Of a DNA stretch of 64,000 bases, positions 1-64,000 are shown one piece after another. Origin of the DNA: an uncultured bacterium (GTDB lineage Bacteria > Eisenbacteria > RBG-16-71-46); assembly GCA_964418975.1 (NCBI GenBank), contig CAYQNV010000172.1, positions 24,301 to 88,300 on the forward strand, in the 5' to 3' direction. The first letter of the stretch is position 1; every line of letters starts with the position of its first letter. The notes under the pieces were generated by a model. The model saw nothing but the letters and a program-made list of their open reading frames with translations. It searched no databases and was not told where the DNA came from. Made by a program: the position numbers and the translations under genes.

Positions 1-733
1 CCGTGTCGCGGACGGAGCGCGCGCCGGGCTCGAGGTGCAGGTCCCGAGCGGCTCCGGGTGGGTGACCCTCGCGACCTTGATGCCCAGGGAACTTCCCACC
101 GACCAGTTCGTGGCGCTGCCTGGAAACTCGGAAGTGCGCTTGGTGGCGCTCGGTGGCTGTCGGCTGCACGCCACCGGCCGCGTGGAGGTGATCGAGGCCA
201 ATGTGGGTCGCGTACAGCACGAGCCCGTGGGACTTCGGCACTCGGTCCTTGGCGAGTTGCCGGCGTCGTTCGGGACTGCCGGGGTGAAGGTTGGCGGCGG
301 GGAGTCGCTGATCGTCGAGTTCACACCCGGCGAGCCCCCCGCTGGCTACCAGCGTGACTGGTTCCTCGAGGTCACCGGCGTCCAGACGCCGGGCGTGATC
401 AGCGTGGGCTCGAGCGAGATCTCTCTGCGCGAAGGAGATACCGAAGGGCCACCCGTCCAGTTCGCACTGCACCCCGCACAGCCCAACCCCTCGACAGCCT
501 CGGTCGCGTTCGCGTTCGACCTTCCAGAGGCGTCGAGCGTTCGGCTCGACGTGTTCGACCTGCTCGGGCGCCGGGTCGCGATCGTGGCGGAAGCCGACTG
601 GCTGGCCGGGCGACACCGGGTGTCGTGGGACGGACGCTCCAGTGCGGGCACGCTCGCGCCGCCGGGTGTTTACACGATCCGGCTCGCCGCGACGGGATTC
701 ACCGCACGACGACAGTTCGTCCGGATGCCGTAG
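1..733 (+). CDS. Secreted protein, partial at the 5' end. The C terminus is a FlgD-Ig-like / T9SS-type sorting domain.
   Basis: The frame is open from the window edge. C-terminal about 80 aa (..VAFAFDLPEASSVRLDVFDLLGRRVAIV..GVYTIRLAA..) resembles the FlgD Ig-like CTD. The same domain occurs at 908..1567 and 21315..23378. Confidence 0.5.
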   Translation, partial: RVADGARAGLEVQVPSGSGWVTLATLMPRELPTDQFVALPGNSEVRLVALGGCRLHATGRVEVIEANVGRVQHEPVGLRHSVLGELPASFGTAGVKVGGGESLIVEFTPGEPPAGYQRDWFLEVTGVQTPGVISVGSSEISLREGDTEGPPVQFALHPAQPNPSTASVAFAFDLPEASSVRLDVFDLLGRRVAIVAEADWLAGRHRVSWDGRSSAGTLAPPGVYTIRLAATGFTARRQFVRMP

Positions 734-907
734 CCGCTCAGCGCGCGCCGCCCGCCGCACGTCGGCGGGCGGTCGCGCCTGAATTGCGAGTTCCGATGGC
801 GAGGAGCTCCGCCTGGCGAACTACTGGGTCACGGGTGATCTGCCGATCGGGCGTGAGCCGCATCAACTTCCAGTATCACTCACGCGAATCATGGCCGTAC
901 TCGCCCC

Positions 908-1567
908 TCACCGCACCACCGCCACGCGTGAGATCGAGCGATGACTTCCCGCGCGCAGGACCACGAAGTAAAGCCCCGGCGGAAGGGACCGGCCGCGAGC
1001 ATCGCGCGCGCTGAACGGCACGTCGAACGTGAGCCGGTCGAGCGTGCCGCTCCACAGCGTTCGCAACACGCGGCCGCTCATGTCCACGAGCGTCACGTCG
1101 CCCGGCAGTCCCGTGGCGCGCGAGTCGTTGCCCGCCCGAGCGCCGGCGGAGATGGCCGCGGTCACCCGCAGCGTGCCGAGGTCGCGAAGGGGGTTTGGGG
1201 ACGGGCTCGCCTTGAGCCCCACCGCCGCGCGATCGCCCACGGTCACCGCGGACGGGCCGTACGTGCGCAGCGTGCCATCCGCGCCGGTCACGTCGAAGCG
1301 ATACCAGTAGGTGGCGCCCACCAGCGCGTCCTGGTCCAAGACGTAGCAGTCACCGGTGCAGAGTGCGTCGCGCTCGCCCAGGACCTGGCCCGGGAGGTGC
1401 TGGCCGTCGGACCGTTCGACCGTGTAGCGAGCGCCCGCGTAGCTGCCCTCGAGCGTCACGCGCACGACGCCGTGCAGGATCTCGGCGCGCACGCCGGGGT
1501 CTCCGGCCTGGGCTGGGCTCGAGCAGAGCGCCCACAGCACGACGGCGATGCGAACCAATGGTCTCAT
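908..1567 (-). CDS. Secreted protein with an N-terminal signal peptide and a FlgD-Ig-like C-terminal domain.
   Basis: Signal peptide MRPLVRIAVVLWALCSSPAQA begins at the internal Met of ORF 908..1594. C terminus is ..VTLVDMSGRVLRTL..GLYFVVLRAG.. Confidence 0.5.
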   Translation of the reverse strand: MRPLVRIAVVLWALCSSPAQAGDPGVRAEILHGVVRVTLEGSYAGARYTVERSDGQHLPGQVLGERDALCTGDCYVLDQDALVGATYWYRFDVTGADGTLRTYGPSAVTVGDRAAVGLKASPSPNPLRDLGTLRVTAAISAGARAGNDSRATGLPGDVTLVDMSGRVLRTLWSGTLDRLTFDVPFSARDARGRSLPPGLYFVVLRAGSHRSISRVAVVR

Positions 1568-1836
1568 GCGAGGATCCTCGGGTGGGTGAATCACGAACGC
1601 GACCCGGCGAGCGAGGCTCGGGTCTCATCGGATAATACCCCCGGACCCCTCCGGCGTGACCTGTTTTCGTACTCGCGAGCTTGCCGGCAGATCCGTGCGC
1701 GCGGGCTCGCGCCGGAGAGCCCGCCGAACCATGTAGTCGCTTGCCCGGCAGGGGGATTCACGCTTGACGCTGGGCGGGGCGCTCACTAGGTTGCGCTTCT
1801 TGGTCTCACGCTCCCCGGCCAGACAGGGACAACCCC

Positions 1837-2304
1837 ATGCGCCTCACGGAACTGCTCAATCCCCAAGCCATCACCACCCGGCTCCGCGCGCGCTCCAAGC
1901 GCGAGGTGATCGCCGAGCTGGTGGACCTGCTGGAGAGCGCGCATGACATCCAGAGTCAGGGCGAAGTCCTCATGCGGGTGTTGCACCGCGAGGAGGGGCA
2001 GACCACGGGCATCGGCAACGGCGTCGCCATCCCGCACGGCAAGGCCCGCGCCGTGAATCGCATGGTGGCGGCCTGCGGCGTGTCGCCCGAAGGGGTGGAC
2101 TTCCAGTCGGTGGACGGCGAGCCGGCCACGCTGTTCGTGCTTCTCGCCGCACCCGAGACCGTCGGTTCGCTGCAAGTGAAGGTGCTGGCCAACATCTCGC
2201 GGGTCCTCAAGGAGGAGTCGGTGCGGCAGGCGCTGCGCGACGCCGCCAACCCCGATGCCTTCCTCGCCGCATTGCGCGCGGCGGAGGCCGTGCACATCCC
2301 GTAG
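1837..2304 (+). CDS. ptsN: PTS EIIA(Ntr)-like nitrogen regulatory protein (PTS EIIA type-2 domain).
   Basis: 155 aa with the conserved phospho-His context GNGVAIPHGK. Start MRLTELLNPQ.. is typical of EIIA-Ntr. Confidence 0.8.
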   Translation: MRLTELLNPQAITTRLRARSKREVIAELVDLLESAHDIQSQGEVLMRVLHREEGQTTGIGNGVAIPHGKARAVNRMVAACGVSPEGVDFQSVDGEPATLFVLLAAPETVGSLQVKVLANISRVLKEESVRQALRDAANPDAFLAALRAAEAVHIP

Positions 2305-2350
2305 CCGCACCCGCGGCGGTCACGCCCCGGTCGCTCCCGCGAGGCATCCC

Positions 2351-3007
2351 ATGCACCTGCTCGAGGCCTGGACCACGCTGGGACCATTGCACCTGGCCCG
2401 CCTGCTGGCGATCCCTGGCGCGATGCTCGTGGCCACACTGCTGCCCGGCCGGGTGCTGGCGCGCGGCGCGGCGCTGGTGGGTGCCGCCGGCGTGCTGCTG
2501 CTGGCGGAGATGACCGTGCCATGGTGGATCCGCTCGGCGTGGGTGCTGGCGTGGCTCGCGATCGCGTGGCAGTCGGGGCTGCCCGAGCGGCCCGACCTCT
2601 CACTCCACCCGCCGCGCCGGCGCGGCTTCGAAGCCGGCGCGGTCGCGCTGCCGCTGGGCCTGGCGTTGCTGGCGCTCATGCTGGCCGCGGTGTGGCGCCA
2701 GACGTTCCACCCGGACGACGCCCGTCGCGCCTCGCTCGGCGCGTTGCTCGTGGGCCTGGGGCTGCTGCATCTCATGATGCGCCGGCACGTGCGACGAGCG
2801 GCGATCGCCATGGGCTCGCTCGGCGTGGGGCTGGAGCTCTTGACCGCGTCGGCGCGGTCGGTGGACGTGGCGCACGAAGGAGCCCCCGCGGGCACTGCGC
2901 TGCTCGCCACGGCACTCGCCGCCATCATCGTCACGCGCATCGCCGAGGGCCGCGAGCGCTACGCGGGCTCGGCGTTCGTCTCGGACGCACACGAGCTCCA
3001 GGACTGA
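2351..3007 (+). CDS. Hypothetical polytopic membrane protein.
   Basis: Leu/Ala/Trp-rich hydrophobic segments. ATG at 2351 lies inside ORF 2255..3007 and avoids overlap with ptsN. Confidence 0.35.
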   Translation: MHLLEAWTTLGPLHLARLLAIPGAMLVATLLPGRVLARGAALVGAAGVLLLAEMTVPWWIRSAWVLAWLAIAWQSGLPERPDLSLHPPRRRGFEAGAVALPLGLALLALMLAAVWRQTFHPDDARRASLGALLVGLGLLHLMMRRHVRRAAIAMGSLGVGLELLTASARSVDVAHEGAPAGTALLATALAAIIVTRIAEGRERYAGSAFVSDAHELQD

Positions 3008-3011
3008 CGCC

Positions 3012-4412
3012 GTGCGACTCCCGCGCCTTCGACTGCCCGCCAGCTACGCCGGTGCCGTGTGCGCGTCACTCGGCGTGGCGCTCCTCATGCTGCCGGGCGT
3101 GGCGTGGGCGGCACTGGGGCTCGAACTGGTCGCACTCGCGTTCTGGCTGTGGGCGCGGTCGCTGCCGGATCGCGGCGAGCAGCTCGCGCGCTGGTCGTGG
3201 CTCCGCCGGCCGGCCATGGCGTTGTGGCTCGCGGCGGCGCTTTTTCTGGCCCTGCCCGAGTTACGCGCGGTGTTCGCACCCGTGCCCGCCTCGCCGCCGA
3301 GCGATCTGTTCTCGCCGCCCGCATTCATGCCGGCGCCGCTGCCCATGACGCGCGACCCGATGCTGCTGCTGCGCACGATCGCCTCGCTCGCAGTGCTGTG
3401 GGCGGGGCTCGAGCTCATGGCAGCGCTGCCGCTGTCGCGACCCTTCCCCGACTTGACCGGGCCCGCGCGCCCGTTCGGCCCGTGGCTCACCGCACTCCTG
3501 CCCGTGACCGGCTTCCTCGTGCTGTGGCGGCAGGCCTCGCTCTGGACCGTGGCGCCGCTCGTGCGCGAGATCGCCACGCTCGCGCTCATGCTCGCCGCCG
3601 TACTCGCCACGCTACGGGCCTACAGCCGGCGCTCGCTCACCGCGACGTTGCGCTGGCTGGTGGTGTACGACTCGGCGCTGGCCTCGATGCTCGTGGCGCG
3701 CGAGGTCGTGCACGGCGAGATCGCGGCTCTGCTGTGGCTGGGCACGGCCGGCGGCAGGTTGATCTCGCTCGCGGCCGAGCTGCGCGGCAAGGCCGCGCGC
3801 CGCGGCACGAACCTCACGCGGCTCTGGCGCGTGGCGGGCTGGGTCGCGGGTACGGCACTCGCGTGGCCGCTGCTCGCCGATGCGGGCTTCGCCGACGGCC
3901 GCTTCCATCCGCTCGAGTTCGCCGTGCTCGCCGCGCCGGTGTTCCTGGCAAGTACGCTGTGGTTGAAGCGCGTGGTCGAGGCTCCCGAGCGTCGCGCGTT
4001 GTCGCGACCCGAGGACCGTGCGCCGCGCGTGTCGCGCGTGGGCGCGGTGGCCACGCTGTTGGTGGGCCCGTTGGCGCTCGCGTGGGCGTGGTGGCGCGGC
4101 TTCGAGGTGGGCTGGCCGGGCGCGCTGCTGGCGCTGCTGCCGCCGGCGCTGGCGTGGTGGCCGGTGCGGCGCATGCGGGGTGCGCCGGCGGTGCCGGCTC
4201 CCGAGGCGCAGGCGGGGGGGACGCGCGACTTCGCGCTGTCCACGTTCCGCGCGGTCACGGTGATCGAGCGCCAGCTCGCGGCCGCCATCGGCGGCATCGC
4301 CCGCGCCCTCGGAGCGCCCGCGCGCGACCTGCACTCGGGCGACGCGCAGGAGTACCTGCTGTTCCTGGTCGGCGTGGCCGTGCTGGCACTGCTCCTGCCG
4401 GTGCTGCGATGA
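3012..4412 (+). CDS. Hypothetical polytopic membrane protein (466 aa).
   Basis: Multiple predicted TM helices. The next gene starts by an ATGA overlap. Confidence 0.4.
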   Translation: MRLPRLRLPASYAGAVCASLGVALLMLPGVAWAALGLELVALAFWLWARSLPDRGEQLARWSWLRRPAMALWLAAALFLALPELRAVFAPVPASPPSDLFSPPAFMPAPLPMTRDPMLLLRTIASLAVLWAGLELMAALPLSRPFPDLTGPARPFGPWLTALLPVTGFLVLWRQASLWTVAPLVREIATLALMLAAVLATLRAYSRRSLTATLRWLVVYDSALASMLVAREVVHGEIAALLWLGTAGGRLISLAAELRGKAARRGTNLTRLWRVAGWVAGTALAWPLLADAGFADGRFHPLEFAVLAAPVFLASTLWLKRVVEAPERRALSRPEDRAPRVSRVGAVATLLVGPLALAWAWWRGFEVGWPGALLALLPPALAWWPVRRMRGAPAVPAPEAQAGGTRDFALSTFRAVTVIERQLAAAIGGIARALGAPARDLHSGDAQEYLLFLVGVAVLALLLPVLR

Positions 4413-5635
4413 ATCCCGCGGTCCAGACGCTGTTGGCGCCGTGGCTGACATTTCTGGCGCCGCTCGCGGCGCTGGCCGCCGCGACGCTGGTGCGCCGGGC
4501 CCACGCGCGCGCCAGCGAGCCGCAACCGTGGTTGGACGCTGCCGTGGTCACGCTCAGTCTGGTGCCGCTGGCGGTGGTGGTGGCGTGGCCCGGCGTGCTC
4601 ACGCCGGCGCGTGCCGCGCTCGCGGCGGCGCTCTCGGTGGCGCTGCTCGCGCACGATCCGCGCGACCTGCCGCAGACCGAGTGCGCGCTCAAGCTCATGT
4701 GGGTGCTCGCGGCGGCGTTCGCGCTGTCGTGGGCCGGCGACGCGCTGCTGGCGCTCGCCTCAGGCAGCGCTCGCCCGCGCGAACAGTGGCCGGCGCTGGC
4801 ACTTGCGCTCGATCCCTACTCGCTCTGGAGTGCCGCGCTCTCGCTGTCGCTGCTGGCGGGGCTCGTGCTGCTCGGGGGTGCGCCGTTCCACTTCTGGCCG
4901 GGCGACCTGTTCCACGGCGCGCGCGCACATCTCGCTCCGTTCGTGGCGGCCACGCTGCAACTGGCGGGCGCGGCGTGGTTGTTGCGTCACGTGGATGGAG
5001 TCACAGAGTTCCCGGTGGCGGCACAACTCGTGCGGTCGTTGCTGACGCTTGCGGCAGCGGTGGCGCTGGCCGGAGGTGCGGCCACGCTCGGTTACCAGAC
5101 GCGGCCCGAGCGCCGCGTGGGCGCAATGGTGAGCCTGCAGGGTGGGCTGGTGCTGGCCTCACTCGCCGCGGATCCCACGCGCACACCGTTCGCCGACCAC
5201 GGCGGGCTCGCCGCCTGGGCCGGCCACCTGTTGCTCGCGGCAACGGGTGCGAGCCTATTGTCGCGCTTCCTTCCGGTGGCTGCGGCAGACGCCGAACGCG
5301 CGTCGGTGCTGTTCCGGCGTCACCCGTGGAGCGGCGCCGCCGGAGGCTACGCGCTGCTCTCGCTCGCCGGCGCTCCGGGCACGCCGGGCATGCACGTGTG
5401 GCTCGACACGGCTCGAACGCTCGCGGACCAACGTCACCCCGGGCTGCTGTTAGGCCTGGCACTCGCATGGCTCGCGGCGTTCGGCGTGGCCGCGAGCGAG
5501 CTCCGTCGCGGCTTCGGTTCCCCCGACGGCTCGCCGCCGCCCGACCGACACGTGCCGCGCTCGATCCGGGCCGCGCTGTGGACCGCGTGCGCGGCACTCG
5601 TGGCGTTGCTGTGGGCGTGGCGCGGCGTGCGCTAA
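4409..5635 (+). CDS. NuoN/MrpD-family proton-conducting antiporter-like membrane protein (divergent).
   Basis: Motif GGAPFHFWPGDLFHGARAHLAPFVAA resembles the HxWxPDxxxGxP signature of complex I L/M/N and Mrp antiporter subunits. ATG at 4409 overlaps the upstream stop. The long alternate ORF 3059..5635 is the same frame read through. Confidence 0.45.
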   Translation: MNPAVQTLLAPWLTFLAPLAALAAATLVRRAHARASEPQPWLDAAVVTLSLVPLAVVVAWPGVLTPARAALAAALSVALLAHDPRDLPQTECALKLMWVLAAAFALSWAGDALLALASGSARPREQWPALALALDPYSLWSAALSLSLLAGLVLLGGAPFHFWPGDLFHGARAHLAPFVAATLQLAGAAWLLRHVDGVTEFPVAAQLVRSLLTLAAAVALAGGAATLGYQTRPERRVGAMVSLQGGLVLASLAADPTRTPFADHGGLAAWAGHLLLAATGASLLSRFLPVAAADAERASVLFRRHPWSGAAGGYALLSLAGAPGTPGMHVWLDTARTLADQRHPGLLLGLALAWLAAFGVAASELRRGFGSPDGSPPPDRHVPRSIRAALWTACAALVALLWAWRGVR

Positions 5636-5711
5636 GGCGGTTCGCAGCGAGCCGCCGCGCGCTCCAGCGCGAAGGCCCGCCGCGGGTCGCGACGGGCCTC
5701 GGCCAGGGAGA

Positions 5712-5756
5712 TGGTGCGCCGCCTTGGAATCGAACCAAGAACCTACTGATTAAGAG
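5712..5756 (-). repeat. 45-bp direct repeat identical to the 3' end of tRNA-Lys(CUU). attR-like partial tRNA copy.
   Basis: TGGTGCGCCGCCTTGGAATCGAACCAAGAACCTACTGATTAAGAG at 5712..5756 is identical to 7088..7132. Flanks diverge immediately outside. Confidence 0.8.
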
Positions 5757-6081
5757 ACCATTACCGCCGCCCGCACGAAGCGACTGTCGCACAACGCATT
5801 CTGAAGACCGACAAGTAATTGCGTGCGCGAAGCACAGGGACTGGAGGGTACGGAAGGGTAACGCAAAGGAACTCGAAACGGGACCACTTGTCCCGTTCTT
5901 GAGGTGGCGCTGTCCACGAAGAGGCCGGTGGCCACGAGGTCACTGATCCCGGGCATTGTCGACAGCAGCTGGGCGCTCGCTCGGATCGGCTCCAGCGATT
6001 TCCCCACCGCGTACATCGATCGTGCAGCATGAACGTTCTCATCCTCTTGCCTGCTGGCGGGCCGGCCGATAGCCTTGCTCG

Positions 6082-6981
6082 ATGCTTCCTGCGACGCTTC
6101 CGCTCGACGCCTACCGCCCGTTCCGCCGCGACGTCGAGGCCCAGCGCCCGGCGATGGCGACGATCGCGTCGCGGCACGGGCTGCCGCGCGCAGAGCTCGC
6201 GCCGTTCTCGGAGGGCACCCAGATCGTCTGGGGCACGCAGCGCTCCGTCATCAAGCTGTTCGTGCCCACGTGGCCCGAGGACGCGCGCGTCGAGATATTG
6301 ATGCTCGAGCGGCTCGTTGGCGCGGGCCTGCCGGTGCCGCAGCTCGAAGCGCGCGGCGAGGTCGCGGGCTGGCCGTACGTCGTGATGAGCCGGCTTCCGG
6401 GCCAGCGCGTTCCCGAGGCATGGCCCGGGCTCGATGCGGACGCGCGCGAGCGGCTGGCGTACGACATCGGCGCGGCGATGGCGCGCCTCGCCGCGCTGCC
6501 CGTGACCGGGCTCGACGCGTTGCGCGCCCCGCAGGAGTCGCTGCTGGCCGAGCGGCGGCCACGGCTGCTTCAGGATCAGCGCGAGCGAGGAGGCGACGAC
6601 GCGCTGGAGGCGCAGCTGCAGACGTTCCTCGACGCGCTGCCGCCGCTGCTGCCGGCCGAAAGCGTCCTGATGCACGCCGACCTGACGGCGGACAACATCC
6701 TCGTGCACGACAGCCGGCTCGCCGGATTCATCGACTTCGCGGACGCCTTCGTGGGCCCGTGGACGTACGAGCTGGCGGCGACCTCCTGCTTCGTGACGCA
6801 GGGCGATCGGCGCTCGCAGCGCGCGCTCCTTTTGGGCCGCGGCGTCGAAGCGACGCCCGAGCTCCTCGTTACGCTGCGCTGCTGGGCTGTGCTCCACCGC
6901 TACGGCCACGTCGCGATAATGATGCAGCACGCCGGCCACGCGAGCCTGTGGAGCTGGCTCGACACGCTGTGGCTGCCCTGA
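6082..6981 (+). CDS. Aminoglycoside/choline-kinase-type phosphotransferase (APH family).
   Basis: Brenner-type motif HADLTADNILVHD and IDFADAF (D-F/W) within a 299-aa product. Confidence 0.65.
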   Translation: MLPATLPLDAYRPFRRDVEAQRPAMATIASRHGLPRAELAPFSEGTQIVWGTQRSVIKLFVPTWPEDARVEILMLERLVGAGLPVPQLEARGEVAGWPYVVMSRLPGQRVPEAWPGLDADARERLAYDIGAAMARLAALPVTGLDALRAPQESLLAERRPRLLQDQRERGGDDALEAQLQTFLDALPPLLPAESVLMHADLTADNILVHDSRLAGFIDFADAFVGPWTYELAATSCFVTQGDRRSQRALLLGRGVEATPELLVTLRCWAVLHRYGHVAIMMQHAGHASLWSWLDTLWLP

Positions 6982-7087
6982 GGACCCGGCGCGCGGTCCG
7001 CTCATCACGAGGCCAGGACCGCTCGGGCTGCTGCGCCCGACATCCGGCGAGACGCTCCTCCGTATCACCGGTCCCCGCTGACTAAGT

Positions 7088-7163
<76 letters not shown>

Positions 7164-7387
7164 AGTGCGCGAGGGGGCATGAGCACCTCGCGAAAAGCCG
7201 GGGGAATCTAGCTTCGGGGGCATGGACCGTCAAGCGACGGCGCAGCGCGCGTCGCAAGCTCGACAGGCCGCAGGCGCGTCGTGCGCCCGTGCGCCACGCG
7301 CAAGCATCGCGTGTTCCCGCGTGGTATGACGTGCGCGCGCGCTGCGTGCTAACTTGCCTCGTTCCACGAGTCCCACGGCAGGTCTCC

Positions 7388-7822
7388 ATGAACGGGAGGA
7401 CACGGTTGGCGATCCGTATCGAGCGCATGGACGACGGTCGGCTGGCTCGCAAGCGCTGGCTGTTCGTGCTCGCCTACGTGGCCTTGATCTTCGTGCTCAG
7501 TGCTCAGCCGGGCCTCTACATCCCAGGGACGTTCGAATACAAGGACAAGATTGCGCACGCCATCGAGTACGGCGGGCTGAGCTGGCTGGTGCACGCCGCC
7601 GTGCGCGACACGTGGCCCGGCACTTCGGCGGGCCGTCGCGTGCTGCTCGCGGTACTGGCCATCTCGTTGCTCGGCGTGGCCGACGAGGTGTTCCAGCGGG
7701 GTGTGCCCGGCCGCGATTCGTCCGTGTTCGACTGGATGGCCGACACGCTCGGCGCATCGCTGGCGCAGTGGTTGGGCCTCGCCCGTGACAAGCGACGCGG
7801 GGTCATGAAGGGCAAGGGCTGA
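7388..7822 (+). CDS. VanZ-like family membrane protein.
   Basis: DKIAHAIEYGGL motif and hydrophobic segments. Internal ATG at 7388 of ORF 7289..7822. Confidence 0.6.
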   Translation: MNGRTRLAIRIERMDDGRLARKRWLFVLAYVALIFVLSAQPGLYIPGTFEYKDKIAHAIEYGGLSWLVHAAVRDTWPGTSAGRRVLLAVLAISLLGVADEVFQRGVPGRDSSVFDWMADTLGASLAQWLGLARDKRRGVMKGKG

Positions 7823-7823
7823 C

Positions 7824-9095
7824 ATGGCGCCCCGTCACCAGGCCCCACGCGGCACGCGCGACCTGCTGCCGGAAGACGCGGCGCGCTGGCGACGGGCCGA
7901 AGCGAGTGCTCACGGCGTGCTCGAGCGCTACGGCTATGGCGAGCTGCGCACGCCGATGTTCGAGGACGTGGAGCTGTTCGCGCGCACCGCGGGCGAGGCG
8001 AGCGACGTGGTGCAGAAGGAGATGTACCGCTTCACCGATCTGGGTGATCGCGAACTGGCGCTTCGGCCCGAGTTCACCGCCGGCGTGATGCGAGCGTTTC
8101 TCGAGCACGGCCTGGGCGGGCGCTCGCGCGTGCACCGGCTGTGGAGCATGGGACCGGTGTTCCGCTACGGACGGCCGCAGAAGGGGCGCTATCGGCAGTT
8201 CTCGCAACTGAACTGCGAGCTGGTGGGCTCGGCGGCCCCCGGCGCCGACGTCGAGATGATCGCGCTGTTCGTGGACCTCTACGAGGCGTGGGGCTTCACC
8301 GACCTGACCGTCAAGCTGAACAGCGTGGGCCAGCCCGCGTCGCGGCGCGAGTACGGCGATCGCTTGCGCGTGCTGCTGGCGCCGCATCTCGACCGGCTCT
8401 CCGAGGACTCGCGCCGGCGCCTGGAGCAGAATCCCCTGCGCGTGCTGGACACGAAGGACGACAAGGATCTCGCCGTGCTGGCGGAGCTCTCGAGCGAGCT
8501 ACCGCACATGCTCGATGTGATCGACGCGGATGATCGCTTGCACTGGGACCAAGTGCTGGCCGGGCTCGACGCCGCCGGCATCCGCTACGACGTGGACCAC
8601 GGCTTGGTGCGCGGACTCGACTACTACACGCGCACGGCGTTCGAGGTGCACGACGCTTCACTCGGCGCCCAGAGTGCACTGGGCGGGGGCGGGCGCTACG
8701 ACGGGTTGATCGAGCAGCTGGGCGGCAACGCCACGCCGGGCGTGGGGTTCGCGATCGGGCTCGACCGCGCGCTGCTGCTGATGCAGGAGCGCGGCTTCGC
8801 AGCCGAGGCGGTCGACACGGTGTGCGTGGTGGCCATGGACGCGACTCGCGCCGGCGCCACCGCGCTGGTTCGCGAGCTGCGCCAGCGCTTCCGCGTTGAG
8901 ACCGACGTGGAAGCACGCGGGTTCGCTGCGCAGATGAAGGCCGCGGGCAAGAGTGGCGCACGCTTCCTGGTGATCGCCGGCGAGGACGAGTGGGCGCGCG
9001 GCGAGGTGGCGCTGAAGGACTCGAGAACAGGCGAGCAGAAGACCGTGAAGCGCGAAACACTCGCGGACGAGCTCTCGGCCCGCACGAAGGGATAG
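7824..9095 (+). CDS. hisS: Histidine--tRNA ligase.
   Basis: 423 aa with N-terminal RGTRDLLPED, class II motifs and a C-terminal anticodon-binding domain. Confidence 0.9.
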   Translation: MAPRHQAPRGTRDLLPEDAARWRRAEASAHGVLERYGYGELRTPMFEDVELFARTAGEASDVVQKEMYRFTDLGDRELALRPEFTAGVMRAFLEHGLGGRSRVHRLWSMGPVFRYGRPQKGRYRQFSQLNCELVGSAAPGADVEMIALFVDLYEAWGFTDLTVKLNSVGQPASRREYGDRLRVLLAPHLDRLSEDSRRRLEQNPLRVLDTKDDKDLAVLAELSSELPHMLDVIDADDRLHWDQVLAGLDAAGIRYDVDHGLVRGLDYYTRTAFEVHDASLGAQSALGGGGRYDGLIEQLGGNATPGVGFAIGLDRALLLMQERGFAAEAVDTVCVVAMDATRAGATALVRELRQRFRVETDVEARGFAAQMKAAGKSGARFLVIAGEDEWARGEVALKDSRTGEQKTVKRETLADELSARTKG

Positions 9096-9106
9096 GAGAA
9101 CGCGAC

Positions 9107-10963
9107 GTGGCAGAAGAGCTCGAAGGACTCGGCGACTGGCGGCGCAGCCACACGTGCGGGGAGCTGGCGCGCGCCAATGCGGGGGCGACGGTGACGTTGA
9201 TGGGCTGGTTGCACCGCTCGCGCGACCACGGCGGCGTGCTGTTCACCGACGTGCGCGATCGCTACGGCCTCACGCAGGTGGTGTTCCACCCCGAGACCGG
9301 CGGCGAGGCGCTGTTGGACCGCGCCTCGCGGCTCGGCAACGAATACGTGATCGCCGTGCGCGGCGTGGTGATGGAGCGCCCGGCCGATGCCATCAACGTG
9401 GACCTCGCCACCGGCACCATCGAAGTAGACGCGCGCGAGCTGAAGCTCTTGTCGGCGTGCGACCCGCTGCCGTTTCAGGTGAACGAGGAGCACATGCTGG
9501 CGAGCGAGGATCTGCGCCTGAAGTTCCGCTACCTGGACTTGCGCCGGCCGGAGCTCTCGGCGCTGCTGGCGCTGCGCCACAAGGCCGCCGCGGCCGCGCG
9601 CAACTACCTATCGAGCCAGAGCTTCTTGGAGATCGAGACGCCGCTGCTGGTGAAGCCCACGCCCGAGGGGGCACGCGACTACGTCGTGCCGAGCCGCGTG
9701 CACCACGGCAGCTTCTACGCGTTGCCGCAGAGCCCGCAGCTCTACAAGCAGACGCTCATGATCAGCGGCTGCGACCGCTACTTCCAGCTCGCGCGCTGCC
9801 TGCGCGACGAGGACTTGCGCGCCGACCGGCAGCCCGAGCACACGCAGATCGACCTCGAAATGAGCTTCGTCAGCGAGGACGACGTGTTCACCGCCGTCGA
9901 AGGCCTGTTCGCCGCGATGTGGCAGGAGACGCTGGGCGTGAAGCTCGCCACGCCGTTCCCGCGCATCACCTACGACGAGTCCATGCGCACCTACGGCAGC
10001 GACAAGCCCGACCTGCGCATCGGCCTCACGTTCACCGACGTGACCGCGATCTGCGCCCAGTCCCCGCGCAACGTGGTGGCGAACGGTGCCAAGGCGCCCG
10101 GCGGCATCGCCGTGGCCATGACGCTGCCCGGCGGCGCCGAAATCAGCGGCACACAGCTGCGCAAGTTCGAGGACGTGGTGAAGACGGCCGGTGCCGGCGG
10201 GCTCACGTTCTTCAAGGTGCTGGCGAGCGATCGCGAAAAGCAGCAGGTCATCTTTCCCGACGGACTGCTCGACGAGTTCCTGGCGAAGGTCGGCGCGAAA
10301 GACGGCGACGCCGTGGTGTTCACGAACGGCCCGTGGGAGCGCACGTGCAAGGCACTCGGCGTGCTGCGCTCGCAGCTGGGACTGTCCGAGCTGGAGAAGA
10401 AGGGACTGCTCGGCAAGTCCGGCCACGAGCAGGACTGGCGGTTCGTGTGGGTGCGCCAGTTCCCGCTGTTCGAGTGGAACGACGAGAAAAAGCGCTGGGA
10501 GCCCAAGCACCACATGTTCACCATGCCGAATCCCGAGCATCTCCAATACCTCGAGACTGACCCCGGCAAGGTCTACGCACAGCTCTACGACGTGGTGCTG
10601 AACGGCAACGAGCTGGGCTCGGGCTCGATCCGCATCCACCGCCCCGACATCCAGGAGCGCGTGATGAAGGTGGCGGGACTCACCCAAGAGCAGGCGCACG
10701 AGAAGTTCGGCTTCCTGCTGGAAGCCTATCGTTACGCCTCGCCGCCGCACGGCGGCATCGGGATCGGGCTGGACCGCATCATCATGCTGTTGGGCGGCCG
10801 CGACTCGATCCGCGACGTAATCGCGTTCCCCAAGACGGCAAGCGCCACGTCGCTGATGGACGGCTGCCCGAGCCCGGTGGAAGGGGAGACATGGCGGGAG
10901 TTGGGACTCAGGCCGGCGGAGGGTGCGGCGGCAGCGGCCGGCGCGGCGAACCCCAAGGCCTGA
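9107..10963 (+). CDS. aspS: Aspartate--tRNA ligase (bacterial type).
   Basis: GTG at 9107 follows RBS AGGAGA. The OB-fold N terminus, GAD insertion and class II core (..[13 protein letters not shown]..) are present. Confidence 0.9.
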
Positions 10964-11049
10964 GCCCGCGGCCGCTCGGGGAGCTCGCAGCCGGCGCGGT
11001 CGGGCGATGTTCGCCATCGCAATGCTTTACACACGAAAGGAGCCAGGTC

Positions 11050-11421
11050 ATGGAACTGGGTGCGTTTTCGATCAGCTTGGCCGTCAAGGATCTTGAAGCA
11101 TCGAAGGTGTTCTATGAAAAGTTCGGCTTCACCGTTTTTGGCGGGGATGCTTCACATAATTGGCTGATCTTGAAGAACGGCAATCACGTACTTGGTCTTT
11201 TTCAAGGGATGTTCGAGAAGAACATCCTCACTTTCAACCCCGGGTGGGACAGCAACGCACAAAAGTTGGGCAGCTTCACAGACGTTCGCGATCTGCAGCG
11301 CAAGTTGAAAGCCCAAGGCGTGAAGCTGACGACTGAGGCAGATGAGAATACGACGGGGCCCGGCAGCCTTATGGCCGTGGACCCAGACGGAAACACGATT
11401 CTGGTCGATCAGCACGTGTGA
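11050..11421 (+). CDS. VOC (glyoxalase / bleomycin-resistance / dioxygenase) family protein.
   Basis: 124 aa. Local GC is about 50% against about 70% genome-wide. RBS AAAGGAG upstream. Confidence 0.7.
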
Positions 11422-11816
11422 GTGTGGTGCCACCGGTGAGTAGCATCGTCGAAGCGGAGCTGATCAGTGCTGCAAACGCATGGGACCGGGCCATGGTCGC
11501 AAACGACCCGGAGGCGATCGGGCTGTACATGGCTGACGACTGGATGATCATCGGGCCGGATGGCCGCGTCGGAGACAAGGCGACCTTTCTGGAGTTGGTG
11601 CGATCGGGGAGCCTGACTCACGACGTGATGGAATCTCACGAACTGAAAGTTCACTTTTACGGCGACACCGCCGTTGTGACCGGACGAGGGGTGTCCAGTG
11701 GACGGTGTCAAGGGCAGTCCTTCTATTTGGTAGAGCGGACCTCGTGCGTCTTTGTCAGGCTGCGAGATCGCTGGGCATGCGTGTTGACGCACCTGTCGCA
11801 GATCGCAGAACAATAG
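11418..11816 (+). CDS. SnoaL-like / DUF4440 (NTF2-fold) protein.
   Basis: GTG start overlaps the VOC stop. About 130 aa NTF2-like pattern (..[28 protein letters not shown]..). Confidence 0.55.
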
Positions 11817-11901
11817 AGGGTTGCCGCCTACCTCCGGATGGACCCGCCATCCGCGGCGCGGCGTGCCCAGGACCGGGTTCGCATCGCAGAACTGGTAGTG
11901 A

Positions 11902-12420
11902 ATGACGCCCAACTCCTCCCATCGTGGGAGTCCCATGGACGCAGAGACCGCCGGGAATGATTCTGATCGGATGGTGACTCGGGCATACTGCGACGCCGAT
12001 TGGCCAGCGGTCTGTGCCATCCACGATCGGGCGCGGCCCGACGAGCTGCGAGGCTCGTGCGATACGCGTGCCTTCGTCCCGCTGGCCGAGGATCAGGGCG
12101 ACACCGAGAACTTCCGGCGCTCCCGGAAGGTCGTCGCCTGTCTCGAAGAGAAAGTGGTCGGGTTCGTCGGCGTCGATGGGACGTACCTCTCCTGGCTGTA
12201 CGTCGACCCCGCCTTCTACGGTCAGGGAATCGGTCGACGATTGCTCCGACTCGGTGTCCAGCTCATCGGCCCCGAGGCATGGACAGTGGCGCTCGAAGGG
12301 AACACTCGCGCACGGCACTTGTACGAGAGCGAGGGCTTTCGGGTGGTGAACACCTATCCGGGCGCGAACGCCGGGTATCCATGCACCTGTGTGAAGCTGA
12401 GATTGTCCGCGGCTCGCTGA
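11902..12420 (+). CDS. GNAT family N-acetyltransferase.
   Basis: Acetyl-CoA binding region ..WLYVDPAFYGQGIGRRLL.. The true start may be an internal Met. Confidence 0.7.
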   Translation: MTPNSSHRGSPMDAETAGNDSDRMVTRAYCDADWPAVCAIHDRARPDELRGSCDTRAFVPLAEDQGDTENFRRSRKVVACLEEKVVGFVGVDGTYLSWLYVDPAFYGQGIGRRLLRLGVQLIGPEAWTVALEGNTRARHLYESEGFRVVNTYPGANAGYPCTCVKLRLSAAR

Positions 12421-12460
12421 ACGAGCAGCATTTTCGACTCTCAACCGAAGGAGGCGCACC

Positions 12461-13045
12461 ATGACGCAGCGGTCGTTGTCACTCAGCGTCGCGCTCGGCC
12501 TGTCGTGTGTGCTCTGGAACGGTTCGGCTACCGCGGAGCAGTCGACGCCATTGTCGCCGGCGCCATCCACCGTGCAAGACCTCTATGTCGAGCCGTCTGC
12601 AACACGCGCGCTCCTGCCCGGCGAGAAGGTGGCGCACCTTCCCGACCTGGTGAATCCCGATCAACCGCCATTCTGGGCCTTCGCGGGTTCGGACGACTTC
12701 GCCTATTACGAGGCCAACCTGGAGCAAATGGCCAAGCTCGACTGGGCGTACCTGCACGGCGGCCACGGCAACATCGGCGCCAGGGCAGATGTCGAGTTCT
12801 ACCGGATGTTCCTTGCCGACCTCAAACAGGCGGTGGGCAAGGCTCTGGGCGAGGTCGCGTGGGGCACGGGTGTGGACGCCGCCAACGTCAACGCCCACAC
12901 GCCGTTCCTTCCCGCCTGGCTGAATGCGGTGTCCATGAATGCCACGGCCTCGTTGCGTCCGAAGTACGGCGGCTACTACGGTTTCGAAGCCGCAACTCCG
13001 CGCAACGCTGAAATGGTGGCAAGGTCGATGTTCAGCTACAAATGA
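12461..13045 (+). CDS. Hypothetical secreted protein.
   Basis: Signal peptide MTQRSLSLSVALGLSCVLWNGSATA. No family assigned. Confidence 0.45.
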   Translation: MTQRSLSLSVALGLSCVLWNGSATAEQSTPLSPAPSTVQDLYVEPSATRALLPGEKVAHLPDLVNPDQPPFWAFAGSDDFAYYEANLEQMAKLDWAYLHGGHGNIGARADVEFYRMFLADLKQAVGKALGEVAWGTGVDAANVNAHTPFLPAWLNAVSMNATASLRPKYGGYYGFEAATPRNAEMVARSMFSYK

Positions 13046-13072
13046 CCTACCGAACGGTGGGCTGCCACCGCC

Positions 13073-13182
13073 ATGAACCTCGCGAACGCCAAGATCGCGC
13101 AGTTGCTCATTCCCGTGGAGTTCGCCGACCCCGACGGGAATCAGCTCGCGCTCATGAGCGAGGTCGCGCTCGAGAGTGCGTG
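13073..13182 (+). pseudogene. 36-codon remnant of the C terminus of a VOC/glyoxalase protein.
   Basis: MNLANAKIAQLLIPVEFADPDGNQLALMSEVALESA* resembles the C terminus of the VOC at 11050 (..[15 protein letters not shown]). Confidence 0.35.
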
Positions 13183-13340
13183 ACCGAGCGTGTCCGTCCT
13201 TCGATCCGCACGCACGTCATGCACCGCTCGCACGACGATTGTGAACGGAGCGCTTCTTCGGCACACTCTCGCCTCACGATGTTCATTCGACTGATCGATG
13301 TTGTCGCAGTTTCCCATCTCGACTTCCGGGGCCTCGCACC

Positions 13341-14447
13341 ATGATCAAGTTCATGCTGTTCATTGACGGCACGTGGTTGTACTCCAACACCTCCCGGTTG
13401 GTCGGCGCGTCGGGCGAGCCCGGCTTCGTGCTCGACTTCGGCAAGCTGCCGCAGGTGCTGGCCGAGGAAGTGGGACGCCGTCTCGGCCACGACGAGTGGA
13501 CCGTCGTGCGTACGCACCTGTTCGGCAGCTACGCGGCCAACGTGGACCCACGCGACCTGGAGCCGGTGGAACGACGCCTCAACTTTTTCACCATGCTTCG
13601 CCAGCAGCACCACTACGAGGTCGAGGCCTTCCCTGTCGATTTCCGGGGCAAGCGGTTGCGGCGCATCGACCGCGACCCGAACGACCTGTTCGAGGCCAAG
13701 GAGAAGTGCGTCGACATCGCGCTCGCAACGAGCATGCTGTTCAACGCCTCCATGGCCAACGCCTACGACGTGGCCATTGCCGTGATCGGCGACCAGGACT
13801 TCAAGCCCGTGCTGCAGAGCGTGCGACGGCTGGGCAAACGCGTCGCCATCGCCAGCATCAATGGCGCCTGCTCCGGCGAGTACTCCGACCCGGCCGACAA
13901 AGCGCGCGTGCGTGACGTGGAGCTCATCTGGCTCGAGGACCTGCTGCCGCGGCTCGCACGTCGCTACGACCCGCACGTACTCGAGTGCCAGTCCCCGAGT
14001 CACAAGGGCGAACGTCGCGTCGAGACCACGTACTACCCCAAGCGCGGGGAGAAGTTTTACTGCCCGGCGTGCCGCGAGGAGTTCCAACGCCAACGTGACA
14101 CCGGCGCCGTGGGCACACCCACGAATGGCGGCAACGGGGGTGGCAACGGTGGCGGCAATGGCAACGGCCATGGCACGAGCGAGCCGATGACGTACGCGCC
14201 CACCGACACCACGTTGATGGGCGTGGTGAAGCACAAGCGCATGGACAAGAGCTACGGTTTCATCATGGTGGACGGCTGCGGCACGTACGACGGCGCGGAG
14301 TACTTTTTCCACGAGACCGATCTGGTGGACGGCACTCGTTTCGCCGATCTCGCCGAAGGCACCTACGTGGACTTCCAGGTCAAGGCCGAATCCCCCGCTG
14401 GGAAAGCGCCGCCGGCCCGCAACGTGCGCCGGCGCGTCGCGGTATGA
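13341..14447 (+). CDS. NYN (LabA-like) nuclease domain, zinc ribbon, GN-rich linker and cold-shock domain in one protein.
   Basis: N terminus MIKFMLFIDGTWLY..DIALATSM..IAVIGDQDFKPV (NYN). ..YCPACREEF.. (Cys ribbon). NGGNGGGNGGGNGNG linker. C terminus KSYGFIMVDG..YFFHETDL..GTYVDFQV (CSD). Confidence 0.7.
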   Translation: MIKFMLFIDGTWLYSNTSRLVGASGEPGFVLDFGKLPQVLAEEVGRRLGHDEWTVVRTHLFGSYAANVDPRDLEPVERRLNFFTMLRQQHHYEVEAFPVDFRGKRLRRIDRDPNDLFEAKEKCVDIALATSMLFNASMANAYDVAIAVIGDQDFKPVLQSVRRLGKRVAIASINGACSGEYSDPADKARVRDVELIWLEDLLPRLARRYDPHVLECQSPSHKGERRVETTYYPKRGEKFYCPACREEFQRQRDTGAVGTPTNGGNGGGNGGGNGNGHGTSEPMTYAPTDTTLMGVVKHKRMDKSYGFIMVDGCGTYDGAEYFFHETDLVDGTRFADLAEGTYVDFQVKAESPAGKAPPARNVRRRVAV

Positions 14448-14983
14448 AGGAGACCGCCGAGGTCCGCGAGGCCGTCGAGGTGCTCGCGCGCACGCCGGCG
14501 CTGCTCGATACGTGGCTGGTGGGGCTCTCGCAGCCGTGGCTCGAAGCCCGCGAGGGCGAGGGCACGTACAGCCCCCTCGACGTGGTCGCGCACCTCGTGC
14601 ACAACGAAGAGACCGACTGGATGCCGCGACTGGAGATCGTGCTGCAGCATGGTGAAGCACAGCCATTCACGCCGTTCGATCGCGAAGGCTTCCGCGAACT
14701 CTTCACTGGCTGGCCGCTCGAGCGCCTGCTGCCGCGCTTCTCGTCGGCGCGCCGCGAGAACCTCGACCGGTTGGTGGAGCTGCGCTTGAGCCCCGTGGAC
14801 CTGAACCGCACCGGCATGCACCCCGCGTTGGGTCGCGTGACCGTGCGCCAGTTGCTCGCCGGCTGGGTGGTGCACGACCTCACGCACCTGGCGCAGGTGG
14901 CGCGCGTGATGGCCAAGCACTACACCGACGCGGTGGGGCCGTGGCGCGAGTGCATGGGCGTGCTGGGCGACCGCGTTCGCTGA
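14444..14983 (+). CDS. DinB-family (DinB_2) metal-dependent protein.
   Basis: H..H..DLTHH-type His triad (..VAHLVHNEETDW..VVHDLTHLAQ). ATGA overlap with the upstream gene. Confidence 0.65.
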   Translation: MKETAEVREAVEVLARTPALLDTWLVGLSQPWLEAREGEGTYSPLDVVAHLVHNEETDWMPRLEIVLQHGEAQPFTPFDREGFRELFTGWPLERLLPRFSSARRENLDRLVELRLSPVDLNRTGMHPALGRVTVRQLLAGWVVHDLTHLAQVARVMAKHYTDAVGPWRECMGVLGDRVR

Positions 14984-15035
14984 AACCCGGCGTCCGAGTT
15001 GCCGCCACGCACCGCGCCCGCGCAAGCTGGGCGCC

Positions 15036-15863
15036 ATGAACGTTCCGGAAGATCCGCACCGCCCGCCGCCTCCGCCGACGGAGATCGAGTTCGACGAGCC
15101 GCTCCCCGGCTACGTGCCGCCCGATCCCGACGAGCCGCCCCCGGTGGAACTCTGGCGAGCGGTCGGCGACGTGCAGCCGTGGGGCACGATGCTCGTGCTG
15201 TTTCCGTGCGCGGTTTTATTCTTGCTGATGGCCGTGCGCGGCGAACTGGGGGATCGTGATGCGCTACTGGCATGGGGCGCCAACGCGACGCAGCTCTCGC
15301 CGGGCGACACCGCGTGGCGACTGCTCGCCTCGACGTTCCTCCATTCGGGTCCGGGACATCTCTTCTTCAACGCCACGACACTGCTGATCTTCGGTCCGGC
15401 GGTGGAACGCGTGTTCACGCGCCCGGGGTTCTGGATCGTGTACGGCACGGGTGGCGCGCTGGCGTCACTCGCGAGCCTGGCCTGGCGAGGCGCGCGAACG
15501 CCGGAGCTTTCCCTCAGTGTCGGCGCCTCCGGTGCGATCTTCGCGCTCGGGGGCGCGCTCATGGTGGGCGCGTTCCGGCTGCGCGAGCGGCTCGCGGTGG
15601 GACGTGCGCGTTCGCTGGCCGCGGCGGTGCTCTACCTGGCGGGCACCGGGTTCGCAGCGGGCTTCGCGCGCCACGCCACCGACAACGCCGCCCACGCGGC
15701 CGGGCTTCTGGGCGGCGCGCTGGTGGCCGCGCTGCTGGGACTGAACCCGCGCCTCGAGGGCCGCGGCGCCGGGGTGATCACGCGCATCGTTGCGGCTTTC
15801 GCGGTACTTGCGCTCGGGGTCTCGCTCGCGATCGGCGTGCGCTCGGGCTTGGCGACGCCCTAG
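15036..15863 (+). CDS. Rhomboid family intramembrane serine protease.
   Basis: GASGAIFAL (GxSG), FLHSGPGHLFFN and NAAHAAG motifs with six or more TM segments. Pro-rich N-terminal extension. Confidence 0.75.
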   Translation: MNVPEDPHRPPPPPTEIEFDEPLPGYVPPDPDEPPPVELWRAVGDVQPWGTMLVLFPCAVLFLLMAVRGELGDRDALLAWGANATQLSPGDTAWRLLASTFLHSGPGHLFFNATTLLIFGPAVERVFTRPGFWIVYGTGGALASLASLAWRGARTPELSLSVGASGAIFALGGALMVGAFRLRERLAVGRARSLAAAVLYLAGTGFAAGFARHATDNAAHAAGLLGGALVAALLGLNPRLEGRGAGVITRIVAAFAVLALGVSLAIGVRSGLATP

Positions 15864-16645
15864 TTCCCGCCTGGTCGGCCTTCGCGCCTTTGACGGTGCG
15901 CGAGGGCCAGTGTTCCATCGCACGCAACACCCATCGCCGTCGCCCAGGGCGCAGCCTCGCACGGTCACTGACCGTCTTCGCCTTCGCGCTTTCCCTGACA
16001 ATCGCGATCCGCTCCGCGCTCACGATGCGCTTGTGCTCGCGTGCGCAGCACGTCGCTTGTCGCGCATCGGGCGCCAGTGCGTGTCGGGGCACCGGCGCCC
16101 TTTCACCTGCCCGGTCGCGAGCAGGCTGCGCGCATCGCCCGGTCGGGCGAAGTTATTCCCCGGGCCTCCCGGAGCCCGGGTTCTGGCGAGACCCGTGCGA
16201 TCGCTGCACCGTGCAGCGCTCGGCGCACGACGCGCGGGCCAAGTTCAGTCCGTCACGACATCGGGTTCGCCGAACACGATCGGGACCTTCCTTTCCCCCG
16301 CGGGGCCGACCCTCTCGACCGTCGCGGCTGGCTCGCCTTCATGAATGAGATGCCGTTGCCCACTCGCACCAGGTCCCGGTGGTGCGTGTCGGGTCCGACT
16401 TCCGACCCGACTCGTGGGGGGGATGCGGTGAATCATGCGACGTTGGACGGACGGATTCAGCTATGTGTTGACGAGCCGCGGCTGCTCGCGCACCGGCGCG
16501 GACGCGGCCGCCCCCAGCGCGGCCCTCGCGGCCCCCTCAACCCTCCACGCACTCCGGCCGATGACAGGCGAGAGACTGCAGCGCCGGCCAGCTTGATCGC
16601 CGGCCGCGAGGGCAGTCGCCATGAAGCGCCAGCGGAGGCCACGCC

Positions 16646-17056
16646 GTGAATCTCGTTCGACAGCATCCTCGACCGGCGGGAGCCGCACGACTCGTCCCGA
16701 CGCCCGCGGAGATGCCGTCCGCATGGAAGACCGCGTGGCCGTGGCTGTTCTGGCTGCTCTGGGGCGTCTGGCTCGCCGTCTCGGACCTGCGTAACGACGA
16801 CATCCAGCCCGCCGTGGTCCGGTTGATGATCGGGTCTCTCGTGCTGGGCTACGCCCGACCCAGGACCTGGTGGCTGTGGTCGCTGGCGCTGGCCGCGTGG
16901 GTGCCGGCCGAGCCGCTCGTCGCGGCGATCTTCCGCATGACGAGCACGTTCCAGAACGACTTCGCCGGTTGGTTCCTGCCGCCGTTGCCCGCGCTGATCG
17001 GCGGCTTTCTCGGTCGCGGCATCGCGCTGGGCGTGCACTCGCGTCGCAAGAGCTGA
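16646..17056 (+). CDS. Hypothetical small membrane protein.
   Basis: Trp-rich hydrophobic segments. Start uncertain; an internal Met near 16712 is possible. Confidence 0.3.
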   Translation: MNLVRQHPRPAGAARLVPTPAEMPSAWKTAWPWLFWLLWGVWLAVSDLRNDDIQPAVVRLMIGSLVLGYARPRTWWLWSLALAAWVPAEPLVAAIFRMTSTFQNDFAGWFLPPLPALIGGFLGRGIALGVHSRRKS

Positions 17057-17125
17057 GCCCGCGAGGCTCAAGCAAACGCCCGCGCGTCCTCACCGGCGCG
17101 CGGGCGTTCGAATTGCGAGCAAGCG

Positions 17126-18211
17126 TTAGCGCGACTTCGTGCGCGTCACCGCGGCGTTGGCCAACACCGCCACGCCGCCCGAGCCGGTGTCCACGCGCAC
17201 GCGGCCGGTGCCGCTGCCGATCGTGCCACGCAGGATGCCGTGGTTCTTCTCGTCCACGGTGAGCGGCAGCTCCGAGCGGATCCCGCCCGAGCCGGTCTCG
17301 ATGTGCAGGCTCGCGGAGAGGTCGCGCGGCACCGACACGCGCACGCTGCCCGAGCCCGTGTCGATGTTCAGGTCCGGCGTGCGGTTCAACATGCCCACGG
17401 TGACGGCGCCGGAACCGGTGTCCACCTTGGCGCGTTTGGCGTCCACACGATCCAGCTCCACTGAGCCCGAGCCGGTGTCCACCAACAGGTCGTCGGTCAC
17501 GATGTCGTCACCCGTCACGCTGCCCGAGCCGGTGTCCAGGTGCACGCTGCTGCCGCGCACGCCACTCACGCGCACGCCGCCCGAGCCCGTGTCCACCAGC
17601 AGCTGGCCCGAGAAGTCGGTCACTTCCACGCCGCCCGAGCCCAGGTCCAGCGTGAGCACGCCACGGCAGCCCACGGCGCGCGCGCCGCCCGAGCCGCCAT
17701 CGAAGCGAAGTGTTCCGTCCACATTGTGGATGTCACCGCTGCCGGCCAGTGTGTAGACCGAGACTTTGCGGCCCTTCGGCACCTTCACCACCAGGTCGGT
17801 CCACGCTTCGGTGCCGGTGCCGCTGCCCTTGACGGTGATGCCCAGATCGAAGAACCCGAGTGAGTTCATCGAACGACCCCAGGTGCCGTCCTTGCGGATT
17901 TTCGACGTGGTGTTGGACCAGCGGCCCATGGGTGGGTACACGATGCGCCTGCCGGGGTAGAGCACGCGCAAGGCGGAGTGGTCGCCGATGGGGTCGTCGC
18001 TCACGGTGAGCTGGCCGGCATCGCGGCCCGCGAGCGTCACCGTCACCTCCACCGTGCTGCCGGTGGCGGGCTCGATCCGCACTTCGCCGGCGGGGTTCCA
18101 GATGGCGACGTCGTCGCCGGTGAGCGAATAGGTGCGGGCCGCGGCGTCCGGCGCATGGAGGGACGGCAGCAGCGCAAGCGCGCCGATCGCTGCCAGATGG
18201 CGGAGGGTCAT
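17126..18211 (-). CDS. DUF4097 (putative adhesin / beta-strand repeat) secreted protein.
   Basis: Signal peptide and repeated TGSGSV / DTGSGG motifs. Divergent from the ECF sigma gene. Confidence 0.7.
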   Translation of the reverse strand: MTLRHLAAIGALALLPSLHAPDAAARTYSLTGDDVAIWNPAGEVRIEPATGSTVEVTVTLAGRDAGQLTVSDDPIGDHSALRVLYPGRRIVYPPMGRWSNTTSKIRKDGTWGRSMNSLGFFDLGITVKGSGTGTEAWTDLVVKVPKGRKVSVYTLAGSGDIHNVDGTLRFDGGSGGARAVGCRGVLTLDLGSGGVEVTDFSGQLLVDTGSGGVRVSGVRGSSVHLDTGSGSVTGDDIVTDDLLVDTGSGSVELDRVDAKRAKVDTGSGAVTVGMLNRTPDLNIDTGSGSVRVSVPRDLSASLHIETGSGGIRSELPLTVDEKNHGILRGTIGSGTGRVRVDTGSGGVAVLANAAVTRTKSR

Positions 18212-18437
18212 AGGTCACCTGTCCGGTAGGGGTACGAGGGGAGCGCCCGCTCGGGCGGGCGTCATGGAACTGTAGACGGCGCGAAGGCACTGCGGGTTGC
18301 ATCCGGGCTTCCCAGCCCGCTCCGGGCGGACGCGGGCCGCGCTGGTCCGAGGCCCCGCAGCGCAGGGAATCCCGGGCTCGCCGCCGGGGCCGAGCCTGTT
18401 CCAACCTAATCAGTGCCCCGGCGGTCCAATCCGCTGA

Positions 18438-19013
18438 ATGTCCGCCACCCTGACCTGGCATCCGACCTTGACCCTGGAACGACCCGCCCTGTCCCAGAGC
18501 CTCGAGACGAGCGACGTTGCGCTGGCCGCGCGAGGAGACGCGCAGGCCTTCCGTCGCCTCTACGAGGAGAACGTGGGCCGTGTGCACGCGCTGGCGCGTC
18601 GCATGGTGGGCTACGAGCACGCCACCGAGCTCACCCAGGATGTGTTCGTGCGCGCATGGCAGAAGCTGCACACGTTCCGGGGCGAAGCAAAATTCTCGAC
18701 CTGGCTCCATCGTCTGGCGGTAAACCTCATCCTCAGCCGTCGCGCGTCACTGGCCACGAATCGCGCGCGCTTCCTGGCCGACGACCAGGTGATCGAACGC
18801 CTGGAGTCGCGCCCGGGCGGGCGCGAACATGGCATCGACTTCGAAAACGCCATCGGCCGGCTGCCCGACGGGGCTCGCACCATCTTTCTGCTGCACGACG
18901 TCGAGGGTTACCGCCACGCGGAGATCGCGGGGCTGCTCGGCGTGACCACGGGCACCACCAAGGCCCAGTTGCACCGCGCTCGCATGTTGCTGCGCGGGCA
19001 TCTCGAGGCTTGA
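18438..19013 (+). CDS. RNA polymerase ECF-type sigma-70 factor.
   Basis: Region 2 (..FRRLYEENVGRVHALARRMVG..DVFVRAW) and region 4 (..YRHAEIAGLLGVTTGTTKAQLHRAR). Confidence 0.8.
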   Translation: MSATLTWHPTLTLERPALSQSLETSDVALAARGDAQAFRRLYEENVGRVHALARRMVGYEHATELTQDVFVRAWQKLHTFRGEAKFSTWLHRLAVNLILSRRASLATNRARFLADDQVIERLESRPGGREHGIDFENAIGRLPDGARTIFLLHDVEGYRHAEIAGLLGVTTGTTKAQLHRARMLLRGHLEA

Positions 19014-19030
19014 GCGGAGACGAAGGAATC

Positions 19031-19741
19031 ATGAACACCGACCGATTCACCGAACTGCTGTCCGACTACCTGGACCACGACCTCCCGCGCGCCGAGTTCG
19101 ACGCCGTCGAGCGCCACTTGGGCACGTGCGCGGAATGCCGCGATGTGCTCGCGGGGCTCGCGGACGTGAAATCGCGTGCGGCCTCGCTCGTGGACCCGCC
19201 GGCGCCGATCGATCTCTGGGCGGGGATCGCGTCACGAATCGGCTCGGCGGGTTCCACCAGCGAAGCCCCGGCGCGCCGCGCGGTGGTGCTGGAGCTGCCG
19301 CGGCGCGAGCGGACCCCTCTGCGTTGGGTGCCCTGGGCGCTCCCGCAATGGCTGGCGGCGGCGGCGGTGATCGCGGTGGTGGCGGCGGGCGCGGTGTGGT
19401 TCGCGCAGGGCCGAAAGGCGTCGGACAGCACGCGCGCCGGCGTGGCCACGACACCGGCCGTCACCGAAACCGACGCCGCGTCCGCCGACTTTGACGCCTC
19501 GCGCATCGAGGGCGAGATCGGCGAGCTGCAGCTAGCACTCGAACGTGGCCGCGGCAAGCTCGACCCCAAGACCGTACAGGTGCTCGAGGACAATCTCCGC
19601 ATCATCCGCAAGGCCACCGAGGATGCGCGCCAGGCGTTGGAGCAGGATCCCGCCAACCGCGAACTCAAGGACTACCTCGCGGGTTCCGTGCAGCGAAAAC
19701 TCGACATGGTACGCCGCGCCGCGGTGCTGGCCGGTGTCTAG
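19031..19741 (+). CDS. Anti-sigma factor with zf-HC2 zinc finger and a single TM segment.
   Basis: ATG at 19031 (residue 207 of ORF 18413..19741). HLGTCAECRD zinc-finger motif and TM WLAAAAVIAVVAAGAVWF. Confidence 0.65.
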   Translation: MNTDRFTELLSDYLDHDLPRAEFDAVERHLGTCAECRDVLAGLADVKSRAASLVDPPAPIDLWAGIASRIGSAGSTSEAPARRAVVLELPRRERTPLRWVPWALPQWLAAAAVIAVVAAGAVWFAQGRKASDSTRAGVATTPAVTETDAASADFDASRIEGEIGELQLALERGRGKLDPKTVQVLEDNLRIIRKATEDARQALEQDPANRELKDYLAGSVQRKLDMVRRAAVLAGV

Positions 19742-19751
19742 GAGCTTGGGC

Positions 19752-21080
19752 ATGAGGCGAGCCTTCCCCCTGTTGCTGTTGGCCGCGTTCGCGGCGCCCG
19801 CCGCTTGGGCGGACGAGACCGCCGAGGAGTCGGCGGCGCGCATCTCGGCGCGGCTCGATGAGGCCATCGCGCAAGCCCATCGCGCCACGGCGAGGGCGCA
19901 CGCCAAGTCTTCTTCGGGGGTGCTGGTCACGCCGAACGCGATCTACTTCGTGGATGGCGCCGAGGTGCCGATCGATTGGATGGAGTGGGTGGAGCCGGTG
20001 AAGGCGCGTCGCGTGCGCCGCGCCGCCCAGACCGACACGATCGTGCGCATCGGGCCCGGCGTCACGCTGTCGCTCGCCAACCTCTCGGGCGACATCCGCG
20101 TGGCGACATGGAATCGAAATGAAGTCCGCATCCAGGCCGAGCACGACCGCTCCGACCAGCTGGTCACCCAACTGCGTGGTTCGACCTTGAAGCTGGGCGT
20201 GGGCTCGCGGCGTGCCTCGCCCGCCGACGTCGAGTGGACACTCACCGTTCCCGCGTGGTTGCCGCTCGAGCTGTCGGGCATCGAGAGCGAGATCGAAGTC
20301 AGGGGCCTGCGTTCGTCGGTGCGCGCCCAGTCCATGCGCGGCGACGTCATCGTGGTCGACTGCCGGGGCCCGCTCGAGGCCAACTCGATCGAGGGCGAGG
20401 TGCACGTGACCGACGTGAGCGGCAACGTGACTGCCGGCTCGGTCAACAACATCGTGCGCCTCCTGCGCGTGGTGGGGCCGGTCGAGGCCCAGACGATCAA
20501 TGGCGACATCCAGATGGAGAAGCTGGAATCCGTGGACGTGGACGCCAGCACCGTGAACGGCCGCGTGTACTTCGCCTCGGGCTACCAGCCGCGCGGGCGC
20601 TACGTGTTCTCGTCTCACAACGGCAGGATCATCGTGCCGACGCCCACGGACCAGAGCGTGAACGTGACCCTGTCCTCGTATCAGGGCCAGGTCGAGTCTT
20701 CCGTCCCGATGCCCGCGCCGGTGGCGCGTAGCAAAGGCCGTTTGATGCGCTTCGTGATGCGAGACGGCGTGGACACGCCCGACGTGCCCAACGCGCCGAA
20801 CGCCCCGCGTGCGCCGCGACCGCCCCGCACGCCACGTGTGGCGCGTGCCCTCATCGCACCGGAACTCGAGCTGGAGTCGTTCGGCGGCCTCATCCGTCTG
20901 GCGTCCCAGGAAGATGTGCTGCGCGCTCTCAACATCCAGCGCTCGAGACTCGACAGCCTGCGCGCGATGCGCGTGCGCGGCCGCGCCGAGCTCGAGGCCG
21001 CCCGCCGCCACGCGCGTCATCGCGTGGCACCCACGCCGCCTCCCGCGCCGACACCGGAATCGCCACCGCCGAGCGACTGA
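19752..21080 (+). CDS. DUF4097-like secreted protein with a Pro-rich C-terminal tail.
   Basis: Signal peptide MRRAFPLLLLAAFAAPAAWA. Repeated beta-strand units (..IRVATWNRNEVRIQAE.., ..VHVTDVSGNVTAG..). Directly follows the anti-sigma gene. Confidence 0.55.
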   Translation: MRRAFPLLLLAAFAAPAAWADETAEESAARISARLDEAIAQAHRATARAHAKSSSGVLVTPNAIYFVDGAEVPIDWMEWVEPVKARRVRRAAQTDTIVRIGPGVTLSLANLSGDIRVATWNRNEVRIQAEHDRSDQLVTQLRGSTLKLGVGSRRASPADVEWTLTVPAWLPLELSGIESEIEVRGLRSSVRAQSMRGDVIVVDCRGPLEANSIEGEVHVTDVSGNVTAGSVNNIVRLLRVVGPVEAQTINGDIQMEKLESVDVDASTVNGRVYFASGYQPRGRYVFSSHNGRIIVPTPTDQSVNVTLSSYQGQVESSVPMPAPVARSKGRLMRFVMRDGVDTPDVPNAPNAPRAPRPPRTPRVARALIAPELELESFGGLIRLASQEDVLRALNIQRSRLDSLRAMRVRGRAELEAARRHARHRVAPTPPPAPTPESPPPSD

Positions 21081-21314
21081 CCGGCGCATCTCCCACGCGC
21101 ATCCCCCGACCGCCGTCCGGAACACCGGGCGGCGGTCTTCTTGCATGCGAAATCGGCCATGTCCCGGGGTGCACGGAAGTGACATGATGATGGGCGCGAG
21201 ACTGGCGGTTCCGCTCGCCCGCGCAGGGCTGCGCTGTATTTCGCGCCGCCAGGCGCCACGACTCGAAACGCCGCTTGCGACAAGGACGCGTGGGCCAACG
21301 TTACAGGAGCCACC

Positions 21315-23378
21315 TTGTGCCGACCGTGCCGCGTTCCCGCTTGCGGACCTGTCCGCCCACCCGCATTTGTCGCACGCAGCCACGCAGTTCGTCTCATCGC
21401 GTCGGCGAGCGTTCTGGCGTTCATCCTGCTTGGAACGATCTCTCCCGCAATCGCCAACGTGACGACCGTTCCCGACGACTTCCCCACGATCCAGGCGGCC
21501 GTGGACCATCTGACGGGTTCCACCGTTCGCGAAACGCTGCTCGTGCGCGGCGGGATCTATCAGGAGCGATTGGTACTACGTGACGGCATCGTGATCAAAG
21601 GCATCCCACCGAGCGACGGTCCGGACCAGATGCCGCGGATCGACGCACTCGCGATCAACCCCGGCGGTAGTGGACACTTCGCGTTGCGCTTCGGCGTCCA
21701 TTCTATCGGCCTGCAGGTTGCTGGTCCGACCACTACATTCAGCATCGACGGCCCACTCGACATCAGTTTCGAGTCATGTCAGTTCGACTCCGGGATGTCG
21801 GATGGGTCCAGGTACTCGTTCTCCGAGCTCACGAGAATCACGATGACGCGCTGCACGTTGTTCGGAGTCGTCACACTCAATGCGTACGAGGGCACCGTCG
21901 ACTCGAGCATCGTCCACGGCCCATTGTTTCTAAGCACACCCTACTGGGGTCGAGTTCGGGACAATCGCTTCGAGGGCATTGCCGGCACCGCGGCCACCAT
22001 CTACACGCGAGACGCGCATGTCGCCCGGAACATCGTTCAAGACTGCCGGGGCGGATTCTTGGTGCTCACCGAGGAGGGAAGCAGTCTGATCGAGGACAAT
22101 CGGATCAATGGCTGCGAGGAGAACGGCATCCAGGCATTGGCGGACGCACACACCGGCGACTTGCTGCAGATCATCCGGAACCGCGTCACCCGGTGTCGTG
22201 GCTATGGCATTTCCGGCAGTGGTCTGATCGTCGCGCGGGACAACATCGTGCTCGACTGCGGCGGCGACGGGCTCGAGCTGTCTCAGCTGGAAGAAACGGG
22301 AGCGATAGAGGGAAACGTCGTCGCCAGGTGTGGGAACCACGGCATCCGGCTGACTCACGACGGCGGCTACCAGACCGCGAGCTGGATCATGAGGAACAAC
22401 ACCGTCTACGGATGCGGCGGGCCCGGCATCTCCATGTCGGACCTGCCCGGCGGGACTGTCTCCAACAACATCGCCTTCCGCAACCTTGGACACGGACTTC
22501 TCGCCGTTCGCAGCGAGCCGCTGCTGGTCTCGTGCAATGACTGGTTCGAGAACCGGGAAGGCGCCACCTCTGGGATCGCCCCGTCCGCGAGCGACCTGGC
22601 CGTGGACCCTCTCTTCTGCGACGTGGCACATGACAACGTGCATCTCGCCGCCGACTCGCCGCTGCTCGACGCTCCCGGCTGCGGCTTGATCGGAGCCCTG
22701 GGCCAGGGCTGCGCGGCGACGCCGATCCAGATCGCCTTCGACTTCACACCCAAGGCACTCAACCTCACCTCCCGCGGTCGCTGGGTGATGGGGTTGCTCG
22801 AGCCAGGCTCGCCCTACGTCGCGAGCGACATCGACATCGCGTCCATCCGGCTCCACGGCGTGGCGGTGGACCCTGAGGCCAAGCTCTCCCTCGGGGACCA
22901 CGACAGGAATGGCGTACCCGACCTGACGGTGAGGTTCGACCGGATGGCGGTGGGGCGCACCGTGACTGATGGCGAAGACGCTTCGGTCGCGGTCACCGGC
23001 ACGATGGCCGGCCGTGCATTCCTCGGCACCGATGCCATCCGCGTGCGCCGCGCGGTTGGCCCGACACAGGTGGACATCAGCCACGAGTCGTCAGTCACCG
23101 CGGCCCCACTTCCGCTGGCGGTCCGGGTAGCGTCAGCCATCCCGGCAGCGGACGGGAGAATGCGCGTGGAGTTCGCGTTGCCCGAGGGAAGTCCGGCTCG
23201 GCTCGAGTTGCTGGACGTGGCCGGGCGTGTGCTGCGCTCGACGCACGTCGGAGACCTGGGGCCCGGCCGCCACACGCTCGACCTCTCGAGCGGCCGCGAC
23301 CTGCGACAGGGGATCTACTTCCTACGACTTCGGCAGGCAGGAAACGAAGTCCTGGCCCGAGCGGCTGTAGTTCGGTGA
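21315..23378 (+). CDS. Secreted right-handed parallel beta-helix repeat protein (NosD / pectate-lyase-like fold) with a FlgD-Ig-like C-terminal domain.
   Basis: Repeated ..NRIxGCxxNGI.. / ..NxVxxCGxxGI.. beta-helix turns. C terminus ..RLELLDVAGRVLRS..GIYFLRLRQAG... Exact start uncertain. Confidence 0.6.
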   Translation: MCRPCRVPACGPVRPPAFVARSHAVRLIASASVLAFILLGTISPAIANVTTVPDDFPTIQAAVDHLTGSTVRETLLVRGGIYQERLVLRDGIVIKGIPPSDGPDQMPRIDALAINPGGSGHFALRFGVHSIGLQVAGPTTTFSIDGPLDISFESCQFDSGMSDGSRYSFSELTRITMTRCTLFGVVTLNAYEGTVDSSIVHGPLFLSTPYWGRVRDNRFEGIAGTAATIYTRDAHVARNIVQDCRGGFLVLTEEGSSLIEDNRINGCEENGIQALADAHTGDLLQIIRNRVTRCRGYGISGSGLIVARDNIVLDCGGDGLELSQLEETGAIEGNVVARCGNHGIRLTHDGGYQTASWIMRNNTVYGCGGPGISMSDLPGGTVSNNIAFRNLGHGLLAVRSEPLLVSCNDWFENREGATSGIAPSASDLAVDPLFCDVAHDNVHLAADSPLLDAPGCGLIGALGQGCAATPIQIAFDFTPKALNLTSRGRWVMGLLEPGSPYVASDIDIASIRLHGVAVDPEAKLSLGDHDRNGVPDLTVRFDRMAVGRTVTDGEDASVAVTGTMAGRAFLGTDAIRVRRAVGPTQVDISHESSVTAAPLPLAVRVASAIPAADGRMRVEFALPEGSPARLELLDVAGRVLRSTHVGDLGPGRHTLDLSSGRDLRQGIYFLRLRQAGNEVLARAAVVR

Positions 23379-23418
23379 GCGAGACACCCCCGCACTACGA
23401 CATCGGAAGCTCTCTCCG

Positions 23419-24735
23419 CTAGGCGAACTTCCCTGCCTCGAACTCCGTCGAAGGCTGAGGCGCGCGACAGGTCAGGGGCCCGGGGATTCCGGCATTCACC
23501 TCTCTGCGCGCGCCCTTTGGCGCCAGCCTCCTGAGTGCGAACTTGACCCGCTCCTCGAGCGACCCGTCAGGGATCGACTCATCACAGAGCGCCGCCGCAC
23601 GACGCGCCTCGTCGGCCTTGAGCCCCAGCGCCCGCAGCCACGGGGTCACGTCTTGCTCGTCTCTCGGATCCTCCGCGGCTTCCGGCCGCATACGGGCCCC
23701 GACTGCCGCACGCGTTTGCTCCGTCCTGCACCTCGCTTCTTCTCGCTTGTGGCGCATGAACTCGGTCCCGTACGTTTGCTCGGCCGTGTACTGGTTGTGA
23801 GCGCGACACCGGAGCCTTATCCCGTCCGTCGTAGCCTGGCCGCCGCGCGCCACCGCTTCGACGTGATCGAATTCCAAGCGTGTGCGCGCCGAGCACCGGT
23901 GTCCGCGATCACTTTCGAACGTGCACTGGCCGCCATCGCGCTGCCAGACCTTGCGCCGGACGTGGGCAGGGACATGGCGCTCGTTCTTGGACCGTCGCCG
24001 CGGGCGCGGGCGGGAGGTGGCGGCACACTTGCGCTTCTCGAGCTGGGCGAGCAGGGCATCGAGGGCGCGGTCGAGCACCTCGGCGACGTCTCCGGAAGGG
24101 ACCGCGTGCCCGAGCAACTCTTGGGCGCGGCGAAGTTTGTCGTGCGTGCCTTGTCCGATGGTCAGCTGAAGTGCGAACCGCTCCGGCGACAGCGGCGTGA
24201 CCCTCGCCCGCGGGGCGGGAGGCTCAACATGCCCCGGGGCATGCTCGGCGGATCCTTCAACATGCCCTGGGGCATGTTCGTCGGTGAGCCGCGGGGGTGC
24301 GATCGGCTGAAGCCGGCTCGGCAGGTCGGGCCGCGGGAAGCGCTGTGCGAGCAGCACCTCGATCTCAGCCTTGGTCCGGTGTGCGGCCGCCGCCAGAAGC
24401 TCCTCGGCGGTCTCCTCGGTGAGGTGCGGTGCCAGCAGGACGACGGCACTCAGGTGCAACCGGCCGTCGGCCAGTGCCGGGAAGATGACAGGGAACTGGC
24501 TTGCTGCGCGCGCCGCGTGGATGCGCTTGGAAGCCGCGTCCTCGGAAAGATGCAGCTCGCCCACGCACCAGGCGTGCATCGACGGATAGGCCGCCGGCAG
24601 GTAGAGCTTGCGCGCGTCCACTTCGGCGAGGTGGGCCAGCAAGGTGGCGGTGGTGGTGCGTTCCTGGTGGAGGAGCGCGTTCAGGTCACGCAACAGCACA
24701 TGGTCCGCGAGATGCGACAGCGAGTAACGCCTCAT
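23419..24735 (-). CDS. DUF222 / HNH endonuclease domain protein.
   Basis: HNH core ..CTFESDRGHRCSARTRLEFDHVEAVARGG..HNQY. Start MRRYSLSHLADH.. is an internal Met of ORF 23419..24837. Confidence 0.7.
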   Translation of the reverse strand: MRRYSLSHLADHVLLRDLNALLHQERTTTATLLAHLAEVDARKLYLPAAYPSMHAWCVGELHLSEDAASKRIHAARAASQFPVIFPALADGRLHLSAVVLLAPHLTEETAEELLAAAAHRTKAEIEVLLAQRFPRPDLPSRLQPIAPPRLTDEHAPGHVEGSAEHAPGHVEPPAPRARVTPLSPERFALQLTIGQGTHDKLRRAQELLGHAVPSGDVAEVLDRALDALLAQLEKRKCAATSRPRPRRRSKNERHVPAHVRRKVWQRDGGQCTFESDRGHRCSARTRLEFDHVEAVARGGQATTDGIRLRCRAHNQYTAEQTYGTEFMRHKREEARCRTEQTRAAVGARMRPEAAEDPRDEQDVTPWLRALGLKADEARRAAALCDESIPDGSLEERVKFALRRLAPKGARREVNAGIPGPLTCRAPQPSTEFEAGKFA

Positions 24736-25287
24736 GGTGGGACTCCGCGATAGAGACGAATCGCGGGGGCAGCACAATTCATAACATGCGTGTTCGCGGC
24801 GCTCGGAGAGCCACGGAGTGCGCGAAACGTGCCGCACGACGAGAACTTTCTCGGCGAAGCAGCTTGCAGGACGTCAGCAAGAACTCTCGACACGCTGGTA
24901 CGCGACCAGCGCAGGAGCCGCGCTGCGCGGGAGGCAAGCTCCGATTTCCTGTCCAACGAATTCGTCGCGTTCGATTCGAATTTCGTTCGCATCGCGACCG
25001 GCCGCTCGCCGCGGGCCGAGCGCAGCGCCCGCCCCCTCCGACTGTCCGTTTGTGGGACGCCCGGTCCCACGGCCGAACAGCTCCGGCTCGTGCCCGCGGC
25101 TGGGACGCAAGCACAACTCGTGACCGCACAACGGATTCGCGATCGGCTCGGCGTGGCCCGGTTCTTCCTTATGCGCTTCGCTGGTCTTCCGACCGGAATC
25201 GGGTTCACGCGCCGGACCCGCTCGCGCTGCGGCAGCTCGCGAGCGAGGCCGGCGCATCCGCAATCGAACGTCTGCGTAAAGGACGAG

Positions 25288-26529
25288 ATGGATATCCCGC
25301 GCCAGAAGCCCAAGGTGAATCGAGTTCCGTGGGTGATCGCCACCGCACTGCTGGTGGTGGTGACCACGGTGGGGCTCGCGCGCCTGCGGCCGGCGGCACC
25401 CACAGTGGAGAAAGGCACGCTGTGGATCGACACCGTGAAGCAGGGCGAGATGCTGCGGCAGGTGCGCGGCAACGGCACGCTCGTGCCCGAGGACCTGCGC
25501 GTGGTCTCAGCACTCACCGCCGGGCGCATTGACCGCGTGCTCGTGCGCCCCGGTGCCCGCTGCGAAGTGGGCACGGTGCTGCTCGAGATGAGCAATCCGG
25601 ACGTGCAGCTTCAAGCCCTCGACGCCGAACGCCAGGTGAAGGTGGCCGAGGCCGATCTCGCGTCGCTGCGTTCCTCACTCCAGGGGCAGCGCCTGGCCGC
25701 GGTCTCGAGCGTGGCCGAGGCGCGGCGCGCGGCGAAGGAGGCCGAGCGCGCGGTCAAGGTGGCCGAGCGGCTGGCGAGCGAAGGGCTCACGTCGAGCATG
25801 GAGATCGACCGCGCACAGGACAACCTGGTCGAGGCGCGCGAGCGGCACGACAGCGAGAAGGAGCGCCTGGCGCTGCTCGCTGAATCGCTCACCGCGCAGC
25901 TGGCGCTCCGCCAGGCAGAGGTCGAGCGCCTGCGCGCCATCGCGCGCTTCCAGTTCGAACGGGTGGCGTCCATGACGGTGCGCGCGGGGCAGAAGGGTGT
26001 GCTGCAGTCGCTGTCACTCCAGCCCGGCCAGTGGGTCAACCCGGGGCAGGAGCTGGCGCGCGTGGCGGGGCAGGACCGACTGAAGGCGGTGGTGCGCGTG
26101 CCCGAGACGCAGGCGCGCGACCTGGCATTGGGGCTATTGGCCGACGTGGACACGCGCAACGGCATCGTCAAGGGACACGTGGCGCGTGTGGATCCGGGTG
26201 CGCAGAACGGCACCGTCTCGGTGGACGTGGCGCTCGACGGCGCGCTGCCGCGCGGCGCGCGCCCCGACCTGTCCGTGGACGCCACCATCGAGATCGAGCG
26301 GCTCGCGAACGCCATCTACGTGGGCCGTCCGGCCGACGGTTCGAGCGAGTCCACCGTGGGCCTGTTCGTGCTCGACGTCGATGGCCGGCACGCGAATCGC
26401 GTGCAGGTGGAACTGGGCCGCGGCTCGGTCAACGCGATCGAGGTGCGCAAGGGCTTGAAACCCGGCGACCGGGTCATCCTTTCTGAGATGACGCGCTGGG
26501 ATGCCGTGGATCGAGTGAAGCTGCAGTGA
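25288..26529 (+). CDS. Efflux periplasmic adaptor subunit (HlyD/MacA family).
   Basis: N-terminal TM, long coiled-coil (..AEADLASLRSSLQGQRLAAV..) and beta-barrel domains. First gene of the ABC cluster. Confidence 0.75.
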   Translation: MDIPRQKPKVNRVPWVIATALLVVVTTVGLARLRPAAPTVEKGTLWIDTVKQGEMLRQVRGNGTLVPEDLRVVSALTAGRIDRVLVRPGARCEVGTVLLEMSNPDVQLQALDAERQVKVAEADLASLRSSLQGQRLAAVSSVAEARRAAKEAERAVKVAERLASEGLTSSMEIDRAQDNLVEARERHDSEKERLALLAESLTAQLALRQAEVERLRAIARFQFERVASMTVRAGQKGVLQSLSLQPGQWVNPGQELARVAGQDRLKAVVRVPETQARDLALGLLADVDTRNGIVKGHVARVDPGAQNGTVSVDVALDGALPRGARPDLSVDATIEIERLANAIYVGRPADGSSESTVGLFVLDVDGRHANRVQVELGRGSVNAIEVRKGLKPGDRVILSEMTRWDAVDRVKLQ

Positions 26530-26564
26530 ACGCCCACGACTGAACGGGCAGGGGAGACACGACG

Positions 26565-28985
26565 ATGGACGTGCTCATCCAAGACTTGCGCTACGCGTTC
26601 CGCTCGCTGCGCCGCGCGCCGGGCTACACGGCAGTGATCGTCGCGGTCATGGCGCTCGGCATCGGCGTGAACGTCTTGACTTTCAACTTGCTCTACGCGA
26701 TCGAGTTCCGGCCGTGGCCGCTGCCCGAGGCCGAGCGCGTGGTCTACGTCGGCATGACCGAGCCGAAGCACGCCACCGAGCGGGGCGGGCTGTCGTGGCA
26801 GAACTACCAAGACCTGCGCGAACGCACCCAGTCGTTCAGCTCGTTCGGCGCCTACTGGGAGCATGTCGCCGTCGTGACGCTCGACCGTGAGCCCGAACGC
26901 CTGTTCGGGGTGAGTCTCACCGCCGACGTGTTCCCTGCACTCGGGGTGCGTCCCGCAATGGGGCGCGGCTTCACGCATGACGAGGAGGTGTGGGGCCGCA
27001 ACTGGAACCAGGTCATGATCAGCGATCACATCTGGCGCGATCGCCTCAAGTCCGACGCCAACGTGCTCGGTCGCACGATTCGGTTGAACGGCCGTGTGCG
27101 CACGATCGTGGGCGTCATGCCGCCCAAGTTCCGCTGGCCGGAGATCGAGGACTTCTGGATCCCCGCCGGTTTCAACGCCGCCGAGGATCGCCGCTCGGGC
27201 CAATCGCTGCAGGGCATCGCGCGGCTCAAGCCCGGGGTCACCATGAAGCAGGCCAACGCCGAGGTGGACGCGGCCGTACGCGCACTCGGCGGCCAGTACC
27301 CAGAAGTCAAGGACTTCGGCGGGCACGTCGACGGCATGCAGGAGCGGTGGAGAAGCGGCGCACGCCCGGTCATGACCGTCATGCTGCTCGCCGCGATGTT
27401 CGTGCTGCTCATCGCGTGCGCGAACGTCGCCAACTTGGCACTCGCCCGCGCGAGCGCGCGCCGGCGTGAGATCGGGCTGCGCCTGGCCCTCGGCGCGTCG
27501 CGCGGCCGCATCATCCGCCAATTGCTCACTGAAAGCGTGCTCGTGTCGCTCGCCGGCGGCATGCTGGGGGTGTGGCTCGGCGCCTGGGGCAATACGCTCG
27601 TCATGCAGTCGGTCCCAGGCGAGATACCGTTCTTCATCTCGTTCGCGCTCGGCGCTCCGGTGCTGCTGTATTCCGCCGGGCTCACCGTGCTCGCCGGCAT
27701 CCTGTTCGGGCTTGCACCCGCGCTGCAAGGCGCCGACGGGCGGCTCTCCGACGCGCTGCGCGAGGGCAGCGCGCAGGCCGGCACTTCGCTCAAGACAGGC
27801 CGGCTGCGGAGCGGGCTGGTGATCGCGGAGGTCGCGTTCTCGCTGGTCCTGCTCATCGGTGCCGGTCTCATGATCCGCACGTTCGTGACCCTCGATGGCG
27901 CCGGTCGCGCCATCGACGCCGACGCCGTTATCACCGGGCGTCTGCTCGTGCCGGAGGCGACCTATCCCACCGACGAGGACCGACGCCGGTTCTCTCGCGC
28001 CCTGCTCGCACGCCTGGAGGCCGAGCCAGCGGTCATCTCGGCGAGCGGCATGAGCAACCTACCGCTCGGGCTCCTTACTTCGAGCCGTCTCGTCCTCACG
28101 CCACAGCTGAAGGATCCGCAGCACGATGGGCTCAATACGAGCGTCGCACGGGTGCTGCCGGGCTCCCTCGAGATGTTGAGTGTTCCGCTGCGCCGGGGCC
28201 GGATGATCACCGCGTCCGACGACGAGCGCGCGACGCGCGTGGCGCTCGTCAGCGAGACGTTCGCCCGGCGGCTGTTCAAGCAGGCCGATCCGATCGGCCG
28301 CCAGATCCGCTTCGCGGGCGAGCCGGATTCCATGGGCTGGCGAACCATCGTCGGCGTCGTCGGTGACGTCGCCCAGAACGTCGATCTCGGCTTCGCAGGG
28401 GACCCGATGAGCGCGGTCTACGTGGTCGAATACCAAGAGCCCGGCGAGCGGTTGAGCATTCTGGTGAAGACACGTGGCGACGGATCGGCCGGAGCGGCAG
28501 CTTTCCGCCGGGCAGTGCGCGCGGTGGACGCCGACATCCCCGTCGAGAACCTGAGATCGCTGCGCGAGCAGTTCCGCGTCGCCTTGTGGGTGCGACGGCT
28601 TTTCGCCTCGATGATCGGCGCGTTCGGCGCGATGGCGCTCGTCATCGCCGCCGTCGGACTGTACGGCGTGATGGCGTACTCGGTGTCGCAGCGCACCAAG
28701 GAGATCGGCATCCGCATGGCGTTCGGCGCAGGGGCGGCGACCGTTCAGCAGATGGTCGTCGGGCAAGCGTTCCGGCTGACGCTCATCGGCATCGGCATCG
28801 GGCTCGTGGGTGCGCTGCTGCTCACGCGCGGCATGACCGCCGTGCTCCAGGGCGTGAGTCCGACCGATCCACCGACCTACGTGATCGTGACGGTGCTGCT
28901 CGCGCTCTCCGGCCTGATCGCCGCGTGGGTGCCGGCACTGCGGGCGACGCGCGTGGATCCGATGGTCGCATTGAGATGTGAATAA
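26565..28985 (+). CDS. ABC transporter permease, ADOP family (duplicated FtsX/MacB-type permease).
   Basis: 806 aa. N terminus MDVLIQDLRYAFRSLRRAPGYT. Two FtsX 4-TM modules, each after a MacB-like periplasmic domain. Confidence 0.85.
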   Translation: MDVLIQDLRYAFRSLRRAPGYTAVIVAVMALGIGVNVLTFNLLYAIEFRPWPLPEAERVVYVGMTEPKHATERGGLSWQNYQDLRERTQSFSSFGAYWEHVAVVTLDREPERLFGVSLTADVFPALGVRPAMGRGFTHDEEVWGRNWNQVMISDHIWRDRLKSDANVLGRTIRLNGRVRTIVGVMPPKFRWPEIEDFWIPAGFNAAEDRRSGQSLQGIARLKPGVTMKQANAEVDAAVRALGGQYPEVKDFGGHVDGMQERWRSGARPVMTVMLLAAMFVLLIACANVANLALARASARRREIGLRLALGASRGRIIRQLLTESVLVSLAGGMLGVWLGAWGNTLVMQSVPGEIPFFISFALGAPVLLYSAGLTVLAGILFGLAPALQGADGRLSDALREGSAQAGTSLKTGRLRSGLVIAEVAFSLVLLIGAGLMIRTFVTLDGAGRAIDADAVITGRLLVPEATYPTDEDRRRFSRALLARLEAEPAVISASGMSNLPLGLLTSSRLVLTPQLKDPQHDGLNTSVARVLPGSLEMLSVPLRRGRMITASDDERATRVALVSETFARRLFKQADPIGRQIRFAGEPDSMGWRTIVGVVGDVAQNVDLGFAGDPMSAVYVVEYQEPGERLSILVKTRGDGSAGAAAFRRAVRAVDADIPVENLRSLREQFRVALWVRRLFASMIGAFGAMALVIAAVGLYGVMAYSVSQRTKEIGIRMAFGAGAATVQQMVVGQAFRLTLIGIGIGLVGALLLTRGMTAVLQGVSPTDPPTYVIVTVLLALSGLIAAWVPALRATRVDPMVALRCE

Positions 28986-29115
28986 CGGCGAGAACGCCGC
29001 GGCGGTGCAACGGGTTGAAACCCGACGGGCGGGTGAGCCTGTCGGAGAGGTCGAGATGGAATTCCTTGGACCGAATGAAGCTGCAGCGAACGTATCGCTC
29101 CCCTCTGGAGGAAGC

Positions 29116-29859
29116 ATGTCCGTCATGACGAACGAACGAGTGGCCCCGAACGGCACCACCCAGGGCGAGCCGGGACGTGCGCTGCTGCGGCTCGACGAGG
29201 TGAAGAAGGTGTTCTACACCGACGAAGTGGAGACGCACGCGCTGTCAGGCGTGCACATGGAGATCCAGCGCGGTGAGTACGTGTCCATCTCGGGACCGTC
29301 GGGCTGCGGCAAGTCCACACTGCTCTCGATCCTCGGCCTGCTCGACACCGCCACCGACGGCCAGTACTGGCTCGACGGCAAGCCGGTGCAGAGCCTGGGC
29401 TTCACCGAGCGCGCGCGCATCCGCAATCGCGAGATCGGCTTCATCTTCCAGAGCTTCAACCTGATCGGCGACCTGTCGGTGTACGAGAACGTGGAGCTGC
29501 CGCTCACCTACCGCGGCATGGCCACGACCGAGCGCAAGCGCCGCGTGGGCGAGGCGCTCGAGCGCGTGAGCATGGCGCATCGCTCGAAGCACCTGCCGAG
29601 CCAGCTCTCGGGCGGCCAGCAGCAGCGTGTCGCCGTCGCGCGCGCGCTCGCCGGGGACCCGCTCATCCTGCTCGCGGACGAGCCCACCGGAAACCTCGAC
29701 TCCACGAACGGCGAGGCCGTCATGGAGCTGCTGCGCGATCTGCACCAGCAGGGCAGCACCATCTGCATGGTCACGCACGACACGAGGTTCTCGAAGTACG
29801 CGCAGCGCACCATCCAGCTGTTCGACGGCCGCGTCGTCGACGAGAAGCGCGGGCACTGA
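29116..29859 (+). CDS. ABC transporter ATP-binding protein (MacB/LolD type).
   Basis: Walker A GPSGCGKST, signature LSGGQQQR, Walker [12 protein letters not shown]. Confidence 0.85.
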   Translation: MSVMTNERVAPNGTTQGEPGRALLRLDEVKKVFYTDEVETHALSGVHMEIQRGEYVSISGPSGCGKSTLLSILGLLDTATDGQYWLDGKPVQSLGFTERARIRNREIGFIFQSFNLIGDLSVYENVELPLTYRGMATTERKRRVGEALERVSMAHRSKHLPSQLSGGQQQRVAVARALAGDPLILLADEPTGNLDSTNGEAVMELLRDLHQQGSTICMVTHDTRFSKYAQRTIQLFDGRVVDEKRGH

Positions 29860-29863
29860 GGCC

Positions 29864-32299
29864 ATGTCGTTCGGGGGAATCCTCTCAGACGTGCGGCTCG
29901 CCGTGCGCGCGCTGCGCCGTCAGCCGTTGTTCGCGCTGGTCGCGGTGCTCTCGCTGGCGGTGGCGATCGGCGCGAACGCCACCATCTTCGGCTTGGTGGA
30001 CGCGGTGTTGTTCCGCCCGCTCCCCGGCGAGCGCTCAACGCCGCTCGTGAGTGTGTTCACGAGCGAGTCGGACGGCAATGGTTTTGGGGTGAACTCGTAC
30101 CCCGCCTACCTGGACCTGCGCGCCCACAAGGACGTGTTCACGCACGTCGCGGCCTCGGCGATCACGCCACTGCTGCTCACGGAAGGGGACCGGAGCGAAC
30201 GCGTGCTCGGCATGCTGGTGAGCGGCGACTGGTTCTCCACGCTCGGGCTGCGTGCGGCGCACGGGCGGTTGGTCGGACCAGCGGACGACCGCACCGCCGG
30301 CGAGTCCCCGGTCGTGGTGTTGTCGGACGGCTTCTGGCGGCGGCGCTTCGGCGCCGATCCGGCCGTGGTGGGTCGCACGATCCGGATGAACGGCCACCCG
30401 TGGACCGTGGTGGGTGTTCTGCCGCCATCGTTCCGGGGCGTGTTCATGGGGATCACGCCGGACGCCTGCGTCCCGACCCGGATGGAGGCGTGGGCCCAGC
30501 CCGGGCGCGGCGAGACGACGAATCGCGGCGGACGCAGTTTCTCGGTGGTCGGTCGGCTCGCCGACGGCATGAACTTGAAGCAGGCGCAGCAGCGCCTCGA
30601 CGCGCTCGCCGCCCAGCTCGGCCGCGAGCACCCCGCCAGCGACAGCGGTCGCGCCTTCAGCATCCTGCGTGAGGAGGACGGACGGCCGTTTCCCCAAGTG
30701 CACTCCATGGTCGTCATGTTCATGGGCATGCTCCAGGCCATCACTGGCCTCGTGCTGGTGATCGCCTGCGTGAACCTGGCCGGCCTGCTACTCGCGCGCG
30801 GCAGCGAGCGACGCCGCGAGATCGGCGTGCGACTGGCGCTGGGCGCCTCGCGCGCGCGGCTGGTGCGCATGCTCGTCTCGGAGAGCTTGCTGCTCGGCGT
30901 GCTGGGAGGCGGGCTCGGCCTGGGACTCGCCGCGCTCGGCACTCGCCTGCTGGCGATGTTCCAGCCGCCGCTCCCGGTGCCGATCACGTTCGACTTCCAG
31001 CCGGATGGCCGCGTGGCGCTGTTCGCGATGCTGCTCGGTATCGCGGCGGCGCTGGTGTTCTCGCTCGTGCCCGCTTGGCAGACGGTGTCGCCTTCGCTCG
31101 CGGGCCCGCTTCGCGACGACGGCGGCGTGCGCCGCTCGCGCCTGCGCGGCTTCCTCATGGTGACGCAGCTCGCGCTCTCGCTTCTCCTGCTCGCCGGCGC
31201 CGGGCTGTTCATGCGCGCGCTCGCCCGTGCGCAAACGCTCGATCCGGGATTTGACCCACGCGGTGTCACGAGCGTGGCATTCGACCCGAGCTTGAGCGGC
31301 TACGACCTGCCGCGCACGCGCGCGTTCTACACCCGGCTGCTCCAGGAAGTCCGCGCGTTGCCCGGCGTCACGTCCGCCACGTTGGCGGAGCACGTGCCCT
31401 TGGCCCTCGGCTGGTCCGAGGCGGGCATGTGGCTTCCCGGCCGCACGGGTGCCGAACGCGAGCGTGCGATCGACATGCCGGTGAACGCGGTGAGCGAGGG
31501 GTACTTCGCCACACTTCGCATTGCCATCGTGCGCGGGCGCGAGCTGCGCACGTCGCAGCCGAGCGGCGAGGTCATGGTGAACGAGACGTTCGCGCGCCGG
31601 TTCTGGCCCGGCCAGGACCCACTCGGCAAGCAGGTGGGCCTCGAAGGCCCGGACGGCCCGTGGCGCACGGTGGTCGGCGTGGCCGCCGACTCGCGCTACC
31701 GGAGCGTGGCCGAGACACCGCGCCCATTTCTGTACGTGGCGGCGGACCACGACGGTGATGACGATGCCACGCTGCTTGTGCGCGCGTCCGGCCCCACGGC
31801 GGGCATGGTGCCGACGCTTCGCGCACTCGTCCGCAGCGTGGCGCCCGACCTGGCACCAGAACAGCCCGAGCTACTCGAGAGTCAGCTCGGCGCGTCGCTC
31901 CTGCCCGGGCGGCTGGCGGGTGGCGTGCTCGCGGCGACCGGCGCCGTGGCGCTGCTGCTCGCCTGCCTCGGCCTGTACGCCGTCGTGGCGTACTCGGTGA
32001 GCCGACGCACCAAGGAGTTCGGCGTGCGCATCGCGCTGGGCGCGCTGCCGCGCGACATCCTCTCGCTGGTCATGTCGGAAGGTTCGCGACTGCTCGCCTG
32101 GGGGCTCGGCATCGGGCTCGTGCTGGCGCTCGCGGCCGGCTTCGCGCTCCGGGGGCTGCTCTACGGGCTCTCGCCGCTCGACCTGCCCGCCTATCTCGTC
32201 GTGCTGGTACTGCTCGGCGTCACGTCGCTCGTGGCTTGTTGGCTCCCCGCCCGCCGCGCCACAACGGTGAACCCCGTGATCGCGCTGCGACACGACTAG
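29864..32299 (+). CDS. ABC transporter permease, ADOP family (paralog 2).
   Basis: 811 aa with the same duplicated FtsX architecture. ATG at 29864 inside ORF 29627..32299. Confidence 0.85.
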   Translation: MSFGGILSDVRLAVRALRRQPLFALVAVLSLAVAIGANATIFGLVDAVLFRPLPGERSTPLVSVFTSESDGNGFGVNSYPAYLDLRAHKDVFTHVAASAITPLLLTEGDRSERVLGMLVSGDWFSTLGLRAAHGRLVGPADDRTAGESPVVVLSDGFWRRRFGADPAVVGRTIRMNGHPWTVVGVLPPSFRGVFMGITPDACVPTRMEAWAQPGRGETTNRGGRSFSVVGRLADGMNLKQAQQRLDALAAQLGREHPASDSGRAFSILREEDGRPFPQVHSMVVMFMGMLQAITGLVLVIACVNLAGLLLARGSERRREIGVRLALGASRARLVRMLVSESLLLGVLGGGLGLGLAALGTRLLAMFQPPLPVPITFDFQPDGRVALFAMLLGIAAALVFSLVPAWQTVSPSLAGPLRDDGGVRRSRLRGFLMVTQLALSLLLLAGAGLFMRALARAQTLDPGFDPRGVTSVAFDPSLSGYDLPRTRAFYTRLLQEVRALPGVTSATLAEHVPLALGWSEAGMWLPGRTGAERERAIDMPVNAVSEGYFATLRIAIVRGRELRTSQPSGEVMVNETFARRFWPGQDPLGKQVGLEGPDGPWRTVVGVAADSRYRSVAETPRPFLYVAADHDGDDDATLLVRASGPTAGMVPTLRALVRSVAPDLAPEQPELLESQLGASLLPGRLAGGVLAATGAVALLLACLGLYAVVAYSVSRRTKEFGVRIALGALPRDILSLVMSEGSRLLAWGLGIGLVLALAAGFALRGLLYGLSPLDLPAYLVVLVLLGVTSLVACWLPARRATTVNPVIALRHD

Positions 32300-32307
32300 G
32301 AGACGTG

Positions 32308-34719
<2,412 letters not shown>

Positions 34720-34729
34720 GAGATCGTTC

Positions 34730-37156
34730 ATGGACATCCTGCTCCAGGATCTGCGCTTCGCCTTTCGCTCGCTGCGGCGCTCGCTCGGTTTCACCACCGT
34801 GGTGGTGGCGGTGTTGGCTCTGGGCATCGGCGTCAACACCATGATCTTCAGCATGGTGTACGGCATCATGCTGCGCCCCTGGCCACTGCCCGGCTTTGAA
34901 CGAGTCATGACCGTGACCGAGAGCAACAAGCTGAAGGACGTGAAGCACGACGGCGTGTCGTGGCTCAACTACCAGGACCTGCGCGATCGGTCCAAGTCGT
35001 TCGAGGTGGTCGCCGGTTTCTGGGACATCGGTGGCCAGGTCACGATCGGCGACGAACCCGAGCGGATGGAAGCGGCGAATATCACCTCGGGCCTGCTGCC
35101 GGCGCTCGGCGTGCAACCACAGCTTGGTCGCAACTTCACGCGCGACGAAGAGGTCTACGGCCAGAACTGGGGCCCGGCCCTGATCAGCGATCGCATCTGG
35201 AAGCGACGCTTCGGCGGCACACCGGACGTGCTCGGGAAGACGTTCAAGCTGAACGGCCGCGTGCGCACCATCGTCGGCGTCATGCCGCCGCGATTCCAGT
35301 GGCCCGAGGTCGAGGACTTCTGGATCCCCGCCGCGATCTCACCCGAGGACGCGCGTGCGCGCACCGACCACAACCTGCAACTCGTGGCGCGCTTGAAGCC
35401 CGGCGTGACGCGGCAGCAGGCGCAGGCCGAAGTGGCCGGTATCTACCAGCAGATCGTGGCGTCGGACCCGGAGAACCTGAAGGGCTGGACGGCCACCGTG
35501 ATGGCATTTGCCGACGAATGGCGACGCGGCATCCGCACCATGATGATCATCATGTCGCTCGCGGTGGGCTTCGTGCTGTTGATCGCATGCGCCAACGTGG
35601 CGAACCTCATGCTCGCCCGCGCCGCCGCTCGCAAGCGCGAGATCAGCGTGCGGCTGGCGCTCGGCGCCTCGCGAGGACGCGTGGTGCGCCAGTTGCTCAC
35701 CGAGAGCCTGCTGCTGTCGCTCACCGGTGCCGGCATCGGCGCCGCGCTGGCGGTGGTGGGCAATCGGCTGTGGGTCGGCATGATCCCGCTCGAGCTGCCG
35801 TTCTGGTTGAAGTTCCAGATCGATCTTCCCGTGCTCGCGTTCACGGTGATGATCTCGATGTTGAGCGCATTGGTGTTCGGGCTGATTCCCGCCATGCAGG
35901 CGTCCGACACGCGGCTGTCCGAAGCGATCCGCGAGGGCAGCGCCCAGGCCGGGAGCGGTCGTGGCCGCGGGCGCGCGCGCAGCGCACTGGTCGTGGCGGA
36001 AGTGGCGCTCTCGCTCACGCTGCTCGTGGCGTCCGGGCTCATGATCCGCAGCCTGTACGCGATGATGGACAGCGAGAAGCTCGTGCGCTCCGAAGGGGTG
36101 TTTACCGCACGCTTCCTGCTGCCCATCGCCACCTGGCCGAGCGACTCGGCCCGCCGCGAGTTCTGCGACCGGGTCTATCCGCTGGCGCAGGCCCTGCCGG
36201 GCGTCGAGTCCGCCTCGATCGTGACCATGCTGCCGCTCAATCGCGGCGACTGGACCGCTCGCGTGGTGGGCGAGACCGGTGCGCGCACCGATCCCGAGCG
36301 CCCCGCGCGCGTGAACTACGCCGAATGCTACCCGGGCTACTTCGCCACACTCGGCATCCCCTTGCGCTCCGGCCGCGACTTCACGTTCTCGGACGGTCCC
36401 GGCGGCGAATCGGTAGTGATCGTGAACTCCGCCATGGCCAAGCTGCTCTGGCCCGGCAAGGATCCGCTTGGGATGCGCGTGAAGCCCGTGAACGACGAAC
36501 GCAAGCTGGGCTGGCGCACGGTCGTGGGCGTGGTCGCCGACGTGCCGCAGAACCTCGAGGACACCGACGAGCGCGTGGACGCGACGCTGTTCGTGCCGCA
36601 CCGGCAGGAACCGGACCAGTCGCTCACCTGGGTGGTGCGCACGAAAGGCGACCCGCTGGCGCTGACCGGTGTGATGCGACAGTTCATGCGCTCGCAGGCG
36701 CCGGACGTGCCGCTCACCGACGCGCGCTCGATGCACCAGGCGGTGGAATTCGCGGTGTGGACGCACCGGTTGTTCGGCTCGCTCATGGCGCTGTTCGCCG
36801 TTCTCGCGCTGATCATCGCGGCCGTCGGCCTTTACGGCGTTATGGCCTACTCGGTGGCGCAGCGCACCCAGGAGATCGGCATCCGCATGGCGCTCGGGGC
36901 CCAGGCGCGCGACGTGGTGGGCCTGGTCGTGGGACAGGCGCTCCGGCTCACGCTGATCGGCACGGGCATCGGTTTCGCCGCGGCGTATGCGCTTACGCGC
37001 TTCATGACCAGCGTGCTGTTCGGCGTGTCGCCCACCGACCCGCCCACCTACCTGGGCGTGGTGCTCATCCTGGCGCTGTCGTCGGTGCTGGCGGCCTGGG
37101 TGCCCGCACACCGCGCGACGCGCGTGGACCCGATGAGCGCGCTGCGCTGCGATTGA
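34730..37156 (+). CDS. ABC transporter permease, ADOP family (paralog 4).
   Basis: N terminus MDILLQDLRFAFRSLRRSLGF. 808 aa duplicated FtsX. Confidence 0.85.
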   Translation: MDILLQDLRFAFRSLRRSLGFTTVVVAVLALGIGVNTMIFSMVYGIMLRPWPLPGFERVMTVTESNKLKDVKHDGVSWLNYQDLRDRSKSFEVVAGFWDIGGQVTIGDEPERMEAANITSGLLPALGVQPQLGRNFTRDEEVYGQNWGPALISDRIWKRRFGGTPDVLGKTFKLNGRVRTIVGVMPPRFQWPEVEDFWIPAAISPEDARARTDHNLQLVARLKPGVTRQQAQAEVAGIYQQIVASDPENLKGWTATVMAFADEWRRGIRTMMIIMSLAVGFVLLIACANVANLMLARAAARKREISVRLALGASRGRVVRQLLTESLLLSLTGAGIGAALAVVGNRLWVGMIPLELPFWLKFQIDLPVLAFTVMISMLSALVFGLIPAMQASDTRLSEAIREGSAQAGSGRGRGRARSALVVAEVALSLTLLVASGLMIRSLYAMMDSEKLVRSEGVFTARFLLPIATWPSDSARREFCDRVYPLAQALPGVESASIVTMLPLNRGDWTARVVGETGARTDPERPARVNYAECYPGYFATLGIPLRSGRDFTFSDGPGGESVVIVNSAMAKLLWPGKDPLGMRVKPVNDERKLGWRTVVGVVADVPQNLEDTDERVDATLFVPHRQEPDQSLTWVVRTKGDPLALTGVMRQFMRSQAPDVPLTDARSMHQAVEFAVWTHRLFGSLMALFAVLALIIAAVGLYGVMAYSVAQRTQEIGIRMALGAQARDVVGLVVGQALRLTLIGTGIGFAAAYALTRFMTSVLFGVSPTDPPTYLGVVLILALSSVLAAWVPAHRATRVDPMSALRCD

Positions 37157-37169
37157 GGCGGTAACCGCA

Positions 37170-38276
37170 ATGTTCCCCGTGGAACGAGCCGCGATGGACT
37201 CGCGAATGAAGTCGATCTCGTACACACTGATCGCGCTCTCGGTGCTGCTCGCGGCAGATCCCGCCGTGGCCACCGAGGACGTGCGCCAGCTGTTCGATCG
37301 CGGCCAGCTCCGCCGCGCGGCCACCGCCTGCGAGCAGCGACTGGCGGCGAATCCCGCAGACGCCGCGGCCGGAGAAGTGCTGTCGCGGATCCGCGGAGAG
37401 CAGAAGGATCTCGAAGGCGCCCTCCGTCTGGCCACCACCGCCGCAGCCGCCGATCCGAAGAGCGCCAATGCACAGTACGCATTGGCGGAAGCCTACGGCC
37501 GCTTGGCGCGCGAGGCCGGCATGCTCAAGGCCGCAGGGCTCGCGGGCAAGATGCGAAAGGCCGCGGACGCAGCACTCGCGCTGGACCCAAAGCACGTGGA
37601 CGCGCTCGAGATCCTGGTGGACTTCCACCGCATGGCGCCCGGCATCATGGGCGGCGACAAGAAGAAGGCGGCCGGCTTCCTCGAGCGCATCGTGCAGGCG
37701 AATCCCGCCGTCGGTTGGATCAAGCGCGGCCAGACGGCGCTCCAGGACAAGGACACGACGCTCGCGGCTAGGTGCTTCGCGAACGCGCTGGAGCGTGACC
37801 CGGCTTCGGGTCGCGCGAGGGTGCAGCTGGCGTTCTGGCTCGCACCGCGCTGGCGTGACCCGGCGCGTGCCGAGAAGCTCGCCCTCCAGGCGGTCGAGGC
37901 CGAGCCATGGCGCACGGGCGGCTGGCAGGTGCTGGCCGCGCTCTATGCGTTCCAGCAGCGCTGGGCGGAGCTCGAGTCCGCATTGCAACGCTCGGAGGCC
38001 GCGGAACCCACGCACTTGGCGCCGTGGTTCCAGGCGGGCCGCCAGCTGGTGTCGGACCACAAGGAGGCGGCGCGCGCCGAGGGATACCTGCGGCGCTACC
38101 TGTCGCGCGAGCCCGAGATCGGCGCACCGTCCGTGGCGGCGGCTCGCTGGCGACTGGGCCAGGCGCTGGAACAGCAAGGGCGCAAAGCCGAGGCCACGTC
38201 CGAGATCGCGCAGGCCGTGAAGCTCGACCCCAAGCTCGAGGATGCGAAGAAAGACCTGAAGCGCCTGCGCGGTTGA
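37170..38276 (+). CDS. Secreted tetratricopeptide-repeat protein.
   Basis: Signal peptide from internal Met (MKSISYTLIALSVLLAADPAVA) and several TPR-like helical pairs. Lies between ADOP4 and the second ATPase. Confidence 0.6.
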   Translation: MFPVERAAMDSRMKSISYTLIALSVLLAADPAVATEDVRQLFDRGQLRRAATACEQRLAANPADAAAGEVLSRIRGEQKDLEGALRLATTAAAADPKSANAQYALAEAYGRLAREAGMLKAAGLAGKMRKAADAALALDPKHVDALEILVDFHRMAPGIMGGDKKKAAGFLERIVQANPAVGWIKRGQTALQDKDTTLAARCFANALERDPASGRARVQLAFWLAPRWRDPARAEKLALQAVEAEPWRTGGWQVLAALYAFQQRWAELESALQRSEAAEPTHLAPWFQAGRQLVSDHKEAARAEGYLRRYLSREPEIGAPSVAAARWRLGQALEQQGRKAEATSEIAQAVKLDPKLEDAKKDLKRLRG

Positions 38277-38312
38277 GCGCGCACACATCTGCGGTCCAGA
38301 GAGGAGTGCTCC

Positions 38313-39056
38313 ATGGAGACATCACCTTCCGCGCTCGCGCGCGGAGCTTCTACCGAGGACCGCGAGCCGCTGGTGCGGCTGCGCGGCGTTGAGAAGGGCT
38401 TCGACCACGGCGCCGGCCGGTTCCACGTGCTACGGCGTATCGACCTCGACGTACGCCCCGGTGAGTTCGTGTCCGTGATGGGCCCGTCGGGAGCGGGCAA
38501 GTCCACGCTGCTCCAGTTGCTCGGACTTCAGGATTCGGACTGGACGGGGGAATACCAATTGGACGGCGCCGCCGTGGGCCCGCTGGACGCCAAGGCGCGC
38601 GCCCGACTTCGCAACGAGACCGTCGGGTTCGTGTTCCAGAGCTATCACCTGTTGGACGAGCTCACCGTGGCCGAGAACCTCGATGTGCCGTTGTCGTATC
38701 GCGACGTGAAGAAGGCCGAGCGCGAGTCGCTCGTGGCCGAGAGCCTCGACCGCTTCGGGCTTGCCGCGCGTGCGAAGCTCTATCCGCGCCAGCTCTCGGG
38801 TGGCCAGCAGCAGCTCGTGGGCATCGCGCGCGCGCTCGTGGCCAAGCCGCGCTTGCTGCTCGCGGACGAGCCCACAGGGAACCTGCACTCCGAGCAGGCG
38901 CACGAGATCATGCGACTCTTCCAGTCGGTGAACGCCACGGGCACCACCATCGTGCAGGTCACGCACTCCGAGGAGAACGCCCGCTACGGCCGGCGGATCG
39001 TGCGCATGCGCGATGGTTGGATCGACAGCGACGAGCCGCAGACGGCCAGGAGTTGA
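38313..39056 (+). CDS. ABC transporter ATP-binding protein (MacB/LolD type, second copy).
   Basis: Walker [39 protein letters not shown] upstream. Confidence 0.85.
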
Positions 39057-39182
39057 GCGCCGCGGACCGCCCAGGCCGCTTCCTGTCAACTCAGTGACCC
39101 CAGCCCGGGCGCAGGTCTGCTAGGATTTTCGTCGTTCCGCGTCGGGCCCGCCCGGCGCACAGGCAGGAGCCCTGGAGGCCTC

Positions 39183-39698
39183 ATGCCCACGTTCCCCGCA
39201 CGCTTCGCTCGCACGACACTCGCCGTTCTGGTCGCGGCGGGAGGCTGGGTCGTGGCCATGGCCGGGACGTCGCGAAGCGAGGCCGCGAGCCTGCCGGAGG
39301 TGACACCGGCACCGAGTTCCTCGCGCTTCACCTGAGAGCCCATCCGGGTCCCGTCGGGACCCATCACGGATTCCGAGTTCGCGCTCTACCACCTGCAGCG
39401 CGCGCTCTACGACCCCGTCGACCCACGCCTGCTCGGCTCGCTCAGCCCGGACTTCCATTTCCGCGTGAACGGCGAGGTCTACCGGTTCGCGGGCGAGAAG
39501 ACGCTACGCCGGTTCATGGAGGAGCCCGAACTTTGGTGCGGGCTGTTGCGCGATCCCGTGAACGGCGAGCGATTCCTGCCCTCGACGCGCTCGCCGCGGC
39601 TCTACTTCATCGGCGGCCCCTACTACTTCAGCAGCGACTCCACGCGCGACCGGTTCCTGGACGACCCGCTCCGGTTCGAGGTGAAGCGGGCGATATAG
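39183..39698 (+). other. Candidate secreted protein whose 50-codon signal-peptide ORF is joined in frame to ORF 39336..39698 through one TGA (39333..39335). It could be a selenoprotein, a readthrough gene or a pseudogene.
   Basis: ATG 39183 with RBS GGAGG. Signal peptide MPTFPARFARTTLAVLVAAGGWVVAMAGTS. The TGA is in the same frame as the downstream ORF, which has no ATG (first GTG at 39465). Hairpin GGGTCCC-GTC-GGGACCC lies 10 nt after the TGA. Confidence 0.3.
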
Positions 39699-39722
39699 GA
39701 GCCTTGCCAGCCTCCGGCTGGC

Positions 39723-40634
39723 GTGGGCCCGGCGACGCGCCGGCCGGAGGCCGGCAACATGAAAAGTGCCGGAGGCCGGCAACAGACGGATGTCGTCATG
39801 CTAATGTCGCCGCCCATGACCACTCCCTCGCGCTACGTGCACGGCACGCACCCCGAGGAGCAACGCCGCCTCGCGGACCTGAACGTCCTCGTCAACCAAG
39901 CCTCGCTCGAAGCTCTGAAGCCGCTTCGGGGTGAGCGCGCACTCGAAGTGGGCAGCGGGCTCGGGCAGTTCGCGCGCGCGCTCGCACACGCAACGGGCGA
40001 GCGCGTGGTGGCGGTCGAGCGCAGTCCCGAGCAACTGGCTCGCGCGGTGGCACTGGCCGCCGACGCGAGCGAGGGCGCGCTCGTGGACTTCCGTTCTGGC
40101 GACGCGCTCGACCTGCCGCTCGCGGCCAATGAGTGGGGCGCGTTCGATCTGGCGCACGCGCGCTTCCTGCTCGAGCATGTGCCCGCGCCGCAGCAAGTGG
40201 TGAACGCGATGGCGCGCGCAGTTCGCCCGGGGGGCCGTGTCGTGCTCGAGGATGATGACCACGAGGCGCTGCGGCTATGGCCCGAGCCGCCCGGCCTGAA
40301 CGTCGTGTGGCGCGCCTACATTCGCACTTACGACCGGCTGGGCAATGACCCCTACGTCGGCCGTCGCCTGGTGGAGCTGCTGGTGAACGCTGGGCTCGTG
40401 CCCAGGCGCATCGCCATGCCGCTGTTTGGCGCGTGCGCGGGCGAGCCGGAGTTCCCGGCCTACGTGGCGAACCTGGGTGCGATCTTCGACGGCGCGCGCG
40501 ACGCGATCCTCGCCACCGGTGGCGTGAGCGCCGCGGCGTTCGCTGACGCCCAGGCCGCGCTCATTACGTGGGGCGAGCGGCGCGATGCGGTGTTCTGGTA
40601 CGCCGTGCGCTGGGCCCAGGCGGTGAAACCGTGA
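39723..40634 (+). CDS. Class I SAM-dependent methyltransferase.
   Basis: Motif I ..ALEVGSGLGQFARALA.., motif ..RPGGRVVLED. Start uncertain; a Met near 39798 is possible. Confidence 0.65.
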   Translation: MGPATRRPEAGNMKSAGGRQQTDVVMLMSPPMTTPSRYVHGTHPEEQRRLADLNVLVNQASLEALKPLRGERALEVGSGLGQFARALAHATGERVVAVERSPEQLARAVALAADASEGALVDFRSGDALDLPLAANEWGAFDLAHARFLLEHVPAPQQVVNAMARAVRPGGRVVLEDDDHEALRLWPEPPGLNVVWRAYIRTYDRLGNDPYVGRRLVELLVNAGLVPRRIAMPLFGACAGEPEFPAYVANLGAIFDGARDAILATGGVSAAAFADAQAALITWGERRDAVFWYAVRWAQAVKP

Positions 40635-42052
40635 GCGACGAGCCCGACCCGGACCCGGACCCGCATTCTGCGGGTGCCCCGACGGGTGCCCCGGCGGGTG
40701 CGCCGCCTCGCGTGCTGGTCGCAGACGACGACCCCGACGTGCTGGCGGCCCTGAAGCTGCTTCTGCGCGGCGAGCGCTACGAGGTCGAGACCGCCACCTC
40801 GCCGGCGCTCGCGCTGGCGGCGCTCGAATCGCGCGACTTCGACGCGGCATTGCTCGACTTGAACTACGCGCGCGACACCACCAGCGGCCGGGAGGGACTG
40901 GAGCTGGTCGAGCGCCTGCGCGCATTGGACTCCACCCTGCCCGTGGTGGTGATGACCGCGTGGGGCAGTGTCGAGGGCGCGGTGGCTGCCGTAAGGCGTG
41001 GCGCGCGCGACTACGTGCAGAAACCGTGGGACAACGCCCGACTACTTCAGACCTTGCGCACGCAGGTCGAGCTCGGACGGGCGCTGCGCGTGGGACAGCG
41101 CCTCGAGCACGAGAACCGGCTGCTGCGCCGCGAGGGCATGCCGGAGATGATCGCCGACGCTCCGGTCATGCGCCCGGTGCTGGACCTGTTGGCACGCGTG
41201 GGGCCGAGTGACGCCAACGTGCTCGTCACGGGCGAGCATGGCACGGGCAAGGAACTCGTGGCGCGACTGCTGCACGCCAGCTCGCCGCGGGCCGGACGCG
41301 CGCTCGTCACGGTGAACGTGGGCGGACTGGCGGAAGGCGTGTTCGAGAGCGAGCTGTTCGGTCATGTGAAGGGCGCGTTCACGGGCGCCAACGCCGATCG
41401 TGCCGGGCGGTTCGAGCTGGCGGATGGCGGCACACTGTTCCTGGACGAGATCGCGAACGTGCCGCTGGCCCAGCAGGCCCGGCTCCTGCGCGTGCTGCAG
41501 ACGGGCGAGTTTGAACGCGTCGGCAGCTCGCGCACGCGCTCGGTGAGCGTGCGGCTGGTATCCGCCACCAATGCCGATCTTCATGCGGAAGCGGCCGCTG
41601 GCCGCTTCCGGGAAGACCTGTTGTTCCGCATCAACACCGTCGAGGTGCACCTGCCGGCGCTGCGCGAGCGGCGCGAGGACATCCCGGCGCTGGCCGCGCA
41701 CTTCCTGCGGCTGCACGCCCAGCGCTACCGCAAGCCGGTCGAGTCGTTCGATCCCGAAGCGCTGCGCGCGCTGCTCGCTCACCCGTGGCCGGGCAACGTG
41801 CGCGAGCTGGACCACGTGCTCGAGCGCGCCGTGCTCATGGCGCGCGGGGCGGCGCTCGAGGCCGGCGACCTGGGGCTGCGCGTGAGCACGTCGGGCGCCC
41901 CGGCGCTCGAGCAGATGACGCTCGACGAGGTGGAGCGTGTGCTCATCCAGAAGGCGCTCGCGCGGCACAGCGGAAACGTGAGCGACGCGGCGAAGACGCT
42001 GGGACTCTCGCGCAGCGCGCTCTACCGGCGCCTCGAGCGCCACGGCCTGTAG
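40631..42052 (+). CDS. Sigma-54-dependent Fis-family response regulator (NtrC-like).
   Basis: REC domain (..[11 protein letters not shown]..), AAA+ domain with GAFTGA and a C-terminal Fis HTH. GTG start overlaps the upstream stop. Confidence 0.85.
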
Positions 42053-42055
42053 CGC

Positions 42056-43426
42056 ATGCCCCCGCCCCGCCGCCGACGCAGGCTGCGCTGGGAGACCCGG
42101 CTCCTGCTGCTAACGCTCGGCGGCGGCCTGCCGGCGGTGCTGCTGGCGAGCACGCTACTGGGGCGCACGGCGCTCGATCCGGCGCTCCGCGGGCTGTTGC
42201 TCGCGGTCGTATGGCTCGTGTGGCTGGTATTCGCCGGGCTGGCTGTAGAACGCGCCGTCCGCCCCATGCAGACACTCTCCAACATGATGGCGGCGATCCG
42301 CGAAGGCGACACGTCCATCCGCGCGCGCGGCGCCGATCCCGAGGGAGCGCTGGGACTGGCGCTCTGGGAGGTGAACGCGTTGACCGAGACGGTGCGCCGG
42401 CAACGGCTGGGCGCCATCGCCGCCACCGCGCTGCTCCAGCGCGTCATGGACACCGTGGACGTGGCGGTGTTCGGGTTCGACGCCGAGCGGCGGCTGCGAC
42501 TCGTGAACGGCGAGGGCGAGCGCTTGCTCGGCCGACCCGCCGAGCGCTCGCTGGGCCTGGAGGCGGCCTGGCTCGGGCTGTCCGCGACGCTCGCGGGCGA
42601 CACGCCGCGCCTGGTGGAGTTGCGCCTGGCGGGTGTCGCCGGGCGCTGGGAGCTGCGCCGGGGCAACTACGTCCAGGACGGTCGCCTGCACGAGCTGGTG
42701 TTCCTCTCGGATCTCTCGCGCGCGCTGCGCGAGGAAGAGCGCGAGGCGTGGTTGCGCCTGATCCGCGTGCTGTCGCACGAGATCAACAACTCGTTGGCAC
42801 CCATCCAGTCCATCGCCGGCAGCCTGCGCGAGCAGCTCGGGCGTCCCGAGGCTGCGGCCGCGCCCGGCGGCCCGGAGGGCGCCGACCTGCAAGAAGGCCT
42901 CGGCATCATCGAGGCGCGCGCCCGCTCGCTCGCGCGGTTCATGCACGCCTACGCCCGGCTGGCGCGACTACCGAAACCTTCGCCCGCGCCGGTCGCGGCG
43001 GACGCCTGGGTGCGCCGGGTGGCGGCGCTCGAGACGCGGGTGCCGGTGGAGGTGGTGGGCGGCCCGGCGGTGACGCTTTCGGCCGATGGCGACCAACTGG
43101 ACCAACTACTCATCAACCTGGTGCGGAACGCCGCCGACGCCGCACTCGAGACGGGCGGGCACGTGTGGCTGGAATGGAGCGTCGCGGACGACGCGTTCGA
43201 GCTGCGCGTGCATGACGAAGGCCCGGGCCTGGCCGACACCGCCAACCTGTTCGTGCCGTTCTTCACCACGAAGCCCGAAGGCACCGGCATCGGGCTGGCA
43301 CTGTCGCGTCAGATCGCCGAGGCGCACGGCGGCACGCTGGCGCTGGAGAACCGCGGCGCCGACGCGGCGCGCGGCAGGCGGCCCGGGTGCACGGCGACCG
43401 TGCGGTTGCCGGCGCCGGCCGCATGA
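42056..43426 (+). CDS. Sensor histidine kinase (NtrB/AtoS-like partner).
   Basis: TM segments, HisKA H-box ..[13 protein letters not shown].. and HATPase_c G-boxes ..[18 protein letters not shown].. Confidence 0.8.
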
Positions 43427-43553
43427 CCTCGCGACGCTTCGCCATCGGCGGCGACGCCACCGCGTGCGCGGCGTCGAGTCGGCTGCTATAACTGCCGGGC
43501 TCGCGCCGCCCTGGAGCGGCCCTTCCCGGCACCGGAGCCCGCCCTCGCCCGCC

Positions 43554-45161
43554 ATGGAACGCCTCGAGTCGCACCTCGATCCCGCCAGTGCCGAGTTCCG
43601 AGCCAACGCCGAGCACCACCGCACGCTCGCCGCCGATCTCGAGCGCCGCCACGCCGCCGTCAAGCTGGGCGGTGGCCCCGACCTGGTGAAGCGCCACACC
43701 TCGCGCGGCAAGTTGTTCGTGCGCGAGCGTGTGGAGCGGCTGCTCGACCCCGGCACGGCGTTCCTCGAGCTCTCGCCGCTGGCGGCGAACGGCATGTACG
43801 GCGACGAGGCGCCAGGAGCAGGGCTCGTGACGGGCGTGGGCACCGTGCACGGTCGCCACGTCATGGTGGTGGCGAACGACGCCACGGTGAAGGGCGGCAC
43901 CTATTACCCGATGACCGTGAAGAAACACCTGCGCGCGCAGGAGGTGGCGCTCGAGAACCGGTTGCCCTGCGTGTACCTGGTGGACTCGGGCGGAGCGTTC
44001 CTGCCGCTCCAGGCCGAGGTGTTCCCCGACCGCGAGCACTTCGGTCGCATCTTCTACAACCAGGCGCGCGCCTCGGCGCTCGGCATACCGCAAGTCGCGG
44101 TGGTCATGGGCTCGTGCACGGCGGGCGGTGCCTATGTGCCGGCCATGAGCGACGAGACGGTCATCGTGAAGAATCAGGGCACCATCTTCCTTGGCGGCCC
44201 ACCGCTGGTGAAGGCGGCAACGGGCGAGGAGGTGACCGCCGAGGAGCTGGGCGGTGGCGACGTGCACACGCGCATCTCGGGGGTGGCCGATCACCTGGCT
44301 GACGACGATGCGCACGCGCTCGAGATGGCGCGCGAGATCGTGTCGCATCTGGGCGTCGCTCGCGGGGTCTCGCTGGCGATGCGCACACCGGAGGCGCCGG
44401 CGTACGATCCGGCCGAGCTGCACGGCGTGTTGCCGCGCGACACGCGCACGCCCTACGACGTGAAGGAGGTGCTGGCGCGACTCGTGGACGGCTCGCGGTT
44501 TCACGAGTTCAAGGCGCGCTATGGCACCACTCTCGTCTGCGGCTTCGCGCACCTCATGGGCATGCCGGTGGCGATCCTCGCCAACCAGGGCATCCTGTTC
44601 AGCGAGAGCGCGCTCAAGGGCACGCACTTCATCGAACTGGCCGCCCAGCGCGGCGTGCCGCTGTTGTTTCTCCAGAACATCACCGGCTTCATGGTGGGCC
44701 GCCAGTACGAGCACGGAGGCATCGCCAAGGACGGTGCCAAGCTGGTGCACGCGGTGGCGAACGCTCCTTGCCCCAAGCTCACCGTGGTGATCGGGGGTAG
44801 CTTCGGCGCCGGCAACTACGGCATGTGCGGGCGCGCCTACCAGCCGCGCTTCCTCTACATGTGGCCGAACAGCCGCATCAGCGTGATGGGCGGCGAGCAG
44901 GCGGCGAGCGTGCTGGCGCAGGTGCGACAGACGGGACTCGAGGCGTCGGGCAAGAAGATGACCGACGCCGAGGTGAAGGCGTTCAAGCAGCCCATTCTCG
45001 ACAAGTACGAGGAGGAGGGGAGTCCTTACTACTCCACGGCGCGTCTATGGGACGACGGCGTGATCGACCCGGCCGCCACGCGCGAAGTGCTGGCGCTCTC
45101 GCTGGCGGCCTCGCTCAATGCGCCGATCCCGGAGATGAAGTTCGGCGTGTTCCGGATGTAG
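43554..45161 (+). CDS. Methylcrotonyl-CoA carboxylase beta subunit (carboxyltransferase).
   Basis: 535 aa acyl-CoA carboxyltransferase with N- and C-terminal CT domains (..[14 protein letters not shown].., ..[11 protein letters not shown]..). Confidence 0.85.
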
Positions 45162-45173
45162 GGGGCGGACGCT

Positions 45174-45809
45174 CTAGTCCAGCCGCACGCTCGCATCGCC
45201 CACGCCCACGTGCAATCGCACCGAAGCGCGTCCGGAGCCGGCCGACCATGAGGCGTGCGAGCCGATGAAGCCGTGGCGCTCGGTGCCCGAGCCGCCGCCG
45301 CGGATGCTGGCATCGCCGATTCCGGTGTCCACCGAGATACGCCCCGCGCGCGTGCGCGACGTACGGATGTCGGCCTCGCCCACGCCGAGGTCCACGTCGA
45401 GGTCGCCCTCGAGTCCGGCGATCTCCAACTGGCCCACGCCCATCTCGACGCGCAGCGCGAGCGCGGGCGGTACGTGCAGCACGCCCATCACCGTGAATCT
45501 CTTGTTGTTCCACTTGGGGTAGTTGTCGAGCTTCAGGTGCAGCGTGCCAGCCTTGTCGTCGCTGTCAAGCCGCAGCCGGTTCGCGAGTTCCTCGCAGCGC
45601 TCCTCACTGTGGCTGCGACAGCGAACCCGTAGCTCGAAGCGCACCGTGGAACCCTCGCTCGGCAGGATCCGGAGTTCGCCGATCGGGAACTCGATTCGCA
45701 CGCGGTGGTTCTTCGAAACTGCGAATGTGTGCGGCTCGGTCTCGAGCACAGCCGCGTGGAGCGGCGCGGCCACGAGCAGCGCGGCAGCGAAGGATGTGGA
45801 AAGCCTCAT
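45174..45809 (-). CDS. Secreted beta-strand-repeat lipoprotein-like protein (DUF4097-like C terminus).
   Basis: RBS GGAGG then ATG at 45809. Signal peptide MRLSTSFAAALLVAAPLHA. C terminus ..ISVDTGIGDASIRGGGSG..VRLHVGVGDASVRLD. Confidence 0.5.
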   Translation of the reverse strand: MRLSTSFAAALLVAAPLHAAVLETEPHTFAVSKNHRVRIEFPIGELRILPSEGSTVRFELRVRCRSHSEERCEELANRLRLDSDDKAGTLHLKLDNYPKWNNKRFTVMGVLHVPPALALRVEMGVGQLEIAGLEGDLDVDLGVGEADIRTSRTRAGRISVDTGIGDASIRGGGSGTERHGFIGSHASWSAGSGRASVRLHVGVGDASVRLD

Positions 45810-46189
45810 GACGACCTCCGAATGGGATCGCGTGGACCGGGCGAGGTCCAGGCGCGGTGGGGCGCCTGCGCGTGCTTGGTGGTACGCCGCGGTAGGCGAT
45901 GGGGTTGCGCGCCGTGTGGCCGACGAGCGAACCCGAGGATGGGCGACTGGCCAGTCGCGCTGGCGGCAACTCGCGGCAGCGGGCCATGATGCGGCCATCG
46001 CCCGCTGCTCGCTGTGAGCCTCGGCCGAGTTGGCAGCCGCACGATCCTGTGTGCCTAGCGGGAGATCTCCGCACAGCAGGGGCTTGAAGCGGTAAGCGGC
46101 GCCCACCATGCCCATCCGGATTATCGCACGAACGGGTCACACACCGTTCCAGTCCTTCGCGGACGGCCTCGCGGCGATGCGCTCGGAAA

Positions 46190-46199
46190 GGGGGGGGGG
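46190..46199 (+). repeat. Homopolymeric G10 tract, about 155 bp upstream of the first NHL paralog.
   Basis: Ten consecutive G in an otherwise non-repetitive intergenic region. Confidence 0.6.
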
Positions 46200-46353
46200 A
46201 TTCCGAGGCCGCGTAGGCCGGACTCAGCCAACTCCGGAACGCGCCGTTGTGCGCTGACCGTCAGCAATGAACACTTGACCCACTCCACCCTCGGGCGGAC
46301 GCTCCTTCATCGCTCGGTCCACGGTCCCCATCTCCGCTCAGGAGGGTCGTTCC

Positions 46354-47310
46354 ATGCTCAGCAAACTGCTCCTCACTGCGTGCGTCACATTGGCAACTGT
46401 CTGCGCCGCAAGGGCGGACATGGCCCCCAGCCTTCTCCAGATCCTGCCGTACTATTTCAACCAGCCCCATCAGATAGTCGAGTCCTCCGACGGGCGTGTC
46501 TTTGTCACCGACGGTTACAACAACCGTGTGGCGATATTCTCCCTGGGGGGATCCTTCCTCTCGCAGTTCGGCACGCTCGGTTCAGGCCTGAGCGATCTGC
46601 ACATCCCCGGCGGACTCGTATTCGACCCCGCGGGAAACCTCTTCGTTGCGGACCAGTTCAATCACCGAATCGTCAAGTACTCGCCCGGGCTCGCACCGCT
46701 CATCAGCTTCGGTTCACTCGGATCGGGTCCAGGTCAACTGGTCTACCCGACCAATCTCGGGATCTCGCCCGATGGTACGCGGCTCTATGTCGCCGAGCTG
46801 GGCAATCATCGAGTGAGCATGTTCGATACGAATGGTGGGTTCATCGGAAGCTTCGGCAACTTTGGGGTCGGGCCCGTGCAGTTCGATCACCCGTGGGCGC
46901 TGGTCGTCGATCAACTCGGGCGGGTCTATGTCGGTGACCAGTACAATCACCGGATCGAGATCTTCGACGGCACGGGCTCATACATCACCCAGTTCGGCAG
47001 CCCCGGCTCGGGCCTGGGGCAATTCAACTACCCGGTCGGCATGAGCTTCAGTGCGGCGGGTGATCTGTACGTCTGCGACCAGCTCAACAATCGCGTGCAG
47101 AAGATGACACACAACGGCGCGCCCCTCTTGAGCTGGGGAACCTACGGATCCGGTCCGACCAACTTCTACAACCCTGGGTGCGTTCTGGTCACCTCAGACC
47201 ACCGCATCTGGGTGAGCGACACCTACAACTATCGGATAAAGATATTCGGCGACGCAGTAACGACAACGACCAAGAGCACTTGGGCTCAAGTCAAGGCAAG
47301 GTATCGCTGA
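46354..47310 (+). CDS. Secreted NHL-repeat beta-propeller protein (paralog 1).
   Basis: Signal peptide. Six NHL-like units (..FNHRIVKYSP.., ..GNHRVSMFD.., ..YNHRIEIFD.., ..LNNRVQKMT..). C terminus ..STWAQVKARYR. Confidence 0.8.
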   Translation: MLSKLLLTACVTLATVCAARADMAPSLLQILPYYFNQPHQIVESSDGRVFVTDGYNNRVAIFSLGGSFLSQFGTLGSGLSDLHIPGGLVFDPAGNLFVADQFNHRIVKYSPGLAPLISFGSLGSGPGQLVYPTNLGISPDGTRLYVAELGNHRVSMFDTNGGFIGSFGNFGVGPVQFDHPWALVVDQLGRVYVGDQYNHRIEIFDGTGSYITQFGSPGSGLGQFNYPVGMSFSAAGDLYVCDQLNNRVQKMTHNGAPLLSWGTYGSGPTNFYNPGCVLVTSDHRIWVSDTYNYRIKIFGDAVTTTTKSTWAQVKARYR

Positions 47311-47461
47311 TCTGGAGTGACCTGCTGTCAACAACGACCACCTTCGTTCGAGGGGGTGGTCGTCGTGTTTCTGGATCGGAGCGAAGGGCGGCCACCAAGG
47401 CAGGGCGCTTCGACGCCGAGTCACGCTGATATGCGCGGGTTGCTCCCTGAGGAACCGAGTC

Positions 47462-47545
47462 GCATGCGAGCCGATGATGCCGTCGCGCTCGGTGCCTGAG
47501 TCGGCGCCGCGGCTGCTGGCATCGCCGATTCCCGTGTCCACGGAG
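47462..47545 (-). repeat. 84-bp fragment copy (about 88% identity) of the 3' coding region of lipoprotein gene 45174..45809, lying between the NHL paralogs.
   Basis: Aligns to 45253..45336 and would encode ..SVDTGIGDAS.RG..SGTER.G.IGSHA. Confidence 0.55.
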
Positions 47546-47748
47546 CATCGCCTGTAGGGCACCGCCCGATGACGTCCTCTACGAAGGGCACGCGACCTGG
47601 GCGCCGCCGACATGTCTGCCGCGGGACCGGCGCTCCGACCCCGAAAGGTGCATCCGCCGCCGAAAACTCTTGCCTGGTGTCCATCGATACAAGAGGCTCG
47701 TTGGGAGACCGGTGCAAGGCCCACGAGTCCACCGAGGAGGTTTCTTCC

Positions 47749-48705
47749 ATGCCCCGCAAGCTGCTTCTCACTGCCTGTATCACACTCGCAACCGTCTGCG
47801 TCGCGTCGGCTGACACCGCTCCCAGCCTGCACCAGACCCTGCCGTACTATTTCAACCAGCCCAGCCAAATCGTCGAGTCCTCGGACGGACGCGTCTTCGT
47901 TGCCGACAGCTACAACAACCGAGTGATGATCTTTTCGCTGGGGGGATTGTATCTCTCGCAATTCGGCTCGATCGGCTCGGGTCTGGGCAATCTGTACATC
48001 CCGAGCGGACTCGTGTTCGACCACTCGGGAAATCTCTTCGTCGCCGACCAGTTCAATCACCGCATCGTCAAGTACTCGCCCGGCCTCGCGCCCCTCATCA
48101 GCTTCGGCTCGCTGGGATCGGGCCCGGGCCAACTGGTCTACCCCACCAATCTCGGACTCTCGCCCGATGGCACGCGGATCTATGTGGCGGAGTTGGGCAA
48201 CCATCGTGTGAGCATGTTCGATACCAATGGCGGGTTCATCGGCAGCTTCGGCAGCATCGGAGTAGGCATGACGCAGTTCGATCACCCGTGGGCGTTGGTC
48301 GTTGACCCGCTCGGGCGGGTCTACGTCGGTGACCAGTACAACCATCGAATCGAGATCTTCGACGGCACCGGCTCGTACATCACTCAGTTCGGTAGCCCCG
48401 GGTCGGCTCTAGGGCAATTCAACTACCCGGTCGGCATGAGCTTCAACGCGGCGGGCGATCTGTACGTCTGCGACCAACTCAACAATCGGGTGCAGAAGCT
48501 GACGCACGACGGCGCGCCCATCTTGAGCTGGGGGACTTACGGATTTGGTCCGACCAATTTCTATAATCCTTGGTGCGTGCTGGTCACCTCGGACAACCGC
48601 ATCTGGGTGAGCGACACGTACAACTATCAAATGAAGATCTTCAGCGACCAGGTGACGCCGACGCTCAAGGAGACCTGGGGAAAGCTCAAGGCACGCTTCC
48701 GGTGA
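47749..48705 (+). CDS. Secreted NHL-repeat beta-propeller protein (paralog 2, tandem duplicate).
   Basis: Roughly 85% nucleotide identity to 46354..47310, including upstream and downstream flanks. C terminus ..ETWGKLKARFR. Confidence 0.8.
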   Translation: MPRKLLLTACITLATVCVASADTAPSLHQTLPYYFNQPSQIVESSDGRVFVADSYNNRVMIFSLGGLYLSQFGSIGSGLGNLYIPSGLVFDHSGNLFVADQFNHRIVKYSPGLAPLISFGSLGSGPGQLVYPTNLGLSPDGTRIYVAELGNHRVSMFDTNGGFIGSFGSIGVGMTQFDHPWALVVDPLGRVYVGDQYNHRIEIFDGTGSYITQFGSPGSALGQFNYPVGMSFNAAGDLYVCDQLNNRVQKLTHDGAPILSWGTYGFGPTNFYNPWCVLVTSDNRIWVSDTYNYQMKIFSDQVTPTLKETWGKLKARFR

Positions 48706-48723
48706 TCTGGGCGACCCACCTGC

Positions 48724-49815
48724 TCACACGAAATCCGGGTCCCCGTAGGTCACGCTCCAGTTCTCGGACGTCCGCAGCAGGGCCTCCAATGCATCGTCGT
48801 CGATCGCCCGCCCGACCAGGACGTTCTCGATGACCGAGCCGACCGAGAGGTCTTTCAAGACACTGGCGTGGAAGCCCGAGTTGTGGCCGAGGAAGCCCAG
48901 CGTTCGCGAGCGGGCCTCAATGCACTTCTGCTGGATCTCGGCGATCAGGCGCTGGCCGACGAGGACTTCCTGCCCCGCTACGAGTAGTTCACAGAGCATG
49001 ACCGCGCCGTCGCGCTCGAGCAGCACGGACATGGCGATCAGTTCGTGCTCTCGCATCAGGCCAGCGTAGGCGAACTCGTGGTCGGGATTCAGGTCGTAGC
49101 GCCAGCGGAGATATTCCGCGTCCTTCCAGAACGAGAGCCGCTGCTGCTGGCGACAGGTGTCCCACAGGGAGTCGCAGCCCGGAGGAGCTTCCCTCGAGTA
49201 GAAGAAGCGAAGGCTGTCGGGAGAGGCGCGCACGAGGCGTCGAAGGTCCTGCTGCTGGCGCGCGGCGGTCACAGCGCGAAACGCGGTATTCAGTCCGCGT
49301 GCGAGCCACGGTATGCGGAGCAGCTTGCGTAGCGGTTGCTCGAGATCGAGCCGGAGCGTGAACCGCCGTACACCGCAAAGCGGCTTCCAGCCCAGCGTGT
49401 GCGTGAACCCGGGATAGGACATCGCGGTTGGGTTGGGGAATGCCACGATCGCCCGGCCGCCGGCTACCGCGAGCATCTCGTAGGAGTGCCTCGCCATCTG
49501 TTCGAACATGCCCTGCTTGCGGTATTCGGGATGAACCACGAGGTCGACGATCTGGAAAGCGAGCACGGGGTTCCCGTCGACAGCAAGCTTGAACGGGAGG
49601 CACATATACGTCCCTACTAATCTGCCGTCGGCGTTTCGACGCGCGAGTGACGCGAAAGGGCCGCCGTAGGGATTGCTCTGGAATCGCCAGTTCCAGGTCG
49701 CGAGCGAGCGGTCCTTGTCGAAGCCGGCATTGAAGAGTTCGAGGATCTCGCGTTCGTCCCCGGCCCGGTAGGGACCAAGCGCCCATTCACGCAGCTCGCG
49801 CCGCGGCTCACGCAT
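48724..49815 (-). CDS. Two-lobed GNAT-like acyltransferase (FemAB / MshD-like fold).
   Basis: N-lobe ..QIVDLVVHPEYRKQGMFEQMA.. (acetyl-CoA motif) and a second GNAT-like C-lobe. Start MREPRRELREW.. is an internal Met of ORF 48724..49914. Confidence 0.5.
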   Translation of the reverse strand: MREPRRELREWALGPYRAGDEREILELFNAGFDKDRSLATWNWRFQSNPYGGPFASLARRNADGRLVGTYMCLPFKLAVDGNPVLAFQIVDLVVHPEYRKQGMFEQMARHSYEMLAVAGGRAIVAFPNPTAMSYPGFTHTLGWKPLCGVRRFTLRLDLEQPLRKLLRIPWLARGLNTAFRAVTAARQQQDLRRLVRASPDSLRFFYSREAPPGCDSLWDTCRQQQRLSFWKDAEYLRWRYDLNPDHEFAYAGLMREHELIAMSVLLERDGAVMLCELLVAGQEVLVGQRLIAEIQQKCIEARSRTLGFLGHNSGFHASVLKDLSVGSVIENVLVGRAIDDDALEALLRTSENWSVTYGDPDFV

Positions 49816-51238
49816 CGGACGACCCGACCGAGAGCATCCACTCGTGGTGCCGGGTCGCCGGCGCTGCAAAGAATGCCTCGACGAACGCGGGCCGCCCGAG
49901 GAGCCGGCAGCCATGGTAGAAGGAGCGTGCCTCGCAGAGATGCGAAAGGTCGTCGATCTTCATGGCCGTGGCGTACATCTCGATCAGTCGCTCGACGCGC
50001 TCCTCGACCGGCGTGATATCGCAGATGACATTGGCGGGGACCAGACTCCAGATCTCCGAATAGAGGATCCGGCATCGGCTGGCGTCGAACGGCGCATCCG
50101 CGAGCGCCTCATCGAGAATACGATTGAAGGTGAAATGGTCCGGATGAATGTCGGTGACGAACGGCGTGAAGATAAGGTCGGGCTCGAGCTCGCGTAGCAC
50201 CTGCTTCATCCACTCGACGCTCTGCGGGCGGACCCGGAACGCGCGATTGTCCTGTTTCCAGAAGACGAGTTCCGAAGCTCCTAACGCGTCCCCGACGATG
50301 CGCGCTTCGTCCAACCGAATGGAGGTGCGCACGCTCTCGGGCATCTCGTGAAGCGCCGCCGAAGCCGATCCATCCGTGGCGTGGATCACGGTCACGCGTG
50401 CGCCGTGCTCGATGAGCCGGAGCAGTGTTCCGGCGCTGCCGACCAGCTCGTCGTCGGCATGGGGTGCCAGCACGAGCACCTTTGCGCCGGCATGCAAGGC
50501 AGGATCGAGCGGGAGGCACGGCTGGCTTGCGACATGGGGATGTCGCGCGAGCCATCGCGCGCGAATGTCCGTGAATCGCTGATGAGCGTCTTCATATCGC
50601 CGCGTGAACTCTTGCGCGTCCGGTGCATCACCCCGGGTGATCCGTGCGGCGAGTCCGGGCAGGCGTCGCGCCACCACGAAGTGGCGGTCGCACCATTCCA
50701 GCGCACCGGCGGCCCGACGATCGGACCGGGCCGGGGACTCGAGGAATCGGTGGCCGGACCAGCTTTCGACCTCGAAGTGAAGCGTAGCAAGCATGCTCTC
50801 GAGCGATGTGCGCAGATAGCGCCTTCCGGCGAAGGTCCTGCGCACGCCCGCGGGGCCCAATCGACGCCGGAGGCGAGCGAGCGCCCGGGAAACCACGAAT
50901 CGAATGGCGCCGAGAGAGAAAAACGCCGTGAGGTTGGGTACGGCGAGCAGCAGCCGGCCGCCGCGCTTCAGGATGCGGTGCATTCGCTGTAGCGCCCAGC
51001 GATCCCACTCGAGCCGCTCGAGTGTCGAGGTGACGACGACGGCCTCAAAGGTCTCGTCAGGATAGTCCAGCGAATCCGCATTCTCGGGGCGCTCCATGCG
51101 CCAGTGCGTCCCTGCGGGTGCAGCGGCCGACGCCGACGAGCCCCCGCTCACCAGGAGCACCCTCGCGTCACGGGGCAGTCCGGCCTGATCCAGGATCTGG
51201 AGCGCCTGCGCTTCCATGTCGTTCCGCCGGTCTGGCAT
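49808..51238 (-). CDS. Fusion of a class I SAM-dependent methyltransferase and a PIG-L/LmbE family N-acetylglucosaminyl deacetylase.
   Basis: N-terminal half ..VLLVSGGS..VVVTSTLERLE..LKRGGRLLLAVPN (methyltransf_11-like). C-terminal half ..VLVLAPHADDELVGSAGTLL..VTVIHATDGS (PIG-L motif). Confidence 0.6.
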   Translation of the reverse strand: MPDRRNDMEAQALQILDQAGLPRDARVLLVSGGSSASAAAPAGTHWRMERPENADSLDYPDETFEAVVVTSTLERLEWDRWALQRMHRILKRGGRLLLAVPNLTAFFSLGAIRFVVSRALARLRRRLGPAGVRRTFAGRRYLRTSLESMLATLHFEVESWSGHRFLESPARSDRRAAGALEWCDRHFVVARRLPGLAARITRGDAPDAQEFTRRYEDAHQRFTDIRARWLARHPHVASQPCLPLDPALHAGAKVLVLAPHADDELVGSAGTLLRLIEHGARVTVIHATDGSASAALHEMPESVRTSIRLDEARIVGDALGASELVFWKQDNRAFRVRPQSVEWMKQVLRELEPDLIFTPFVTDIHPDHFTFNRILDEALADAPFDASRCRILYSEIWSLVPANVICDITPVEERVERLIEMYATAMKIDDLSHLCEARSFYHGCRLLGRPAFVEAFFAAPATRHHEWMLSVGSSDA

Positions 51239-51431
51239 CGAAACGCGAATCCTCCCGTTAGCTCCGCGGTCGGCCGGAGGCGAGGACGAAAAGCTACCGC
51301 CAGCCTAACCCAGACATTCGGGCATGCGCAGCTTCAGACCCGGCATCGATGACCGAGATGGCATGGCGTCTCGGGCTGGAACTGCGCGGCCTGAAGCCGC
51401 CATTGGCGGCGATTCCTGACCCGCGGCTACG

Positions 51432-54155
<2,724 letters not shown>

Positions 54156-54166
54156 CGGCGCCCCGC

Positions 54167-55036
54167 GTGTCGCCCGACGTCCTGCTGCTGGTGCTGGGCT
54201 CGGCGGTCGTGCACGCCACCTGGAACCTGTGGACCAAGCAGCTGGGGCCCGCCGTGCGCAGCGCGCCTCTCCTGTGGCTGCTCACCGCCATCTCGTCGGT
54301 GGCGTACGCGCCGTTCGCGCTGGCACTACTCGCCTCGAGCGGCTGGCGGCCCGACGGCGGCGCAATCGCGCTCATCGTGGGCAGCGGTGTCATCCACGTG
54401 GGCTATTTCGTGCTGCTCCTGCGCGGCTACCGCGCCGCCGACCTGTCGCTCGTCTACCCACTCGCGCGCGGCACGGGACCGCTGCTCGCCGCCGCCGGCG
54501 CGGTGTTGTTACTGGGGGAGCGGCCCACGCCGCTGTCGGTCGCGGGAGCGCTGCTCGTGGTGGCGGGCGTGCTGGTCACGACGGGGCGCCCGGCCAGCTT
54601 GAGCACGGCCGCGATCGGACCCGGCGTGCGCTACGGAATCGCCACGGGCGTGGCGATCGCCGTCTACACGCTGTGGGACGGTTGGTCGGTCAAGCGCGCC
54701 GCGATTCCGCCGCTGCTCTTCTACTGGGGCGGCGAGATGGTGCGAGTGGCGCTGTTGTCGCCGGCCGCACTGGGCGCGCGCCGCGAGATGCGCGAGCTGT
54801 GGCGCACGCAGCGTCTTCGCGTGCTGGGGATCGCGCTGTTGAGCCCGTTGAGCTACATCCTTATCCTGCTCGCGCTCAAGCGTGGCGACGTGGGACACAT
54901 CGCGCCCGCGCGCGAGGTGAGCATCCTGATCGGCGCGTGGCTCGGCGGGCGCGTGCTGGGCGAAGGCGACCGCCGCCGGCGGCTCGTGGCCGCCGCGGCA
55001 TTCGCGGCGGGTGTGGTGGCACTGGCGTTGGCCTGA
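54167..55036 (+). CDS. EamA/DMT family transporter.
   Basis: GTG at 54167 inside ORF 52715..55036. About ten TM segments with two EamA-like halves. Confidence 0.65.
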   Translation: MSPDVLLLVLGSAVVHATWNLWTKQLGPAVRSAPLLWLLTAISSVAYAPFALALLASSGWRPDGGAIALIVGSGVIHVGYFVLLLRGYRAADLSLVYPLARGTGPLLAAAGAVLLLGERPTPLSVAGALLVVAGVLVTTGRPASLSTAAIGPGVRYGIATGVAIAVYTLWDGWSVKRAAIPPLLFYWGGEMVRVALLSPAALGARREMRELWRTQRLRVLGIALLSPLSYILILLALKRGDVGHIAPAREVSILIGAWLGGRVLGEGDRRRRLVAAAAFAAGVVALALA

Positions 55037-55050
55037 GAGCGAGGACCCGG

Positions 55051-55827
55051 ATGGCGTTGGTCGAGGTCGAGATTCAGGGCGCGGTGGCCCGCGTATGGTT
55101 CAATCGACCCGAGGCGCACAACGCGCTCTCGGCGGAACTGGGCGGCGCATTGGTCGCTACGCTCGAGGCGCTTCGGAATGACGAAAGCTGTCGAATCGTC
55201 GTGTTGGGTGGACGCGGGCCGTCGTTCTGCGCGGGCGCCGACATCGGTGCCATGAAGGCGTCGGCGAACGCCTCGTTCGACGACAACCTCGCCGAGGCCA
55301 CGCGACTGGGGCAGATGTTCGCGGCACTCGCCGACTTTCCGAAGCCGGTGGTGGGTCGCGTTCATGGGGGTGTCTATGGCGGTGGCGTGGGGCTCTGCTG
55401 CGCGTGCGACATCGTCGTGGCCAGCGACGACGCCAAGTTCGGCCTGACCGAGGTGCGATTAGGCATCGTGCCCGGGTTGATCAGCCCATACGTCATCCGC
55501 CGGCTGGGCGACCGCGCTGCCCGAGAGCTCATGCTCACCGGCGAGCGGTTCGATGCCGCCCGCGCGCTGGGGCTGGGCGTGGTGAACTATGTAGTACCCG
55601 CGGCCGAGCTGGACACCAAGGTGGACGAGCGGGTGGGCGAACTGCTGAAGGGTGGCCCGCAAGCGCAGGCCCGGATCAAGCAGCTGTTCGAGCGCTGGGC
55701 CGAGGCCGGCTGGGCGGAGTACCGTGCCTCGCTGCCGCAGACGCTCGCCAGCGTGCGCAGTGGGGACGAGGCCCGCGACGGGCTCGCCGCGTTCCTCGAG
55801 AAACGCAGGCCGGGCTGGATGGAGTAG
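55051..55827 (+). CDS. Enoyl-CoA hydratase/isomerase (likely methylglutaconyl-CoA hydratase).
   Basis: Crotonase fold (..VLGGRGPSFCAGADI.., ..GGGVGLCCACD..). Lies between the MCC-type beta and alpha genes. Confidence 0.8.
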   Translation: MALVEVEIQGAVARVWFNRPEAHNALSAELGGALVATLEALRNDESCRIVVLGGRGPSFCAGADIGAMKASANASFDDNLAEATRLGQMFAALADFPKPVVGRVHGGVYGGGVGLCCACDIVVASDDAKFGLTEVRLGIVPGLISPYVIRRLGDRAARELMLTGERFDAARALGLGVVNYVVPAAELDTKVDERVGELLKGGPQAQARIKQLFERWAEAGWAEYRASLPQTLASVRSGDEARDGLAAFLEKRRPGWME

Positions 55828-55919
55828 CTATTCAGACTCGCGCGGATTCATCCGAAGCCGCGGTCGTGTGTCTCGTTGGCATGGAGCTTGCCGCCGGATT
55901 CGCTTAGTCTCCCGCCTCC

Positions 55920-57437
55920 ATGTTCAAGAAGCTCCTGATCGCCAATCGCGGCGAGATCGCCTGCCGCATCGCCGCCACGCTGCATGAGATGGGTGTGCGC
56001 TCTGTGGCCGTCTATTCCGACGCGGACCGGGGAGCGCTCCACACGCGCGTGTGCGACGAGGCGCGGCGCATCGGCCCCGCCGAGGCACGCGCCAGCTACC
56101 TGGACGCCGAGGCAATACTCGAAGCCGCCCGTGCCTCCGGCGCGGACGCGGTGCATCCAGGTTTTGGGTTTCTTGCGGAAAACGCGGCGTTCGCCGAGGC
56201 GGTCGAGGCGGCCGGGCTCGCGTTCATCGGGCCCACGCCGGCGCAGATCCGCGCCATGGGCGACAAGCGCGAGGCGCGCCGTATCGCCGAGCGTGCGGGC
56301 GTTCCAATCGTGCCGGGCGTCGAGGGCGAGGACGCTCGCGCGCTGGTGCGCGCGGCCAACGCCATGGGCTACCCGGTCATCATCAAGGCGGCACTGGGCG
56401 GCGGCGGCAAGGGCATGCAGGCCGCGGCGAACGAGCGCGAGCTGGCCGAGGGCATCGAGGCGGCCCAGCGCGTGGCGGCTTCGGCATTCGGCGACGCAAG
56501 CGTGTACGTGGAGAAGCTGCTCGAGCACGCCCGCCATATCGAGGTGCAGGTGCTGGGCGACGGGCAGGGGCGCGCCGTGCACCTGTTCGAGCGCGACTGC
56601 ACGCTCCAGCGCCGGCACCAGAAGGTGGTGGAGGAAGCACCGAGCGCGGCACTCACCGCCGAGCAGCGCACCGTGGTCACGCACGCCGCGGTGCGCTTGG
56701 CCGAGGCGGTCAAGTATCGCGGCGCCGGCACGATCGAGACGCTGTTGGGCCGCGACGGCAAGCTGTTCTTCCTCGAGATGAACACGCGGCTCCAGGTGGA
56801 GCACCCGGTCACGGAGCTCGTGACCGGCGTGGACCTGGTGCGCGCGCAGCTCGAGATCGCCGCCACCGGTCGCCTGGCGTTCGACCAGTTCGCGATCCAG
56901 CGCCATGGCCATGCCATCGAAGCGCGCGTCTACGCCGAGGACGCGGCACAGGGTTTCCTGCCGCAGGTGGGCACGGCTGTGCGCGTGCGCTGGCCCGACG
57001 GCCCGTTCGTGCGGGTGGACCGCGGCATCGAGTCCGGCGACGAGGTCACGGTTCACTACGACCCCATGCTGGGCAAGATCATCGCGCATGGGCCCACCCG
57101 CGAGGCCGCGCTGCAGCGGCTGCTGGGCGCTCTGGACGACACGCGCGTGCACGGTGTTGTCACGAACCTGCCGTTCTTGAGAGCACTGCTCCGCTCGCCG
57201 GAGGTGCGCAAGGGCTCCTACGACACCGAATGGATCGAGCGCGAGTTCCTGCCGGAGTTCGCGTCGCTCATGCGCGCACCGGCGCCGGATCTTGCGCTGG
57301 CGGCAGCAGCCATCGCCGAGCTCTCGAACGGCAGTGGGGCGTCCGCGAGCGTGTCTCGTGGGGACGCGACCACCGTGCGGAGCCCCGACCCGTTCGCGTC
57401 ACTCGGCCGCTGGCGCCACGCGGGGCTCGGCGAATGA
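55920..57437 (+). CDS. Biotin carboxylase domain protein (alpha subunit of methylcrotonyl-CoA carboxylase).
   Basis: MFKKLLIANRGEIA.. ATP-grasp with ..KAALGGGGKGM.. and ..EMNTRLQVEHPVTE.. Confidence 0.9.
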   Translation: MFKKLLIANRGEIACRIAATLHEMGVRSVAVYSDADRGALHTRVCDEARRIGPAEARASYLDAEAILEAARASGADAVHPGFGFLAENAAFAEAVEAAGLAFIGPTPAQIRAMGDKREARRIAERAGVPIVPGVEGEDARALVRAANAMGYPVIIKAALGGGGKGMQAAANERELAEGIEAAQRVAASAFGDASVYVEKLLEHARHIEVQVLGDGQGRAVHLFERDCTLQRRHQKVVEEAPSAALTAEQRTVVTHAAVRLAEAVKYRGAGTIETLLGRDGKLFFLEMNTRLQVEHPVTELVTGVDLVRAQLEIAATGRLAFDQFAIQRHGHAIEARVYAEDAAQGFLPQVGTAVRVRWPDGPFVRVDRGIESGDEVTVHYDPMLGKIIAHGPTREAALQRLLGALDDTRVHGVVTNLPFLRALLRSPEVRKGSYDTEWIEREFLPEFASLMRAPAPDLALAAAAIAELSNGSGASASVSRGDATTVRSPDPFASLGRWRHAGLGE

Positions 57438-57931
57438 GATCGCTCTGGCGCGACGGCGAGCACGCACGCGAGGTGGAGTTGAACGCGCTTGCGCCCGGTC
57501 GATGGCGGGTCTCGGTGGATGACGCCGAGTTCGAGGTGGCTGCCGAGACGCTCCCCGACGGCAAGCTGCGACTGGTCTCGGAGACGGGCGTCGTGGTGGC
57601 CGAGGTGACCGCCGTGGGCGCGCGGCGTTTCGTGCGACTCGGCGCGCTCGACTTCGTGCTCGAACGCGAACCCCCCGGCCGCCGGCGCGCGGCGGGTAGC
57701 GCGCACGGTCACGGCCTCACGGCCCCCATGCCCGGAGTGATCACCAAGGTGATGGTGGTCGTGGGCGACGAGGTCGCGAAGGGCCAGCCGCTCGTGGCGC
57801 TCGAGGCCATGAAGATGGAGCACCTGGTGCGCGCTCCCCACGCCGGCCGCGTCAAGCGCGTTGCGGCGAGCCCGGGCAGCATGGTGCAGGCGGGCGCGGC
57901 GCTGGTGGAGCTGGAGGGCGAGGCGAGCTGA
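57434..57931 (+). CDS. Biotin carboxyl carrier (biotinyl/lipoyl) domain protein, a separate ORF in a different frame from the biotin carboxylase (ATGA overlap).
   Basis: ..PLVALEAMKMEHLVRAPHAGRV.. (biotinylation motif EAMKME). Confidence 0.7.
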   Translation: MRSLWRDGEHAREVELNALAPGRWRVSVDDAEFEVAAETLPDGKLRLVSETGVVVAEVTAVGARRFVRLGALDFVLEREPPGRRRAAGSAHGHGLTAPMPGVITKVMVVVGDEVAKGQPLVALEAMKMEHLVRAPHAGRVKRVAASPGSMVQAGAALVELEGEAS

Positions 57932-58024
57932 GTCCGGCCTTTCAAGATCGGCCAGCGGGATGTAGTTTCCACGCACCCCCGGCAGTTCCCCGAAGCTTGG
58001 ATACGATCAGGCCCAGGAGGTTCC

Positions 58025-58783
58025 ATGCGCCGCTGGAACGTCTCGCCCGCCGTGCTCGCCACGCTCGCCACGCTCGCCGCTCTCGCGATCCACGCACCTT
58101 CCGCGAACGCCGCCGGGTTCGATCTCCGCTGGAATGCCTGCGCCGCCGACGCGGGCGTCTCCAATCGAAACTTCGCGTGCGACACCGATGTCGGCACGCA
58201 CACGCTCGTGGCCTCGTTCATGCTCGACCAGCCCATCTCGGATCTGGTCTTCATTGACGCGGTGATCGACTTCATTGTCGCCGACAACCAGCCGGTGCCG
58301 CCCTGGTGGGAGAACTTCGGCTGTCGTTTCTTCAGCATCAGCGCGAATGCCACGATCGATCCATCGGCCGTGAACTGCACCGACTGGTCCGGCGGCGTCG
58401 GGGTCGGGGCGCTGATCGGTTTCAACCATGAAGGCAGCATCGCCCCCGCCGACACCGCTTCGCATCGCCGCATCATCGTGGCCGCTGGTGCGGATCCTCC
58501 GGGCGTGAACGTGAACGCGAACCAGGAGTATTTCCTGTTCAACCTGGTGATCGACAACGCGCTCACGACCGATCCGGGCGGCTGCGCGGGATGCTCCCAG
58601 CCGGTCTGCATCGTGCTCAACTCGCTCCGCTTCTTGAACAACTCGGCCGCCGTCACGCAGCTGGCAACGCCGAACGTGGCAGGCGGCAACTTCGCGACCT
58701 GGCAGGGGGGAAGCGGCGCCAACTGCACGGCCGTGCCGGCGCGAAGGTCGACCTGGGGGCAGGTCAAGGCCCTCTATCGGTGA
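58025..58783 (+). CDS. Secreted Cys-rich protein of unknown family (paralog A). C terminus ..STWGQVKALYR.
   Basis: Signal peptide. Conserved ..LRWNAC..FACDTDVG.H..CAGCSQPVCIVLNS..FATWQGG.. shared with 62598..63410. Confidence 0.55.
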   Translation: MRRWNVSPAVLATLATLAALAIHAPSANAAGFDLRWNACAADAGVSNRNFACDTDVGTHTLVASFMLDQPISDLVFIDAVIDFIVADNQPVPPWWENFGCRFFSISANATIDPSAVNCTDWSGGVGVGALIGFNHEGSIAPADTASHRRIIVAAGADPPGVNVNANQEYFLFNLVIDNALTTDPGGCAGCSQPVCIVLNSLRFLNNSAAVTQLATPNVAGGNFATWQGGSGANCTAVPARRSTWGQVKALYR

Positions 58784-59043
58784 AACGTGTGCCAACATGT
58801 TCACCGACAGCGCGATTCAAGTCTCAACCCGGCCTCGCGGGAGGCCGATATGCCGTGCATCGGCAGCGGGTCCGGGTGCCGATTGACCCCCGCCTGAGCC
58901 CTTGCTACCGTTCCGGCGACGCGCGAGGCTGCGCGGTTCGTCGAGACGCCACGCTCCTCCCCGAGGTGTGCGCTCGTTGAAGGATGACCCAGGGAACATC
59001 GGGTTGACACTACATCCCGCACCGACATCTGGACGTCCTCAAG

Positions 59044-59087
59044 CTCTTGACCTGGCCTCTCCCGAGGCCTCGCCCGTCAAGAGTTTT
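59044..59087 (+). terminator. Nested GC-rich hairpin followed by a T-run. Intrinsic-terminator-like or leader structure, 36 bp upstream of phoH.
   Basis: CTCTTGAC (59044..59051) pairs with GTCAAGAG (59076..59083). An inner GGCCTC-TCCC-GAGGCC stem sits within it. Then TTTTGCGCTTTTC. Confidence 0.4.
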
Positions 59088-59122
59088 GCGCTTTTCGGGG
59101 CCACCAAGAAGAAGGCACTCCC

Positions 59123-60274
59123 GTGATCGTTCGCAAGTTCCCGATCGAACATCTGGACCCCATTTCCCTGCTGGGGCACAACGACTCCAACGTACGCCAG
59201 ATCGAGCGCGAGATCTCCGTTCGCATCACGCTGCGCGACGGCACGCTCAGCGTGGCCGGTGACGAGCTCGAGGTGAAGCCCGCGGTGCGCGTGCTCGAGG
59301 AGCTGGTCGAGCTGGCCGAGCGCGGCAAGGTGATCGAGGAGGCCGATGTGGCCACCGCGCTGGGACAAGCGCGCCGCGAGGGCCCGCACGGGCAGGAGCC
59401 GAATGGCCACGGGAACGGTAACGGGAACGGTCGCGGACGACTCGCCGAAGCCTACGATGGAGCGCCGGGCTACACGTTCGATCGCAAGGCAGTGCGCCCG
59501 CGCACGCCCACGCAGGCGTTGTACCTGAAGGCGCTGGAACAGTCCGAGGTGGTGTTCGGCATCGGCCCCGCAGGCACGGGCAAGACGTACCTCGCCGTGG
59601 CTGCCGCCGTGGCGGCGCTGCGCGCGAAGCGCGTGGACCGCATCGTGCTCGTGCGCCCCGCCGTGGAGGCGGGCGAGAGTCTCGGCTTCCTGCCCGGCGA
59701 CATGCAGGAGAAGGTCGATCCGTACCTGCGCCCCATGTACGACGCGCTCGCCGACTTGATGTCGTACGACAAGATGCGCCGCTTCCTCGAGATGGGCGTC
59801 ATCGAGATCGCGCCACTGGCGTTCATGCGTGGCCGCACACTCTCGAACGCGTTCGTCATCCTGGACGAGGCGCAGAATACGACCGTGCGCCAGATGAAGA
59901 TGTTCCTCACGCGACTGGGCCTGAACTCGCGTGCGGTCATCACCGGCGACCTCACGCAGATTGACCTCAGGAGTCCCGACCAGTCGGGCCTCGTGCGCAT
60001 CCAGTCCATCCTCGGGCACGTCGCCGACATCAAGTTCGTGTACTTCCATCCGGAAGACGTGGTGCGCCACCGCCTGGTGAAGGACATCATCCACGCGTTC
60101 GACGTGTACCACGCTCGCGTGGAGCGCAGGCTCGACGACGGCGTGGGACCCTCGCTCGATCCGCTCGCGGCGGAGCTTCAGGATGCGATCGCGCAGGAGG
60201 CGGCCAAGCTGCACGCGCCGCTGTTGCCGGATGAGCAGGCGCCGCCGGACGGGGGAAGCGGCAGCCAGGGCTGA
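59123..60274 (+). CDS. phoH: PhoH-like ATPase (YbeZ family).
   Basis: N-terminal KH-like region, GN-rich linker and P-loop GPAGTGKTYLAVA. GTG start after RBS AAGAAGAAGG. Confidence 0.85.
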   Translation: MIVRKFPIEHLDPISLLGHNDSNVRQIEREISVRITLRDGTLSVAGDELEVKPAVRVLEELVELAERGKVIEEADVATALGQARREGPHGQEPNGHGNGNGNGRGRLAEAYDGAPGYTFDRKAVRPRTPTQALYLKALEQSEVVFGIGPAGTGKTYLAVAAAVAALRAKRVDRIVLVRPAVEAGESLGFLPGDMQEKVDPYLRPMYDALADLMSYDKMRRFLEMGVIEIAPLAFMRGRTLSNAFVILDEAQNTTVRQMKMFLTRLGLNSRAVITGDLTQIDLRSPDQSGLVRIQSILGHVADIKFVYFHPEDVVRHRLVKDIIHAFDVYHARVERRLDDGVGPSLDPLAAELQDAIAQEAAKLHAPLLPDEQAPPDGGSGSQG

Positions 60275-60304
60275 CGCGCGAGCGTCGCTGGCCACCCCCT
60301 TGCC

Positions 60305-62530
60305 ATGACGTCGCCCGACCAACCCACGCCCGGCCCGGCGCTGCCGGGTCGTGCGCGCACGGTGCGCTGGGGATTCCACGCCGCGCGGCTGCTCATGGTG
60401 GTGGCGCTGCTCGCGATCGCGGCCGTGCTGCCCACCGGGCAGGGTGCCATCGACAAACTGCGCTACCGCGAGGGCGACATCGCGCGGGAACGCGTCGTGG
60501 CGCCGAACGACTTCCGCATCCAGAAGGACGACGTCACGCTGCGGCGCGAGCAGGAGGAGGCCGCGCTCGCCGTGCCGCCCGTGTTCGTGGTGGACCAACG
60601 CGCGCGCACCGATGCGAGCGAGCGCTGGTCGGCATTCCAGGAGCGAGCGCTCGCCGTGGTGTCGGACCCGGCGGTGGGGCCGAACGAACGCGCCGAGAAA
60701 CTCAGGCTTCTGGGCGTTCCGCTCGAACCCGCCGCCATCGAAGCGTTGTCCGCGCCCGGCCGGGCGCGGCGCGCACTCACCGAGTTGGGCGCGTGGCTCA
60801 CGGAGGTGCTGGACGCCGGAGTGGTGGCCGAGAAACGTGGCGGCTTCATCCTCGGCTACCGGAACGTGAACCTGCGCGAGGGCGACCTCGAGGCCTCGGC
60901 GCCGGCCACGCGCTTCCTCGACCGTCGCGAGGCGCTCGAGCGCATCCAGCGCCACGCCCGGGCCACGTTCGGCGCCGACACGCGCGGCGTCACACTGGTG
61001 GCGGCCCTCGCCGGTCCGTTCCTGGTGGCGAGCGTGAGCTACGACCGCGCCGAGACCGAATGGCGCCGATCCAACGCCAAGAGCACGGTGCCCGACGTGG
61101 TCGGCATGGTGAAGAAGGACGAGCTGATCGTGGACGCCAACGAACGCGTATCGCGTGAGGCCATGCTGAAGCTGCGGTCGCTGCGCAATCTCGAGGCCGC
61201 GAGACTGTCGCAGACCGAGCACCTGTACCCGCCGCTCGCCCGCATGCTGCTCATGCTGCTGTTCGTCGCCGCGTTCGCCACTTACCTACGCATGGAGTTG
61301 CCGTGGGTGCTCGCGGACAACGGCATGCTGGCCATGTTCACGGTGCTCACACTGGCCGTGCTCGGCTGCGTCGTCGCCATCGTCAACGTGGCGGGGCTGT
61401 CCGAGTTCGCGGTTCCGCTGGCGCTGGCGCCACTGGTCGTGGCGTCGCTCATGGAGAAACGCCCCGCGCTCGTGTTCACGCTCATGCTGTCGGTGCTGGT
61501 GATGGCGGTGGCCGAGCTGCGCGCGCCGTTCGTGGCCGTGGCCATGATGGGCGGTGTCACGGCCGTGTACTCCGTGCAGCGCCTGCGCCATCGCTGGCAC
61601 TTCGTGCGCGCGTTCTTCGCCATCTCGCTCGCGAACCTGGCCGCGATCCTGGCGTGGGACCTGGCGCGCAACACGCCCGTGGCCGGCATGCTCAGCGATG
61701 GGCTGTGGGGGCTCCTGTCGGCGCTGTTCGCGACGGCGGTGGCGTTCGGCCTTCTGCCGCTCGTGGAGCAGCTGTTCCGACTCACCAGTGACATCACGCT
61801 GCTCGAACTCTCCGACTTGAATCGCCCGCTGCTGCGCCGCATGCAGCTCGAAGCACCCGGCACCTACCACCACAGCATGGTCGTGGGCTCGCTCGCCGAG
61901 GCAGCGGCCGAGACCATCACCGCCAACTCGCTGCTGGCCCGCGTGCAGGCCTATTACCACGACATCGGCAAGCTGGCGAAGCCCGAGTACTACGCCGAGA
62001 ACGAACCCGCCAGCTCGCGCTCGCGCCACGAAAAGCTCGCGCCGTCGATGAGCGCGCTGGTGGTGAAGTCGCACATCTCGGAAGGACTCGAGATGGCGAA
62101 GAAGGAGCGGCTGCCGCGCGCGGTGCGCAGCGCGATTCCCGAGCACCACGGCAGCATGGTGATGGCGTTCTTCTTTCACAAGGCGCTCGAGATCGACCCC
62201 ACCGCCCGGCGCGAGGACTACAGCTACCCCGGGCCGCGGCCGCGTTCCAAGGAGACCGCCATCCTCATGCTGGCGGACGGCGTCGAGGGCGCCTCACGGG
62301 CGCTGGCCGAGCCCACGCCCAGCCGCATCCGAGGGCTGGTGCAGCGCATCATCGAGGAGCGCGTGCGCGATGGACAGCTGGACGACTGCAATATCACCAT
62401 CGCGGAGCTGGCGCGCATCCGGGAGTCGTTCATCCCCGTGCTCACCGCCATCTTCCACGTGCGCGCGCCCTACCCCTCGGCGCCCAAGCGCGAGGGCAAG
62501 CGCGAACTGGATCCGCGCCGGGACGGGTGA
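60305..62530 (+). CDS. 7TM receptor with intracellular HD hydrolase (HDIG domain membrane phosphohydrolase, YqfF-like).
   Basis: N-terminal extracytoplasmic domain, seven TM helices, HD domain ..HHSMVVGSLAEAAA..YYHDIGK.. Typical partner downstream of phoH. Confidence 0.8.
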   Translation: MTSPDQPTPGPALPGRARTVRWGFHAARLLMVVALLAIAAVLPTGQGAIDKLRYREGDIARERVVAPNDFRIQKDDVTLRREQEEAALAVPPVFVVDQRARTDASERWSAFQERALAVVSDPAVGPNERAEKLRLLGVPLEPAAIEALSAPGRARRALTELGAWLTEVLDAGVVAEKRGGFILGYRNVNLREGDLEASAPATRFLDRREALERIQRHARATFGADTRGVTLVAALAGPFLVASVSYDRAETEWRRSNAKSTVPDVVGMVKKDELIVDANERVSREAMLKLRSLRNLEAARLSQTEHLYPPLARMLLMLLFVAAFATYLRMELPWVLADNGMLAMFTVLTLAVLGCVVAIVNVAGLSEFAVPLALAPLVVASLMEKRPALVFTLMLSVLVMAVAELRAPFVAVAMMGGVTAVYSVQRLRHRWHFVRAFFAISLANLAAILAWDLARNTPVAGMLSDGLWGLLSALFATAVAFGLLPLVEQLFRLTSDITLLELSDLNRPLLRRMQLEAPGTYHHSMVVGSLAEAAAETITANSLLARVQAYYHDIGKLAKPEYYAENEPASSRSRHEKLAPSMSALVVKSHISEGLEMAKKERLPRAVRSAIPEHHGSMVMAFFFHKALEIDPTARREDYSYPGPRPRSKETAILMLADGVEGASRALAEPTPSRIRGLVQRIIEERVRDGQLDDCNITIAELARIRESFIPVLTAIFHVRAPYPSAPKREGKRELDPRRDG

Positions 62531-62597
62531 GCCGGCCTGATTTCACCGGACTGATTTCGCCATTGTTCGCAAGAGGGCGCGGGCCTAGGGTCCTGCC

Positions 62598-63410
62598 ATG
62601 TGTCCTCGCCGTTCGGCCCCGGCAGCGTGCTTCCGCTCCGCCACGTTCCTGCTTGTCCTGGCGCTGTCGTCCCGCGCCACGACGGCCACAGCCGCTCAAG
62701 GCCTGAACCTCGCGTGGAATCACTGCCTGGGTGAGGGCACCGGTGTCCAGAACGCCGCGTTCGCCTGCGACACCAACGTGGGCTCACACCGTATGACCGG
62801 ATCGTTCGTGCTCGGCGTGAACATGAACGATGTCATCGGCCATGAGATCGTCATCGAGCTGGCCAGTGCGAGCCCGGCGTTGCCTGCATGGTGGACACTC
62901 TATTACGTCGGGAGTTGCCGACCGACGTCGCTCGTCGCAGACTTCGTGGCTGACGCCAGCGATATCGTCTGCGCCGATTGGTCGCTCGGCCAAGGCGTGG
63001 GCGGCATCGGTACCTACTGTACGTCCACCGGCTCCTGTGCGGATCGTCCCGCCAGCTCGAACCTCGTACGAGTCAAACTGGTCGTCGCGGTTCCCCAGGC
63101 TCAGAGACAGGACCTGGTCGCCGGCACGGAGTACTTCGCATTCAACCTGGCGGTGAATCACACGAAGACCGTGGGCACGGGGAGCTGTGCCGGATGCGAG
63201 ACACCGGTCTGCATCGTGCTGAATTCCATCAAAGTGGTTCCGATGAACAACATCGGCACTCGCGATCTCACCACGCCGACCGCCCCCGGCACCAATTTCG
63301 TCACCTGGCAGGGTGGCGGCGTGCCGGTGACCCCGCACGGGTTCGGCTGCCCCGCCGCGACGGCGACTCGCCGCTCGGCTTGGGGTGCGGTGAAGGCGCT
63401 GTACCGGTAA
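62598..63410 (+). CDS. Secreted Cys-rich protein of unknown family (paralog B). C terminus ..SAWGAVKALYR.
   Basis: Signal peptide. Shares ..L.WN.C..FACDT.VG.H..CAGC..PVCIVLNS..TWQGG..RRS.WG.VKALYR with 58025..58783. Confidence 0.55.
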   Translation: MCPRRSAPAACFRSATFLLVLALSSRATTATAAQGLNLAWNHCLGEGTGVQNAAFACDTNVGSHRMTGSFVLGVNMNDVIGHEIVIELASASPALPAWWTLYYVGSCRPTSLVADFVADASDIVCADWSLGQGVGGIGTYCTSTGSCADRPASSNLVRVKLVVAVPQAQRQDLVAGTEYFAFNLAVNHTKTVGTGSCAGCETPVCIVLNSIKVVPMNNIGTRDLTTPTAPGTNFVTWQGGGVPVTPHGFGCPAATATRRSAWGAVKALYR

Positions 63411-63440
63411 GTGGGCGGGCCGCAGCCCGTCCGCACGCCC

Positions 63441-64000
63441 TCAGCTCGCCGCCCGCTTCCCGAAGTCGTCCTCGATCGGGATGCGCATGGCCACGAGGAA
63501 GCTCGGGACCGTGGCGATGATCACCCAAGTGAAGAACTGCAGGTATCCCACCTTGTCCTGCAGCCAGCCGCTCCACATGCCGGGGATCATCATGCCCATG
63601 GCCATGAAGCCGGTGCAGATGGCGTAGTGCGCCGTCTGGTGCGGCCCGCGCGCGATGTGCAGCATGTAGAGCAGGTAAGCCGTGAGGCCGAAGCCATAGC
63701 CGAACTGCTCCACCGCCACGCACGCCTGGACTAACCACACGTTCGTCGGCTGCGCCCAGGCGAGATAGATGAACACGGCATCGGGCAGGTGGATGGCGAG
63801 CAGCATGGGCCAGAGCCACGTCTTGAGCCCGCCGCGCGAGGCCACCCAGCCGCCGAGGATGCCGCCGAACGTCAACGCGATGATGCCCACGGTGCCGTAC
63901 ACCACCCCGACCTGGGTGGTCGTCAGGGCCAGGCCGCCTTGGTCGCGCGGGTCTAGCAGGAATGGCGCCACCATCTTCACCAGCTGGGCTTCGCCGAAGC
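63441..64000 (-). CDS. MFS-type transporter. Only the C-terminal half is in the window; the N terminus lies beyond the edge.
   Basis: Six C-terminal TM helices. The reading frame stays open past position 64000. Confidence 0.5.
   Translation of the reverse strand, partial: FGEAQLVKMVAPFLLDPRDQGGLALTTTQVGVVYGTVGIIALTFGGILGGWVASRGGLKTWLWPMLLAIHLPDAVFIYLAWAQPTNVWLVQACVAVEQFGYGFGLTAYLLYMLHIARGPHQTAHYAICTGFMAMGMMIPGMWSGWLQDKVGYLQFFTWVIIATVPSFLVAMRIPIEDDFGKRAAS

Follow-up and report, generated by a model that had tools for sequence, protein, structure and literature searches.

The ADOP family takes its name from permeases that were originally described as 'orphan' and acidobacterial, and we know of no member with a solved structure or an established substrate. 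The family model, TIGR03434, is entitled 'ADOP family duplicated permease', and the name 'acidobacterial duplicated orphan permease' is quoted in a paper that gives the role of these proteins as unknown (PMC3914696). According to the same source, genomic island 43 of Psychroflexus torquis carries ten ADOP paralogs (text) or eight ADOP-family genes (figure legend), plus ATP-binding transporter proteins. Several described systems resemble such permeases in one respect or another. MacAB-TolC, known from E. coli and others (PDB 5nik), belongs to the type VII ABC systems and has a membrane-anchored adaptor; its MacB chains, each an ATPase fused to a permease with 4 TM helices, form a homodimer. In YbbAP-TesA of E. 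coli (PDB 9ge6/7/8; PMC12646458), as in ADOP, two pseudo-symmetric permease halves are fused into one protein that has two periplasmic domains, and the ATPase is separate; its YbbA:YbbP ratio is 2:1, its mode of action is mechanotransmission and its soluble periplasmic partner, TesA, is an esterase. The darobactin system DarBCD (NF038008, NF038010 and NF038007), described as a trans-envelope exporter (PMC8442675), combines a single FtsX-type permease with an adaptor and a separate ATPase. Finally, BceAB-BceRS of Firmicutes (PDB 7tcg, 8g4c) is a type VII ABC transporter coupled genetically to a two-component system, modules of this kind serving to detect and resist antimicrobial peptides.

The region described here would specify an envelope pump of the MacB-type (type VII) ABC class; its host is an uncultured, diderm soil bacterium that most likely belongs to Candidatus Eisenbacteria. 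The region lies within the 64-kb stretch of DNA that was analysed (the window) and consists of a 13.8-kb array of eight co-directional ORFs on the + strand (25288-39056), as are all other features described below. The ORFs are present in the order given by the initial annotation: adaptor, ADOP1, ATPase1, ADOP2, ADOP3, ADOP4, TPR protein, ATPase2. The intergenic gaps measure, in gene order, 35, 130, 4, 8, 10, 13 (or 49) and 36 bp, the alternative values referring to the gap ahead of the TPR protein gene. Spacers of 5-40 bp had been claimed; this is right for most gaps (4-36 bp) but not for the 130 bp between ADOP1 and ATPase1, where an internal promoter could lie. The array is real, and its proposed expression as a single transcription unit is plausible, the genes being co-directional, the gaps mostly short and the conserved promoter-like elements being found only 5' of the adaptor gene; terminator-like matches were no more frequent than in shuffled sequence.

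All four permeases match TIGR03434 end to end, with scores of 829-903 bits against a cut-off of 622: ADOP1 (806 aa, 26565..28985) scores 834 bits, ADOP2 (811 aa, 29864..32299) 829, ADOP3 (803 aa, 32308..34719) 892 and ADOP4 (808 aa, 34730..37156) 903. Each contains two MacB_PCD and two FtsX domains, bearing out the internal duplication noticed at the outset, and each half matches MacB. Halves that MacB brings together by homodimerization are here fused (8 TM helices), and the ATPase is separate; the MacB equivalog model yields 84-121 bits versus a cut-off of 966. Likewise, the model used for comparison with YbbAP (NF041854) matches only three of the ADOPs, at 18-25 bits (cut-off 999), and the DarB permease model, 777 positions long, gives 18-19 bits in the two that match (cut-off 700). 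Pairwise identity among the four proteins is 34-50%, ADOP2 being the most divergent (34-35% to the other three). A permease tree resolves orthogroups A1-A4, with ADOP1 to ADOP4 as respective members (ADOP1 and ADOP3 falling in tree clades A1 and A3), plus two further clades. The choice between recent tandem duplication and ancient paralogy, which the initial annotation had left to such a phylogeny, has a clear outcome: judged from their sequences, the four ADOPs are ancient paralogs representing four conserved orthogroups, not recent tandem duplicates.

An AF2 model of ADOP4 (pLDDT 85.4) displays eight TM helices (residues 19-48, 260-300, 315-351, 366-391, 411-451, 668-711, 726-761 and 771-796), two periplasmic domains (59-259 and 457-667) and two cytoplasmic coupling helices (302-310 and 713-721). 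In a Foldseek search, the best full-length match among solved structures was E. coli YbbP (9ge6, E 1.4e-18), which has 10 TM helices, including an extra linker pair, versus 8 in ADOP; MacB, Spr0695, LolC/E, BceB and HrtB ranked after it. Modelling shows ADOP4 as a pseudo-dimer in which two MacB-type transmembrane units are covalently joined, and homology suggests the same predicted architecture for ADOP1-3.

The first gene of the operon (25288..26529) encodes a 413-aa membrane-anchored periplasmic adaptor (membrane fusion protein, MFP) with HlyD_3 and HlyD_D23 domains and a single hydrophobic segment, at the N-terminus. The protein passes TIGR01730 (106 bits, cut-off 94.9) and aligns end to end, though weakly, with DarC (48 bits versus a cut-off of 450). 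ATPase1 (29116..29859), which follows the 130-bp gap, and ATPase2 (38313..39056) are both 247 aa long and 45% identical to each other. Their Walker A, LSGGQ and H-loop motifs are all intact, and their domain (ABC_tran in ATPase1) and NCBIfam matches place them in the MacB/LolD type. DarD is the top NCBIfam match for both (263 and 240 bits versus a cut-off of 375), and the best matches of ATPase1, namely DarD, the MacB nucleotide-binding domain and LolD, are all below cut-off. Domain and family matches support the MacB-type (type VII ABC) character assigned to the system, which shares with MacAB-TolC the fold, the membrane-anchored adaptor and the MacB-type ATPase sequence. It differs in that one adaptor goes with four permeases and two ATPases, and in that TolC is not encoded nearby. 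No OEP/TolC domain was detected in some 50 ORFs scanned in the window, and within these limits the statement that no TolC-like gene is encoded holds; presumably, the gene for the outer-membrane channel lies in another part of the genome. The layout is that of DarBCD with four permeases instead of one and without a radical-SAM or precursor-peptide cluster.

Two conserved elements precede the adaptor gene. A palindrome, TGTGGGAC-N5-GTCCCACG (25051..25071), lies 217-237 bp 5' of the adaptor ATG; its TGGGA-N7-TCCCA core is invariant in seven related loci (alignments A2 and A5), and the exact TGGGAC-N5-GTCCCA sequence occurs only once in the window. Conservation makes it a candidate enhancer (UAS) for an NtrC-type activator. 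About 93 bp 3' of the palindrome is a sigma-54-like -24/-12 element, GTGGCCCGGTTCTTCCT (25153..25169), with TGGC at -24 and TTCC, not TTGC, at -12. It is kept in six of the seven loci as TGGC[C/A]CG[C/G]TTCTTC[C/T], its -12 part being non-consensus throughout (TTCC or TTCT versus TTGC). With 80 matches in the window versus 74 expected, the pattern alone is not above chance, and this putative promoter takes its weight from conservation and context only.

Immediately 3' of the array lies a second operon, which is conserved in relatives and includes an NtrC-type activator and a kinase. It is headed by a promoter-like element (GTGACC...TCTGCTAGGAT, 39094..39126) whose CTCTG[C/G]TA motif and upstream TGAC are conserved in eight loci and which we read as a sigma-70-type promoter. 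The gene that adjoins the pump operon (39183..39698) probably specifies an exported YHS-domain selenoprotein. Its candidate reading frame comprises a signal peptide, a segment ending in SSSRFT, an in-frame TGA (39333-39335), a segment beginning with EPIRVPSGP and two YHS-like repeats. Both the TGA and the frame persist in 12 loci; conservation at the amino-acid level continues across the TGA, variable sites past it being distributed 16/10/28 over the three codon positions, and a SECIS-like hairpin (GGUCCC-GUC-GGGACC, 39347-39361) begins 11 nt past the UGA. The next gene, kept in this position in relatives, encodes a 272-aa SAM-dependent methyltransferase (39816..40634) with Methyltransf_11/25/23 domains, for which a search of NCBIfam families returned none at cut-off. 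Then comes an NtrC/ZraR/AtoC-like sigma-54-dependent response regulator (40631..42052; Response_reg, Sigma54_activat and HTH_8 domains) carrying the GAFTGA motif, which adjoins the operon in those Eisenbacteria-type loci that reach that far. The histidine kinase (42056..43426; HATPase_c domain, weak AtoS/ZraS similarity) shows an intramembrane-sensing topology, with two N-terminal hydrophobic segments (residues 17-35 and 47-65 of the ORF translation) and no periplasmic sensor domain. Where an Eisenbacteria-type locus extends to the two-component genes, these accompany the operon, as they also do in L086 and L087, both acidobacterial. The regulator may bind the palindrome.

Related operons occur mostly in Candidatus Eisenbacteria MAGs. 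Wherever the 5' end is covered, the adaptor gene heads the operon and is followed, directly or past ADOP1, by an ATPase1-type gene. While adaptor and ATPase1 are constant, the ADOPs vary in order and in number, from one (L015) to at least five (L006), and their orthogroups are present or absent independently. A4 is the most widely kept, whereas A2 is found in L007, L093 and L095 and missing from the closest relative, L009. The order in L093 is A2-A3-A1-A4.

We take the operon to encode a tripartite pump of the type VII ABC class whose permease modules are alternatives to one another and whose expression is under two-component control, a reading to which we assign a probability of roughly 55%. 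By analogy with the YbbA2-YbbP structure, one ADOP chain would combine with two copies of a separate MacB/LolD-type ATPase, be they an ATPase1 homodimer, ATPase2 or a 1/2 heterodimer, and ATP binding and hydrolysis would be relayed by mechanotransmission to the periplasmic domains. The complex would assemble beneath the single membrane-anchored adaptor, whose MacA/DarC-like character suggests the export route, and expel a periplasmic or outer-leaflet substrate through the outer-membrane channel encoded elsewhere. The four ADOPs would be interchangeable, drawing on a shared adaptor and ATPase pool to handle different substrates; these, as our best guess, would be compounds that act on membranes or damage the envelope, or else a peptide or lipid destined for secretion. 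Transcription would start at the sigma-54-like promoter, with the NtrC-type regulator encoded in the adjacent operon acting from the palindrome as activator.

If the permeases were not interchangeable, the four ADOPs and two ATPases could form one obligate hetero-complex, either all at once or in set pairings such as ADOP1 with ATPase1 and ADOP2-4 with ATPase2. The retention of two distinct ATPases in many loci, the location of ATPase1 near ADOP1 and of ATPase2 at the operon end, and the presence of the same four orthogroups in L093 fit such an arrangement, which nonetheless appears highly unlikely in view of the variable ADOP number and the independent coming and going of orthogroups. In addition, both transporter halves are already contained in each ADOP, and no ATPase2-type match was found in L011, L015, L020 or L038; L015 and L020 are minimal loci with an adaptor, ATPase1 and a single ADOP, and a single ATPase type is therefore enough. 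A Bce-like function in sensing and detoxification, possible though on balance unlikely, overlaps with the pump model and differs from it in the site of signal sensing. Here the ADOP transporter would act as sensor for the intramembrane kinase, as BceAB does for BceS, and kinase and regulator would raise operon expression proportionally to the transport load, conferring resistance to peptide or cell-envelope antibiotics. BceR is an OmpR-type regulator, whereas the present one is an NtrC-type sigma-54 activator; BceB, from monoderm hosts, has 10 TM helices, one extracellular domain and no adaptor, versus 8 TM helices and two periplasmic domains in ADOP. The kinase resembles BceS-type kinases in having two TM helices, here separated by about 11 residues, and no extracytoplasmic sensor, but the stretch of about 150 residues between these helices and its DHp domain could sense a cytoplasmic signal. 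The linkage of transporter and two-component genes across loci, the appearance of BceB among the ADOP4 structural matches and the fact that BceAB is a type VII ABC system contacting its kinase (PMC12646458) speak for the sensing role.

The remaining alternatives turn on the TPR protein (37170..38276, more likely starting at 37206 to give 356 aa, the length seen in relatives), an exported soluble protein matching TPR Pfam families. It had been suggested to stand in for TolC as the pump's outer partner, in line with its signal-like N-terminal hydrophobic segment, the position of its gene inside the operon and the lack of TolC in the window. This idea is largely refuted, and we give it next to no weight: the sequence has no lipobox Cys, the AF2 model is a confident (pLDDT 93) all-alpha solenoid without a beta-barrel that retrieves only generic TPR folds in structure searches, and homologs about 50% identical are found in unrelated contexts. 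Moreover, L093 and L095 retain only a decayed remnant of the gene within an otherwise intact operon, and because of this the protein is no TolC substitute. Alternatively, as in LolCDE-LolA or YbbAP-TesA, the ADOPs might draw lipids, lipoproteins or other hydrophobic molecules from the inner membrane and hand them to the TPR protein, making an outer-membrane channel unnecessary and fitting the lack of TolC in the window. YbbP is the closest solved full-length fold, and both YbbAP and LolCDE use a soluble periplasmic partner; most Eisenbacteria-type loci, namely those that have kept the TPR gene, carry it directly 3' of their last ADOP, and two acidobacterial loci (L035 and L067) contain PadR-ADOP-TPR triplets, whose ADOPs cluster in the tree with the TPR-adjoining ADOPs of L007, L010 and L018. 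This scheme is nevertheless quite unlikely, since adaptors, present at the head of every locus with a covered 5' end, are a hallmark of trans-envelope pumps and are lacking in LolCDE and YbbAP, most TPR homologs in Acidobacteriota have no adjoining ADOP, and L093 and L095 have lost the protein. In the pump model, it is best read as a dispensable, soluble periplasmic accessory that forms no channel.

Compared by description, the Psychroflexus torquis cluster is likewise a tandem ADOP array with ATP-binding proteins; it differs in being a mobile island of a Bacteroidota host and in that its description mentions neither a TPR protein nor a sigma-54 two-component system nor a YHS gene (PMC3914696). 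That cluster was already published, and the present arrangement is conserved across Candidatus Eisenbacteria-type MAGs, so the initial view of the array as an unusual one-off does not stand. A common, conserved arrangement of characterised function had been named as what would speak against that view; the objection applies in part because the arrangement is common and conserved, the function being uncharacterised. Because related genomes share it, the operon represents a known machine in an uncharacterised variant form and is no one-off oddity. The ADOP family was named after orphan, acidobacterial permeases; those described here are accompanied by an adaptor and two ATPases and belong to a lineage outside Acidobacteriota. 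Many acidobacterial ADOPs, such as those of the PadR-ADOP-TPR loci, have no neighbouring ATPase or adaptor, and the ADOP family may therefore not act solely as tripartite pumps.

The eight genes between positions 25288 and 39056 of the window (G+C content approximately 70%) are all read from the + strand. They encode, in order, a membrane-fusion adaptor (25288-26529, 413 aa), the fused double permease ADOP1 (26565-28985, 806 aa), the ABC ATPase ATPase1 (29116-29859, 247 aa), three further permeases, ADOP2 (29864-32299, 811 aa), ADOP3 (32308-34719, 803 aa) and ADOP4 (34730-37156, 808 aa), a TPR protein (37170-38276, 368 aa, or 356 aa from the more likely start at 37206) and a second ATPase, ATPase2 (38313-39056, 247 aa). 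Pfam searches identified TPR repeats in the seventh gene product and an ABC_tran domain in each ATPase; the two ATPases share 45% identity. The initial annotation had described this arrangement accurately to the base, save for giving the spacers as 5-40 bp: the measured intervals are 35, 130, 4, 8, 10, 13 and 36 bp, and one of them, between ADOP1 and ATPase1, does not fit. Its interpretation of the locus was supported only in part. The 130-bp gap (28986-29115) is 80% identical to its counterpart in L009, one of the related loci in other genomes, a figure that is uninformative as to conservation with just two close relatives available for comparison. Within the gap lies the sequence TGGACCGAATGAAGC, whose GG-N10-GC spacing makes an internal promoter possible. 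A scan for sigma-70 promoters and terminators between 24.7 and 43.6 kb yielded nothing above shuffled controls.

Against the NCBIfam ADOP model TIGR03434 (curated cut-off, 622.3 bits), ADOP1 to ADOP4 scored 834, 829, 892 and 903 bits, respectively, the matches covering model positions 1-803 or 2-803. Each protein contains two MacB_PCD and two FtsX stretches (Pfam), reflecting an internal duplication; local matches of 69-318 residues between the N- and C-terminal halves show 26-38% identity. Pairwise identity among the four permeases ranges from 34 to 50%, ADOP2 being the outlier. A neighbor-joining tree was built from 33 ADOP sequences of the window and the related loci. It assigns each of the four to a clade of its own (A1 to A4, numbered as the permeases) that also includes orthologs from other genomes, and it contains two more clades (A5a and A5b) with no representative in the window. 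The identity values and the tree rule out a recent tandem duplication, and the question of recent copies versus ancient paralogs, raised by the initial annotation, is settled in favor of the latter. The term "orphan" in the original description of this family, an acidobacterial one, refers to the lack of an adjacent ABC ATPase gene. The trait is a descriptive one and plays no part in the TIGR03434 model. The "orphan, acidobacterial" description is inapplicable to the window operon, where two ATPase genes and an adaptor gene accompany the permease genes, as they do in related loci.

An AlphaFold2 model of ADOP4, computed from a 48-sequence alignment (pLDDT 85.4), begins with an N-terminal helix and TM1, which leads into a periplasmic domain of 200 residues with mixed alpha/beta structure; TM2 is followed by a short cytoplasmic (coupling) helix and then by TM3 and TM4. 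After a low-confidence linker, the same set is repeated. The total of eight TM helices (4+4) agrees with hydropathy analysis. The hallmark of the MacB fold is a 4-TM unit in which a large periplasmic domain connects TM1 to TM2 and a coupling helix connects TM2 to TM3. When the model was compared to the PDB with Foldseek, E. coli YbbP (9ge6, 9ge7) ranked first over the full length, and the top 39 matches were all type VII systems (YbbP, MacB, Spr0695, LolC/E, BceB, YtrF and HrtB). A PDB sequence search with an ADOP returned MacB-type chains as sole matches and no solved ADOP. The permeases belong to the ADOP family and, more broadly, to the type VII ABC superfamily.

Assignment to a characterized system within that superfamily was not obtained. 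The MacB equivalog model NF007826 gave 84-121 bits with the permeases and 206-218 bits with the ATPases (cut-off 966); the YbbP equivalog NF041854 gave 18-25 bits with three of the four ADOPs and no match with ADOP1 (cut-off 999); the LolC/E models gave 19-21 bits (cut-offs 362-540) and LolD 217 and 186 bits (cut-off 308). Since the curated cut-offs were all missed by wide margins, the system is not a MacB, YbbP, LolCDE or DarBCD equivalog. It shares with MacAB-TolC a periplasmic adaptor of the membrane-fusion family, but whereas a single MacB chain joins an N-terminal ATPase domain to a 4-TM permease, the ATPases and permeases of the window are the products of separate genes. YbbP, on the other hand, has ten TM helices as opposed to the eight of ADOP (model and hydropathy), which is without the extra TM5-6 linker pair. 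Overall, the system most resembles MacAB-TolC or DarBCD in its adaptor and YbbAP in combining a fused permease with a separate ATPase.

The initial annotation regarded the ADOP array as an unusual set of paralogs, a view not borne out by comparison with other genomes. The TPR protein has 225 homologs, and scanning their alignment against one genome per GTDB species produced 80 loci, the closest named ones being Candidatus Eisenbacteria MAGs and the more distant ones (35-45% identity) Acidobacteriota; the closest homologs of ADOP4 are likewise labelled Eisenbacteria or Eiseniibacteriota. Mapping the window proteins onto all fetched loci, along with gene calls in selected loci, defined an Eisenbacteria-type layout reading adaptor - [A1] - ATPase1 - [A2] - [A3] - A4 - [A5] - [TPR] - [ATPase2], continued by small ORF/YHS - methyltransferase - sigma-54 response regulator - histidine kinase. 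Copy number varies from a single ADOP, with ATPase1 the sole ATPase (L015 and L020), through four ADOPs after ATPase1 (L007) to at least five (L006). L009, whose TPR protein is 86% identical to that of the window, is without A2, and in L093 the order is A2-A3-A1-A4. Given the consistency of this layout, the array is a conserved, copy-number-variable feature of the lineage. The window's flanking genes (DUF4097, ECF sigma factor, carboxyltransferase) are also present in L095, indicating that the operon occupies a stable position in the chromosome. A cluster of ADOP paralogs with ATP-binding proteins was described in Psychroflexus torquis (ten paralogs in the text of that report, eight ADOP-family genes in a figure legend), its function being called unknown (PMC3914696). 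The window operon is a lineage-typical, uncharacterized variant of a known transporter type.

In the window, the adaptor gene is separated from the ECF-sigma block by genes for a beta-helix (NosD-like) protein (21315-23378, + strand) and an HNH-motif protein (23419-24837, - strand), which look like an insertion since they are absent from the same place in the syntenic L095. Flanking HNH-like fragments are likewise found in L016, L038 and L093. Elsewhere in the window, two adjacent genes for NHL-repeat beta-propeller proteins (46279-48702) lie in a stretch with a G+C content of approximately 62-63%, compared to approximately 70% elsewhere, a second lower-GC stretch with few recognizable genes lies at 10-14 kb, and a single tRNA gene (7091-7163, - strand) is the sole Rfam match at the gathering threshold.

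The adaptor scored 106 bits against TIGR01730 (cut-off 94.9) and has HlyD_3 and HlyD_D23 domains and an N-terminal anchor; a PDB sequence search found, at best, a weak match to MexJ. The presence of a membrane-fusion adaptor argues for the use of an outer-membrane channel encoded elsewhere, and the earlier statement that the locus encodes no TolC-like channel agrees with the lack of any OEP/TolC domain among the window ORFs scanned. The initial annotation had further suggested that the TPR protein may be the outer partner, in the role of the channel, a proposal that is not supported. The protein, otherwise soluble, carries a single hydrophobic segment at its N-terminus and is without a lipobox cysteine; its model (pLDDT 93.4) is an all-alpha TPR solenoid of twenty helices, for which a fold search against the PDB returned generic TPR superhelices alone, with no likeness to outer-membrane channels and no functional lead. 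In Eisenbacteria-type loci that retain it, the TPR gene lies directly 3' of the last ADOP gene; in L093 and L095 it is reduced to a remnant, with the rest of the operon intact. Homologs at approximately 50% identity and most acidobacterial homologs occur in unrelated contexts which, along with the decay in L093 and L095, led to rejection of the TPR family as an obligate ADOP partner. We conclude that the TPR protein is a dispensable periplasmic accessory. In two Acidobacteriota MAGs, a PadR-ADOP-TPR triplet was observed (L035, 6917-10996; L067, 7026-11095) with no ATPase or adaptor gene within 10 kb. The ADOPs of these triplets are sister to clade A5b, whose members adjoin the TPR gene in L007, L010 and L018, a relationship hinting at an old ADOP-TPR partnership.

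Downstream of the transporter genes, the response regulator has a Response_reg-Sigma54_activat-HTH_8 architecture, carries the GAFTGA motif and resembles ZraR, NtrC and AtoC. The histidine kinase (42056-43426) has just two TM helices, separated by approximately 11 residues, and hence no periplasmic sensor domain. Both genes adjoin the operon in Eisenbacteria-type loci reaching that far; the acidobacterial loci L087 and L086 show the orders ADOP-TPR-regulator-kinase and ATPase-TPR-regulator, respectively. Alignment of the region 5' of the adaptor gene from seven loci revealed an invariant palindrome, TGGGA-N7-TCCCA, present in the window at 25051-25071 as TGTGGGAC-N5-GTCCCACG and matched exactly nowhere else in it. 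Approximately 93 bp downstream, the same alignment contains a sigma-54-like element, TGGC[C/A]CG[C/G]TTCTTC[C/T] (25153-25169). Classical NtrC-type systems have a palindromic enhancer approximately 100 bp upstream of a -24/-12 promoter and the activator gene nearby, an arrangement that the window's palindrome, -24/-12-like element and neighboring activator gene match. Relative to the consensus YTGGCACGrNNNTTGCW, the window copy has two mismatches, one affecting the G of the -12 "GC" dinucleotide; the -12 sequence is the non-consensus TTCC, the -13 G being replaced. By itself, the consensus pattern occurs in the window about as often as chance predicts (80 matches, 74 expected), so the promoter call, which draws solely on conservation across loci, is provisional; rpoN was not among the genes seen. 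The NtrC-type activator presumably acts on this promoter. Near 25193-25202, in the long leader that follows the sigma-54-like element, there is another conserved box, GGTCTTCCGA. A separate conserved element at 39094-39126, upstream of the small ORF, suggests that the regulatory genes form an operon of their own.

The small ORF (39183-39335, 50 codons) encodes a signal peptide, then ...SLPEVTPAPSSSRFT, and ends in a TGA codon (39333-39335) that is in frame with the following 120-codon YHS ORF, the combined frame spanning 39183-39698 on the + strand. The same TGA, frame and motif (...RFT-TGA-[E/V]P..VPSGP[I/V][T/V]D.E[F/W]AL) are found in 12 loci, including one in an unrelated genomic context (L092) and one without the TPR and ATPase2 genes (L089). 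Amino-acid conservation continues across the TGA on both sides, and variable sites after it are distributed 16/10/28 over the three codon positions. A SECIS-like hairpin, GGUCCC-GUC-GGGACC (39347-39361), begins 11 nt after the UGA; Rfam has no match at this place. A conserved in-frame UGA, coding conservation on both sides and a SECIS-like hairpin shortly downstream are together the signature of a selenoprotein gene. Translational coupling of two separate genes appears less likely: downstream of the TGA, a start codon is lacking in the window and in most loci, L089 and L092 have a GTG that is not conserved, and conservation starts with the codon immediately following the TGA. None of 90 database matches is a Cys homolog spanning the TGA site; 89 are annotated as fragments of 98-120 aa, and the exception (216 aa) matches the C-terminal part only. 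YHS-domain selenoproteins with a GxU motif are a known class (PMC13188914, PMC1976440). The frame scored 16.5 bits against the NF041384 "YHS (seleno)protein" model (cut-off 70) and, judging from its sequence, probably encodes an exported selenoprotein that has escaped annotation and belongs to a different YHS subfamily.

We propose that the operon specifies a tripartite type VII ABC pump under two-component, sigma-54-dependent control, in which the four fused ADOPs (one to at least five in other loci) would act as alternative modules. Each ADOP would bind two copies of a shared ATPase and dock to the single adaptor, and periplasmic or outer-leaflet substrates would leave through the channel encoded elsewhere. 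Rival schemes can be entertained. The permeases could assemble into an obligate hetero-complex; each ADOP already supplies both transporter halves, so that four ADOPs would imply up to four distinct transporters, and loci with one ADOP exist. A Lol- or YbbAP-like extractor might hand substrates to the TPR protein. In the YbbAP-TesA structure, one fused permease engages two YbbA ATPases through two coupling helices and has one periplasmic partner, and the complex works by mechanotransmission (PMC12646458); it provides a precedent both for such a hand-off and for the ATPase stoichiometry of the proposed pump. The loss of the TPR gene from otherwise intact operons and the presence of a membrane-fusion adaptor sit more easily with the tripartite pump.

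A third scheme, Bce-like flux sensing, concerns the kinase. Its two-TM, sensor-less topology is that of kinases using a transporter or accessory protein as sensor. This scheme can also be incorporated in a wider one, whereby the operon and its neighbor would constitute a single integrated envelope-stress module of a kind undescribed in diderms: swappable fused type VII permeases would share one adaptor and one ATPase pool, the intramembrane kinase would read permease transport directly and drive the sigma-54 activator, and the co-regulated exported YHS selenoprotein and methyltransferase would handle the same, possibly metal or metalloid, stress. That all of these propositions hold jointly we regard as improbable.

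ADOP permeases form a very large family in soil bacteria (the homolog search gave at least about 8000 matches), and neither the literature nor a PDB sequence search disclosed an ADOP with a known substrate or solved structure. The word "orphan" in their name reflects ATPase partners that had yet to be identified. By placing ADOPs beside matching MacB-type ATPases, an adaptor and a dedicated regulator, the Eisenbacteria-type operons offer concrete partners for reconstitution. The candidate selenoprotein next to the operon is a line of inquiry of its own, open to direct test. No new principle is revealed by the operon, which in practical terms chiefly gives access to an abundant, uncharacterized transporter family; the natural series of one to at least five permeases per pump allows one to ask whether type VII ABC pumps diversify their substrate range by permease swapping.
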